Shown: in pieces, positions 1 to 64,000 of the stretch | Numbering within the stretch: the first letter of the stretch is position 1 | How the letters are laid out: the number at the start of each line of letters is the position of its first letter | Source: Psammoneis japonica | Taxonomy: Eukaryota | DNA length: 64,000 bases | Reading direction: 5' to 3' | Assembly: GCA_008632985.1 (NCBI GenBank) | Contig: QPGO01000249.1 | Location: forward strand, 1-64,000 | Translations under genes and position numbers: made by a program | The notes under the pieces: generated by a model | What the model was told of the DNA's origin: nothing | Database searches by the model: none | What the model saw: only the letters and a program-made list of their open reading frames with translations

Positions 1-12763: not shown

Positions 12764-13330
12764 TTACTCCATAATCACAGCAGCTTCTTCATCAAACTCA
12801 TCCGAACCCGAGCAATCAAAGAATTTATAAGTATCCACAGTCTCCGATGCTTCCTTCGTAATACAGACGCCATATTGCTGCGAGGTACACCAGACACAGT
12901 CATGACCACCAGCATTCTTGCTACATTCCTCCTTATCGTCTCCATGAGTGAGGCAGCTCAAAAGCCCATCCATGAAATCATCATCGTTATTTGTAGCATC
13001 GTCGTCGTCTGCCGCCGCCTTGTCATCATCATCATCATCATCCAATGAGCTCTTGCATGTCATGTGGAACTTTTCTTCCACAATTTCCTTTTGTTGTTGA
13101 TTCACGCACATGCCAGGACCGGTAGAGTCGGCAGAAATGGTGCACCAACTACAAGTATCGTCCTTCACGGCAAGACACGACGCAGTGTCCGTCGCTGCGG
13201 ACAAGATGCAGGACCACTGAGATGTTGTTGAGTCTGAACCACGAAGCAATGACGAGGAGGATGCCACTACTACGGGAGAAACAGAGAGAGCCGTCAAGAC
13301 GACGAGAAGAGCGGAACGGAACATCTTCAT
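12764..13330 (-). CDS. Secreted Cys-rich protein with two CxWC modules and a poly-Asp linker
   Basis: Signal peptide MKMFRSALLVVLTALSVSPVVVA; CSWCT..GMC and CVWCT..GVC modules separated by DDDDDDDKAAADDDD. Confidence 0.75.
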   Translation of the reverse strand: MKMFRSALLVVLTALSVSPVVVASSSSLLRGSDSTTSQWSCILSAATDTASCLAVKDDTCSWCTISADSTGPGMCVNQQQKEIVEEKFHMTCKSSLDDDDDDDKAAADDDDATNNDDDFMDGLLSCLTHGDDKEECSKNAGGHDCVWCTSQQYGVCITKEASETVDTYKFFDCSGSDEFDEEAAVIME

Positions 13331-13499
13331 GGTGGGACTGCGTTTTTCTGTGCGATCTAACGGATGGGTCGTGTACGGTACCTCGCAGTACATGTTTTAC
13401 GAATGTACCGCAACTCCAGAAAAGCTGGTAGAAAAAGGAATGTGGAATTCTACAAATAGAAAGAATCTGGCGATTACACCCTGTGATGAAGGCGTCTGA

Positions 13500-15980
13500 C
13501 AGGTTGTGTGTGTGAAGCACATTTTTCATTGTGAGCAAAAGAACAACACCAAAACCCCCTTCATGGCAAACACCACCAAAAGTGCATCCAGTGACATCCT
13601 GGTTGTCATAAATGGGCAGTGTCAAAGGTGCTGCTGCCAAAAAATCCAAACAGGGGCAGGGCACAGAGAGGCAAAATGGAGCACAAGGGCAGGTCTGCTC
13701 TCTCTCTCTCCTCCAATCAAGCAAAAGAAAAGTTTGCTGCAACAGACACTTGCTGCACAGCTTTGTTGGGCTTGTCATGTTTGCAGTGCACAGATGCGCA
13801 TGTTTTGCTGGTGTGCAAAAAAGGCAGCGCCGCTCGTTTTAGATCTCATTTTTTGTCATTGTTTTGTGTGTGTTTTGGCAGAGCCATTGTCTTGAGGTCT
13901 CATTTGTCTTTTTTCTGGTGTGCACTCTGAGCTGCCAAAGCAGTGTTGCACCACTTGCACATGGTGTGCCCTGAGCTGGTGCATGCCATGCTGCAGACAT
14001 GTGTGGTGCCTCACCAGCCGCGCCATTGTCGTCAGCAATGTGGTCTTTGTTGAGCTCGGGGCTCTGCCCTGCAAAATGTGTGCAACAAGAACAATGTTGT
14101 CAACACAGCCATCCATGGCTGGACCAAATCTCATCTGTGTGCTGGCATCAAAACTTGTTCCAAACTGAGTGCTTTGTGCGTGCTGTGCACATTTGGGCAT
14201 TGCCGGAAGCCTGCCAAGCACTGCGCCCGCTCGGCACACTGCTGCAGCACACTGTCTGGCAGTCTCTCCCATGCTTCCCCACCCTCTCACACATTTCAGT
14301 GCCTTCCACATGCTGGGACATGTGGAGCCAGTTGCTTGGCACTCGGTTGCACGCCATGGTGCGTTCCCACCCCATTTGTGATGGCTTTTGGTGGTCAATC
14401 ATGATGCCGTTCAATGCATTCAATGACATCAATTGAATGGGGTGCAGCACAAAATGTGAGATGAAACACTGCAGCTCATGTGCAGAATGCTGGTTCAATT
14501 GATTGTTGGCCGTCAGCGGCTCTTCAGTCATGTGGCCACAATGTGAGCCACAAGGCATGTGTGGCAAAGGCCAAGGCAAAAGCAGAGCCATGCATGGCCA
14601 ATGACAACAACATGGCAGATTGAACAGTCAACCTCATTCTTCCAATGGGCACATCTCATGTGCAAAATAAAGTGGATCATTCAAACCACTCTTGTGTCAT
14701 GCTGCAGCCACAAATGCAACAAGACATGACAAGGCAAAATTGGAGCTGCACATGGCTGTGAAAAATGTGGTGGATTGACGATGTTCATTCTTCCCTTTGA
14801 CCCATTTTTCCCTCTTGTTGTGCCATGTGGCTGCAAAAAATGCACCACACCACAAGGGCTCTGCTGGAGAGCAAAGGCTGAGACAAAAATTGAGCCGCAC
14901 ACAAGCAATGTTGATGTGGACAATTCAATGGCAAAGTTTGTTCTTTCCTCCATCTGCCTCAAGGGGTTGCTTTGTGTCCATGTGTCAATGCATCAGTCAT
15001 GGTTGTCGGTCGTCACCCACCATTCGTGGCATGGATGGTCATGGGTCTAAGAGCACAACATCCCAGCTGTGGTTGGTGCCCGTTGCCACACTCCATTTGT
15101 TTTTGTTTCCCTCCCCTGAGCCCTTTCAGACGTTCCTTCCCACAAAATTGCCCTCATTTCCTGGGTTTTCCGCAAAAGGGTGAGGCAACTCCCCCTTCCC
15201 CTGGCCATTTTGGGGAATCCAAAAATGGGAGTGAAACCAAGCTGAGCCTCTCAACATTGTGGCTTCTGGCACAGCTCTCTTCGACCTGCTTCTCTGCCAG
15301 AGATTTGACCAAGATCAGCTTGACACTTTTGAAAGCAAAACTTGATATTGCAGCCACAAAGAGCTGCAGCTGGTGATTCAAAGCACACAATTCTGGAGTT
15401 GTTGACAATGTCATAAAAGTGCAAAAGCCCACACTTGCTTTGTTTCCTTCTCTTGGACTCTGCCAATGCATTCCAGCCCTGGCCAGGTGGGACTCTGTGT
15501 TGCATTGGGCCCACAAAACTCCACATGCAAGCTTCAACAATCACCTTTGATGTGCTTGCAGAAAACAGCTGTGAAGAGTGTGTCACAAGCTCAATCAAAT
15601 GACAGACATGGGTCTCTGCATTGTTCCACCAAAGACTTGACATGACAAGATCATCTCCAGATTGGTCCCAGATGAATCCAATGATGAGGATGACAGGTGG
15701 GGCAGATCCCACCCAACATGCAAATGATCTTGCTCTTCCAATGGAACACCTGCATTCCCTGCCAATGCCAGGTGCATTGGCTCCATGTCTGCAGTGGAGA
15801 CAGAAAGTAGGAAGGATGTAGACCAGGCACCCAATCCACTGTGTAACTGTCTAAAGGAGTTATGTGATGGGTCTTGCATGACACATCCAGCCATGTTTTT
15901 CCTTGGACACTCAAGAACAAGGGTGTCCCTGTTCTAATGTGACAGACAACTGAAGTGGTGAGCCTTCGCCAGGCCCAATG
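13500..15980. mobile_element. Copy of dispersed degenerate repeat family A (CpG/TpA-depleted)
   Basis: 13540-14260 aligns to 18020-18420; 14270-15250 to 31210-31890; 15290-15430 to 19290-19430 and 4915-5045. Confidence 0.8.
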
Positions 15981-16012
15981 CGCCGAAATGAAGTGCCGAA
16001 CGCCTCGGGGCA

Positions 16013-16693
16013 TCACCTTGACTGTTTGCTCCTCCGCATTTCTCGTCTTTTCCGTCGTCTCCTCAATCTCTTGCGCAATCCTTTGAAGGGCAGACCTTTT
16101 CCCGTTCTGGTTGCTGGCGGTGTTCTGCTCAGCACGGACTCCATTGCCTCTTTCAGATGCCACTGAATTTCAAACTTGAGTGTAGACAAAATGTTTCGTG
16201 GATGCCACTCACCGTAGTGACGGGTAAATTCCGGAGTGAGATCACCATTGTTTTCCTTGAGAATGTGACTCACCACAGTTTCAACATCTTTCCTCGTGCA
16301 TCTGTCAATAAGAATCATTTCCTTGTCTTGGAAGTACTTTCCGCCAAGGCAATCACCATTTCTCTGTTGCCGTTTTCGGACAAAGTCAATGCTGGAATAA
16401 GTGTAAAAGGCTGCGAAATATTTCTTGCCATTCTGCATTGTAACAAAGACACAGTTATCCACCGAATTCTCGTAGTCCTGTTCTCCGAACATTTCGTCTT
16501 CGATCCAAATCTCCTTGACCATCGTGGGCAAAGTCCCATCATTGGTGTCGCCGTTGATGGCAAGGGAAAGCTTGTGATGGACCCCTTTCCTTGAAGATGG
16601 TGCTCCGTGTCCTGTGGGAACGACGAAGGAATCCACGACACGCATCGTCAGCAGCACCAACAAACAACAGAGTGAGGATGAAATCTTGATCAT
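16013..16693 (-). CDS. Hypothetical protein with plastid-type bipartite presequence and a bacterial-like domain
   Basis: Signal peptide followed by VDS-FVVP; core DNCVFVTMQNGKKYFAAFYTYSSI..GDCLGGKYF..EMILIDRC; normal composition. Confidence 0.7.
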   Translation of the reverse strand: MIKISSSLCCLLVLLTMRVVDSFVVPTGHGAPSSRKGVHHKLSLAINGDTNDGTLPTMVKEIWIEDEMFGEQDYENSVDNCVFVTMQNGKKYFAAFYTYSSIDFVRKRQQRNGDCLGGKYFQDKEMILIDRCTRKDVETVVSHILKENNGDLTPEFTRHYGEWHPRNILSTLKFEIQWHLKEAMESVLSRTPPATRTGKGLPFKGLRKRLRRRRKRREMRRSKQSR

Positions 16694-17091
16694 CTGTGCT
16701 GTTTCTTCGTTCCGGTATCATGTAATGGGAGCTGGCTCTGATGTGTTGGACTGCGTGAAGTAGCAAAATGCTACAAGCCAGATTTTTGGGTGAAGGTTGG
16801 TGCCCGCACTGATGCACACGGTGGAATGACCTATACCTCTATTGTATGTAGACGAGTGAGCGAAATGGAGAGGTCATATTAGCACCCACGCCGAGCAATT
16901 TGGTTTACAATTTTTGAAAAGCACTGTGAATATTCGTTTCGGAACGCTGCCATTACTGTGGCCGGTGACTCCAGTGGTATCATTTCGCTGTCCGTTACCA
17001 AACCTGACTACACGTACAAAAACAAACAAGACAAATCACTTCAACTATCTATCCATTCGCGGGGGCGACGTCACAGAGTCAGAGTGTTCTT

Positions 17092-17685
17092 TTGTTTGTT
17101 TGTGAGTTGTTTGCCTGGGCTGTTTGCGGCTTGCAGGGAGTGCTCTTTCAACAAAAGCCAGAACTGATGATGCGGCTTTATGGTTGGGAAACGCGGCAGG
17201 AGCCGTGCAATTCCGCAAAGAAGATTCTTTGCAACATGTTATCCAAAGAATTGGGGGCATTCATGGTGATTTCGAGCGCTCTGCCCTCTCTATTGACGAG
17301 CGCTCTGCCTTATCTCGGGCATGTCCAGGGTCGAGTTTTTCTTTTACTTCTGGTAATGACTTGGATGCAGTCCTACTCGAAGCTCAACAGCAGCTTGGAT
17401 CTGATTACTGAAATAGGAGACTTAAAGATTGAGCGTTGGTTAGGCATTATTTCACGGCACTTGGTTGCGGGTTGCTTGTTGTGTTATGCAGTTGAGAAGA
17501 AGTTGTGGGTCACCGCTTCCATTCCTTTGTACTTTAACGTTGGCAAAGCCAAACGTTTGTCAAAAAGAGAGAGCAAAATTCATGGCTTGAACAATGGTGT
17601 GAGGTGGACGCTCTTGTGGAAGGGAATTACGGAGTTAGTCATCCTCTCTGCCATTGGATTACCTGCAGTAACTGGGCTGCTCTGA
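17092..17685 (+). CDS. Hypothetical multi-pass membrane protein; 5' structure (possibly from about 16914) unresolved
   Basis: 197-aa ORF with several hydrophobic segments in a normal-composition island; an upstream ORF in another frame has a presequence-like LSIRGG. Confidence 0.4.
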   Translation: MFVCELFAWAVCGLQGVLFQQKPELMMRLYGWETRQEPCNSAKKILCNMLSKELGAFMVISSALPSLLTSALPYLGHVQGRVFLLLLVMTWMQSYSKLNSSLDLITEIGDLKIERWLGIISRHLVAGCLLCYAVEKKLWVTASIPLYFNVGKAKRLSKRESKIHGLNNGVRWTLLWKGITELVILSAIGLPAVTGLL

Positions 17686-17759
17686 AACAACATGGATCTA
17701 CTCTCTAGAGCTAGAGCAGCAGCTATCAGCTGTCCCTGAGTTTTTAACTAAGAGTGAAG

Positions 17760-19620
17760 ATTTTAATGGTCGCATTTGTTGCTGGCGACTTCGATCTGTT
17801 TGCTGTTTGCTTGTGTGCACACCGGGGGGTGACCCATGCACCCATGCAGGAATGGGCCCTCAAGCCCTTGAAGCGTGAAAATTCATTGATTTTGTGCATT
17901 GTGCTGCAGATGTTGAGACCATTCTACTGCGTGGAGTGTTGTGGAGAGAACTTTTTTCCTGGACAAGAAGCCCACAGCAAAGCAGGGCACCAGATGGAGA
18001 TTTCTTGACAAAACACCCAGAACAGCACCAAAACCCAAAACCCACTTCATGGCAAACACCACCTGCAGCACGTCTGGCGGGATCCTGGTTGTCACAAATG
18101 GACCTTTTGGCTCCCATTGATTTTTGCTGTTTTGTGTGTTTTGGCAGAGCCATTGTCTTGAGGTCTCTTTTGTCTTTTTGAGCTTCTGGTGTGCGCTCCA
18201 AGCTGCCAAAGCAGCACTGCATCACTTGCACATTGTCAGCCGCCATCTTTGCTGTGCTTGGGCTGTCAACAACACAGTCATCTCTGGCTGGACCAAATCT
18301 CATCTGTGTGCTGGCATGAGACCTTCCAAGCTGAGTGCTTGTGTTTGCTGTGTGCATTTGGGCATTGCCAGCCTGCCACATGCTGCACCTGCTCGGTGCG
18401 CTGCAGCACTGTCTGGCATTCTCTTTCTGGCAGCAGCTCCACCCAGGAGGTGTGGCAACATTTTGGACCATTTTTCTGAAAAAGTTTCCTGCATGCAAAC
18501 TTTTTTAATTTTTGCTCTGCCTGCAATCTCAGCCATTTGATGGTGTTTGTGCCAAGGAATTCACTGGCCCGAGCCAAAATGAAAAAAAGCCAATGCTTGC
18601 AACCAACCAAAAACAAGGCAGTGGTTGTGAAGCTGATTTTTTTCTTTTCGAAACATGGCAAAGCCATGTTGCAGGAGTGTGCAGCTCAAAGAGTCAGCCA
18701 CACCACTGAGGTGGCTGCGCCACAGCAGTTGGCCCATGACCACATCAGCTTTAAAATGAGGAGGTTGGTTTTTGACATCTTTTGGTGAACAGCTCCACAT
18801 GCTGCAGCTGCTCCATTAGACTGGCTGCAACAAACATGGTTTGCACTGTTGCCATTGTGGCACATGATGATGCTGTTGCCACACAGATGCTTCGTGCTTC
18901 AAATTTTGTGTTTCTCGCTCACATTTTCTTGTTGGTCAAATTGTTTTGACTTTTTTGTCAATGAGACCCTTCAAGCAATAGTTGTCACACCATTTAATCC
19001 ACCACACAACAAATGCAGTCTACTTTGGCCCTCTTGCAAAACAAAGCATTGCCTTTGATGCCCAACCCACCACATGGTCCACTGCCCCATCTTTGTGCAA
19101 TGTGGTCATCCACATTTTTCACTTTGTCCACACACATTTTTGTGGTGTTCTGCCCAACTCTTGTTTGCAAGTCAAATCACCAAGTGGGTGTCATTTGTTT
19201 TGAAATTGCGCCATTTCAGCAAATCCCAGCAGACCACTTTTTTGTGATGGTGATGCCGACACTCTCCCGTCCCCTCCCCGGCTGGTTTCTGCCGTGAATT
19301 TGACCAATGCCAGCTTGATGCTCTTGAAAGCAAATTTTGATGTTGCAGCCACAAAGAGCTGCAACCAGTGATTCAAAGCACACAGCTCTGGGGTTGTTGA
19401 CAACATTGTCATGAAAGTGCAAAAAAGCTCGCATTTTTTTTGTTTTCTTTTCTCGACCTCTGCGCTGCCATGACACGCTTGGGAGGGCGCATTGCTTGAT
19501 GAGGGGGGGGAGGTGAATGGAGAAGAACAAGGAGTAGACAACATGGTGCCGGTGCAAAGACAGCTGGCTAGCCAGCAGAGAAAGAAGCATTTGATCAATG
19601 TCAAGATGACAATCACGTGA
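17760..19620. mobile_element. Second copy of dispersed repeat family A (CpG/TpA-depleted)
   Basis: Shares blocks with 13500-15980, e.g. TTTTGGCAGAGCCATTGTCTTGAGGTCTC and GGACCAAATCTCATCTGTGTGCTGGCAT. Confidence 0.8.
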
Positions 19621-19914
19621 ATCGCCACACCGGCGTCATGACCGCCGTCGTGCAGACCTCTCGGCTATCGGCGCGTACGTATGAAGCCGGCCAGCTGCGC
19701 GCATGCGTCGTCAGTGACACGTGACACGCGCTTCACATTGTTTTATCTTTTTTGATGTTGATTGTTGATGTTGGAGGCATCGGCAACACTGCAGAGCCAG
19801 TAGAGTTGGCTGGTTAGTTGTTGCTTGTTGCGTCGACTCTTTTTACCAGAAAGAAGTTTGGAAGCTGCGATTATTGCTGCAAATGTCCCACAAAAGAGGG
19901 TGGAATTGGTGTTG

Positions 19915-20994
19915 ATGTTGATTGCAATCATGTTATCTTCTGCTCTGCTCTTCACCACCATCTTTGCAGCCATGTGTAACAACATACTAGTCCATCCCGT
20001 CCATGCGTTTGTCCCTCCGCAGAAACGTCGCAGCTTCGTTCAATCTAGGGGAAATTTATCTAGAGTAACAAGTCGGAAGATGGCATTGGTTCCACTGGAG
20101 GTGGCCGAATTGAGAAGGCTTTTGGTGACTGGAACACCGACTGCACCACAATACGCAACCTACTGGGGAAGAACGAGTCGCGAACGGTATGCAAGCATGT
20201 TTGAGAGCGGTGCTGTGATGCTCTTTGGGACGATATGTTCCTATTTTCTGAGCTTTGTTGTTGGAAGCTTTCCCGCTACCATTTTGGGCTCCTTTTGTAT
20301 CTTTTGGATCATTTTAAGTCCAGAAGCACAAGCTTACCAACGGAATTGGGAGTTGCGTGGTGGACGAGAGTTGGTGGACCCCTGGAGCATAGACCCCAGT
20401 CTCCCTCAAGACAAACAAGGCCTCTATGGAGCGCTCCTTTTGGGTAGAATAGCTGATGTGAGTGTCGTTGAGGACGCGAACTCGAAAGATGAATATGACT
20501 TGGACGAATTTCAAGACTACACCATGGAAACGGACGAGCAGGAGAGGTGGAATGGGAATCCTTATTTGCTACGACTTCTTGTTCAAGATTCCGAAGGTCG
20601 AGAAATGCAAGTGCACACTCGCATGAGCGAAGAGTATCTTGATATGAAAGCTAATCAACCCATCGTAGGCGTCTTGTTAAGCACGTCACAACGATTTACT
20701 ACTTTGGCGGCAATGACAGAACTCTTGGTTCCAGATGCTGAATGCTGGGTTGGAGATTACCCGTATCTTGATCGTTTTGAGGTGGAGGCGCTTCTTGGAG
20801 AGGACGACGATGTTTGGGATCAGCTCGAAAATGAGCGAATAACACAACGCAGTCAAAAGGCGCCAGAAGGAGGTGGAAAAGAAGACGAGGAGCAAGATTC
20901 TGCGTTTGTAGACCTAACTGATGACGAAGAAGCTTCTATGAGAACAAGCAATTGGCCGGAAGCTCTACCTGTTCGTCGAAAACGACAGAGATAA
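19915..20994 (+). CDS. Plastid-targeted membrane protein of a conserved cyanobacterial/algal family of unknown function; start approximate
   Basis: Signal plus VHA-FVPP; mature region MALVPL..TAPQYATYWG, two TM helices and WVGDYPYL, resembling a cyanobacterial family recalled from memory. Confidence 0.75.
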   Translation: MLIAIMLSSALLFTTIFAAMCNNILVHPVHAFVPPQKRRSFVQSRGNLSRVTSRKMALVPLEVAELRRLLVTGTPTAPQYATYWGRTSRERYASMFESGAVMLFGTICSYFLSFVVGSFPATILGSFCIFWIILSPEAQAYQRNWELRGGRELVDPWSIDPSLPQDKQGLYGALLLGRIADVSVVEDANSKDEYDLDEFQDYTMETDEQERWNGNPYLLRLLVQDSEGREMQVHTRMSEEYLDMKANQPIVGVLLSTSQRFTTLAAMTELLVPDAECWVGDYPYLDRFEVEALLGEDDDVWDQLENERITQRSQKAPEGGGKEDEEQDSAFVDLTDDEEASMRTSNWPEALPVRRKRQR

Positions 20995-21126
20995 TATAAC
21001 TGGTATTGCGGATCAACTTTCTCGTTTGCTTGTGTTTCACGATAATGTTTATACATTCACGCCATCTACACTAGCGATTTCAAATGTTTGCACCCATGGA
21101 GCCGTCGAGTCATGCCTCGTCCCTCC

Positions 21127-22269
21127 TTACCTGTTGAACTTCAGTTGTGTCAGAAAGTCCACGGCTTCATCATCAAGCTGCGAGTCCAGCGCCTGCAACG
21201 ATGAGCTGAAAATTGAGGTCCCCGCTTTGGGCACGCCATCCTTTTGCGAGGCGCCAATACCACAGGCATCAGATTTCATTTCTTCATACGATCGAATGCC
21301 CCCCATGCGCTCTGGATCTATAATCGGAGAAGTTAAAAGTCTTTGATGATTCAGGGGAGAGATTGGACAGCCAGGTTCGAGTTGTAGAGTGTCTTCCTCA
21401 TAGTCGAGTCTTGATCCTATCTGTGCTGAGTTGCTAGCAACTTGCGGGGGAGTATGCCAACCTCGACCTGTAGTCCCGTGCATTGATGGATCAATATGAA
21501 AACTAGTAGCTGTTTCTGGCAACGTAGGGCTCATCAACGGCGGTAAAGTATTGCTCGAAGCAAAAGGCGCCTTAGCCATATTTAGCGCCTTTGTTGCAGA
21601 CTGCTCTGCTTTAACTTTGGCTCGGTACACCTTCATGGCTGCGTTATATTTCTCCTTTTCTTTCGCGGCTTGCGATGTGTATATGGATCGTGTCTCGGGA
21701 TCGAGTTCTTTCCAGCTGGCGGCAATGGTCTTTGCCAGATTTGCAAAACCAATTCCCAAAGTCTTGACGTGACGGCGTCGTTTTCTTCTCTTGCTGAATT
21801 GTATCTCGTTTGCATCTTGCTCGTGTTCCTCCTTAGTACTTGAAGGTGACGGATGTGAATCGGATGATGAGGTAGCTGCACTAGTGGTGTCACCAGAAGA
21901 ATCTCCATTGCTTGACTGTTTCATCGGAGGACTTTTGGGAGATTCGGGGCTCGCAGCATTGATCAGTCGTTCCCTCTCTTGTTGAAAAAATAAGTTGTAG
22001 GCGGAAAGTGGCCTTCTTGGCATGTCCTTCGGCTTCTTCCACGGTACCTGAGGTGCGGTCTTTCGTTTCATATTTGTCTTTGTTGTACGATTTGTTCCGA
22101 ATGGAGGATATGGAGACTCTGAATGGCTGCTTACCTTGCATGGAGAGGGAGAGGAATAACCTCTTTCACCCGACGACAGGGAACGCTCATTGTCATTCAT
22201 GAGTAGTCCATTGCTATCATCCCACACATTAGTTTCATAAGGCTGTCTTGACGAAGAGTTATCCATCAC
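21127..22269 (-). CDS. HMG-box transcription factor (diatom type, insert within the box)
   Basis: KPKDMPRRPLSAYNLFFQQER ... IGFANLAKTIAASWKELDPETRSIY..A.KEKEKY. Confidence 0.9.
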   Translation of the reverse strand: MMDNSSSRQPYETNVWDDSNGLLMNDNERSLSSGERGYSSPSPCKVSSHSESPYPPFGTNRTTKTNMKRKTAPQVPWKKPKDMPRRPLSAYNLFFQQERERLINAASPESPKSPPMKQSSNGDSSGDTTSAATSSSDSHPSPSSTKEEHEQDANEIQFSKRRKRRRHVKTLGIGFANLAKTIAASWKELDPETRSIYTSQAAKEKEKYNAAMKVYRAKVKAEQSATKALNMAKAPFASSNTLPPLMSPTLPETATSFHIDPSMHGTTGRGWHTPPQVASNSAQIGSRLDYEEDTLQLEPGCPISPLNHQRLLTSPIIDPERMGGIRSYEEMKSDACGIGASQKDGVPKAGTSIFSSSLQALDSQLDDEAVDFLTQLKFNR

Positions 22270-23463
22270 AACTCTACTTTATTGCTTCTGTTGTGTTACT
22301 GAAAGAAATGTGAAAGGGCATCAACTGAGGTTTACACTTCGAGTCATGGCACAACGGCTGATGAAGCATTGCAAAGTGACCAGCACCATCATTTGACAGG
22401 CACTTGTCCCAATGACTTCACATTTGAAAATCGAATAACAACAGCAACGATTTCCTTGTTAGCCACTATGCCTGTCTTATTTAATAGCTCCGATTGTGTG
22501 GCAAACGTCATTTCGGGAAAGGTTATTGAGTCGGAAAAGATTCGAGAATGTCGCAACTATGACCATCGGAAAGTCTTTTCTATCAATCGTGCTTTCGTTC
22601 TTTTCACAAGGCATTGTTCACATGTAAAACTATCTTCCGATCTGTATCAAAATAAGAATTTCAAATTGTATTCAAATAAACCAACGTGATTAATAAGATA
22701 AAGTCATTTACATATGCCTCTTGAAGTCATCCCTTCAGTCAACAATTAGGCCCCAACCTCACTTTTTTTCTTTTTCGTTTCTCCGGTTTGTCCGTGACCT
22801 TCAACCTTTCATTCTTTTCCTTCATACACGAAGAAAATGCGTGGCCGGCTCCTTTTCGAATTGTCGCAGTGACTCGTTCGTCAAAGGACATTGGCTCTCT
22901 GCCTGCTGAGCTCGGTCACAAAACCGGATGCTGGGATGGAACAAAAAGCTTTGTGTCTCTCAATTGTGGACATACAAGGCGAATGCCAGGTATGAATGAT
23001 CGTTCTCGTTATATATTCATACATGGTATACTAATTCAAATTTACATCCGCAGTGTTAACAGACCTGCTGTACAGTACCTTGGTCCTTCGTCCCGAGGCG
23101 GGCAGACACACAAGAGAGCATAACAGGTTATGTAGTGATTCTATGCATCACTAGTAGGAATGAACTAATATTGACTACCTTCTCCGGTTAGAGTATGTGC
23201 AACCCTCTCTCTAGAGAGAGTGTGTAGCTTTAGTTTGTCAGTCCTCTCAACTACCGTACCGGGACCTGGCACCGTGGACGGATGCTGCTGTCGAGAACGA
23301 AACGCACATCATGTGGAAGGAGCATTTTCTGATTTAAAAAGAAAAAAAGCGCCTCCGCAATTTCTAGGGCCCTAAGAGTACAGAGTAACGTGCATAAGTT
23401 CACACCCTGCTATTACACACAGTAGATTCTGCCCCTCTAATATTGTTCCTAAGCTTTATGCAC

Positions 23464-24865
23464 TTATACGTCCGAGTCAGGCACTGGCGAGGACGACGAT
23501 AGCGCCGCTTGCGGAGTAATCTTGTCGAGCGAGTCTGAAATGCGCGCTTTCTTGGACACGGGTCCCTCGGGGATCAACTCGGCAGCGGCCTTGAGAACTG
23601 GAATGCACAAGTGGGGGTAGTTGCGCATTTCTTCTTGAAAGGCAGCGTTGCCCGTGACTTGACGAATATTAGCCATGATAAAGTCAATGCATGCCTTGGA
23701 AAGTCGCTGCGCGTGGAAGTCTTCGGTGGCGCAGTACATGCGAGCAACGGTCTGGACATCCATGTGGTTGCGGATCAACTCGTGTTCGACGAGTCGTTTC
23801 AAATCACGCATGAGCCAAATGTCAGAAAGGTGCAATAAACTCAAAAGGTCGTCTGTGGAAATAGTGCTGAGAATCGAAATGCGATTCGTGTAGACAAACT
23901 CGAGCATGGATCGAATAATGGTCGGAGTAAAGTGCTTCTCCACACGGACAACGCCTTCAGCGGATTCCCGAAACGCCGCTCCGCCCTTACGAAAGAGCGC
24001 CTTGAAGTACTCGGCTCTTGCAGTCAGAATACACTTGTGAGCCATAATTTCTACGACCTTCCCGTCTCCATCGTGCACCAAAAACTTGGCATCCATATGC
24101 TCCTCATCGTCCAGCAGTTCCTTCATATCCTTGAAGAACTCATCGTCGTCTGCAGCTGCTTCCGGCGGATCCGGCTTGCGGCGTTTGCGCACCATGATTG
24201 TATCACCCCGTTGTAACTGAACCGTCTCGGGAGTGTCTTCGTTCTCGAGCGGGTTGCAAAAGTAGTACTCCAAATCATCCTTGCGGAGCCCGTGGTACTT
24301 GGCGTAGTGCCGAAACAAAGACGAGAATCGCTGCGTCTTGAGCATCAGACACGAATAGTTCGTCTCGGCCGTCACGCGACGAATTGTATTTTCGGATCCA
24401 GTCAAATACAAGTCTTCTTCAGCCTATAGTATGGATGATAGGGCAAGAAAATAAAATATCAGAGAGATTAAACAGAAGAAATTGAAGCAGAAAAACGAAG
24501 AACGGTGCAGAACGAAAGAACGGTATGTTAGTCGATGATTCGTCAACAAGAGGGCTAAGCGACGTCTCAACTGCTTTACAACAACAATACTTCATTCGTA
24601 TTTTCCATGGAAAAAGATCTTGCCGCTGCGGACTGCCGCCGAAAAAACAGAGCAGCGGCGAAAACGAACGACAACAGCAAAGACATCTGGCAGGTAAAAT
24701 ACCGTCTCGTAGAATTCACGTACAAAGTGTACTGGGGCCCCGTTGAAGCGGCGGAGATCAACGCACATCATCATGCCTCACCTTGACTGTGAATTCCACG
24801 TGTTCATTCATCGGGCCATTGCCACCACCTCCGCCACCACCTTGTCGTCCGCCATTGTTTGCCAT
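23464..24865 (-). CDS. SUMO-like (Rad60-SLD-type) plus BTB/POZ protein; intron 24424-24781
   Basis: Exon 1 MANNG..EFTVK (28 codons), GTGAGG..TAG intron, exon 2 AEEDLYL..LFRHYAKYHGL..EDTPETVQLQRGDTI; BTB AHKCILTARAEYFKALF..MLEFVYT. Confidence 0.88.
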
Positions 24866-26100
24866 TCTGTTACGTTTTATAAATGAGACAGTAGAAAGTG
24901 AGACAACAGCAGGAGTGCTTTCGATCACAACGTTCGGTGTGTGTATGTGGTGCTGTCGTCGCTCGGTGCTCGGTGATCGAAATCGATCGATCGAGTCCGC
25001 CAGCTTTTTACCGTTGGTTACCGTTATTTTCCTGATAAGGTACAACGACCCCGATGTACATGATGTACGTAAGAAAGTCTCGATGCGAGGTCGCGCTCTC
25101 CAAAAAACTCGTTAGAACACACACACACTCTCTCTCTCCAACGTTGTCTCGAATAATCTCTCGCGGTCCCAGTGGCCATGGCTGAATTTTTTTCGCGGTG
25201 AAGCACGAGAAGCAAACGACCCGATTTTGCACACAAAAAATGGCATGCTGCACTTTGGCGCATCTCGCCAGGGGATGCATTGGCGGTGTGTTCTGGCTGC
25301 AAGGAGGGGGGGTCTTTTTTCTGCCTTTGACACAAAGAGGTTGAGACACTGGTTCAGTTCCCAGGGGTGCTCTGGTTGCCATGCATGGCACAGATGATTG
25401 TGTGCCTTGACTCACCTGTTGGCCTGTTCCAGCTCCAGGTGCTCCGCTTTTCATCACACACTAGATTTTCTGCGCAGTTTTCAGCGCGCCCCAGACATTT
25501 TTGTCTCCACCCGGCAGAGCTCGCACTTTTTGGCTTTGTGCAAACATTGATCATTTCAATGATGCAATGTGTTCATGATGTCAATGCTCATCTACAACAA
25601 CTGAGGTGCATCATGCGTCACAGGAAGAATCGTGTCAGTTGGCATTTGATGTTTTTCTGGCGATGTGCAGAACAATGCTGACTTGTACGAACACGTGCCG
25701 TCCACCCAACACACACCAGGCATGACACAGCACACCACTGTCACTGCTCCACAACCCCCTCTTTGCCCTTGCGGTTGTGTGGAACCATCTGTTCCTTTCA
25801 TTTCAAAGTTGCGTTGTTGTTGTCGCAATGCGATTGCGGCTCCAAAGAGTTGCTGTCATTGTGGATGACACCATCTCTTCGCACTCTCTTGTTTCAAATT
25901 CGGCAAGTCAATTTATCATGTTTTTTTTACATGTCACCATGCACGTGTGTTTTTCTGGTTGCTTCTCACATCTTGTTTTATGGCTGTTTTGCACCAGGGC
26001 CTTCAGAATTTCTGCAAAACTCAAGCATTCGCCCGAGCGTTCTCCGAGCAACAGTTGCCACTGGAACAAACTTGTCTTGGTTTGTTTTCACTGTGACGCT

Positions 26101-26356
26101 TGCTGTTTGCACTTTTCAGCATCTGGAACTGCCTCAGAGGTTGCCTCTGTTCATCTGCATCACTTTCGCGGTTGCTGACGTTGGCCCCCTCTCTGGAGTG
26201 CATTTGTCGCACAAGCGGGAGCGCAGCTTTGCTGTTTGACACTTTTCAGCATCTGGAGCTGCCTCAGAGGCTGCCTCTGTTCATCTGCATCACTTTTTCA
26301 GTGAATGACATTGGCCCCCTCTCTGGAGTGCATTTGTCGTGCAAACAGGAGTGCAA
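26101..26356 (+). repeat. Tandem duplication, unit about 129-130 bp
   Basis: TGCTGTTTG..ACTTTTCAGCATCTGGA..TTGGCCCCCTCTCTGGAGTGCATTTGTCG starts at 26101 and 26230. Confidence 0.9.
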
Positions 26357-26815
26357 AAGCAGTGCAATCACCATGGACATGTTGGCCAAAGTGACCTCCC
26401 AGCAGCATCCCGTTGGCGGCAGTTCCCCTCAAGCAAACGACGACTCTTCCAGCATGTTGAAGGTTCCCTTTTGTGTCCAGCGTTGCATCAAGGCACTCGC
26501 AGAACATTGCCCACCGCAGGGCAAAGCCAAAACTTGGCACACTGTGCCTCTCCAAGATGCAGTTGATCCCCTTGCGTGCCCTCAAGGTCTTGTAGATTTG
26601 AGCATCTTGACCACAGAAGATCGTGGAACCAAGAAGACGAGCCCTCTCTTTCATGTTCTTCATCACAAGAATGGCTTCAATGGGTTCAACAGTGCCAAAA
26701 CACGGAACATGTTCTGCAGCGCTGTTGTCGATTGGTTTTGTGAAAATGCGCGTCGTGCGTTTTTACACCCCGAATTGCACCCCTTCGTCATGACTGCAAT
26801 GGGTCTAAGGACAAG

Positions 26816-27681
26816 GTGGGGTCGATTTGCAACCCACCACAGATTGCCAAACTGAAGAGATTGACTGAAGTGGAGATTCAAAAACTTCCACCTGTTGGGT
26901 GGGGAGCTGACTTCATTGGCTGCAGCTTGGGGAGGGGAACCGTCCCATGCATGCAACCCTGGATTGGGCTGAGTGCAATTTCAAGTTTTGGCTTCCAGAT
27001 GTGTGGAAAGATTTGAAAGAATTGAAGCCATCAGATGGTTGTTGCTCCTTGCCAGAAGGAAACATGTTGATGCCATTGAACAGCAACCAGCTGATGAGTG
27101 GTCCACCCACAAAATTCCTGCAAGGACAAAACGACACTTGCATTTTTTCCTCCCTGGCCAGTGTTCTTGGTTGTGCTGGTGACGTGGAAACGAGAGACTG
27201 CATTGCTTCTCACATTCAAACATCTGCCAACTGTGCTGACACTGACAACAAGCACATGTTGTTTGCAAAGCACATGTTGAGCGGTCGTTTGAAGGGAAAA
27301 TTCCCACCTGCGAACTCAAACATTGGGTTTTGTGGCAATGTGGATCAAACAATTTCCCTTGCAGCAGGTGGCAAATTTGATGTGACGACCTGCAATGATG
27401 ACTTCACAACTTTGTGCCATCTTGTGAACAACCACTGCATTGCCTTGCACTGTGGTTGGATCTTTGATTCCAACCACCCTTTTGCATTGAAAGCAAAGGA
27501 CACTGAGTGCTTGAATTGGTGTCTTGGGAATGAGGAACATGAGGTGAAATGTGTGGTGAAAAAGCGTCTGCAACAAGTGTTCATGGCGCACCAGTTCGAA
27601 CTTCCCAGGGCGGTGCAGCAGCAGTTGCACACAAAAAGGAAAGCTTTTGTGTTGGATGGTTGGTCCAGTTGCACAATGTAA
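26816..27681 (+). pseudogene. Papain-like cysteine peptidase-type domain (transposon cargo), degenerate
   Basis: LDWAE(C)NF, Q..DTCIFSSLASVL and NHCIAL..WIFDSN..AL..LNWC give a Cys/His/Asp spacing; frameshift near 26945; no Tyr. Confidence 0.55.
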
Positions 27682-30600
27682 AGTGACAATGACAGTGTTC
27701 ATTCATTTTCCCATTGCCATTTTGTTTGTCCGACTCATCACTGTCACTGTCCCCTGCTGCGATCTCATCATCCTTTGCAGTGTCTTCCTTGTCATCATTC
27801 TCTCCCTCCCACTCACCAGCTTTGCTGTCTTGTTCCTCCACCTCATCCAAACAGTTCTCAAAACAATCCATTGCCTCCCGCTGTCGGATGGCATCCAGAA
27901 TTCCTTCATGCTGACTTGTCATCACTCAAATGATGTGGGTCAAGAAGTGAAGCCTCACTCCTGTTGCACTGCATGCACTTGGCAGTTCCAGATTGGCCGA
28001 TGATTCATCAAGCTCAATGTTGGCAATTGCAATTTGCTTGAGCAACACTCTTGTCTTGCATTCCTCAGCATCACCAGGAGTGTGCCATCCTCCAGCCCGT
28101 GGAACAGGGTTAAGATGTGTTCCCTTGCAAACCCATTCACCGGCTTTGACAGTTGTGGGTGGGTCAAACTCTTTCCACACCTCATCCTCCTGTGCTTTGT
28201 GGGGGAGTTCATCCCATTGCAGCAGACAGAAGCCCTCCTCAGATTCACAAGACAATGCGGCACAGCTGTTTGGAACAATTTCCTTGGCCATTTCCTCAGT
28301 CAGGAAGTCCAACACAGATTTGTGAACCAACTGCACCTTGTCAGCGTCACTCTTTTTGTCTGTTTGAATCACCTGGCACACTTGCCAATCGTTCAGTCCC
28401 TCAAAGATGGGCCACAGTTTGCAAGCTCGGTTGCCACCTGCATGTCGTGGCTGCTCTGTTGGCTCAACATTTTTAACCCATGGCCATTTGAGCTGATCCA
28501 GGCAGGCTTCACAAGCACAAGGAATTCTTTGCATGGCAATCCAACCAACGGGGAAAAGAGGTTCAAATCAGAAACAGTGCAAGGCTCCAATGCCACAATG
28601 GCATGTGCACACTTGCACCAATCCAATCAACTTGACTTTGATTGAAGAGCCAAGAACTTTGTCAGCTTCCTGCAGACAATGCACCCTTTGCATTGGCTTT
28701 CAAAGGGATTCCCTCTTGGCATGTTTTCTGACACCAACTGCGCCGAAAGCATTCTTTTGTTCTTTGTGACCATTTTGCAACATTCCTTGGCACAACTGTG
28801 TGCAGCTGCAACACTGTTGTCATCCATGACCAAAGCTTCAGGTCCAATTTTCCCATCCTTGTCATTGACTCCTGCAACAGTTGTGGGCTGCATTTCTTGA
28901 GGTGCGAGTGATTTGATGTGGGCTCCAATGCCATCAACCTCTCCTTTGCCATGTCCAGGTGCTCCAATGGCACGGTCAAACACAATGTTGCATTTGTGCA
29001 CAAACACAGACAACAAGTGCAGTGCCAAAGCACATCGGTGCTGTTTGGCACAACCATCAGTGTGATCCCAAATCACAAGCCACGCCTCACACAGGTTGCA
29101 GTTTTTTAACCAGGTGACAAACTTTTCCAAGTGAGCATGGGTGGTGGTGGCATGTTGCTTGGAAGAGTCAGAGAGGTGCGCATGATGTGTTTTCTGAAGC
29201 TCGTTGTCAACCATTGCATCGCAAACTCTTCCTTCAGTTGACAATGTTCGGTTGTCGCCACAATGGTCACCCTGAACTTGGTTGTTGAACTCTGCCTTCT
29301 GATGCTCGGAGCAGTCATGAGACGTGAATGGGCTGTTGGGTGTTGACTCAAATGCTTTGCAGCACATTTCCATGCAATGATTTTTCCCAAGAATGGCCGC
29401 GTGGGGAAGGTGGTGGCAGAGCTTCTTTAAACTTGGAATGCAGTGCTCTTTTGTAAAGACCCTGACTGGTTTTCAGTTCGTCTCACCTTTGCATCCTTGT
29501 TCCCATCTGGATCTGCCTCACAAACAGGACATGCTTCCATGCACACACCATGCTTGGAACAACTTTTTACAGGCAATCAATGTTGAAACGAAATTTGGGG
29601 CACACTGGGACTTTCATTCTGTTCCAACAACGGAGTTGGATGGGATGGGCAATGCTTGCATTCACCCAAAATGCATTTCCAATGAGGATGATCCTGACCA
29701 TTGACATTGCCACAAACGATGGTTGCAACTGCATCTTGGGCCCCAGGATGAAGGTGATGGCTGTTGGGGCCAAACGCTTCCTCTTGACAGACACACATTG
29801 TTTCCTCTGATTTGCCAAGGGCACTGTCACAGTTCTCCAAGTTCTCAGGATCCTCACTTGCAAGCTTCAACTGATTTTGCTCCACCTCCATCTCTTTTAA
29901 AAGCTTCCTTCGAAACCTGTTCAATGCATCTTGTAGAAAATTGGCGCTGGTGCAATCACTGCATTGACACATGCTGTGTTGACTTGCGTTCATTTTTCGA
30001 CACTGCTTGGGAATCAAAAATCAAAACATCGTGTCACTGATGAGGGTCTTGCCATTGGCATCACGTGCATGTTCAAATCCACCAACAGACACAGGCTTCA
30101 ACATGTTGTTGTGGAGCTCACGCGTGGACACATTGCGCAACCATTTGTTCACTCGTTTCTTGTTTCCATCTTCATCTTTGATGAGAATCATGTCTCGTGT
30201 GTTGGGAGACTGCACTGTGTCAGGATGATTTGACAACCAGTGCACAAATGCCTTGTGGATCTCAGGGGAAACTTTGTGAGGATGCCGACGGGGTTGCACT
30301 GAAGACCACATGACATCGTCAGTGTTTGAAATCAAGGCCTCTCTGCGGCAATCTTTCCCTTCTTCATTTGGCGACAAACAGTGCTCCAATTCAGGCCAAG
30401 TGCCTTGGCGCAGTCATGGGAAGACAACTTTTCCTCATCAGCAGATTTTTCTGGTGAACCGGAGATTTCAGTTGCCAGAGCACAGACAAATGATTTTTTG
30501 TCGTCGGTGAGGTGTTGACCATTGCTGGTGTCGTTGGCACGTGCCCACATTTTGCCCAACTGCTTGGTCATCTGCAAGGCCACATCTCCGAATGGACAAT

Positions 30601-30700
30601 TGCAGCCACACATCAATGACGGTCTAACAGAGCTTTTGTTGCAATGGTCCAAAAAGCGACGAATGTTTAGACACCTTGTCTGCTGCATCAATGTCATCAT
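27581..30700 (-). pseudogene. Sola2-like DDD transposase, inactivated
   Basis: WDHTDGCAKQ(H)RC, GAPGHGKGEVDGIG, RIPCACEAC, MCQCSDC and CSKHG motifs; in-frame TGA at likely Arg positions (30021-30023, 28568-28570, 27926-27928) plus frameshifts. Confidence 0.75.
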
Positions 30701-31209
30701 CGGCTCCGGCGGGTTTTTGACAATTTCTCTGTGTTGTCGCCACGGGGATGGTCTGCACGCTCATCCGGAGCACGCCGGCCATGCCAGTTTGAAGTCATTC
30801 AAGGCCTGGGTCTTGTGGCTTTGATGAGAGAAGATGTCTCCTGGCTGCAATCCGAGCAATCAAATTGATGATGTCAGCTTGGCCTCTCTGAGAACGTGAA
30901 AAAAGATGCTGCGTGAAACACAGCAGCAAGTTTGCGCATGTGCTTGGTTTTTCCCGCCTTTGTGCACTGCAAATGTGTCCAAGGGTTGTGCTGATGATCA
31001 TCCTGTGGTTCAATTAAAACCAGAATCTGCCTGCTCAGTCCCTTGGTTTGGTTTTGCCGCGGGACTCCCCAAAATTCCCCGGGATTGCCACCTTTTGCTC
31101 TCTGCGATTTTCCACGGGAAGCATGATTTCCCGGGGAATCGGCACGAGCTGCACTTCGTCACACATGCACCACACACGTGAATGAAAAATTGCACATTGG
31201 CAATTCCCT

Positions 31210-31890
31210 GTGCTTCCCTTCTCACACATTTCTGCATCTTCTGCATGCCGGGACGCAGGAGCCAGACAATCGACCGACCGCAACAAAAAAAATGGGCAAC
31301 ACGCCATGGCGCGTTCGCACCACATTTTATGATGGCTTTTGTCTGTCAATCATGACACCATTCAATGCATTCGACAACATCAATTGAGCGGGATCTGCAT
31401 CACAAAACACAAGATGAAATGTGGTTGCTCATGTGCAGAATGCCAGCGCAATTTTGAGTCGTCAGCCGTCAGTTGTTCTTTTGTCGTGCAGCCCAAAATG
31501 CAAGCCACAAGCCACACAGCATTCAGAAAGGCAAGCCACAAGGCATCCAGTGTGAAGGACAAGGCAAAATTAGAGTCGCACATGGTCAACAAAAATGTGG
31601 CAGATTGATCGACAATGTTTGTTCTTCCCTTTGACCTGTCTTGTGCACAGAACACAGTGCATCATGCATTCCTTCTTGTGTCGTGTGGTCACAAATGCAA
31701 ACCACAACGGCTCCAGAGAGCAGAGGCCAAGGCAAAAACAGAGCCGCACATGAGCAATGTCAACATGCATGATTCAATGGCGAAGTTCATTCTTCCCTGA
31801 CTCTGCCATTGGGGGCTGCTTTGTGTCGATTTGCCATTTTGGGGAATCCCCAAACGGGTGAAACCAAGCCAAGCTCAGCCCTTGTCTCAT
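31210..31890. mobile_element. Third copy of dispersed repeat family A
   Basis: Aligns to 14270-15250 (ACGCCATGG, GTCAATCATGA, TTCAATGCATTC, CCATTTTGGGGAATCC). Confidence 0.8.
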
Positions 31891-33249
31891 CTTCTTTCTC
31901 TTTTCTTTTGTCACATCACGATGCTTTTCTTCTCTGTGCGTGAGGTCTTTGTGCAGCAACTGCCCTTGGGAACACTGAGACATGGCTGCAGACACACGCT
32001 GTCAACAACACCTGTGTCCACTGTGTTGTGGGGTTGTTTTCAACATGGGACAAGACAAATGCACCAAATCCATGTGCAAAGTGCTTGTCACAGTCAAGGT
32101 TTTTTCTTTGCCTGACAGTTTCTTGTTGTGCAGACTGCATCATGTGTCAGAGATCTCTTCCTTTTGTGGGCACACGTTTGCCATTGTGGCATTCTCAATC
32201 ATGGCCTGCTGGCCCATCAGCTTGGGTTTCACCTTGCGTGGCACATGGCATGCTGTGGCATGAGTTTGCTGCTCCTTGATTGCATCAACACTTTGTTCTC
32301 CAGGTTTGTGCCATTGGGGGCAATGTCTTCTGGCATGTCCTTGAACTCAGGGTTGCACTCAACAAAGGCAATCTCAAACAAACCAATGTTGTGCTGGTGC
32401 AGCATCATGTCAAAAGCACTGCACATGTCAGCATGTTTCTTGGATCACAGCCTCACACTTGGCTGATGACACTTGATTGTCTTGCCATCAGCTGCACTCA
32501 GGATCTTCGCTCTGCATGCTTCTGCAATGCCAGCACAAAGGATTGCACCTTTTTTTCTGTTTCTCACTTGTCTTGGGTGGGACTGCAACAATTTTGTTCC
32601 TCTTGTGGGGTCAGCGGGAGTGTTTGGTCTTTCCTTTTAGCATGTTGACAGGTGTCCCCCAATGTCTGCCATTCTGCCCACATCAACAACAAGCACCATG
32701 GACAGATTCTTCACCTGGTTTGATCTTAAAAACACACCAGGGATTCCAGCCTCACAATGTGGTGCATGAGTGCTTGCTTGGTGCTTTGGAGCTCTGCTCT
32801 TCCGTTGGAGCTGCAGCTTCTCTGGGTGCACTTCTGTGCTTCTTGTTGCTCTTCTTTTTCCAAGCTTCTTCTTTGTCTTTGACAGCATGTGCTCACACGC
32901 AACTTGCTTTCTTGGAGATCTTTTGTGCAGCCAAAGAACTTTTGGCTTGGTCCAAAGGTGCATGGTCCAATGTTGTTGACTTTGAACACCAAAGCTTTCT
33001 TGCCAGTCTTCTTGTCCAGCAGCCAGAGCTCATGATCCGGCACTTGGCCATCATGTGTGATGTGGCATTTGTTCTTCACACCCTTTGAACTGAGAACATT
33101 TGCAGTCACCTTTTGTGGCACAAGCTTTGTGCCCCACCACCTGGGCATGGTCCAGCCCTCATCTCAAGCATCCGCTCCTGTGCATTTGTGGGGAGCTTCA
33201 TTTTGACCTTTGCCATTTGCGCACCATGCACCTGACCTCCAGCCAGCTG

Positions 33250-33950
33250 CCATGCTGAGGGTGAACCATCATTGAGGATGATCTCATCTGTGCTGATGCA
33301 TCTTTGTTGACTTGGCTTGAGCTCATCTCTGGTTTCTTGCCAAGCAACCAGCTGCAACAAATGCCGAGCAGATTGATTTGCATCCTTGTGTGCACAGCTT
33401 TCTTCTGGCAACCTTGAGCCAATTGTTGTGCATGATTTCATTCTTGCACTTGAAGTTTTTGGGGCTGTGTGGCTCAACTCACTGCAGCAGGGGCACACTG
33501 TGGTGTTGCTCTTGCTGCTCTTCTGGGCTTGACTTTGGCCCTTTGTTTTGATCAAACCCCTTGCCCTTGTTTTCATTCTCTTGTTGTCCCAGTCATTTGC
33601 ACACTTGCTGTTCTTCTTGTTGTTTCTCTTGTGACAAAGGTTGTCATCTTTTGGATGACTCAACAGTGCACCCATTGACTTCTTGAGGGTCTTCAGACAT
33701 GTGTCCTTTCCCAGGCTGCAATCTCTGATGAAGCTCTTCTTCAAGCTCTTGTGCAAGCAATCGTCGCTGTTCTCATCAAACAGGCACAATGCCACCCATG
33801 TCTTGAATGCCGCATCTTTCTTTTCCCCTTGTTTCCTTGTGGCAGTGTTGTCCTCATGCTCTTTGGCATTCTCAACAAACACACTGGCATCTTCTTGCCA
33901 ATGCTTTCACCTGTGGCATCTTTTGCTGGTTCTTGAGTCTTTCAACATGA
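33250..33950 (-). pseudogene. Ty1/copia (CoDi-like) gag, zinc knuckle and protease remnant
   Basis: LFDENSD..(H)KSL..D(C)SLGKDT(C)LKT..LLSH..D matches the diatom copia gag pattern NSD..YGSL..SLG.D.YPKT; CPCCSELSHTAPK knuckle; IILNDGS resembles the protease ILLDxGS. Confidence 0.65.
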
Positions 33951-35942
33951 CTCGTGCTCCTGTTGTTTCGTGCCCAGCATGCTCTGGGTTGATCTGGGGG
34001 CAAGGGTGCAAAATGGGTGTCAACCTCTCATGGAGTCAAAAGCAAGTGACTGGATTGGCTTTGTTGGCTTGGCTGGATCATCTCCAATCATTGCACTGTG
34101 GTTGGCTGGTTGGATGCAACAAAAACACCTGATTTTCTTGGTGAATTGAGAATCCTCACACCCGGGTTCCTTTGGGCAGCTTTGACTGCCACAAGCCTGG
34201 AGCATCATCACCAAGCAGACAGAAAGCTGCACATTTTCATGCTGTGTGATGACACAACTTGAGCTTGCATGCATGTGATGCAACACACAACAAACAACAG
34301 AAAAGCTGCGTGCCCCACCATGTGGCTTGTTTGTTTGCATGCAGATGGCTGCGCTGCTGACATCAAGGTGAGAGCAGCACCCCTGCACAACAGCAAGACA
34401 GCACTTGGCTCAATGATTGTGTTGAAATTTTTGTTTGTGCTTGCTTTTCATCATGCTGCATTTAAACATGCCAACAAGCAGCATTCTTTCTGACCTTTTT
34501 CACTTTTCCACTGTCTTCATGACAGCAGCGCATGAGGCAGCAGGGAGTTTGCGCACACATGCTGTCAGCGTCATGGCTGTCTTTTCATTGTGCATCACAA
34601 CTCATCACTTTAGAGGCCCTGTTGCTTTTTCAACAAACACGGCAGATGAATTTTTGTTCCTTCGTTGGCTGCATCACAGTGCAGCACGGCAGCGTGCTTT
34701 GTGACAGGACAGCGTGCAAGACTCAGCGTTGCAGTGGACGGGAGCTCCGATCCATTGGCAGCTGGGCCTGGAAATGGATCAAAGTGGCTTTCCTTCCTTG
34801 CATCTGTGCGTGATCCACGTGGGAGCCAATTTCACCTTCAGCAGTGGGCACACTCTGCTGGCCAACCACCCGCTGCTTGGCCGTTGGGCAACAATCTTCT
34901 TGCATGGCCAAAAAAACAAAAACACGGCAAACAAATGAAAAAGGCAAAATGCCAACAAATGGGCAAGCACTTCAGCCAGAGATGGGTCGAGGCACACAAT
35001 GCAGGTGTGCGCGCTTGCCAAGGCAAAGCGGCAAATGATGGCCTGCAACCCACGTGCCCTTTGTCGCCAGAGCGCTGCTTCTTAGCTGTTGGCAAATCCT
35101 GTCCCATCACTGCAGCTTCTCCCACACACTCTTCCTGGCAGCTCTGCCAACAGCCATGGTTTTCTGCCCTTCAGCCACAACAGCAGGAGCTCTTTCTTCT
35201 TTTCGGCGCAGGCAACAACCCGGCAAACGACGCCCTCTGTGATGTGATGAGAGCACAAGCTGGGCTGGCTGCTGGCATGGCTGACTTCCAAGAACCAAAG
35301 TGCGGCAGCTCCATCACGCATGAGTTGCTCTGCACAGCATGTTTCAGTGCAAATCCCGCCAGCAGGAGATGCGCTGACGACGCCTTTGATCATTGCATCT
35401 AGAGAGGAGAGCGACACAGGCAGGAGTGTGCATGGACGGGCGAGGTTTGCTTTGTGTGCGTCATCACGTCATCCGTGTCAAATGACGTTCCTTCTTTTTG
35501 ACTTCGCTTCCGTTGTCGAATCCGGAAGAAACGTGAGTCAGGACACACGCACGGACGGCTACGAGCTTCCATCTGTTTCCTACGTGAACCTGTATGTACA
35601 AATGTACCAATCGGAACTTCAACAGACACTTATGAATTCCAATCTTTTTTGCGAATTCCGATCAAAGCAGCTGGAAAAAATCCAAAAACACGAACAAGAG
35701 TTCGCGGATCGCGGTCAACACCCTTCGTAACTCTTGCTCTTGTTGTTGCCACAATCATCTCTCTCCGTGCAACACATTGCATAGACTTGCGTCGTCGTCT
35801 CGTTGTTGCATCGACTTGCTATTTCGACTCGATTCAACCACACGTACGCACACTCGTAAACGACATTCCTTCTTTGTTGTCCGTGCATTGCACTTTTTTT
35901 TATTGGTTGTTGTGTGCGCGCGCAAAAACAAACAGCAGTCAC

Positions 35943-38032
35943 ATGAAACTCGAAGAAGCCTGTCGCCGTCTCCGGGAAAATGATCCCACATTGACGGTGC
36001 TCGATCTTTCCGTGGGCTACTGGCATTCTCCTTCTGACAACAAACAAATTGGTGACGCCGGTGCAATTGAGCTCGCAGCGGCACTCAAACACAACACGAC
36101 ATTGAAAGAGCTCTATCTTGGCTCCAACCAAATTGGTAGCGACGGTGCAATTGCGCTCGCAGCGGCACTCAAACACAACACGACATTGACAAAGCTCGGT
36201 CTTGACGGCAACCAAATTGGCAACGACGGTGCAATTGCGCTCGCAGCGGTACTCGAAACCAACACGACATTGACAAAGCTCCTTCTTGGCTACAACCAAA
36301 TTGGTAGCGACGGTGCAATTGCGCTCGCAGCGGCACTCAAACACAACACGACATTGACAAAGCTCGGTCTTGGCGGCAACCAAATTGGCAACGACGGTGC
36401 AATTGCGCTCGCAGCGGCACTCGAAACCAACACGACATTGACATGGCTCGATCTTTGGAACAACCAAATTGGCAACGACGGTGCAAGAGCGTTCCTGCAA
36501 ACGCTGCAACAACACAATGGGAGTTTGGAGGACTTGGGCTTGAACGGCAGCACGGGCATTTCCGATACGTTGAAACGCGAAATTGAGGCATTGGCGAAAC
36601 AAAACAAGAACAAGACTCGAAATCCGCCGCCTCGGCCAAAATTGACTGGACGTGAGTTTCTACCATTTGTCTTGCATGTTTGTACCACCGGGCCATGATA
36701 ACTCACACATTGTCTGTTTTTCTATGTATTCCAAAAGAGCGATTCTTCCAGCACATTGATGAAATGGCTGCTGTCGCACAACGCAGCAGGGATGGTGACG
36801 CCATTTCCATTGCGCCCATTTTGGAGAAAGCTTGTTGTGACATGACGGACTTTCTTCAACTCAAGTATTACTTTACGGCCGTCAATGCACAGTATCGTCT
36901 GGGTACCATTACGGATAGCGATCGTAAAAAGTTGCTCTTCGATTCGCTCGTCAAGGCCAAGGACTGGTGTATATCTCCCTTTTATGTCGCCATGTATCGC
37001 GTCGCATTACGATATGCCGTATCGGAGAGTATCATTTCGATGCTTGAATATGATCAACTCGACGTGGCGGCTGTCGAATGTGACATTGCTCACGCACCTT
37101 TTATCCAAGCCATGCAAACAATAATTCGACAGAATGCTGCTCGTATCGACCGCATGGAACGGGTTTTCGACTCGTATCAACAAGCGGTTGCCACGACCTT
37201 TCAAGATCTACAGCAAAATCTTATTGCCATAAACAATCACATCAAAGCTCTTCATCAAGACATGCAATCCATGGCCCAAGCCGTGAATGACGTGCAAGCC
37301 AACACCCAGATGGTTGCCAACGCGTTCAACCAGTTTGCGTCGAGTTGGCGGTTCCGCAACAAAGTCACGGCGGGTTGCAAACTCGTGACGGGTGTCTTGA
37401 ATGCCGTGTCCTTTGGAGCTGCCGGCAGTGTGCTACAGGGCGTTGTGGATCTGACGGTGGCGCACATTGCCGACTTTGGTGACTTGTCACATCTTCGTGA
37501 GGTTGCGGCTGACATTGGCGTGTCACAAGAAGCAATGAACATGGTGGGAAGCGTGACTGTTGAGGAAATGATTGAGCACGGCATTTCTCTTGCCAGTGGT
37601 CCGATTGCCAATTATCAACTCAATCAAACTCTAAGCAAAGAGAATGCCATTGTCGTGATTGCCGCGTCAGCTGCAGTCCTTTCGAGCACCGTAGAACTCG
37701 ATGGTATCGAGGCACCGACGATCAAGCGACCTACATTGCAAGCTGGAGAACCGTCGGCGGCCGGTGAGTGTGCCGTGGAGACCAAAGACATGGATAGACT
37801 CCGATTGAAAGATGATGACGACGAGGAAGCAGATTTTCAAAATGTGCTACCAGAAAGCAAAAGGTCTGGTCTTGAAATGGAACTGAAACGCTTTGAGAAA
37901 AGACTTGAACGTAAAAAAGAAGCGGCAAAGTTGGCGAAGGAGCTTGGGCAAGATGTTACACCGATATACAGTGAGATACAAGAAATTTACTCAAAGATTG
38001 AAGAACTGGACGAGCAAATCCATAATAGTTAA
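35943..38032 (+). CDS. RNI-like/NLRC3-like LRR protein with C-terminal coiled-coil and hydrophobic helical domain; intron 36652-36737
   Basis: RLRENDPTLTVLDL cap; 28-aa NQIGxDGAIALAAAL..NTTL..L.L repeats; a GTGAGT..AAG phase-1 intron restores the frame to QRFFQH. Confidence 0.88.
36042..36485 (+). repeat. 84-bp coding tandem repeat (LRR units) with 168-bp higher-order alternation
   Basis: AACCAAATTGG at 36126, 36210, 36294, 36378 and 36462; units alternate S/KH and N/ET. Confidence 0.95.
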
Positions 38033-38269
38033 TGACGATAACAGCTAGAGATTAGCAGAGAAAACGAAACAGCCAATGACTTGTACGTTGCTTTTTCGGT
38101 TTTGTATCGCCGGAATTGCATAGTGTGGTATTGTAAAAGCATAAAAATGCAAATGGGTGATTCTCACGCAACTTTTTTCATTTTTAATTTCTCTTGTTTG
38201 TAGGAGAAGTAGTGGCGAAACGAGAACGACTTAAACAGGAAGCCGCAGAGCAACAACAAGAGGCGGAAA

Positions 38270-41200
38270 GATTGTGCGGCGTGTTTTGTTGCAGCTTTTG
38301 AAAGGTGGTGGGTTGATTGCCTTGCATGGTCGTCATCAGCTGGTGGCTGGTGCTTCTGCAACATTGTCATTTTTTCACAGCTTTTGCACCACCACAGAGT
38401 GATCCCTTTGGGGAGCCTTTTGCCTGCCCCCACTTGACAATCTTTGCGGAAATTTTTTTCAACAAATTGACAGAGACTTCTTGAGATGATGCTGCTCTTG
38501 ATTTGCTTCTCAGGGTTTTGGTTGGTGCACAACCATTGCGCATCATTGTTTGGCTGTCATGCTTTTGCAAAAAGAGCACACCTTTCTGAACAAAATGATG
38601 CAACAGAGCCTTGAAGACACTTGTGACACAAGTGCAAGCATGTTGTGGTTGACTGAGCTTTGGACTCATTTTGACAAAGCTCGCGTGTGCATTGCAAGCA
38701 TTTCTTTGTGCATCCAGTCCATGTGCACAGGTGCACCCTCTGGTCTGTGGCAGCTCTTTCTTGCCTGCTCTGCAACCACATTCTCTTCTTCATTGTCTGA
38801 GGCACAACATGGCTTGCTTCATTGTGGGAGATCTTGGCAGTGTTGTGCAAACAAGCCCAAGCTTTGTGCTGGGCGGGGTGGAGAGGTGGAGGCTTGTGCT
38901 GCTGAGCTCCTTGCCTTCTCTTGGATGATGCAAGGACACCACAAACCTCCCCGACAGCTCTGGGGGCCTTAAAAATGGGCAGGGCAACTCAAAACTGCCT
39001 CTGAAAGGCTCCCTGGTGCTGAGTGCACTGTTCTGTGTGTCATGGTGTCAGTGACTTGTCATTGCTCACATTGCTCTGCTCACATTTTCGTTTTGCCTGT
39101 CATTTTGCCAGCATGAGTGTCTGCAACTGCAAGAGCTCACAGCAGCCTTTCCAGGCCAATTTCTGCATGACACAAGTCCTTTGATGGCATGGCATTTGTT
39201 CATTTTTTGGAGAACCAAGCCTTGAAGGTTTCAGCACATCTGGTTGGTTCTAGAGAGAGGTGATGGATGAAATGTGGACAAGGTTGTGGATGGAATCTGG
39301 GCAAACAATGTGTTGTTTCTGCTCAACAGCAGAGCCAGTTAGTGTGTGGGCATGTGCACGCAGATGGAGTCTCTGTTGAGAGCAGCCACTCCAGAGAGCA
39401 GAAGTTGGTGCACAAGGTGAAAGATCCTTGACTCGTCGTGGCATTTTTGGCATTCTCTGTTGACAACAAAAAGTTGAACAATGCATTTAAAAATTGCTCA
39501 TGGCATTTTGCTGTGTTCTTCGGAGATGTGATTGCATGGCTCTCGGCACTCCAGTTCTCTTTAAGGTGTCATGCAAAGACCAGGTTGTGCAGAAAAAATG
39601 CAAAATCACTGCACTCATGCGCAGCCAAAACTGGTGGCAAAATTTCCATTCGTGGCACAATGTGCCACAGAAATTCTTGAACAGATTTTCCCGGGACTGA
39701 ACACGACAAAGCATCAACTTCGAGGAGCTGGATGACAATGATGTGTCTTTGTAAGATTGTCAAGAGCAGATGTTGATTGCGACAGGTCAAACTGCAAGTC
39801 ACACCCACATGTCCACAGATGTCATCATTTAAAAACTGTTGCCTTCCAATTTGTGATTTAGAGGAAATCTTGTGACATCTCCGGACACGTTGGTGTGAGA
39901 TGCCGTTTGACCCCCCAAACCTTCTTCCCCCGTGTGTGCTTGAGACACTTCGACACCTCTTTCTTTGTGACACTTGACATGCCAACAAGACAGTCACCAC
40001 TGAAAATCTTTGCTCCACTCAGTCCACTCAATGCAGAATTGTTGGTGTGGTCTGCGGCCCACGAGCAACAGCACACAAGTCTTTGCATGATGCGGTCATG
40101 CCCGCCAGGTGCATCAACTTTCCTGCTCTGCTGTGCAATGCTGTCACAACCAAAATTCTACCCAAGCAGCATTTTTCCACTGGAAAGTGGAGTTCTGGCA
40201 TGTGGAAATGTCAATGCAGGGTTGGCACTTTCTTAAAAATTCTGCCACACATCCACACTGTTTGTTCTGCTCAGGTGGAAGGCACAGCAGAATTTTTGAG
40301 CCAAAAATTCCACCCTGTGCACCCCCTTTGCATGATCTAAATCGTCTGTCCTTGGTGATCATGGACAAAAAAAATGCTGAAAGTTCTGCCGTCTCAATGC
40401 GGCATCTCAACCATGATTGCCACCCCATGCAACCCCAGCAAACATGCCAATGCCAGCTGCACATCTGGTGGCATGGCAAGCAGCACTCACAGGTGGCATG
40501 TCCTGAGTGCAGCAGAAACATTTGTGCTCCTTGTGGGGAAAGCAGATGAACCACTTGCACCACTTTCCACTTTGACAAGCTCCAAAGCACCCACCTGAGA
40601 TCACTGTTGTGAGTTTTGTGTTTAAATGGCACCAAACAATTGCACCAGCCCAAAGAACAATCAGCATCTCATTGCACTTCCACCAGCTTGACAAGAAAAC
40701 AAGCTGATCCCCAGTGCAGAAGACACGGCCAAGGGTTGCCACCATCAATCTTTCTGGATTTTTCCACATCATTGGCTTGAGATGCATTTTTAACAACCAT
40801 TTGGTCCACAATCACCTTGGTGCTTTTGCTGCAATGGGTGTCGAGTGGACCAGCGAGGGATGGCAAGACAGTCAAAGCAGTGAGGGAAAAAGTGTGCCAC
40901 ACTTAAAAAGCATCAAATGTGCAAAAGATGCAATGTGCAAAACAAACAAACTGCAAAACATGACCATCACATTTTCAACACTTTTGTCAGCAAATTCTGT
41001 TGTTCTCACCTTGCAGTCCGAGTGCCAACAAGCTTGATCATGAGTGCCACTGTGTCAGACGCGGCAGCCCTGTTTGTGTCATCTCTTGGAGCGAAAGTCA
41101 CGAAACACCCAAGAGGTGAGGAGCAGAAACAAATCCGCTGCAATCATTTTTTCACAATCACCATGGTCCACAATGGTGTTCATGCCGTCACTGCAATGGG

Positions 41201-41650
41201 TGCCAGGCAGACCTGTGAGCGACTACAAAACAAGAGCAAAAGTGAGAGAAAAGCAGCGCCATAGAAAAAAGCATCAAATGCCCAAAAGACGGGCTTTGCA
41301 ATGAATGCAAACACACAACCATGAGATTTTTAATGGCTCCTTTGGCAAGCATTGGCATTCTCACCTTTGTCCTCCAATCACCAAGCAGAAATGTCAACAC
41401 CACTGTTCGCTGTTGCCGACATGGCAGCACCGCGTGTTTCCTCTCTTGCAGCAAAAGCCGTCATCTCAAACACCCAAAAGGCGAGAGGGTTGGCAAAAAT
41501 CCAACACAAGCATCGTTTTCTTCACAATCACATCAGTCAACAATGGCATCCATGCCTTTGCTGCAATGGGTGCCAAGCACAACTGTGGGCATTCAAAGGC
41601 CATGGGGTGCAGGTGATGGCACGGTGTCTTTTTTGTGCGTCGTTTCCTTC
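38270..41650. mobile_element. Degenerate transposon block including a piggyBac-like remnant (about 39560-40550, + strand)
   Basis: DQVVQKK(C)KITALMRSQNWWQNF(H)SW resembles piggyBac DQ..Y..R.KWW..F.W; CQLHIW..VACPECSRNICAPC resembles the C-terminal Cys-rich domain; strong CpG/TpA loss. Confidence 0.55.
40780..41590 (+). repeat. Degenerate tandem repeat, period about 370 bp, about 2.5 units
   Basis: CTGCAATGGGTG preceded by CAAT-containing homology near 40830, 41190 and 41560; 41040-41220 aligns to 41395-41590. Confidence 0.7.
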
Positions 41651-41927
41651 GTCTTGGAGGTTTTCTTTCGGCTTCAACTTTTTGCGTGTGTTCACGTGGA
41701 TTGACTGCTGTTGCGTGGGTTCAACACTGATTGCTGCGGCTTCGTCTTCTTCCTGTAGGATGAGGCAGGCAGGACCATGTACTCTCTACTGTACAGCACA
41801 GGGTAGAACTGAGGATAGATTATTTCCCCTTCCCACGTCTCTCTGGCGCCGGGGGGGCGGGGACCGGGACTGGCCCTTGGGACTGGCGACCCAATTACCT
41901 GCAGTGCTTTTAGATTGAGCATTGAGT

Positions 41928-43046
41928 ATGCGTCAAGTTGATCGGAACTTGCACGACGCATGTGAACACGGCCGTCTTGCTGAAGTTAAGGAGTTGGTGC
42001 AAAGGTACGGTGCCAATTTCCGTTCGGCCGATAGTTCCGGCGACACGATCATGCACGTGGCATGTTATCATGGGCATTTACCAATTGTTCAATGGCTTTC
42101 ACAACTGCACCACGCTGAAGGTGCATCGCGCTCTGTGATGTATGCACGAAACAACGATGGCAATACACCTCTACACGACGCCTGCCATGAGGGGCACGTG
42201 CCAGTGGTGGAATGGGTATTGGGGCAGCAGCCATTGTCGTCGCACAAAAATCAGCACGGAAACAGGGAACAACATCAACCTTTTCATTTATCCCTGCTGT
42301 TGGCTACGGACAGTCGAGGCAATACACCCTTGCGTGACGCTTGTACTAAAGGCCGTTTGGATGTGGTCAAGGTAATTCGGCGTATGGTGTTCGACGCTAC
42401 TGATCGAATGGCTTTGGTGACGAAACAAAATGCTAAGGGCGATACCCCTTGGACATGGCTCGACAGATTGAAGGCCGTGGTGACATGGTGCGGGAATTGC
42501 GATCCTGGACGATGGTCGTTGAGCCCGTCTTTTTGAGCCATGCCGGACAAGATGCGTTGGCTGCTGCCTTCAGCGTCTTTTTAGATGAGCACCTGCTACG
42601 AGAGTATGGGATTCGCAGCTTTCTAGATTCACGCACCATCAAACCAGGGGATCGATGGGAAGATGCGATTGAACAAAATGCCCGGAGTTGTTGTATTTTT
42701 GTCTGCATCCTATCTGAAACGTACTTCTCTCGTTACTGGTGCCTACGTGAGCTGGACTATGCCTTGGAATCGGGGAAACCCATCATCCCTGTATATCTCA
42801 CGGCTGAGCCATTTCCCACTGCCGATATGGCCACCACAAGGCAACAAATGAATACCATATTGCAAGAACGCCCCCCCTCCCGATGATCCACAACTTTCAG
42901 TAACCCGAGAGAGATGGTGTAACAATTTATTGGAACTCAAGTCCATTCAAGGAATGCGCAACTATTCGACACACAAGCACAGTCTGGTTCATTTCCGAAA
43001 TGAAGTTGCACAAATCGTCGCAGACAAGCTCAACTCCCTTGCATGA
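41928..43046 (+). pseudogene. Ankyrin-repeat plus TIR domain gene with two frameshifts in C runs (or assembly errors)
   Basis: Ankyrin GDTIMHVAC, GNTPLHDAC and GNTPLRDAC; TIR VFLSHAGQD..SFLD..PGD.W..ILSETYFSRYWCLRELD..IIPVY; shifts at 42445-42448 and 42871-42877; the tail ERWCNNL..IQG..EVAQIV ends at 43046. Confidence 0.8.
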
Positions 43047-43666
43047 CAACCGCTTGACTGCAATGGAAACAGACTCATCAACGTCCAGAATCGGAAAGTT
43101 TTGGACAACCCAGTTCATTCATTGAATACAAAGGCTCTGCTGGTCCATGGAATAACCATGAGCAACAGCAACAGCGATCATCTGCCACCAAATCTGGGCC
43201 GGAACTATACCGTTACGCCAACCCCTCTGGCCAGGAGACAGGTGCCTTTGCGACTCGTGGTGTTGATGGGAATTCCCAAAGAAATTAGTTCGTCATTTAA
43301 TCCCGTGTAGAGTAAAATTCAGATCAATGCATGTGGAAAAGACACTGTACAAAAATGTCTGGGATTGCTCGAAATTCACGTCTTGGTGTCTTGCCCGGGG
43401 CTGGTGGATGATGGAAATCATTTTGCCGCATTACTGGGTGTGGTTTGATGCAACACCGACCAATCTTCATTGTTCTCTCTTGAGAGGGTCATCCCCAAGG
43501 AGCCATTTTTGACCACTGGTAAAAAGGTGGAATGAACCACCCAAATGTCCCATCGCTCGTACTATTTGGATCGAGCGTCCATCACAGCACCCGGCGGGAC
43601 TGGTTGAGTCGTCCTCCGGTAGCATGGATTGTGGTCACAATTACAGTAAAGTACAGTTGTTCTGTT

Positions 43667-45115
43667 TTAACCATTTTCTGAAATGTCATCGTCCTCGGGG
43701 GAGAGAGAATTGTCTTTTGATGAAATCGCTGTTTGATCGTTGAGAATGACACTAGGAACAAAGAACTGATCTCGTACATCATTCTGGACAGCCCCAGCCA
43801 ACTGCTGGAGCGGCAAGAGTTGAAAAGCGTTTTCAATCTCCATACCCACTTCGTCGATACCCACTAGAACATAGGCTGTCGTCATGGTTGCAACGGTTAC
43901 TCCGATTGTGGACGACAAGCCATTGGCAACAAGAGATATCGGCATGAGCAGCATCCAAATCAACATGACGCGGCTCAAATGACGGCTGTATGTGGGAGGA
44001 ATGGGAGATCCAAACAATCTTTCACAGGCTCCTACACAAGATTCGAGCTCGGCAATTCGTTCTTCAATGCAGAAATGAAAAGCTGGTGCGTAGTCAAGAG
44101 CCATGCTGCTCAGAACTTCTCCATAAATTTGTCGTATTCGAGATGGAATAGCCACGTATGGTTTTCGTTGAGACGATATCCAATGGCACTCGGTCCCACT
44201 TCCAAGCATGGTCTCTAGTACGGTCAATTGACTCGACTCGTCTTCGCCTCGGACAAAAGCTTTCAACGACCACCCCAAAAAGGATAGATATCTAATGATC
44301 AAAACCGAAGCTTCTGGAGCGTGTGGGTACAGGTACGCCCTTATTAAGCTAGACAATGATCGAGCATGAAGTACCTGGGCATATTGGGATGAAGATGAGG
44401 GGAAAAGTTGCACCGAATTGTTGGTGTTCTTGTTATGGCATTTTGTACATTTCAGCAATAAGCGGCGGCATTAAACACATGATCTTACCAGCCGTCCCCA
44501 CATAAGGCGGGCCTCGACGAGACGACTCATACTAGCGTTCGCTCTAAGTGTGAGAAGGAGTACCAATGGAGCTGTCAAGAAGGCAGTGGCCTGTCCTGCG
44601 CCTGAAGCCTGAAGCAACTTGGTCAATCCTGACCATCTGTTGATTGCAAGGGACAACAGGCAAGCCCAACACGAAGAAAACAAGACGGCTGGTAAAATTT
44701 TCCGAGCTGTCGTACTCCCTGTCCAACCCAAGACATGTCTTGCATAACGACGGTGCGGAGGATTCGAATGTATCTGCCATGTCTTGTGAGTCCATATGCG
44801 TGTATAGCTGGATCCTGCTGAAACCAACGAAACAGGAACGGATGTGTCGGCCGACGGATCTGGAGGACGAAGCAGGGAAAGCTCTTCCAAATCACAGGAT
44901 AATTTCTCTAACAGTGGCGCTTGGAGATGTGGATCATGTGTTGTGTTGGAGGAAGTGGTCCTCAGCGCCGAAGTTATTGTGCGATGGTTGCAGCGAGCAT
45001 CAATGATTTCGTGAGGGGGCAGGCTTCTTTTGGAAGGGATGAAGGCGAGTGAACAGTCATCGAAAAGCAACAAAAGCAAACAGATGCTAACCGACAAGCA
45101 ATGTTTGTGGAGCAT
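43667..45115 (-). CDS. Plastid-targeted bestrophin-like (UPF0187/VCCN1/BST-type) anion channel; intron 44375-44488
   Basis: Signal plus SLA-FIP; LLLTLRANASMSRLVEARLMWGRL|VLHAR; GACERLFGSPIPPTYSRHLSR; GIDEVGMEIENAF. Confidence 0.9.
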
Positions 45116-45299
45116 GGTTCATCATCGACACACAAGGAGCGACTGTCGTTCTCGAAGCACATCGGCGGCGACCCCGAGCAGCCAGAGCTGGAGCTGGATT
45201 GCAAAGAGTCAAACAAGGCTTTGGGCCTTCGGATGAGCTTTGGCATGTCGTGCGTTGCTCGCTCGCGCGCGGGCGGTGAGAGGTGAGAGACGCGAGCGG

Positions 45300-46760
45300 C
45301 GAGCGACTGGTGTGGTGAGCGGAAACTCAGCCAGAGCGATGCTCTCAGAAAAGAAAACCCGTTTTGAGGTTGCTTCAGTGACTGCTGTGTGGTGCTTCTT
45401 AACTGACAATGTGCTTTTGTGATGTTTGATGGGCAGTGAGTGCCCTGTTTCTCACCACAGGCTGAGCTGCCATCAGAGCGCCAACGCAAACAACTGAAAA
45501 TGGCTCTGAGCAGCATCTCTGACGTTTTGGCGATGCTGCATCACAAACATCAGCGATGGCAGTGACATGCCAGAAAACAATTTGGGAGCAGCTCTTGACA
45601 TGGCCAGTGGCACGTGTGATGACAATGCCTCATCAGCAATGTGAGAAACTTTTTGAAAAACAACCCTCAGGAGCATCGCCGACACGTTGCTGACATTTTG
45701 AGGGGAACTTGAACCTTTGCCGATGCTTGCCAATTTCACACCACTTGAGAGCACAATGTGTTGCCACACTGCCTGGTGCCACAGCAAAGCCATTCACCCA
45801 CACAGGCAGATGGGTGCGCCACGAGAGTGCTCAGTCAGCACCCCAGCACACGACGCCCAACACCCTGCACAGTTCTTGCCACTCGGCACCTCACTTGTGT
45901 GCCATGTGCCAGCAGTTGATTGCTGAAAAGGAGAGAGCAGAAAGGGATCAAAGATTGGCACATTAGATTCTAAGATGAAACATCAAGATTTTGTGTGAGT
46001 CAGTTGGAGAAAACATTGCTGATGCCAGCAGGGTCATGGGGCAGCCACTCACCAAAAAATCGGCAAGAGACCTTGAATTCTGAGAAGTTGGCAGGCAGGG
46101 GAGCATCTGCTGAAAGAGACATGCCAGGTGGAGCCAGCACTCTGCAAACAAAGTGAAACCCACTGCATGTGGCTTTCTCCTGAGACAAAAGTGCAAGAAA
46201 TCCAGGTCTGCTCTTGACAAACCTGTGTGTCATGGCCAGGCAGAGCAGACACCAACATTGTGACAGAAGCCAATGCCCTTTGACATTGTTGTGCATGACC
46301 CCAAGGAATCCAAGATTTGCAAAGGTGCTTTTTTCATGGTGGCATGCCACATGCTCAACGCACATGTGGGATTGTCGATGACCACGAATTGTGGTTGTGG
46401 GGGGCTGTTTGCACTTCCAAGAGCACAGCAGAGTGACAGCTGCAAGTGTCTGAGAGGAAAAACCAAGTCCAGAAATGACATGCACGTGGTGGCTCACATG
46501 AAATGTCAGAAGCAATGCTCGAATGTCAAACTCTGAGAGAGTGGTGGCATCAAAAAGTGAATGGAGAGCTGAGAGCCACAAGTGGTCACAACCAGTGGCT
46601 CCCAAGCACAAGACCTGCACTGCCAGCTCTGCAATGGGTGCTCTTTGGCTGTAGAATACAAGGCACCATGGTGGCACAAGACTGGACATGGTTCAGGTGT
46701 GGAGCAGGGGATGTGGGGAAATCAACGCACATCTGGACAAGCTGGCCGGTGTGTTGATTC
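45300..46760. mobile_element. Degenerate CpG/TpA-depleted block, family unassigned
   Basis: Same compositional signature and Tyr-poor ORFs; no diagnostic motif recognised. Confidence 0.55.
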
Positions 46761-46850
46761 TTGGATGTAGAGTTCCCCTAGCGTGTTTGTATGTCGGAAT
46801 TGCAACAACTTTTGGCATTCAGAGTTACTCCTTATCAAGTGCATACTACC

Positions 46851-48469
46851 TTACCATTTTTCCAACACCGCCACACAGTCACCAACAGTTGCCGCTCCAC
46901 CCGCCAGTCGTTCCGTCAACTCCTTTAAGTCGCCCTTGTGGTTGCGCAACAACAATTCCGCTTCCATGTATGCCCATTTGAGCAAGTCTTCTTCCTGATC
47001 CGTAAACCACGTCAGCACAGACTCGTCATTGCCCAGCAGCTCCTTTTTCTCATCCAAACGTTCTAAAAAGCCCCGACCTTCTCTCGGATCGGAAACAATC
47101 AGCTGCGGGTGCTTGGACGACTCCATCGCTACAGGAGCCATGAGCCAAATTAGTACTTTGAGAATGCCCACATCGCTCAAAAGAGAGTCCATTACATTGC
47201 TCATTGAAGAATCAGCTCCTGTCTTTTTCGTCGATTCAAATATCAGTACCGCAGCCTGAAAAAAAAATGTAAGAAAACGCTCATGCGACCTTAGCAGTGA
47301 TAAACGAGAGATGATTCAAAACTTCTGTCCGACTTACTTCAAGAGCATTCGGACGAAAAGCAAAGCACGGCAATCCCAAGCTGTAAGCAGCAAAAAAGGC
47401 GGCTGCCTCGCATCGGCATTCCCGTTCAGTGTCGACATTAATGAGACGCGTCAAACCACGAACGACAGTCCCAGTGACTTTCCCGGACCCCAAAGAAAGA
47501 GGCATATCTTCTTTTTGCGGTAGATCTACCTTATCCAGCAGCTCAGAATCAGCTTGGTTCTTTGCTACCGACGCTCCGGCCTTGATCAAGTCAAAAAAGT
47601 TGTCCACCACGCCAACTGCAATTAGAGCTGTCAAAAGTATGTTTGTAAAGGGAGTGAAATCACCCATACCCAGAACATTGCAGACGAAGCAGAAACCCAC
47701 TACAGAACTAAAAGCCAGAGCACTCGCCACTTCGGAGGATCGATCATCGATTGGTACATCGTCAGCATCGTCCAAGCGTTCTTGTCGCGTCTTGAAAGAT
47801 CCGTCTGGACACTTTACTTTCGTCGTGGGCGTGTTTGGAAGAGGCATAATCTCGGCTTGCAAAGCGCCATACTGTGACATTGCCCCATTCTTTTTACAAA
47901 TTGACATAATATTTGCCATAGCTGGTGCATTGTGGGACTTGGCAGTGGCCTTCGTGGAGGAAAAGCGATAAAAGCGGGATGAATACACAGGAAAGCCGTA
48001 CACAAAAAAACTACAAAGAAAATCGAAAGCAACTTTCTCGATTTTCGATACTTACATCCACAAGAGCCATTAAACTCCTTCCACTGGCAGGTACTCGTCG
48101 CATATTCATTTCGTTCAAGAGTGATATTGGATCCTGGAGATCCACCAGCGCTTGTTCTTCCTCTTGTGTTTCATCTAATATCTTTGCACAGAGACCTGTC
48201 AAGACTGCATCGTATTGATCTCCTTCGTCCAAGGCCGCAAAGGCTGATGCCAATCGTGTTCTTTCATCTTCGTTCTGTAGAACGATACTGGCTCCGTTGG
48301 GTTGGGGTTCTTGTTGTTGCTGCTGCTGATCGGCATCGTACAAGCGCGTCGTGGTGAAAGCCATGCGGTCGCGATGGGACATCCTGTGTGCTCTCGCATT
48401 GTTCATCAGTGAGACTGGCATCAATGCGTTTGTGCTTCCAAGGCAAACCACAACACCAATAAATAACAT
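46851..48469 (-). CDS. Probable plastid protein of the M41/FtsH-protease-domain-like family with degenerate HExxH; introns 47950-48055 and 47256-47337; start approximate
   Basis: Three exons join in phase 0 (LVD|ATAK, ALE|AAVL); two TM helices; CEAAAFFAAYSLGLP; MAPVAME; C-terminal TVGDCVAVLE. Confidence 0.7.
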
Positions 48470-50679
48470 CGTTCGAAGATATATGCGAGGGAACGGCCAC
48501 ACCTTTCGAGTACATGGAACGCCTGTCCCTCTTGGATCAAAAACTTTTGTTACCCATCGATCATCGCCACTGACATGCGACTTCATTGCGTCGTTGTGTC
48601 TGCCCGCTTTTGTTGTGTGTGCACTGCGTGAAACTTTTACGTGGGGGTGACCATTTAGCTGGAATAATTCGACTAAAATTTCTTTTTGCGCGTTCGTCCG
48701 CCATCCGAATTCTTCGTGCTTTTTGTGTGGAGAAAAAATGCCTCCGACCATGGTGAGTACACCGTTGCGACGTCGTCAGTGTTGATATGGGAGGCTGCAT
48801 CGGTGCTTGAATATCTCTATTATCCCTATTAGAATGTATCTATAGTGCGATGCAGCTTCCCAGTTTAGATTTTATGATTCATTTTTACATCACTCGTTCT
48901 CATGCTTTTTTGCTGTTGCCGCCGACAGAGTACAAAAGTGCCCAACACCTCAGCGGCAAAGGTTTATGCCAAGGTTACCTCATTTATTGATAGATTTATC
49001 AACAGTGAAGTTAGTTTTGATGGTGTATTCCCCTGAAAATCATTCTGGCTCGTGAGTCACAATGGAAAGATTGAGACAAGCTGATTCATGATGCTCTTGC
49101 TCTCCTTTGAGCAAGTGTTCCTGCGAATCGACCACCAGTCATTTCTAAGAGCAGATGGAAGGTACACTATAAACAATGTTGAAGAGACTCACAGTCAGCT
49201 GAAGACACAAGTGCTGTCCCCTGCGGCGCAACGCTAGTGACAATTGTTCCGCAGGGTTCCTGCAGGACGAAGAGAGTGCACCTTGTTCGTGACGACAGAG
49301 AGGCTGGACGCTGCAAATGAAGTGAAATAGTTGAAGCTCACTGTTCAAGATCTATCTCTTCTTTAGTTGATGAGGAGAATGATGCAGCAGCCTCACCTGA
49401 AGGAACCCATTCATCTGTGCCCAAAATAACTGCAATGGTCTCTCCAGACGTGCGCCAATCAACTCGAGCAACCAAGAAGCCACCGCCGACTCATGCCAAT
49501 CTGCATGACAAGATTAAGCACCATTTATCATAAATGGCACTTTAATCGAGCAGCAGCATTGATTAGGAGATTACATGATAGCCATGTATTCTCTTTGAGC
49601 CTCGACAGCACGAACGGCGTGTAGAGAGCACTGCAATAGAGAATGTAATAATGCATGAGTAATGTAGTGTGGCAACATTAAGTTTTGATATGTCATGCAC
49701 AGTGCTATCATTCTAAGCACTCAAAGCATTTCTATCTAAGTTCTCACTGTATGTTCCTGTGTGCCTGTATTCAATCGACAATTTTAAATTCGGGAGCCAA
49801 GAATTCCAAAGAATCGTCACCGTGGAGCATTCGTCGCTTTGAAAATTCGAGGACACAAATGATCCACTAAATGATGTTTAGCTTCGGACGGCGGAAGCAG
49901 TCACTTCAAAAAGGCTGCAGAAGCTGTTGGTTCCCATGTCGCACCGTAACTACTGCTTCCCAAAACCAACAAGGAATTCTGAGCTGTGAGGAAAAAGGAG
50001 CTTCAGGAGAATAATTCCTGATGAGGCGCTCATCAAAAACCGGTGTGCTTCCTTGCGATAGAAAATAGGGTGCCGGAATCATGGAAGCATGTGTTCCTGG
50101 AAGACAAACAATTCGGGGATGAATAAGGGCAAACGTTAGGCTCTGCAACACTGGGACACTGTGCGAAGCAATGAATGGCACTTTACTTACCCCATCTTCG
50201 TTTCTGTCGTTCGTTCCGCTGTGCAATGATGATGGCATTCCAAAAGCAATGACTGTGCTGTCAACGACTGACGTGTAATCATTTCTATCGTTCGTTCTGA
50301 TGCTATGCTGATGGCATTCCCCAAACATGCCGTTAGTTGGAACATCGTCGGTCGTCGGTTTATTGTTTTTTGTTTTTTCAGAGCGGCCGTTGATTTCACA
50401 ATAATTGGTAATGAGCGAGTCATCTACACAACTCGTGGTATGTGCGTCTCGTAACCGAGCGAGGAGCAGACAATGTACCGGGCCTACGGCTTCATGGGCC
50501 CCTCTTTCACGTAGTGATGTGAACGGCTGGAACGCGACGGCCCGCCGACCGCCGATCTTCAACCTCAGATTAGTCCGACTAGTCAACCCATCGGCAGCAA
50601 AGATTGGTGTGCCGGTGGTTGGCTCCTCCTTGTCCCTGATCATAACTCAAAATTGGTTAAAATGTCTTGACAAAGTTCC

Positions 50680-53000
50680 AGCTCTTCCTTTTTTTGTTCT
50701 GCTTTTGAGAGCAAGAAGGCGCATCTGCTCAAAAATTCGTTCTCCACCAAGGCTCAGGCAGTGGATTGCTCTTTTTCTCACAATCTTGGGGGTGCTCAAC
50801 TTTCTCCTCTTTGTTGTGTTCTGTGAAACGATGTTGGCTTCATTTGGCGTGGGGCTCTTGATGTTGTGCTGTTGCTGCTGACCACCCGGCATGGCACAAA
50901 CAGCATGAGGCATCATGGCAAAAGCAACTCAGCAATGGCACATGCTTGCTTTCTTCACATTGTTCAGCAAGATTGGCGCCAACGCATTTGTGCTTCCCCA
51001 AGGCAAGCTGGAGCACCAATGAATGACACCATTTTTTGGAAACACATCATGTGAGGCAATGGCCACACCTTTTGGGTGAATGGAACACCCACCCACTTCT
51101 CTTAAATCAAGATCATGTCTGTCAACACAAATCATCACCATTGACTTGCCACACCACCAAGGCCCATGTTGGGGGGGGCATGTCCAGACAGCTGCTGCCC
51201 ACCCAAAGCAATTCTGCCCACATCTGTGCATTTGGGTTTTTTTCTGTGCAACTTCAACATGTGAAAGAGATGCAAAGTCTGCCCAGCATTCATCACATTT
51301 CACTGAATGCCCCATTTGTGCTGTTTGACAGACTGTTCCAGCGCAAATCCCACACATGATTTTGTGCAGATGTGTCCCCTGTGTCCACCAGTTCTCAATG
51401 TTGCATGTGACTGCACTCATGGCATGTGGACAGCTGGATGTGCTGGCCTGAACATCAACCTCAGCCAATTTGGTCCAATTGGAAAATGCATTGGCAACAA
51501 TGTTGTGTTTGTGTTGGCATGGTTGACAGCTCTTTTGCCAGCTTTTCCTTTTTTTCTCAAGCAAACCTTCCAAACTCAAGGTGTGCTGGTTGTCCTCCTT
51601 GTTCCCAAACAGAGCTCAAAATTGGCAAAGATGTCTTGACAAGAACAAACAAAGGAGCAGGACCACAAAGCCTTTTGCTGCAAGTGCTCCCAACTTTGTT
51701 TTGGCTCTCTGGCTTGTGCTTGTTCCAGCTCTTTTATTTTTGTTTTTGTGCACACTGCTTTTGAAGCTGATCATCCTCAACAAAACAGCTGGAGAGCAAG
51801 AAGGTGATCTTCTCTGTGAAAAAATGTGGTTTGCTGTTTTTCCACAATCTTGTGTGCCTGCATCTGATCTCTGTGCTCTTCTCTTCTTTGCTTTTGTGTT
51901 TTTTCTCTCTCTCAAACAAATGATCAAAATTGGCAAAGCCAATTTTCCATCACATGTGACAAACAAATGATGCCAGTGGCTGAGGCAGAGCAACTTAATT
52001 GGCAATCGTCGGACATTTGTCCAACTGTGGCAGGCAGGTGTGTTTTTGAGTTTCCACTTTATAAACAACATGCTCTTCTGCTGAAAAACTGAGAGTGCCA
52101 GCAAAGTGGCACAAACAAACTTGCTGCTTGTCAACATGGCAACAAGGCCTTTGATCTATTTTGTTGGTGTGAAAAAGCAACATTGTCAAAAAAACAAGAA
52201 AGCTGATCAAGGCTTTGGTGAAACACTGCTCAAAATTCCAACACACAGCCAGCGCTACAGCACTGGGAATGGTGTGATGTTCAGTGGCTGCCCCACAGAG
52301 AAACCCCCACCAGAGGTGTGGAGCAACAAGGGAGGAGGGAAATCAAACAGATGATGAGCTTGTTCAGTGTAAAATGCTGCCAAAGATTCGACAAACAAAT
52401 CGGGAGGACAAGCTGTCAATGGCCATGAAAGCTGGGCCCAACAACTCCACAAGTGCACTTGATGAAAAAACACAGCAGGCCAACAAAAGCAAGCAGCAGC
52501 AGCATGGCATTGACAAGAAAAATGAGACACCACCATGGGGGCAGTTAAAGCTGACAGTGCGCAGCAGCGTGCAAGCTGCTGGAGACAGCTGAAAAAGCAG
52601 TGTGACTGCTTTCTGCCAAAAAGCTTTGTCCAGTCAAACACCAGCACTTGTTGAAACTGTGACTTGAAACTGCAACTGTGCATGATTGGAGCAAGCAAGA
52701 TTTTGGTGCAGGAGGGTTGTGCAAAACTTTGCAGAGATTGTGCGTGCGCGCATTGGAGGAGACCCGCAAAGCCAGGGAAAGTGGTGTGCATGAGGCAGGC
52801 ACCACAACAACCACAAAGAAATTCTGCTTTTTAACATGGATGCACACCACTGGGAAAAAACCTGGCTGCATGAAACAACCATGATTTTGCCATGCGTGGA
52901 GTGTCGCAGCAGCAGCAAAGTGCCGGGGGTTGTCTCGGGGTGACTGCAGCTGGGTGTCCCAGCAGCAGCACATAATGGTTGCTGTGGTCATTGTTTCATG
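50680..53000. mobile_element. Degenerate CpG/TpA-depleted block, family unassigned
   Basis: Same signature; no diagnostic motif recognised. Confidence 0.55.
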
Positions 53001-53531
53001 CTAGACTGCAAATGATAAATGATGAGGAATCAATGCTCCAGATCAGTTCATGCGATCTCCATCAGCTCTAAGTGCAAGTCGATCACTCGAGGTTTGCACG
53101 TCTCCCGGTCGCCACTGTTGCTTTGGCGTTGGGTGCGCGACACGACACATCGTAGAGGCTACACCGCAAGTCCTCTCCAATGACTTTTCAGTCTTGATTT
53201 GTCCTCAACGCCTGGAGGAAAGTTCTCCGAATCAAATTTATATACATGTCTGTTTAGACGTTTTCACGGTATATGATCCAAACACCCATCAAAGCCTATG
53301 TACCCTTGATGTTATTCAACCTAAGAACGTTCCTCGTAGCTTTCAACGTAATTTGAGTACTGATTTCGAAATTTGACTCTTGCTTCACCCCGCAATTATT
53401 TTTCTTTCCCGTGATCATTTTAACCGCATTTATCGCCTCACGGCATGTTGTCAGTTTGATTCGCACTGTTGAAGAGAAGTGATAGACAGTGCGAGACGAA
53501 ATCAACATCGCCGCTTTAATTAATTTGTACA

Positions 53532-54546
53532 ATGCCAACTGCAGTCAACGTAGATGCAAGGAGGAAAACCCACGCCTCTGAAGAGAGGTGGAACAAAATG
53601 TGGGATGAGATGTACGCTTCTTTAGTTGAATACAAGAAAGAACATGGTGATTGCTTAGTGCCTCAACGGTATACAAAGAATCCAAAGCTGGTTAAGTGTC
53701 ATAAGATGGTGTGTTCATAGTCAGGATGTGAAGCGAAGTCCCTAACTGTTATCTTCTTGCAATCTATCTTTCAAAAGGGTCGATGGGTAAATAAACAAAG
53801 GGAGAATCGGTACAAGCTATCTCCTCGTCGCAAGGCTCTGTTAAATGAAGCAGGATTTGTCTGGAGCGTCGTTTCAAGAGAGTCGTGGATAGACATGTAT
53901 CAAAGACTGGTAAGCCGTTCCTTTTTCTCCCTTTTCCCGCTTTAATTGTGAGTTGTCTGATTTGCTTCTTGTGCTTTTTCAGGTTGAATTCAAGCGCCAG
54001 AATCACCACTGCCGCGTACCTCAGAGATATGCTCTTGATCCACGTTTAGGTTGTTGGACCAGGGAGCAAAGAAAGAATAGAAGCCGGCTTACCCCCGAGC
54101 GAAGGCGACTCCTTGATTCTATTGGTTTCACGTGGAGAGTTCGTACCGTACAGAATTCTCCGTCAGAACCTGGTCAGACACAGAATTTGCTGCCAACAAG
54201 AAACTCATCAATTCCAGCAACGATTCCAGTTTCACCTTTTCTTTCTACCCACCCTTCTCTGCCTCCACAAGGCACCACTCAAAACCTTCTTTTAAAACGA
54301 GAGCTATACAACCTCATCCAGATTGAGCAACAACGGGAATCTGAAGCAAATCTTTGCATCCTTCGACTTCTCAACAAAAGACGGTATGAATCGAGTGCCC
54401 TTCGGCATTCTCTTCCACACACAGTCAAAACGAGTCTGGAACCTCAATTCACTGCTGCATCGCAACAGTCCGCTAGATCTCGCGCAATGGTGAATGATCT
54501 CGTGCTCAAGCCCAAAAGTTATTTTGACGGAGTAGCACGTAGATAG
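53532..54546 (+). CDS. Helicase-associated (HA) domain protein, two HA repeats; introns 53691-53777 and 53910-53982; may extend upstream
   Basis: WDEMYASLVEYKKEHGDCLVP..L|GRWVNKQR..LNEAGFVW and W..MYQRL|VEFKRQNHHCRVP..LGCW..QR..LDSIGFTW. Confidence 0.85.
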
Positions 54547-54999
54547 AGGCTTGCTCTCAACGCCGTGTCCATCGCGCACATTTTGTGAAAGCATATGATG
54601 TAGGTATAAACGTTTGTAGAAATTCCAACGAAGGGATTCAAGGTACTCTTGTCCGAAGAATGGTCACAGTCGCATTGTCCAGTTGTTCTTGCGACGCTTC
54701 ATTGTTCTGCCCACCACTTTCAAGGTTGTTTGCCCAAGTAAGCATCAAAGATCTATCTATAGCTTCTCATCACGTTCAGATACCTATTTGTAATGGAGGC
54801 GTGTTGTACTAACGAAACACGAAGCCGTTGGCCTTCACCAGCGTCCACTCTTGTAACTCAGACAGCACTATGCATGAGACTTAAAATAGCAATCCATATA
54901 TTTCTAGCCTCTCTCAAGAGCTAGTTCTCCTCCACTTTACGCGACGCTCGTACTCTCGTCTGGTCGTCACTTCCATCTCTTTTCCCTTTTGTCACCCAC

Positions 55000-56198
55000 T
55001 CAGAACTTCCACAACTCGAGACAGTTTTCAGGATCACAAGTTCCCATCTCACCAAAACCAATGTCAACGTCGAAAAATGTTCTTAACGCAGGCCCAATAA
55101 AAAGGGTTCCCAGAGCAATGACTTGGATAAGAATGAATGTGAATGCCCCGATACCAATCTGAGCCCGTCCAAAAGCCGCGGCTTTTGAAAACTTTCCCAG
55201 GTCAAAGTTTTCTGGAGTTGACCGCCAATTGGACAACCCCTTTTCTACTTTGTCAGGAGTTGCAATGCTCGCTCCACCCGTCCACGAGTCAAAGACAGCA
55301 TCGAGAGCAGCATCACCAATCAATGCACCTCTGGCTGAGACACGTTTTTCCTCTGCCTGTTTGAGTTCTGCGCCTCCAACCGGTTCCCCGGTAGAGGGGT
55401 CCACGGGCCATCCCTTGAATGGAGCTTTTCGCACGTTGACTTTGAAAGCCCCGCGTGGAAGCCACATGGGAGGATTATCCGGCTGACTCAAATTTGGGAG
55501 CTTTGTGCTTGGAAGGTCGGCCCAATTTGCGACATCATCTGCCGAAGTGATACGACCAACAATAGCAACTATATCAGCAAGAGGAATCCTTTGATTCGAA
55601 AACAAAAGAGCTGAATTAGGAATTTCGGGCCCACTGGCACCGGAATCTTCTACATATCCACGAGCGGCGTCACCCAGGGTAGGATCTAAACTTGTGTCGG
55701 CGTTGCCGCCCTCATCCTCACGGCGTTCACCTTTCAGAGTCTTCATCTGCAACGGCGGACGGCAAGGGCTTTTTGTAAGTCAACATTACAAGGACGCAAC
55801 GAACACTGCGTTCGATTCACTATTCACAAAATTACCATGGCTACATTTCCAGCGATAAGTGCTGGGATAAGCCTGCGTCATGTCACGAAATTGGGGGTTC
55901 GACCCGATTGTTAGTTGTCGATTTCAAACGAAGGAGGCAGGTGCTGCCAAAAGAAAAACACAACTCTTTCTTTCACTTACCCCCCACCAAACGCCAGAGC
56001 GATAATTGAGGTTTTTAAGGTTTCACCATAATCTTCCGCAGTTGCCACCGATACGAGCGTGCTGCTCGGATCCAACAGCGCGGCTTTGAGTTGGGGTGGC
56101 GTCGTCGTCTTTGATGCTGCTCGCGTCACAACAAAAGAATCCGTAGTAGCCAATGATGACAACAGTAATAAAGGAAAGAGAGTTCTCATCATGGCCAT
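55000..56198 (-). CDS. Plastid-targeted membrane protein of unknown function, multi-exon
   Basis: Signal plus TDS-FVV (55977-56198); short middle exon GLIPALIAGNVAM near 55836-55874; 250-aa exon with a C-terminal TM helix. Confidence 0.65.
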
Positions 56199-56604
56199 GT
56201 TCAGGACGGCGATATCGTTTAGTATGTGTCTCTAGAAAGGCAATGGCTTGTCAAAGGCTACCTCATTGCTCGTACCTTATCGTGTTGCATTTTTTCTTCG
56301 TTTTCGTCGGCATGCACCGTCTGCCGTCATCCCGTCCGTATCTTTTTCCTGAGATCTGATTGGATGACGGAGTACTTCAACAACTGCGTAGAGAGCAACG
56401 TAGCAATATTCGTATCGTCTGCCAGTCAGCGCGATCTTTCTCATCTGATTTCCCGCCATTTTCTTTTGTGCAACGCCAAAAACGACGAAACATCGGGACT
56501 TGAAGATGGGGGATTTTTTTGCTGATTTGCCTGCATTGGGCTTCCGTTTTCGAGTTAGAGAGAGGACCAGCACTCGAAACTCAATCGTACTGAACGATCG
56601 GCCC

Positions 56605-57784
56605 ATGATTTCCAGAAAGCTTTTCTTCCTCTGTCTGTTTTCCTGTTTGGTTGGAGAAACGCATAGTTTTGTCGTGCAACCAAGCAACGTAGTCCAGGTG
56701 AGGCAAACACCTCGATATGCCGCATCTACTCTTCAAATGGCGACGGCTACTAGAAGTAGTTATCGTATACAACGGGTTGTGACAGATGCTGATGTCTTGA
56801 ATGTGGCGTCCTTTCGGAATGATCTGCGTAGCCCAAGTATGTTGGTGGCTGAACAACAAGAAAAAAGGGATAACATTGACAACAAACAATCTGCATTGTT
56901 TGGTCTCTTAATAGGTTTGGTTATCCTTGGACCCATCTTTGGTGGCCTTTCTTATGCTCAGAACGGTGATCTGCAACAGGCAATTGGAACATGCGGTGCG
57001 TATGCGTGCCTACAGTTCAGTTGTGCATGTAGCGCTGCCATGCGTTGAAAAGCAAGTGCGAGTTCGACTCACTTTGTAATGCCATTCTTCACAGCTGCGA
57101 TTGGTGGAATATCCGGAGGATTAATTGCGTTTAATAACCTGACCGGTGGGAGAGTGTATGTCATGACTGAAGCAGAAGCAACCAACAGGATCCTCGTTGA
57201 TTATGCCGAGAACTTGAAGCGAAGAGCCGACGGTAAGAAATGTGGACTGTTGCTAAAAACGAGGCACGGATCATAAGGCTGACACGTGAATGCATTGATT
57301 CTCTTTTGCTATAGTCGGTTTCACGGCGGTTTCGGAAGAGGAGAAATACAAATGCGTGAATGGTGTTTGTGCCGCTGCAGATGTACAACTACGCAACTCT
57401 CCGCAAAGTACACCCTATGCGCGGAAAATTTCTAGATTGCCGTCGCACGTCCATTTGCGAAATATGGAAGTCGATGTGGATATGCGACGCCAAGGTGTTG
57501 CTCGAGCCTTGGTGAACGCCATTGTGAAATACGCCAAGGACGAAACGGATGCGGAATTCGTCACGCTGTAAGTTCTTCGAAATGTCTCGACATTGGCCGT
57601 GGATACCCACCATTCAGCTCACCTTGAACCTGTTGCGTTTTCGGTGCTTTGGCGCGTTTAAAGTGAGGTAGAGGAGAAGAACAGAGCAGCAATTAATTTG
57701 TACGAAAGCGAAGGATTCCAGGTTGATAACACGCATAAAACGATGATGGGTCGCCAATTCATGATGAAACAAGTCTCTAGCTAG
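56605..57784 (+). CDS. GNAT-family N-acetyltransferase with plastid-type presequence, multi-exon
   Basis: THS-FVV presequence; motif A HLRNMEVDVDMRRQGVARALV; motif B EVEEKNRAAINLYESEGF; GT..AG introns. Confidence 0.8.
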
Positions 57785-57995
57785 TAGAAAACCAACAAAA
57801 TCACTCCGAATCGGAAGGAGATCCATATTCTCAACTGCTGTAATCGATGCACACAGAAGTCGAAGAAAGCGTCCAGGTTGATCTATTTGGGACACCGAGA
57901 CCATGCCATAATGATGAGTCTACTTATAAAAATTCCTACTCGTTAATGTCTCCTGTTTACACCTAAACCTACAAACACCATGAAGCATGTTGCAA

Positions 57996-60038
57996 TTAGG
58001 GAAGATCAGCAAGATTCTTCTTGCTGCGAGGACCCTTCTTGTGCTGGACCTTTTTCTTGTATGCGCCCGGCCGACCGGCGGTGTTCCAAGACGTTTTCAG
58101 TTGAGACTTGGGGTCTGCGGCCTCCTTGTTATCTTTTTCCTTCTTCTCCAGTTCCTGTTTGCGACGTTGGATAGCCGTCACCTTTTCGCTACCGCCAAAT
58201 TGAGCAATGGTACCCGAAATAGCATTGCCAGACGCATCCACCTTTTGAGCAGGAGGCACTTTCGAATCGAAAAGCTTCTTGTTCTTGTGAACGCCTCCCT
58301 TACTTCGTAGTGCAGCGATACTCGCCCTTTCCACCTTGGATTTGTTGCTAAAAGCTGCTCTCGGATCCGGAGCTTTCACCAAGGATGGGGGCGACCTGAT
58401 ATCCTCCTTGGCATCTGACTCAGACGACTCCTCAACCATCGTTACCTCCTCTGTCGATTCCTCCTTATCTGCGGTGACTGCTTCTTTAACCGGAGTTTCG
58501 CCTGATTGCTCTTCTTGGCCAGCTTTCAAAGAAGGTTCTTTTAGAATCGGTGTCGTCTTTTCATTCTCCTCAGCTACGTTACATTCTGCGGCCACGTCTT
58601 CATGAGCCGCTTCCGCCGTGGCTGCCTCCTCCTTCATAGCTGAATCCTTACCCAATACAAAGTCCTGAACTGCAGGATAAAGAGCCGGTTCGGACTTTGT
58701 CGTTGACGTTTCAATCTCTGCAACTTTTCGCTCATCATCAGCTTTTTCTTTACCGAAAGCGGGAGCATGCTCTTTCTCGTTAGAAGCATCAACCACGCCA
58801 GACACCACGTCCTTCACGGCTGGCTCTGCATTATCTGTATCTACCATCGTCACATCCTCTTGTTCAGTTGGTGCAATATCTAACACAGAATCAGTTGGAG
58901 ATTTCTCGCCTGGAGCGTCGTCAACATCAACCACCTCTTGCTCTTCAGTTTCTACGGCAGCATCTGCAACCACCGACTTTTCTTGTCTCTTTTTCAGATC
59001 TGAGACCGGCGGTAAGATTACTGGGGCGTCTTGTCCTTCGACTGGTTCTTCGGGTGAAGCGTCGTCTTGTGGTGGTGGCGTATTATCCTTCGCGACCAGA
59101 CCGGCTTTATCACTGTCTGCTTGACTTCTGCGAGTGGTCGCTCGCTCTTCACTCTCCAGTCCTCGTTCGATTTCCGGTTCGTTCGTAAGAGCTTCCGTGT
59201 CCAGCAATACCTGTTCTTCCTCGTTCTTGATCGACTCCTCTGGGACAGAATCTTCTTGGACTTCTTCTTGCTCTTCGAGGGTTGGTTCCTCCTCTTTGGA
59301 TAGACCAGCTTCTGGAGCTTTCTCCTCCTTTCCTGATCCCTCTGTTAACTTGGGTTCTTCAGGGAGAGCTTCCATTTCTGCTGGCTCCGATGCTTCCTCT
59401 TTTATACTTGATTCAGCGAAGGGCGGTACGATGATTGGCTCTCCTTGACCTGAGGGTGCTTCGTATTCTAAAGGATCCTCCTCGTTTGGTTTCTCAGCTG
59501 GCTGCTCCGGTTTTTCTTCTTCAAGTTCAGTTGATACGAAAGGTACATTATCTGTTGCGGGGACTTCCTTGTTCACCACTTTGGCTTCCTCGACGGGCGG
59601 AATAATGACGGGGCCCTCATCTTCTTCACTGGGTTCGTCTGATATCATTGTATTCTTACCGACAAGTGGCTCTGATTCCTGTACAGGCTCTGCTTCTCTG
59701 TGCGCCGCAGGATCCTGTTCCAGGTGCGTCTTTTCCTTCTGTATGCGTTCCTTCACCGACGCGATGAGATCTTCTGTCACGTCATCTGAAGAAGGTGAAG
59801 AGGTGACTGCAGGTTCATCTTGTGGTAGTACCGGATTTTCTACCAACGTCATGACTTGCTTTTCCGCTTGCACCTTTTCTTTCTGCACACTCACAGAGTC
59901 GACGATTTCTCGGGACTGCTTCTCGGATCCTTTCAAGGGAGCGACTTCTTCTTCTTGTGCCGCCTTGTGCGTCGCTCGCGGACTTTGAATGCTGCGGACC
60001 TCTGCCGATTCGGTGGCCTTGCTTGATGAACAACCCAT
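57996..60038 (-). CDS. Acidic low-complexity protein with N-myristoylation/palmitoylation motif
   Basis: MGCSSSK start; Glu/Pro-rich body with P(V/I)(I/L)xPP repeats; basic C-terminus ending KKNLADLP. Confidence 0.8.
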   Translation of the reverse strand: MGCSSSKATESAEVRSIQSPRATHKAAQEEEVAPLKGSEKQSREIVDSVSVQKEKVQAEKQVMTLVENPVLPQDEPAVTSSPSSDDVTEDLIASVKERIQKEKTHLEQDPAAHREAEPVQESEPLVGKNTMISDEPSEEDEGPVIIPPVEEAKVVNKEVPATDNVPFVSTELEEEKPEQPAEKPNEEDPLEYEAPSGQGEPIIVPPFAESSIKEEASEPAEMEALPEEPKLTEGSGKEEKAPEAGLSKEEEPTLEEQEEVQEDSVPEESIKNEEEQVLLDTEALTNEPEIERGLESEERATTRRSQADSDKAGLVAKDNTPPPQDDASPEEPVEGQDAPVILPPVSDLKKRQEKSVVADAAVETEEQEVVDVDDAPGEKSPTDSVLDIAPTEQEDVTMVDTDNAEPAVKDVVSGVVDASNEKEHAPAFGKEKADDERKVAEIETSTTKSEPALYPAVQDFVLGKDSAMKEEAATAEAAHEDVAAECNVAEENEKTTPILKEPSLKAGQEEQSGETPVKEAVTADKEESTEEVTMVEESSESDAKEDIRSPPSLVKAPDPRAAFSNKSKVERASIAALRSKGGVHKNKKLFDSKVPPAQKVDASGNAISGTIAQFGGSEKVTAIQRRKQELEKKEKDNKEAADPKSQLKTSWNTAGRPGAYKKKVQHKKGPRSKKNLADLP

Positions 60039-60263
60039 TATATAGCTCAATAAGTTTACGAATTACTCTTTTGCTATTTAGACTCTGGTTCAAAGCGTTT
60101 TTTGTGCTTTAGAATTCTTCGAGAAGAAGCTCACTGAGTTTTGAGGTTTGACGCGAATATCGTGCTTTCTTCGCACTGCAACGCAACCACAGACAACACG
60201 ACCGGGAACCCGCGCGACAGCGAAGTCACGGATGAGATCCAAGATTCGATGTGTACCAAAGCT

Positions 60264-60281
60264 TACGTAGAATTCTACGTA
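60264..60281. promoter_or_regulatory. Perfect 18-bp palindrome in the divergent intergenic region upstream of SIT
   Basis: TACGTAGAATTCTACGTA; the regulatory role is inferred only. Confidence 0.35.
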
Positions 60282-60438
60282 TAATACACACCTACTTATA
60301 TGAATATACGATAAAATTTTGATCTGTCGTCACCCATCGTGCGTTGGCGCGCCCTCGCTTCTCGCCCGTAACGGCAATGCGCAATGCGCAACGGCATTTT
60401 CAGAATACCTAAAAAAATTGAAAGAGCAAACACGGACC

Positions 60439-62016
60439 ATGGTAGTGGGTCCTTCTTGCGCCAAGACCGGCAATGCCTTCAAGTGTATCTATTCAACAGC
60501 ACTGCTGATCCTTGCGGTTTCAGTCACTCTGGCTACAATCTTTGATGAGAATACGCAGCTTTCCAGGGACGTACATCCAGTATTCGCCTTTGTCATGATT
60601 TGGCTCGCCGTCCTTTGGCTTTCCATGGTAGAAGGTGGACAAGCCCCTTTGGTTGGATTGCCACCAGTTGACAAGGAACTTTACAGGAAGAGCCATCCTA
60701 TTACGCACACGTGCGCGTCGGTGGCTCATAAGGGCGACAACTTGGACCGATATTTGATTGGTAGACAGTTCCTGGTGATTTTGATTGTCTTTTTGACCAA
60801 CTTGGCTGGCCGTCCTCTCCAAGTTGCACAAGTTCTGGGACTTCCCGACGTGATTCTACAAATATTCTTGGGATCCGGATTGGCCATGACATTGATGACG
60901 GCCAATATTGGGCAACTGGCCTCTCAAGTGAACGCGTCCCGATGCATGCTGGACTATATCAACACCTATTTCATGGTTTTTACTCTTTACGTGGCAATGG
61001 CCATTGAAGCTTCTGGTTTGTTGCATTCTGTCTACTTTGTGCAAATGTGCTTTGCTAAGCTTTCCGGCAAGAAATTCAAGTCCAAAGAACCACCCCGAGG
61101 AGACTTTCAAAACATGTTCTTTTTCGGACGAATATATTTTTCCTTGGCCGTGCTGGGCTTTTGCTTTGCAGTCACCCTCAAGGCTATCATTGATGGAAAA
61201 ACAACCATGCGGGACGGCGTCCCCAAGGCTGTCTTGGTTGTTTTATTTTTTGTCCTCATGTCAATAGTTGGTATGTTAGAGGGTATGCAGATTGCATTCT
61301 TTGCTGTCGCCAAGCTCTCCAAGGACGAGCAGCACCAACATCCAGTGGCCATGAAGACATGCGACTTGTTGTTCAAGGGTGAAGGACGAAATTTGCCGGG
61401 ATTTATGATTGGACGACAAATCTGCGTCACAATGTGTTTCTTATTTATTGCTCGAATTACCACAATCAATGTGGACGTGGATGCTGGTGAAGAGACGATA
61501 TTCGGTGTATCCGCAGGCTTGCAGCAATTCTTCAACACCGGACTCCCAGGAGCTATCATTACAACCATTGTGGCATCACTATCATGGCAGCTGGTAGCTT
61601 CCTCTTTTCCTGTAGCCTTTTTGTCCAATCCCTTGGTCTACGTCCTTCTTCGAATTTGCCTCGCTCTCGACGCCACCGGCATTTGCTCAGCCTCACGGGT
61701 CCTTGCCTGGATGCACAAGCGTCTGGTTGGCTTTCAAAAGGATGAAGTGTACATTGGGACACCGGGAGAACGAGCCGCCGCGAACCATCAAGATGACGAA
61801 CAAGCACTGGATGTCAATCCGGGACATTTTTTCCCAGGAGTACCAACCTTGCCCAGATCCGTCACAAGGTACCAAGGGTATATAATTATCACCCTTGACA
61901 AGGTACCCACGGAACAATCGCAGCTGGCTGTCCGTCTTGATGAAGATCTATTTCCTATTTCCGACACAAGACGAGCACAGCACTATAATGCAACTGGTTC
62001 TACCGAACGTACCTAA
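60439..62016 (+). CDS. SIT: Diatom silicon transporter
   Basis: GXQ motifs EGGQ, GRQ, EGMQ and GRQ; CMLD motif; about 10 TM helices with an internal duplication. Confidence 0.96.
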   Translation: MVVGPSCAKTGNAFKCIYSTALLILAVSVTLATIFDENTQLSRDVHPVFAFVMIWLAVLWLSMVEGGQAPLVGLPPVDKELYRKSHPITHTCASVAHKGDNLDRYLIGRQFLVILIVFLTNLAGRPLQVAQVLGLPDVILQIFLGSGLAMTLMTANIGQLASQVNASRCMLDYINTYFMVFTLYVAMAIEASGLLHSVYFVQMCFAKLSGKKFKSKEPPRGDFQNMFFFGRIYFSLAVLGFCFAVTLKAIIDGKTTMRDGVPKAVLVVLFFVLMSIVGMLEGMQIAFFAVAKLSKDEQHQHPVAMKTCDLLFKGEGRNLPGFMIGRQICVTMCFLFIARITTINVDVDAGEETIFGVSAGLQQFFNTGLPGAIITTIVASLSWQLVASSFPVAFLSNPLVYVLLRICLALDATGICSASRVLAWMHKRLVGFQKDEVYIGTPGERAAANHQDDEQALDVNPGHFFPGVPTLPRSVTRYQGYIIITLDKVPTEQSQLAVRLDEDLFPISDTRRAQHYNATGSTERT

Positions 62017-62490
62017 GCTGCTGCACATTCTCAGCATTGATTTGTTGTTTTTACTGCTATAATAGTAAAGATTCACTTTTGAGCTACACATTAATGACGT
62101 CCTCTTCGTTGTGGCAAGTAGTACCCAAATGATACCTTAAAAAAAATAGTCAAAGCTTGCGAATATGGTGATGAAATGGTTCCGTACTTGCGTGTTGTTG
62201 TTGTTCGTCGGAAGTCGAGAAGAGTCTGTCACGTGAGCAAGGAAGCGCGCAAAGAAATCCCTTTTTCAAAGATAAGAAACAGAAGCAGGTACCAAGAGCC
62301 TGGCACTAGAAATACAATGGCCAAGGAATGATAACAAAGAGAATCAATATTATGCAATTTTTAATGTATCCAACGATAACCCAATCGATTCAAGCTTTTA
62401 GCACAGTACACAATCGCATACAATATATCGCAACCGCCCCCATAGGAACAACGATCCCGCACATAAATAGGTGTAAAAAGGAACCAAGTA

Positions 62491-63568
62491 CTACAAATCG
62501 TCTTCTTCTTCTTCTTCGTCTTCTTCCTTCAGCCACTTAAAGAATCTCCCCAAGGCGCGAAGGGGCAATCCAATTGCACTAGTCATGACGCTAAAGTTCC
62601 ACATTACATGTGATCCCACCGAGGCTGCAAACCCAACATCCTCAAAGACCGGCGTAAAGACACGAATCGAAACGATAAATGCCGCATAACATTGGGCTAC
62701 GGCAGCAGAAGCCACAGTCAAGGCCTTGACAACGCTCTCGGCATCCGTCACGATGGACGCCTCGAGAGGACGTATCCAATTGATCAAATGAGCAAAACCA
62801 AACACTAAACTCGATAGAACTGCCCAGAGTGATAAATCTTGTCGCTTTTCTTGGAGTGAGGAGCGATAGGTTGAACTTGGCCTTCGCTGTACAACCTTCT
62901 TAATCGCATTCATGATGCCTTTCCGAAAGATTAATTCCTCCACAATGGGTGCAATGAACAAGACTTGGAAGAAATAAATAAAGGACTGGAAGAAAGAAGT
63001 ATCGCCCATTATACTCCTCCCTCCCGTGATCATAAGGCTGCCTCCCGATAGACCAACAGAACCTGGTAGCGGCAGGAAAGACACCGGCTTGTACATCAAC
63101 ATACCCATCGAGGCGAGAGATTCGGTCACTCGATCCACAACGTTGATTCCGAGTTCAGGAGAGAATGCGTAGGTAACAGCAAATATGCCGGCACACATTA
63201 GCACGCCCAGAGCTGCTCGTCCGTAAATGCTCCAAAACAGATCCCAGAAGAAATGATTCACTACTCCTGCACCCGTCATGAAATCCTCCATGGCACTTCC
63301 CATTCCTCCTTCTCCACTGTCTTCGATTTCACTTAGCTGAGAAGCTCCAATCCTAGGAAAAGAGGCGATGGTATGCCTCTTGAACCCTGCTCTCGACTGG
63401 GGAACCGATCTTTGCATACCGGAAGGACTGACGACAAGTCGACCACTGCTCAATAACCCCAGCGATGGTTGAGTCGAAAAACCGTGAATCTTTTGACTCT
63501 GATGAAACAGAAAGAGGACGATCCAACAAAGTGTGACTGACACTCTTCCGGACGGGACTGCCACCATG
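62491..63568 (-). CDS. CPBP/Abi (type II CAAX) intramembrane protease with targeting presequence; start approximate
   Basis: APIVEELIFR, FGFAHL and SHVMWN motifs. Confidence 0.85.
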
Positions 63569-64000
63569 GTTAGACACACAAAAAACGAAGTCACGATGCT
63601 TGGTGTCGATCTTGGCTTCGGTTCGATTAGCGAGGTGTGATGTTTGATGTGCGTTGATGTCGGTGGATACGGTACGGCGTCGGACGCACAATCGCGATCA
63701 CGCGATCCTCATCGCCAACGGATGACTGACGTAGGCCAGAATCGAGAAAAGAATACGTCAGCGTATGGCATTTCTACGGTAAGTGCCACGTCAGCACTGG
63801 GAAAAATGAAAAATGAGTGGCGCTTTTTTGTGGATGATTTCGAGATTTTTTTTCGAGATTTCCGGTGTTTTTGAGGAAATCATGCAGCATTTTGTCGGAG
63901 GTGCTCCAAAGCTTGCTTCAGAAAAGTTCAGTGAGAACCCCCTTGGAAAATTGAGGCGATTTCATCATTTTTTGTCCTGGTGCCACTTGAGGGGTGCAGA

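Follow-up and report, generated by a model that had tools for sequence, protein, structure and literature searches.

Region-targeted transition hypermutation of TpA, and of CpG with it, that is still active is the best reading of a 64-kb stretch of nuclear DNA from the diatom Psammoneis japonica (contig QPGO01000249.1, positions 1 to 64,000; the whole stretch is referred to as the window), and this organism seems to have a targeted process that edits its DNA. This reading is carried by a mosaic of base composition with sharp borders, an excess of double swaps between TG and CA in repeat copies, the replacement of TA and CG in a block copy when set beside its gene-island paralogue, and a 2-kb cluster of differences confined to TpA, one site of which is polarised as T>C. 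We consider it probable that DNA outside transcription units undergoes a dinucleotide-specific transition hypermutation in which TpA and CpG become TpG or CpA on both strands.

Gene islands alternate with blocks depleted in TA and CG

The window contains a silicon transporter gene and is diatom nuclear DNA. It consists of gene islands alternating with sharp-edged depleted blocks, which amount to about 27 kb, or about 42% of the 64 kb. Over 13 block segments (27,050 bp), the dinucleotide totals were 81 TA and 455 CG, versus 3093 TG and 3007 CA. TA occurs at 3.1 per kb in blocks and 36.3 per kb in islands, and CG at 16.4 and 52.2 per kb, that is, TA is depleted 12-fold and CG 3-fold. Expressed as observed over expected (o/e), block TA is 0-0.1 (about 0.04 over 27 of the 64 kb) and the TA/AT ratio is 81/1431, about 0.06, while TG and CA are doubled relative to the usual level, reaching an o/e of about 1.9, a value that equals island TG/CA (about 1.2) plus half of island TA (0.5) and CG (1.0). 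Runs of at least 250 bp without any TA number 43 and add up to 23.5 kb, the longest measuring 1826 bp. One such stretch, 31015-31328, lacks TA although its CG is near-normal (o/e 0.91); gene islands hold CG at an o/e of about 1.0.

The block borders are abrupt, with a TA o/e of 0.50 in the 250 bp outside versus 0.09 in the 250 bp inside, and TA in the islands erodes towards the borders only slightly, if at all (o/e 0.39-0.50 in the nearest 500 bp, 0.54-0.57 past 1 kb). A search across the window for TA-enriched regions found none, the top 500-bp o/e being 1.13. Clustered TpA depletion together with CpA/TpG enrichment is the long-term trace expected of TpA hypermutation, and it is present here. 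The blocks also show a CG deficit with a TG/CA surplus, and copies differ by CG versus TG/CA. The blocks and internal repeats that enter the comparisons are:

13501..15800, no strand assigned: depleted block A, carrying repeat copy A (13549-15463), with 6 TA and 28 CG versus 275 TG and 272 CA in 2300 bp
17751..19650, no strand assigned: depleted block B, carrying repeat copy B (18035-19463), collinear with A by BLAST
25951..35550, no strand assigned: large depleted block with copy C (31300-31836), paralogous to A; TA o/e 0-0.1, CG o/e 0.07-0.83
26100..26355, plus strand: tandem pair in the high-copy block, about 130 bp per copy and 88% identical, in which 4 columns set CG against CA/TG and 1 swap occurs
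40785..41590, plus strand: degenerate tandem repeat of about 365 bp in a depleted block, part of the swap count, with 9 swaps in 422 aligned bases

By contig depth, two blocks are high-copy repeats, and older repeats elsewhere could have diverged past detection. In block A, 14335-15668 has a summed contig depth of 800-1370 versus about 62 for single-copy DNA, and 25007-32343 is a high-copy repeat with a summed depth of 1300-3700, about 20-60 times the single-copy value. At a likeness of at least 80%, 13668-14334 is about single-copy by depth, as is block B with a depth of about 62-86. Among the 145 block ORFs of at least 90 aa scanned with Pfam, none reached the cut-off, so that neither transposons nor viruses can be recognised by their domains; the sole near match, a weak one to KilA-N (E 0.0049), lies below the cut-off. 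No deaminase domain was detected among the window ORFs scanned. Given the lack of transposon or viral domains in the blocks and the single-copy state of block B at that likeness, targeting by repetition is at most a candidate mechanism. The high-copy repeat family is already without TA among the matches listed, so that much of the TA loss may predate the spread of the family, or may be very fast.

Repeat copies differ by double swaps between TG and CA

The original prediction held that paralogous repeat copies catch the mutation directly, with TA in one copy and CA or TG in another. An exact search of the window located all 12 strings quoted for this at or near the places assigned to them (starts at 13605, 18091, 31566, 14736, 15344, 19339, 15412, 19410, 14451, 31404, 14400 and 31351), each with a single occurrence except CATGAAAG, which has two. 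The TA or its counterpart lies exactly at 13609, 18095, 31571 and 14741, and the positions given as approximate are correct to about 11 bases. Self-BLAST places the strings in genuine paralogous alignments: 13549-15463 of A matches 18035-19463 of B in four collinear pieces at 80-81% identity, and 14350-14987 matches 31300-31836 at 67-75%. Block copies diverge by 20-33%, mostly through transitions, and recoding to purines and pyrimidines lifts paralog identity to 90-95%, from 75-83% in four letters. A self-search in the recoded alphabet for older repeats, where E-values are uncalibrated, recovered or extended the same families and gave no convincing new one. The core common to A and B has a further copy:

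4915..5068, plus strand: copy D of the conserved core common to A (15301-15411) and B (19286-19441), BLAST identity 83% and 74%, used in a three-way alignment

A third copy thus exists for two of the four quoted TA examples (15346 and 15414), and at both sites the other two copies read TG, the TA being private to copy A. Judged from the paralogs alone, such a TA may have survived, or it may have arisen from TG by back-mutation. The core of the proposed change from TA to CA or TG is supported, but its direction cannot come from the two-copy examples themselves, and three-copy alignments held too few informative columns to reveal an intermediate state of the swap columns.

Swaps were counted in 12 non-redundant depleted-block alignments comprising 1904 aligned bases, 388 mismatches and 258 transitions; 14521-14643 and 14567-14719 versus the 31.6 kb region were left out because they overlap other alignments via internal repeats. 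The 46 double swaps between TG and CA exceed chance: 2000 shuffles that preserve the substitution spectrum of each base gave 8.6 on average and never more than 19. Two controls were run. In a gene island, an 84-nt tandem repeat that is coding gave 0 swaps in 370 bases, and silicon-transporter loci of other diatoms, compared in eight independent pairs at 68-85% identity, gave 24 swaps versus 16.1 expected in 11,217 bases. Neighbouring swaps had the same orientation in 22 cases and the opposite one in 13, no more strand coordination than the overall 32:14 imbalance predicts.

Conservation of dinucleotides between copies follows the same pattern. TA was kept in 0 of 14 occurrences and CG in 18% of 65, versus 58-74% for the remaining 14 dinucleotides, and 39 of the 65 CG occurrences stand opposite CA or TG in the other copy. 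The most frequent non-identical partner of CA and TG is the double swap (46), ahead of CG (21 and 18) and TA (3 and 7). The swap excess, together with the island-versus-block pair described below, supports the view that swaps are independent resolutions of an ancestral TA or CG on opposite strands. The emphasis placed on TA stands in so far as TA is lost, but CG contributes no less than TA (39 CG-versus-CA/TG columns versus 10 TA-versus-CA/TG columns), and the ancestor of any single swap column may be either TA or CG.

Extreme and sharply bounded depletion could also reflect functional constraint, with TA and CG purged from the blocks by selection as harmful, be it as targets of nucleases or binding proteins or for structural reasons. 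Purifying selection would, however, eliminate a lost TG and not re-resolve it to CA, and the double swap is nonetheless the commonest partner. The blocks are otherwise fast-evolving, at the divergence given above, with no detectable domains, and the cluster of TpA differences described below lies mostly in a gene island and alters seven TA together within 2 kb. We regard selection as an improbable explanation.

A gene-island copy gives the polarity of the change

One paralogous pair joins a gene island and a depleted block:

48250..48588, no strand assigned: normal-composition copy in the gene island, inside ORF 48011-48751 (minus strand), with 9 aligned TA and 21 aligned CG
50796..51159, no strand assigned: depleted-block paralogue of 48250-48588, with only 1 TA of its own

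In a transition-tolerant alignment of the two, all nine TA of the island copy are replaced in the block copy, by TG (5) or CA (4). Opposite the 21 CG, the block copy shows TG at 5, CA at 10, CG at 2 and other dinucleotides at 4, so that 15 of 21 appear as TG or CA. The pair gives the polarity: TA and CG have turned into TG and CA.

Ordinary CpG decay alone, through deamination of 5-methylcytosine in methylated repeats, would derive all swaps from CG and would take the TA-versus-TG/CA differences as C>T back-mutations. The larger number of CG than of TA columns (39 and 10) speaks for it, as does the private nature of the TA of copy A in the three-copy core. Such decay has no means of removing TA, yet TA is reduced more strongly than CG (12-fold and 3-fold), TA-free stretches such as 31015-31328 have near-normal CG, and the island TA are TG or CA in the block copy without exception. 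The cluster described next, with seven of seven differences at TpA and none at CpG, adds to this, and we find CpG decay as the sole cause very hard to credit.

A cluster of TpA differences between contigs of the same sample

Two runs, X1 and X2, are stored as contigs and were compared with the window at the level of contig letters and summed contig depth; variant places come from the 40 listed of the 1374 in the contig comparison. X2 mainly covers genic pieces. One feature stands out:

15346..17407, no strand assigned: seven differences, all at TpA, that set the window apart from the one X1 contig covering this region (contig span 15142-18162)

The differences are T>C at 15346, 17009, 17046 and 17240 and A>G at 16932, 16979 and 17407. 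All seven are TpA>CpA or TpA>TpG, with none on CpG and none C>T, and the chance of seven of seven falling on TA is P ~3e-10 (66 TA in 3021 bp; TA bases make up 4.4% of positions). T>C and A>G alternate along the strand, so that both strands are interleaved at short range. Density is also distinct, with 7 differences in 2.06 kb versus 4 in the adjoining 7.16-kb contig. Over 13,208 single-copy bases compared between the window and X1 contigs, 9 of 11 differences are A>G or T>C, two of which, at 19065 and 19611 (both A>G), lie off TpA. The seven-site cluster and the complete lack of TA conservation between copies further support the loss of TA to CA or TG, and the strongest evidence that catches the process in the act comes from alleles, not from paralogs.

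The direction can be read at one site of the seven: since 15346 is part of a TA in the window and of a CA in X1, with TG in paralogues B and D, the T>C change arose on the X1 lineage. For the other six, the direction rests on agreement with the composition. Most of the cluster is in a gene island, and it extends into a promoter and an ORF, 17167-17685, where two sites cause Leu/Ser (17240) and Thr/Ala (17407) differences; among 61 candidates of near lengths only, no homologue of this ORF that could polarise them was found at E<=0.001.

Fungal RIP favours CpA>TpA, and a RIP-like C>T process at CpA and TpG would reverse the polarity, producing TA and making the window haplotype the mutated one, which the six unpolarised sites would allow. 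The window, however, has no TA-enriched region and is nearly TA-free over 42% of its length, and at 15346 the window and two paralogues share T, making C the derived letter. The experiment in Bigelowiella natans also gave the direction TpA>TpG/CpA (10.64898/2026.01.13.699255). Reversed polarity is the reading to which we give almost no credence.

The cluster could also be technical, if modified TpA led to errors in base calling or polishing or if strains were mixed, in which case the block composition would be the relic of a process that has ended. The evidence does consist of contigs, and X1 and the window may come from different technologies. Both forms are nevertheless backed by independent data from one sample, X2 having the window's letters at six of the seven sites (15346 is outside its coverage) and X1 carrying the alternative letters at full single-copy depth, and the four differences in the adjoining contig are of other kinds, none at TpA. 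We regard a technical origin as very unlikely.

Comparison with known systems

The closest known case to this region-targeted hypermutation is that of the chlorarachniophyte B. natans, in which integrated viral DNA undergoes TpA-specific hypermutation and, in mutation-accumulation lines, every hypermutation struck TpA and produced TpG or CpA (Mettrop et al., bioRxiv 2026, 10.64898/2026.01.13.699255). In both systems, A>G and T>C changes cluster by region and hit TpA, turning it into TpG or CpA whichever strand is affected, and over the long term TpA is depleted while CpA and TpG are enriched. The B. natans process is interpreted there as defending the genome from foreign or repeated DNA, and a defence role is proposed here too. 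B. natans is a rhizarian, whereas the host here is a stramenopile; the TA o/e of about 0.04 over 27 of 64 kb compares with a Rho of 0.45 in the B. natans viral region, and essentially all DNA between transcription units is affected here. CpG loss accompanies TpA loss in the diatom and is absent from the B. natans account, as far as the accessible portion of that text goes. Unlike the viral targets described there, the blocks have no recognisable viral or transposon domain, and a rate raised by orders of magnitude was measured there in mutation-accumulation lines, whereas the comparison here is one of difference densities. The preprint text contains no occurrence of diatoms.

RIP in ascomycete fungi is likewise a transition-only, dinucleotide-specific mutagenesis of repeats in which copies diverge independently, and it can spill over into adjacent single-copy DNA. 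It creates TpA through C>T, mainly at CpA, whereas TpA is destroyed here and the TpA step requires A>G. RIP is restricted to duplicated sequence; here, 14335-15668 and 25007-32343 are repeated, and block B and 13668-14334 are about single-copy at a likeness of at least 80%, so that older, more diverged repeats may lie there.

Diatoms have methylated transposons. Decay of 5-methylcytosine at CpG, as in vertebrates and plants, similarly leaves a non-genic CG deficit with a matching TG/CA surplus while islands keep CG, but it accounts for the CG half only, and TA loss is more complete here than CG loss.

Deaminases of the ADAT2/3, TadA and ADAR types favour an A preceded by U or T, as in TpA, and an enzyme of this kind at work on the blocks would carry the HxE-PCxxC motif. 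Editing of DNA by ADAT2, at A and/or C, has been reported for amphioxus and Trypanosoma (cited in 10.64898/2026.01.13.699255). The interleaving of both strands over short range differs from the strand-coordinated clusters of single-strand deaminases. Cytosine deaminases of the APOBEC/AID type, which leave strand-coordinated C>T clusters at TpC or WRC, were rejected: the cluster has no C>T and alternates between T>C and A>G, and the order of TG and CA is no more strand-coordinated in blocks than in islands (z 2.0 vs 4.9).

Proposed process

In the process we propose, TpA would be changed to TpG or CpA, as A>G on either strand. CpG would likewise become TpG or CpA, and both strands would be struck in short-range interleaving. 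Paralogous copies would be mutated independently and would therefore differ by transitions and by double swaps of TG versus CA. Enough exposure would leave a block almost without TA, with little CG and with TG and CA at twice the usual level, and any TA or CG remaining in a block would be transient. The TpA step would be enzymatic, most plausibly through an ADAT/TadA-type adenine deaminase acting on DNA, or alternatively through a symmetric TpA modification that miscodes; the CpG step would be deamination of 5-methylcytosine. Targeting may proceed via repeat status or silent chromatin, as genome defence.

A wider interpretation, which we offer tentatively and with some doubt, is that this diatom lineage has an active DNA-editing defence that converts palindromic TpA, and CpG with it, in silent or repeated chromatin, on either strand and to exhaustion. 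Such a defence would do by adenine editing what RIP does in fungi, and its machinery may be common to the rhizarian system, as an old trait of the SAR supergroup. It would have rewritten roughly 40% of the window and would still hit single haplotypes beside repeats, including promoters and coding sequence.

Significance

Within the literature searched, a single 2026 preprint, devoted to one alga, describes hypermutation of nuclear DNA directed at TpA, and a full-text search for TpA hypermutation in diatoms found nothing. Comparable blocks were not seen at silicon-transporter loci of other diatoms in a small sample of 22 metagenome loci, five of them longer than 3 kb.

If the proposed process is real, it would have run its full course here across nearly all non-genic DNA and would not be peculiar to one species or to viral inserts. 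The diatom would then be far better material in which to look for the enzyme and for the signal that directs it. Annotators should be warned that blocks lacking TAA and TAG stops yield long spurious ORFs in all six frames. As the seven-site cluster extends into a promoter and an ORF, the process may also feed clustered mutations to genes beside repeats. TA-free, CG-poor and TG/CA-rich blocks would provide a simple genomic marker of silenced DNA, and the process would account for the repeats without recognisable genes in such genomes.

Identity and compositional mosaic of the window

The window consists of nuclear DNA of a eukaryote, either a diatom or something very closely related to one. One of its genes encodes a silicon transporter (E 1e-202 in a Pfam search of the ORF), and the best database relatives of this protein, up to 72% identical, include proteins from sources named as diatoms and the bolidophyte Triparma. 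Since these relatives are only about 72% identical, none of those proteins comes from a very close relative of the organism. Other ORFs in the window carry IBR, HMG-box, BTB, and CAAX-protease domains.

60319-62016, + strand: silicon transporter gene, no introns, Pfam PF03842

Dinucleotide composition, followed in 500-bp steps, falls into two sharply distinct states. Gene islands have observed/expected ratios (o/e) of about 0.4-0.7 for TA, 0.8-1.3 for CG, and 1.0-1.4 for TG/CA, and the depleted blocks have 0-0.1, 0-0.8, and 1.6-2.2, respectively. The 27,050 bp of blocks, counted as 13 segments of which two overlap slightly, contain 81 TA, 455 CG, 3093 TG, 3007 CA, and 1431 AT. After merging into nine blocks, the densities are 3.1 TA/kb and 16.4 CG/kb, compared with 36.3 TA/kb and 52.2 CG/kb in the islands. 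In all, 43 runs of at least 250 bp are free of TA, the longest spanning 1826 bp. Block borders are sharp, with a TA o/e of 0.09 in the inner 250 bp versus 0.50 in the outer 250 bp, and blocks start about 100-450 bp from the flanking ORFs. Promoter DNA between genes of an island, for example 16694-17166, retains TA, indicating that depletion is a property of particular domains and not of non-coding DNA per se.

Adding half of the island TA (0.5) and CG (1.0) values to the island TG/CA value of about 1.2 gives about 1.95, the TG/CA value in the blocks, and this arithmetic fits a conversion of TA and CG. Within blocks, TA has been lost more completely than CG, and the two losses are partly uncoupled, as shown by TA-free runs with a CG o/e of 0.6-0.9, such as 30668-31328. 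This run and those at 34611-35083 and 45088-45400 combine zero TA with near-normal CG (o/e 0.6-1.06). The explanation that CpG decay alone produced the blocks fails on at least one tested point.

Transitions and TG<->CA swaps between paralogous copies

The original prediction had quoted 12 sequence strings from repeat copies, carrying either TA in one copy and CA or TG in another or a reciprocal TG<->CA swap. All 12 were found at or near the places indicated, and they lie within genuine paralogous alignments (A-B, A-C, and the core shared with D) among the following copies:

A versus B, 13549-15463 versus 18035-19463: four collinear pieces, 80-81% identity
A versus C, 14350-14987 versus 31300-31836: 67-75% identity
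Copy D, 4915-5068: third copy of the conserved core

When the sequences were recoded as purines and pyrimidines, paralogous pairs became 90-95% identical, so the differences between copies are mostly transitions. Double differences in which TG in one copy faces CA in the other (swaps) were counted in 12 non-redundant block alignments comprising 1904 aligned bases, of which those of A, B, and D are mutually non-independent; 14521-14643 and 14567-14719 versus the 31.6 kb region were left out because of overlap. These alignments contain 388 mismatches, 258 transitions, and 46 swaps, compared with a mean of 8.6 and a maximum of 19 swaps in 2000 shuffles preserving the per-base substitution spectrum. 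Swaps account for 92 of the 388 mismatched bases and are the commonest non-identical partner of both CA and TG, above every single-step change.

Two controls show that this excess is specific. An 84-nt coding tandem repeat from a gene island showed no swap over 370 bases, and silicon-transporter loci of other diatoms, compared as eight independent pairs (68-85% identity, 11,217 bases), gave 24 swaps versus 16.1 expected. The tandem repeat comprises six 84-nt units (28 codons) at 35951-36578 within the island ORF 35649-36698, has normal CG (o/e 1.2-1.5), and has the appearance of a coding repeat. Selection against TA and CG, as an alternative account of the depletion, fails on at least one tested point.

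In the block paralogue alignments, TA was conserved in the partner copy in none of 14 cases, 10 of them facing TG or CA, and CG in 18% (n = 65), with 39 facing CA or TG; the other 14 dinucleotides were conserved at 58-74%. TA and CG in blocks are thus transient. Adjacent transitions also occur beyond TA and CG contexts: for example, copy D differs from A and B at four consecutive positions (one T/C followed by three G/A; 4990-5000 versus 15380-15390), and the second most common double change is AT<->GC (n = 8). Such patterns hint at A>G editing that is not confined strictly to TpA.

Direction of change

The TA differences between two copies reported in the original prediction are real; their direction is not readable from two copies alone. 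A third copy is available for two of its four TA examples, at 15346 and 15414, where TA is present only in A and both B and D have TG. This private TA of copy A could have been retained or could be a back-mutation. Three further lines of evidence bear on polarity, two of them from the differences within one sample described below; the first is a pair with one member in each compositional state:

48250-48588: island copy, normal composition, in a gene island
50796-51159: block copy of the same sequence, in a depleted block, with one TA of its own

In a transition-tolerant alignment, each of the nine island TA is opposite TG (5) or CA (4) in the block copy. The 21 island CG face TG or CA in 15 cases (5 TG, 10 CA), are kept in two, and face other dinucleotides in four, and the 56 island TG and CA are the same in 40 cases, swapped in five, TA in one, CG in two, and other in eight. 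Normal DNA would yield the block copy through no process beyond the one already demanded by block composition; the reverse direction would need about 40% of the TG/CA sites in 48250-48588 to have turned into TA or CG. A reversed, RIP-like polarity fails on at least one tested point.

The proposal that swaps arose by independent resolution of an ancestral TA or CG is supported at its core, with caveats regarding polarity and the share of CG. Both sources contribute in the polarised pair (9 TA and 15 CG), and in an individual swap column, TA and CG are not distinguishable as the source in these data.

TpA differences within one sample

Contigs from X1 and X2, two runs of one sample, were aligned on 13001-33000. 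Over the 13,208 bp covered by single-copy pieces of X1, 11 positions differ from the window, and seven of these lie at 15346-17407 within one 3,021-bp contig (15142-18162). All seven fall on TpA:

T>C from window to X1, TpA context: 15346, 17009, 17046, 17240
A>G from window to X1, TpA context: 16932, 16979, 17407

Bases in TA make up 4.4% of the positions in this contig, giving P ~3e-10 for seven of seven, and of the 47 TA between 15346 and 17407, seven differ in X1. The X2 contig has the window letters at six of the seven sites, 15346 being outside its coverage; thus both forms are present in one sample. Site 15346, the only one of the seven with an outgroup, reads TA in the window, CA in X1, and TG in paralogues B and D. 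With T as the first base in all but X1, the change was T>C in TpA context on the X1 lineage. The adjacent 7,157-bp X1 contig has four differences (A>G in AA context, CA>CG, CG>TG, and G>A), and the remaining X1 single-copy pieces show none. That the differences are a technical artefact fails on at least one tested point.

Two of the seven sites fall in ORF 17167-17685, causing Leu/Ser and Thr/Ala changes; a homologue search with this ORF detected no homologues. X2 contigs are almost confined to ORF-bearing pieces (13050-13329, 16547-17839, 19778-20957, 21582-21827, and 23557-24810) at very uneven depth, and X2, labelled 'DNA?', may be a transcriptome.

Repeat status and content of the blocks

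Single-copy DNA has a summed contig depth of about 62, compared with 800-1370 over 14335-15668 and 1300-3700 over 25007-32343, indicating that these two intervals belong to dispersed repeat families whose copies number in the tens at a likeness of at least 80%. At this threshold, the block holding copy B and part of the block holding copy A are single-copy. Transitions account for 1037 of the 1374 places at which the window and contigs differ, and among the 40 places listed there are at least three complete swaps (27110/1, 28575/6, and 29808/9), each in 3-11 contigs. In the rows listed for the repeat family, CG gains from TG/CA in the window copy (four) and CG losses (three) are about equally frequent.

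Lacking TAA and TAG, the blocks contain many ORFs of 90-280 aa that overlap one another and occupy all six frames (145 are at least 90 aa long), and such stop-poor blocks could mislead gene finders. None of the 145 reached the cut-off in a Pfam scan. A weak KilA-N match at 30024-30413 (- strand) in the high-copy block (E 0.0049, 17 bits, below cut-off) is all that points to a viral or mobile-element origin, and it could easily have arisen by chance.

Proposed mechanism and comparison with known systems

The best-supported explanation is a region-targeted, dinucleotide-specific transition hypermutation. It would convert TpA to TpG or CpA, and CpG to TpG or CpA, in repeat or silent DNA, would have run near to completion in the blocks, and would still be active. 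Separate copies, resolved independently, would then show TG<->CA swaps, which could also arise by cycling, where an ordinary transition recreates TA or CG that is then resolved again.

The TpA cluster at 15346-17407 shows T>C alternating with A>G along its length. Co-orientation of neighbouring swaps was not significant (22 same, 13 opposite), and TG/CA order was no more clustered in blocks than in islands. Together, these observations indicate that both strands are hit at short range, which is more in keeping with recognition of the palindromic dinucleotide in duplex DNA than with a processive deaminase acting on single strands. The TpA step might be adenine deamination by an enzyme of the ADAT/TadA type, or it might involve a symmetric TpA modification that miscodes, and the CpG step may be 5mC deamination.

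The closest known case, described in a 2026 preprint, is TpA hypermutation in Bigelowiella natans. There, mutation-accumulation lines revealed two integrated viral regions mutating ~1000-fold faster than the remaining genome, with changes almost only A>G and T>C, all of those on TpA; the genome contains clustered TpA-poor, CpA+TpG-rich windows, and the authors proposed an ADAT2-like DNA adenine deaminase (10.64898/2026.01.13.699255). Relative to that account, the mutational signature is common to both and the lineage differs. TA o/e is about 0.04 in the diatom blocks versus 0.45 in the B. natans viral region. Unlike in B. natans as described there, essentially all DNA between transcription units is affected in this window, TpA loss is coupled with CpG loss, and no viral or transposon genes are recognisable in the blocks.

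RIP of fungi is the functional analogue; as an identification it was rejected on a defining test, because RIP makes TpA, which is destroyed in the diatom blocks (TA/AT 81/1431). A full-text search of one literature library found no report of such hypermutation in diatoms, and such blocks were present in none of 22 silicon-transporter loci of other diatoms, only five of which exceed 3 kb. A diatom-like metagenome contig with a distant silicon transporter (L021, 1-3000) has intergenic TA enriched at an o/e of 1.8, the opposite of the window blocks. The diatom finding is a variant form of a kind of process that has been described only very recently.

Follow-up and report, generated by a model that had tools for sequence, protein, structure and literature searches.

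Context-dependent survival of TpA in erased blocks of a Psammoneis japonica contig is compatible with a local process of TpA rewriting

Within the 64,000-nucleotide stretch of Psammoneis japonica DNA analysed here (the window), positions 38281-41640 have lost nearly all their TpA dinucleotides, and the locus raises the question of why the few that survive share a flanking context. From base composition, 231 TpA and 190 CpG were expected; 17 and 53, respectively, were observed, with TG and CA at 1.79 and 1.83 times expectation. Every TpA was listed. The survivors are TTAA (9 sites), TTAG (2), CTAC (2) and one each of CTAG, CTAA, GTAA and ATAG, that is 13 YTAR, 4 half-sites (RTAR or YTAY) and no RTAY, exactly the tally of about 17 sites obtained by eye in an earlier note on this DNA. 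They span 38970..41332, with their T residues at 38970, 39251, 39340, 39488, 39562, 39752, 39830, 39859, 40159, 40234, 40338, 40623, 40791, 40904, 41224, 41262 and 41331. Two null models were applied. Under a first-order Markov null derived from the dinucleotide frequencies of the block itself, 31.8% of TpA should be YTAR and 19% RTAY, and the probability is 2×10−4 for at least 13 YTAR among 17 and 0.028 for no RTAY. With a precursor null, in which contexts are drawn from the TG+CA “precursor” tetranucleotides, these probabilities are 3.6×10−7 and 0.005.

Erased blocks were delimited by an HMM that contrasts TA+CG with TG+CA steps and places the flagged block at 38282..41621, with 17 TpA and 51 CpG versus 755 TG+CA. 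It is adjoined by a coiled-coil ORF (36656-38032, forward strand) and, on the other side, by an ankyrin-repeat gene (41919-42536, forward strand). At its 3′ end lies a degenerate tandem array (40785..41590, forward strand) of three copies, 62-78% alike and spaced by 362 and 370 bp; 41148-41590 and 40787-41220 are 65% alike. In the source sample's contigs the depth of this array is 319-563 versus ∼55-70 for single-copy DNA (∼5-9 fold); the 38.2-39.5 kb portion of the same block is about single-copy by depth.

The HMM delimited further erased blocks at 440..2396 (3 TpA, 19 CpG), 2796..7357 (9 TpA and 15 CpG in 4562 bp), 13497..15960 (12 TpA), 17797..19421 (7 TpA; a paralogue of the preceding block at ∼81% identity), 45365..46767 (5 TpA) and 50663..53052 (13 TpA), the last containing at 50818-51089 a mutated paralogue of unmutated 48272-48523. 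A run of erased blocks with CpG-richer islets between them occupies 25524..35351 (blocks 25524-26702, 26828-30618, 30780-31056 and 31330-35351); there, TpA is almost absent and CpG is lost only in part. Within this run, 25.5-32.2 kb is a high-copy repeat, with a summed contig depth of 1000-2800 versus ∼55-70. Differences between copies in the source-sample contigs (three runs of one sample) include TG↔CA doubles, among the 40 of 404 differences listed. Block edges are sharp and the genes in between have a TA observed/expected ratio (o/e) of 0.54, meaning that neighbouring genes are untouched. Between the first two blocks sits an unmutated MITE-like element of 390 bp with 30-nt terminal inverted repeats (2401..2790), whose 28 TpA (5 YTAR, 15 half-sites, 8 RTAY) serve as a non-coding “before” reference.

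The survivor bias is found again outside the flagged block. In the 9 other erased blocks of at least 1 kb, 70 TpA were scored as 33 YTAR, 34 half-sites and 3 RTAY, to be compared with 22.5/34.4/13.1 under the Markov null (p = 0.0018) and 15.6/36.6/17.9 under the precursor null (p = 10−7). Pooling all 10 blocks (26,733 bp, 87 TpA) gives counts of 46/38/3, against expectations of 28.0/42.8/16.3 (Markov) and 19.0/45.7/22.3 (precursor, p = 5×10−13). The 35,475 bp of non-erased DNA have the reverse bias, with 209/714/404 versus 372.8/661.4/292.8 expected. Surviving CpG in the same 10 blocks (67/170/110 versus 67.7/171.2/108.2 expected) have no such preference for flanking pyrimidines or purines.

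Unmutated DNA has 37.6 TA, 55.4 CG and 148.5 CA/TG per kb, and erased DNA 3.3, 13.0 and 230.5, respectively; the combined loss of TpA and CpG, 76.8 per kb, compares with a CA/TG gain of 82.0. The erased blocks thus defined have o/e values of 0.05 for TpA, 1.85 for CpA/TpG and 0.22 for CG, at a GC content of 0.484. Loss of CpG to TpG/CpA, as for deamination of 5mC, is therefore part of the picture. No depletion was seen for AA/TT, AC/GT or AG/CT, TpA alone being erased; ApT is lower (53.7 versus 64.6 per kb). As to a foreign or mobile origin of the blocks, two regions, 25.5-32.2 kb and a portion of the flagged block, have multi-copy depth, and none of the 150 ORFs scanned, out of 283 of at least 60 aa in erased DNA, matched Pfam at the cut-off (a single sub-threshold hit was to KilA-N, E = 0.005). 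Nor did any of the 16 ORFs of at least 90 aa in or mostly in the flagged block match Pfam, and none of 17 boundary ORFs had a domain extending into erased DNA. A deaminase domain was absent among the scanned ORFs of the window.

An independent instance was found in L028, an unrelated metagenome contig from another silicon-transporter-bearing alga. Its HMM-defined erased segments retain 24 TpA, 14 YTAR, 9 half-sites and 1 RTAY (p = 2×10−4 and 0.005); the remainder of the contig has 23/53/33. Erased-like segments of at least 300 bp were present in only 4 of 80 metagenome loci; L002 and L003 are the same sequence (3 YTAR and 1 half-site) and L038 has 4 TpA, counts that are too small to be used.

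We then asked what rule would describe the survivors. A Poisson model was fitted in which each strand contributes a log-loss term that depends on the base 3′ of the A; the terms are 0.32 for A, 1.09 for G, 1.97 for C and 2.28 for T. All 16 contexts are fitted (residual deviance 10.9), with a likelihood ratio (LR) of 98.9 over a uniform rate (p = 3×10−21), and the order T∼C > G > A is kept under two other ancestor proxies. A special status of TTAA, as a palindrome or transposon target site, was rejected; the additive model suffices, fitting 24.5 TTAA for 26 observed. YTAR is a simplification, because the second base out matters too in the window, where an A at +2 protects (LR 62). This +2 effect is not evident by eye in L028, where CTAG and GCTAGC dominate. 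Along a gradient of falling local TpA share, RTAY makes up 31%, 28%, 17%, 2% and 2% of TpA, and the YTAR share increases only in the last steps.

The explanation that we prefer, and to which we give an even chance, is a local process converting TpA to TpG or CpA through a context-dependent loss of A on each strand, over and above ordinary CpG decay. Such a process would turn A:T into G:C, and the flagged block would be the end state of TpA rewriting added to CpG decay. Loss of the A of TpA would be quickest where a pyrimidine follows on the 3′ side (TAT ∼ TAC), slower with a G and slowest with an A in that place, the two strands mutating independently. RTAY would then go first and YTAR last, with half-sites in between, because under a per-strand rule RTAY offers two good targets and YTAR two poor ones. 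At this saturation, a few-fold difference in rate is enough to yield the pattern. The chemistry would probably be deamination of adenine to hypoxanthine, the flank presumably being read beside the base that changes, by an enzyme with a putative TadA-like active-site geometry.

If the base next to the permissive flank is the one that changes, the products should carry a trace of it, and a matching excess was observed. The ratio (RCA+TGY)/(YCA+TGR), 1.054 in unmutated DNA, stands at 1.367 in erased DNA, where it ranges from 1.16 to 1.52 by block, all 10 exceeding the unmutated value. In L028 it goes from 0.924 to 1.364 in the erased segments. When the fitted rates were simulated on unmutated DNA, the ratio reached 1.199 with the flank-adjacent base changing, 1.073 with uniform rates and 0.994 with the far base; a second product ratio, observed at 1.166, came out at 1.145, 1.063 and 0.953, respectively. 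Arithmetic on the context table points the same way: for ∼237 RTAR and ∼323 RCGR lost, ∼390 RCAR and ∼137 RTGR were gained, and for ∼263 YTAY and ∼300 YCGY lost, ∼433 YTGY and ∼174 YCAY. In forward simulations the adjacent-base model was the closest to the data on dinucleotides (distance 9.3 versus 13.1 and 16.6 for the other models) and on trinucleotides (24 versus 37 and 39), with a poor absolute fit for all; none of the three reproduced the AT (53.7), GC (77.5) and GA/TC (110) frequencies per kb of erased DNA. In the product argument, unmutated DNA of the window stands for the ancestors of the blocks, and on that basis CpG survival is flank-dependent as well (LR 46); YCG-biased CpG decay could be the source of part of the excess. 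Paralogues within the window were also compared (15 alignments, 2587 columns, 54 CA/TG pairs, of which 35 were kept after a conserved-flank filter and removal of duplicates). Discordant TG/CA pairs were only marginally rarer at half-sites, 16 of 146, than at symmetric sites, 19 of 130, a non-significant difference (p = 0.37) that tells against the preferred process.

The strongest competitor, which we nevertheless consider doubtful, is that TpA was lost uniformly and that the present sites are recent C-to-T back-mutations after a 5′ pyrimidine, through UV-type dipyrimidine damage or slippage in T runs; the earlier note had not raised this possibility. YCA would give YTA and TGR would give TAR, and RTAY cannot arise. 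With no free context parameter, 1340 precursors could yield YTAR, 1258 could yield half-sites and none RTAY, which predicts 44.9/42.1/0 of 87 sites where 46/38/3 were observed; forward simulation gives the same shape. In addition, 57% of survivors adjoin a T or A run of at least 3, versus 15% in unmutated DNA, and GA/TC is reduced in erased DNA (110 versus 140 per kb). Regrowth nevertheless leaves the product excess unexplained: a ratio of 1.37 requires ∼38% of YC cytosines to have mutated, which would bring GC to 0.415, CC/GG to 56 per kb and TT/AA to 233 per kb, whereas 0.484, 104 and 169 were observed. The half-depleted segment of L028 (18 TpA in 828 bp) is far over the regrowth level, yet it is already biased (9/8/1). 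The intermediate bin of the gradient shows loss of RTAY prior to any gain of YTAR, and YTAR is under-represented in the unmutated DNA of the same genome. A preference for TAY is thus, tentatively, the best reading, although the survivor counts by themselves are explained equally well by regrowth at dipyrimidines.

A second alternative, which we judge unlikely, keeps the loss context-dependent but places the target A in 5′-R-T-A, where a pyrimidine at −2, above all a T run, would protect and the far base pair would change. Survivors cannot separate this from the TAY reading, because both describe the same base pair, and TTTA and TCTA are indeed the best-protected 4-mers. The direct evidence on its side comes from five conversions that could be polarised by unmutated copies, in two alignments that are short (67% and 77% identity), two of the events lying 4 bp apart. 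Four of them (ATAA>ATGA twice, GTAG>GTGA and CTAC>CCAC) altered the base distant from the permissive flank, and only GTAG>ACAA agreed with the main reading. Against it, a change of the far base would give product ratios of 0.994 and 0.953 where 1.367 and 1.166 were observed, the gain of RTGR is too small for the RTAR lost, and the products of L028 shift in the same direction as those of the window. The proposal of the earlier note, that the A of 5′-TAY-3′ is preferred on either strand, is accordingly backed in part, by the per-strand order of survivors and by the product excess, and opposed, four to one, by the polarised conversions.

More improbable still is that a property of the DNA itself is involved, TpA next to A or T tracts opening or flipping less, or being packaged differently, such that any agent acting on TpA reaches it less. 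A-tracts are known for unusually long base-pair lifetimes. Protection in the window is greatest for TAAA and TTTA (D/N ratio 0.378 versus 0.02-0.09 for most others), and the +2 base improves the fit (LR 62). However, the commonest survivors in L028, CTAG (7 sites) and GTAG, are not tract junctions, and TAGA is protected in the window without any tract.

Error-prone repair appears very improbable. In one version, a polymerase-eta-like enzyme would insert G opposite T at WA during the repair of 5mC-deamination patches; in the other, put forward in the earlier note, a Vsr-like T:G repair would be biased toward G:C. Polymerase eta does make WA-to-WG changes, according to the accessible part of one report (PMC11507097), and TpA and CpG losses share blocks. 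The polymerase eta activity of somatic hypermutation is likewise locally targeted, acts downstream of cytosine deamination and changes A to G after T. But WA covers AA, which is unaffected here (AA/TT o/e 1.27 in erased versus 1.18 in unmutated DNA), the changes in the blocks are essentially only transitions at TpA, and TpA is nearly absent where CpG is only mildly lowered (2-3 versus 36 per kb at 30-32 kb). As for Vsr-type repair, a T:A pair presents no mismatch, and no evidence favours this candidate. Finally, a chance or composition artefact from T- or A-rich flanks, which would raise the TTAA expectation through the excess of TT and AA (o/e ∼1.27), is practically out of the question: both nulls include this excess and both were rejected, the bias recurs in 9 other blocks and another organism, and CpG does not have it.

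How does the preferred process, a per-strand loss of A from TpA, compare with known systems? The native tRNA target of TadA is U-A-C-G, in which the deaminated A follows a pyrimidine and a 3′ pyrimidine is favoured, as would hold for the diatom blocks. Natural targets of the eukaryotic ADAT2/3 mostly have a purine following A34, which is the context spared here. The substrates of TadA and its derived editors are tRNA loops, or DNA made single-stranded by Cas9, whereas in the blocks both strands of a duplex are affected over kilobases and the 5′ base is strictly T. The earlier note had stated that TadA-derived base editors prefer TA. In the accessible parts of the reports, this holds for some versions, early editors having a strong YAC preference (PMC7056309) and one engineered TadA-8e variant, ABE8e-YA, preferring YAY over YAR (PMC12528748), but ABE8e and ABE9 have no motif preference (PMC12528748). 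The neighbour rule would by analogy match such editors (YAC, YAY > YAR) rather than ADAR. ADAR shares the A-to-I chemistry, the 5′ U preference and the clustered hyper-editing of repeats, and the ADAR2 hot spot is 5′UAG in the part of the report available (PMC10661471). As the note had anticipated, this is a context relatively spared here: in the window TAG disappears at a lower rate than TAC or TAT, and in L028 CTAG and GTAG rank highest among survivors; besides, the change sits in DNA.

RIP in ascomycetes converts CpA to TpA, raising TpA and AT content, and short duplications escape it. It resembles the present case as a transition hypermutation of repeated or foreign DNA with a dinucleotide preference that leaves adjoining genes intact, and the short 390-bp element escapes in the window as well. 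It differs in that the blocks destroy TpA and keep their GC content; by depth, a portion of the flagged block is present in about one copy. RIP was rejected, since C-to-T change at CpA with an excess of TpA was not what we found (TpA o/e 0.05, CpA/TpG o/e 1.85).

The closest likeness is with the rhizarian Bigelowiella natans. In the available part of their preprint, Mettrop et al. describe hypermutated NCLDV and virophage DNA integrated in its genome and propose an adenine deaminase, a homologue of ADAT2 (10.64898/2026.01.13.699255). Of the 231 mutations that arose within two integrated viral regions during mutation accumulation, 230 were A>G or T>C, every one of them at TpA (10.64898/2026.01.13.699255). 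Both cases involve A:T to G:C changes only at TpA, giving TpG/CpA within local domains, and the B. natans genome has clusters poor in TpA and rich in CpA+TpG. As far as the preprint's available text goes, depletion in B. natans is partial (Rho TpA 0.45 versus an o/e of 0.05 here), and the CpG co-depletion of the diatom blocks does not appear in it. Its main text makes no mention of flanking context, tri- or tetranucleotides, TTAA or diatoms. It is possible, and we put it forward tentatively, that diatoms have a natural chromatin-targeted DNA adenine deaminase acting on 5′-T-A-Y in both strands of duplex repeat DNA by a TadA-like rule, common to at least two diatom lineages and maybe the same as the Bigelowiella system.

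Our literature search found no description of TA-erasing mutation in diatoms, and, on adenine deaminases acting naturally on DNA, nothing beyond reviews of base editing and a paper on phage dI. To our knowledge, no natural enzyme deaminating DNA adenine for genome defence has been identified. The sole report of TpA-restricted hypermutation found was the 2026 preprint (10.64898/2026.01.13.699255), in another algal lineage.

The neighbour rule is the new part of the TA-erasing process. It separates this process from ADAR-, polymerase-eta- and RIP-like ones by sequence alone, and supplies a fingerprint against which candidate enzymes can be held in vitro: TAT ∼ TAC > TAG > TAA, the effects of the two strands adding up and TTAA needing no term of its own. 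It also gives a practical decay model for diatom repeats, and explains why domain searches miss them. The enzyme, if it exists, would deserve attention as an A-to-G editor of DNA found in nature, and, if the proposal is true, eukaryotes would have a widespread genome-defence editor working in the direction opposite to RIP.

In blocks of the window's intergenic DNA, TA and CG, the two palindromic pyrimidine-purine steps, are nearly absent and TG/CA doubled. Segmentation with an HMM opposing (TA, CG) to (TG, CA) steps gave ten such erased blocks of at least 1 kb, for a total of 26,733 bp. Compared to the rest of the window, TA fell from 37.6 to 3.3 per kb and CG from 55.4 to 13.0, while CA/TG rose from 148.5 to 230.5. 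The two losses were partly uncoupled within the run 25524-35351, where 30-32 kb retains 2-3 TpA and 36 CpG per kb, unlike 3-7 kb, where both are lost; this run is also broken up by small CpG-rich islets (e.g. 31058-31158). Other densities differed as well: GA/TC was 110 per kb, compared with 140 in unmutated DNA, when simulated conversion of TA and CG lowers it only to 130-138, and GC/GC, at 77.5 against 58.7, exceeded every simulation. Either the ancestors of the blocks had a different composition, or a third process is at work.

The window is nuclear DNA from a diatom or a near relative. An intronless silicon-transporter gene lies at 60304-62016 on the plus strand (Pfam Silic_transp, E 1e-202; closest relatives 72-73% identical in a search of 5.8 billion proteins), and IBR/RING, HMG-box, BTB, LRR, bestrophin and ankyrin-repeat proteins are encoded elsewhere. 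The LRR gene (35502-36698) has internal tandem repeats at 36028-36494 (~84-bp register, 86-90% identity), in which the contigs of the source sample show length variants (joints at 36187-36596). A tRNA-Pro gene (TGG; 265-336, plus strand, Rfam 59.8 bits) occupies a short unmutated segment adjoining an erased block. None of 150 ORFs scanned for a transposon origin of the blocks reached the Pfam cut-off.

Summed contig depth in the source sample was 1000-2800 over 25501-32170, against ~55-70 over single-copy genes, and this segment is therefore a high-copy repeat family. Adjacent double changes of the TG<->CA type distinguish its copies (e.g. 26710/11, 28898/9 and 28903/4), the pattern that would result from separate conversion, copy by copy, of one ancestral TA or CG. 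Depth corresponds to 5-9 copies at 39.5-41.5 kb, and 38.2-39.5 kb is close to single-copy. Within an erased block, 50818-51089 (270 bp) is the mutated paralogue of a stretch (48272-48523) of an unmutated ORF lying 2.5 kb off; most differences are CG>CA or TG, plus TA>TG or CA. A MITE-like element of 390 bp (2401-2790), whose 30-nt terminal inverted repeats are 83% complementary, is wholly unmutated (28 TpA, about 31 CpG) despite erased blocks on both sides, and a mutated fragment of its family lies at 15468-15533. Either the element inserted recently, or its length is below what is targeted.

The context of surviving TpA was first noticed in one of the ten blocks (HMM limits 38282-41621). The full count reproduced exactly the 17 TpA reported there by eye, where base composition predicts 231: 13 YTAR, 4 half-sites and no RTAY (TTAA nine times, TTAG and CTAC twice, CTAG, CTAA, GTAA and ATAG once each). 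The probability of at least 13 YTAR among 17 is 2e-4 under a Markov null built from the block's own dinucleotides, and 3.6e-7 under a precursor null drawn from TG and CA tetranucleotides, the states that TpA becomes and regrows from. Since the hypothesis arose in this block, the other nine were used for testing; their 70 TpA comprised 33 YTAR, 34 half-sites and 3 RTAY (p = 0.0018 and 1e-7). The NTAN count proposed in the earlier note, run within the window, found erased blocks biased to YTAR and non-erased DNA biased the opposite way (209/714/404 YTAR/half-site/RTAY against 372.8/661.4/292.8 expected). The unmutated MITE-like element was also opposite (5/15/8), so that coding constraints alone cannot explain the contrast. 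Among surviving CpG of the erased blocks no Y/R flank bias was found (67/170/110 against 67.7/171.2/108.2). The flank-context observation is confirmed, and generalises.

A Poisson model in which the A of each strand has its own log-loss, determined solely by its 3′ neighbour (A 0.32, G 1.09, C 1.97, T 2.28), accounts for all 16 NTAN contexts (LR 98.9 relative to a uniform rate, residual deviance 10.9), and this order was unchanged when either of two alternative ancestor proxies was used. No separate term is needed for TTAA (26 observed, 24.5 fitted), so a palindrome-specific or target-site effect is not suggested. At this saturation, a few-fold rate difference suffices for the survivor pattern. 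The RTAY share went through 31, 28, 17, 2 and 2% as the local TpA share fell; the YTAR share increased in the last two bins only. The next base out also has an effect in the window (LR 62): the best-protected contexts were TAAA/TTTA and TAGA/TCTA, and 57% of survivors lie directly beside a run of at least three Ts or As, against 15% in unmutated DNA.

If conversion alters the base adjoining the permissive flank (RTA>RCA, TAY>TGY), erased DNA would be enriched in RCA/TGY over YCA/TGR. Taking the window's unmutated DNA as ancestor of the erased blocks, this ratio rose from 1.054 to 1.367 (1.16-1.52 in all ten blocks). Fitted rates simulated on unmutated DNA gave 1.199 for the adjacent base, 1.073 with uniform rates and 0.994 for the far base; for a second product ratio, observed at 1.166, they gave 1.145, 1.063 and 0.953. 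All three simulations miss the observed AT, GC and GA/TC densities. Mass balance agrees with adjacent-base change: at R flanks ~237 RTAR and 323 RCGR were lost for ~390 RCAR and only ~137 RTGR gained, and at Y flanks ~263 YTAY and 300 YCGY for ~433 YTGY and ~174 YCAY. CpG survival is flank-dependent too under the unmutated-DNA proxy (LR 46), and some of the excess could come from CpG decay with a YCG bias. A further point against adjacent-base change is that TG/CA pairs discordant between paralogues show only a small deficit at half-sites (16/146, compared with 19/130; p = 0.37). Only five conversions could be polarised against unmutated copies, from two short alignments (50818-51089 with 48272-48523, 15468-15533 with the MITE-like element) and with two events 4 bp apart; ATAA>ATGA (twice), GTAG>GTGA and CTAC>CCAC go against the adjacent-base reading, and GTAG>ACAA goes with it. 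The earlier proposal that TAY is the preferred target is supported by the per-strand fit and the product ratios, but contradicted by four of these five; it is the best-supported reading, yet not settled, and we give it an even chance.

Survivors could instead be regrown, as new TpA made by C-to-T changes requiring a 5′ pyrimidine (UV-type dipyrimidine damage or run extension). Eligible precursors number 1340 for YTAR, 1258 for half-sites and 0 for RTAY, predicting 44.9/42.1/0 where 46/38/3 are observed, a fit as good as that of context-dependent loss with fewer parameters. The product side separates the two: regrowth reaches the first ratio of 1.37 only with about 38% of all YC cytosines mutated, which would give a GC content of 0.415 and 56 CC/GG per kb, against 0.484 and 104 observed. 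Context-dependent loss is therefore favoured; regrowth may have added to the survivors now present.

The same HMM was applied to 80 loci from metagenomes, together 285,598 bp, taken via silicon-transporter alignment. Erased-like segments of at least 300 bp were found in four, of which one was usable, a 4,722-bp microbial-mat contig (L028) with a transporter at 829-2178, 57% identical to that of the window. In its final 2 kb (2783-4718), right beside the gene, TA and CG are largely replaced by TG/CA. Its HMM-defined erased segments hold 24 TpA, 14 YTAR, 9 half-sites and 1 RTAY (p = 2e-4 and 0.005), against 23/53/33 in the remainder, and its RCA/TGY ratio rises from 0.924 to 1.364 in the erased part. 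As CTAG (7) and TTAA (5) are the commonest survivors, the rule common to both is that a purine 3′ of the A protects, as the earlier note had it; the A-tract refinement, judged by eye, may be peculiar to the window's genome.

For an A>G change, adenine deamination would be the simplest chemistry. A34 is mostly followed by a purine in the tRNA targets of eukaryotic ADAT2/3; on that basis, the neighbour rule of a putative enzyme would look closer to that of bacterial TadA than of ADAT2/3. Early TadA-derived DNA editors have a strong YAC preference (PMC7056309) and ABE8e-YA prefers YAY over YAR (PMC12528748), which matches our 3′-neighbour order; the 5′UAG hot spot of ADAR2 (PMC10661471) does not, as was anticipated. 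Polymerase eta, with its WA>WG signature (PMC11507097), would deplete AA as well, and AA is not depleted in erased DNA. Vsr-like T:G repair, an earlier candidate, lacks a mismatch source, and RIP runs in the opposite direction.

The closest known case is the TpA hypermutation of Bigelowiella natans, where a preprint reports that two integrated viral regions acquired 231 new mutations in mutation-accumulation lines, 230 of which were A>G or T>C, all at TpA; its authors propose an ADAT2-like deaminase (10.64898/2026.01.13.699255). A full-text literature search found neither the process described in diatoms nor any account of the neighbour rule; neither flanking-context terms nor diatoms occur in the text of the preprint, whose mutation table is in its supplements. 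A single preprint, on another lineage, already describes the underlying process. With a second alga carrying the same erased DNA, it is not private to one genome or assembly, and the new part of the finding is the flanking-base rule.
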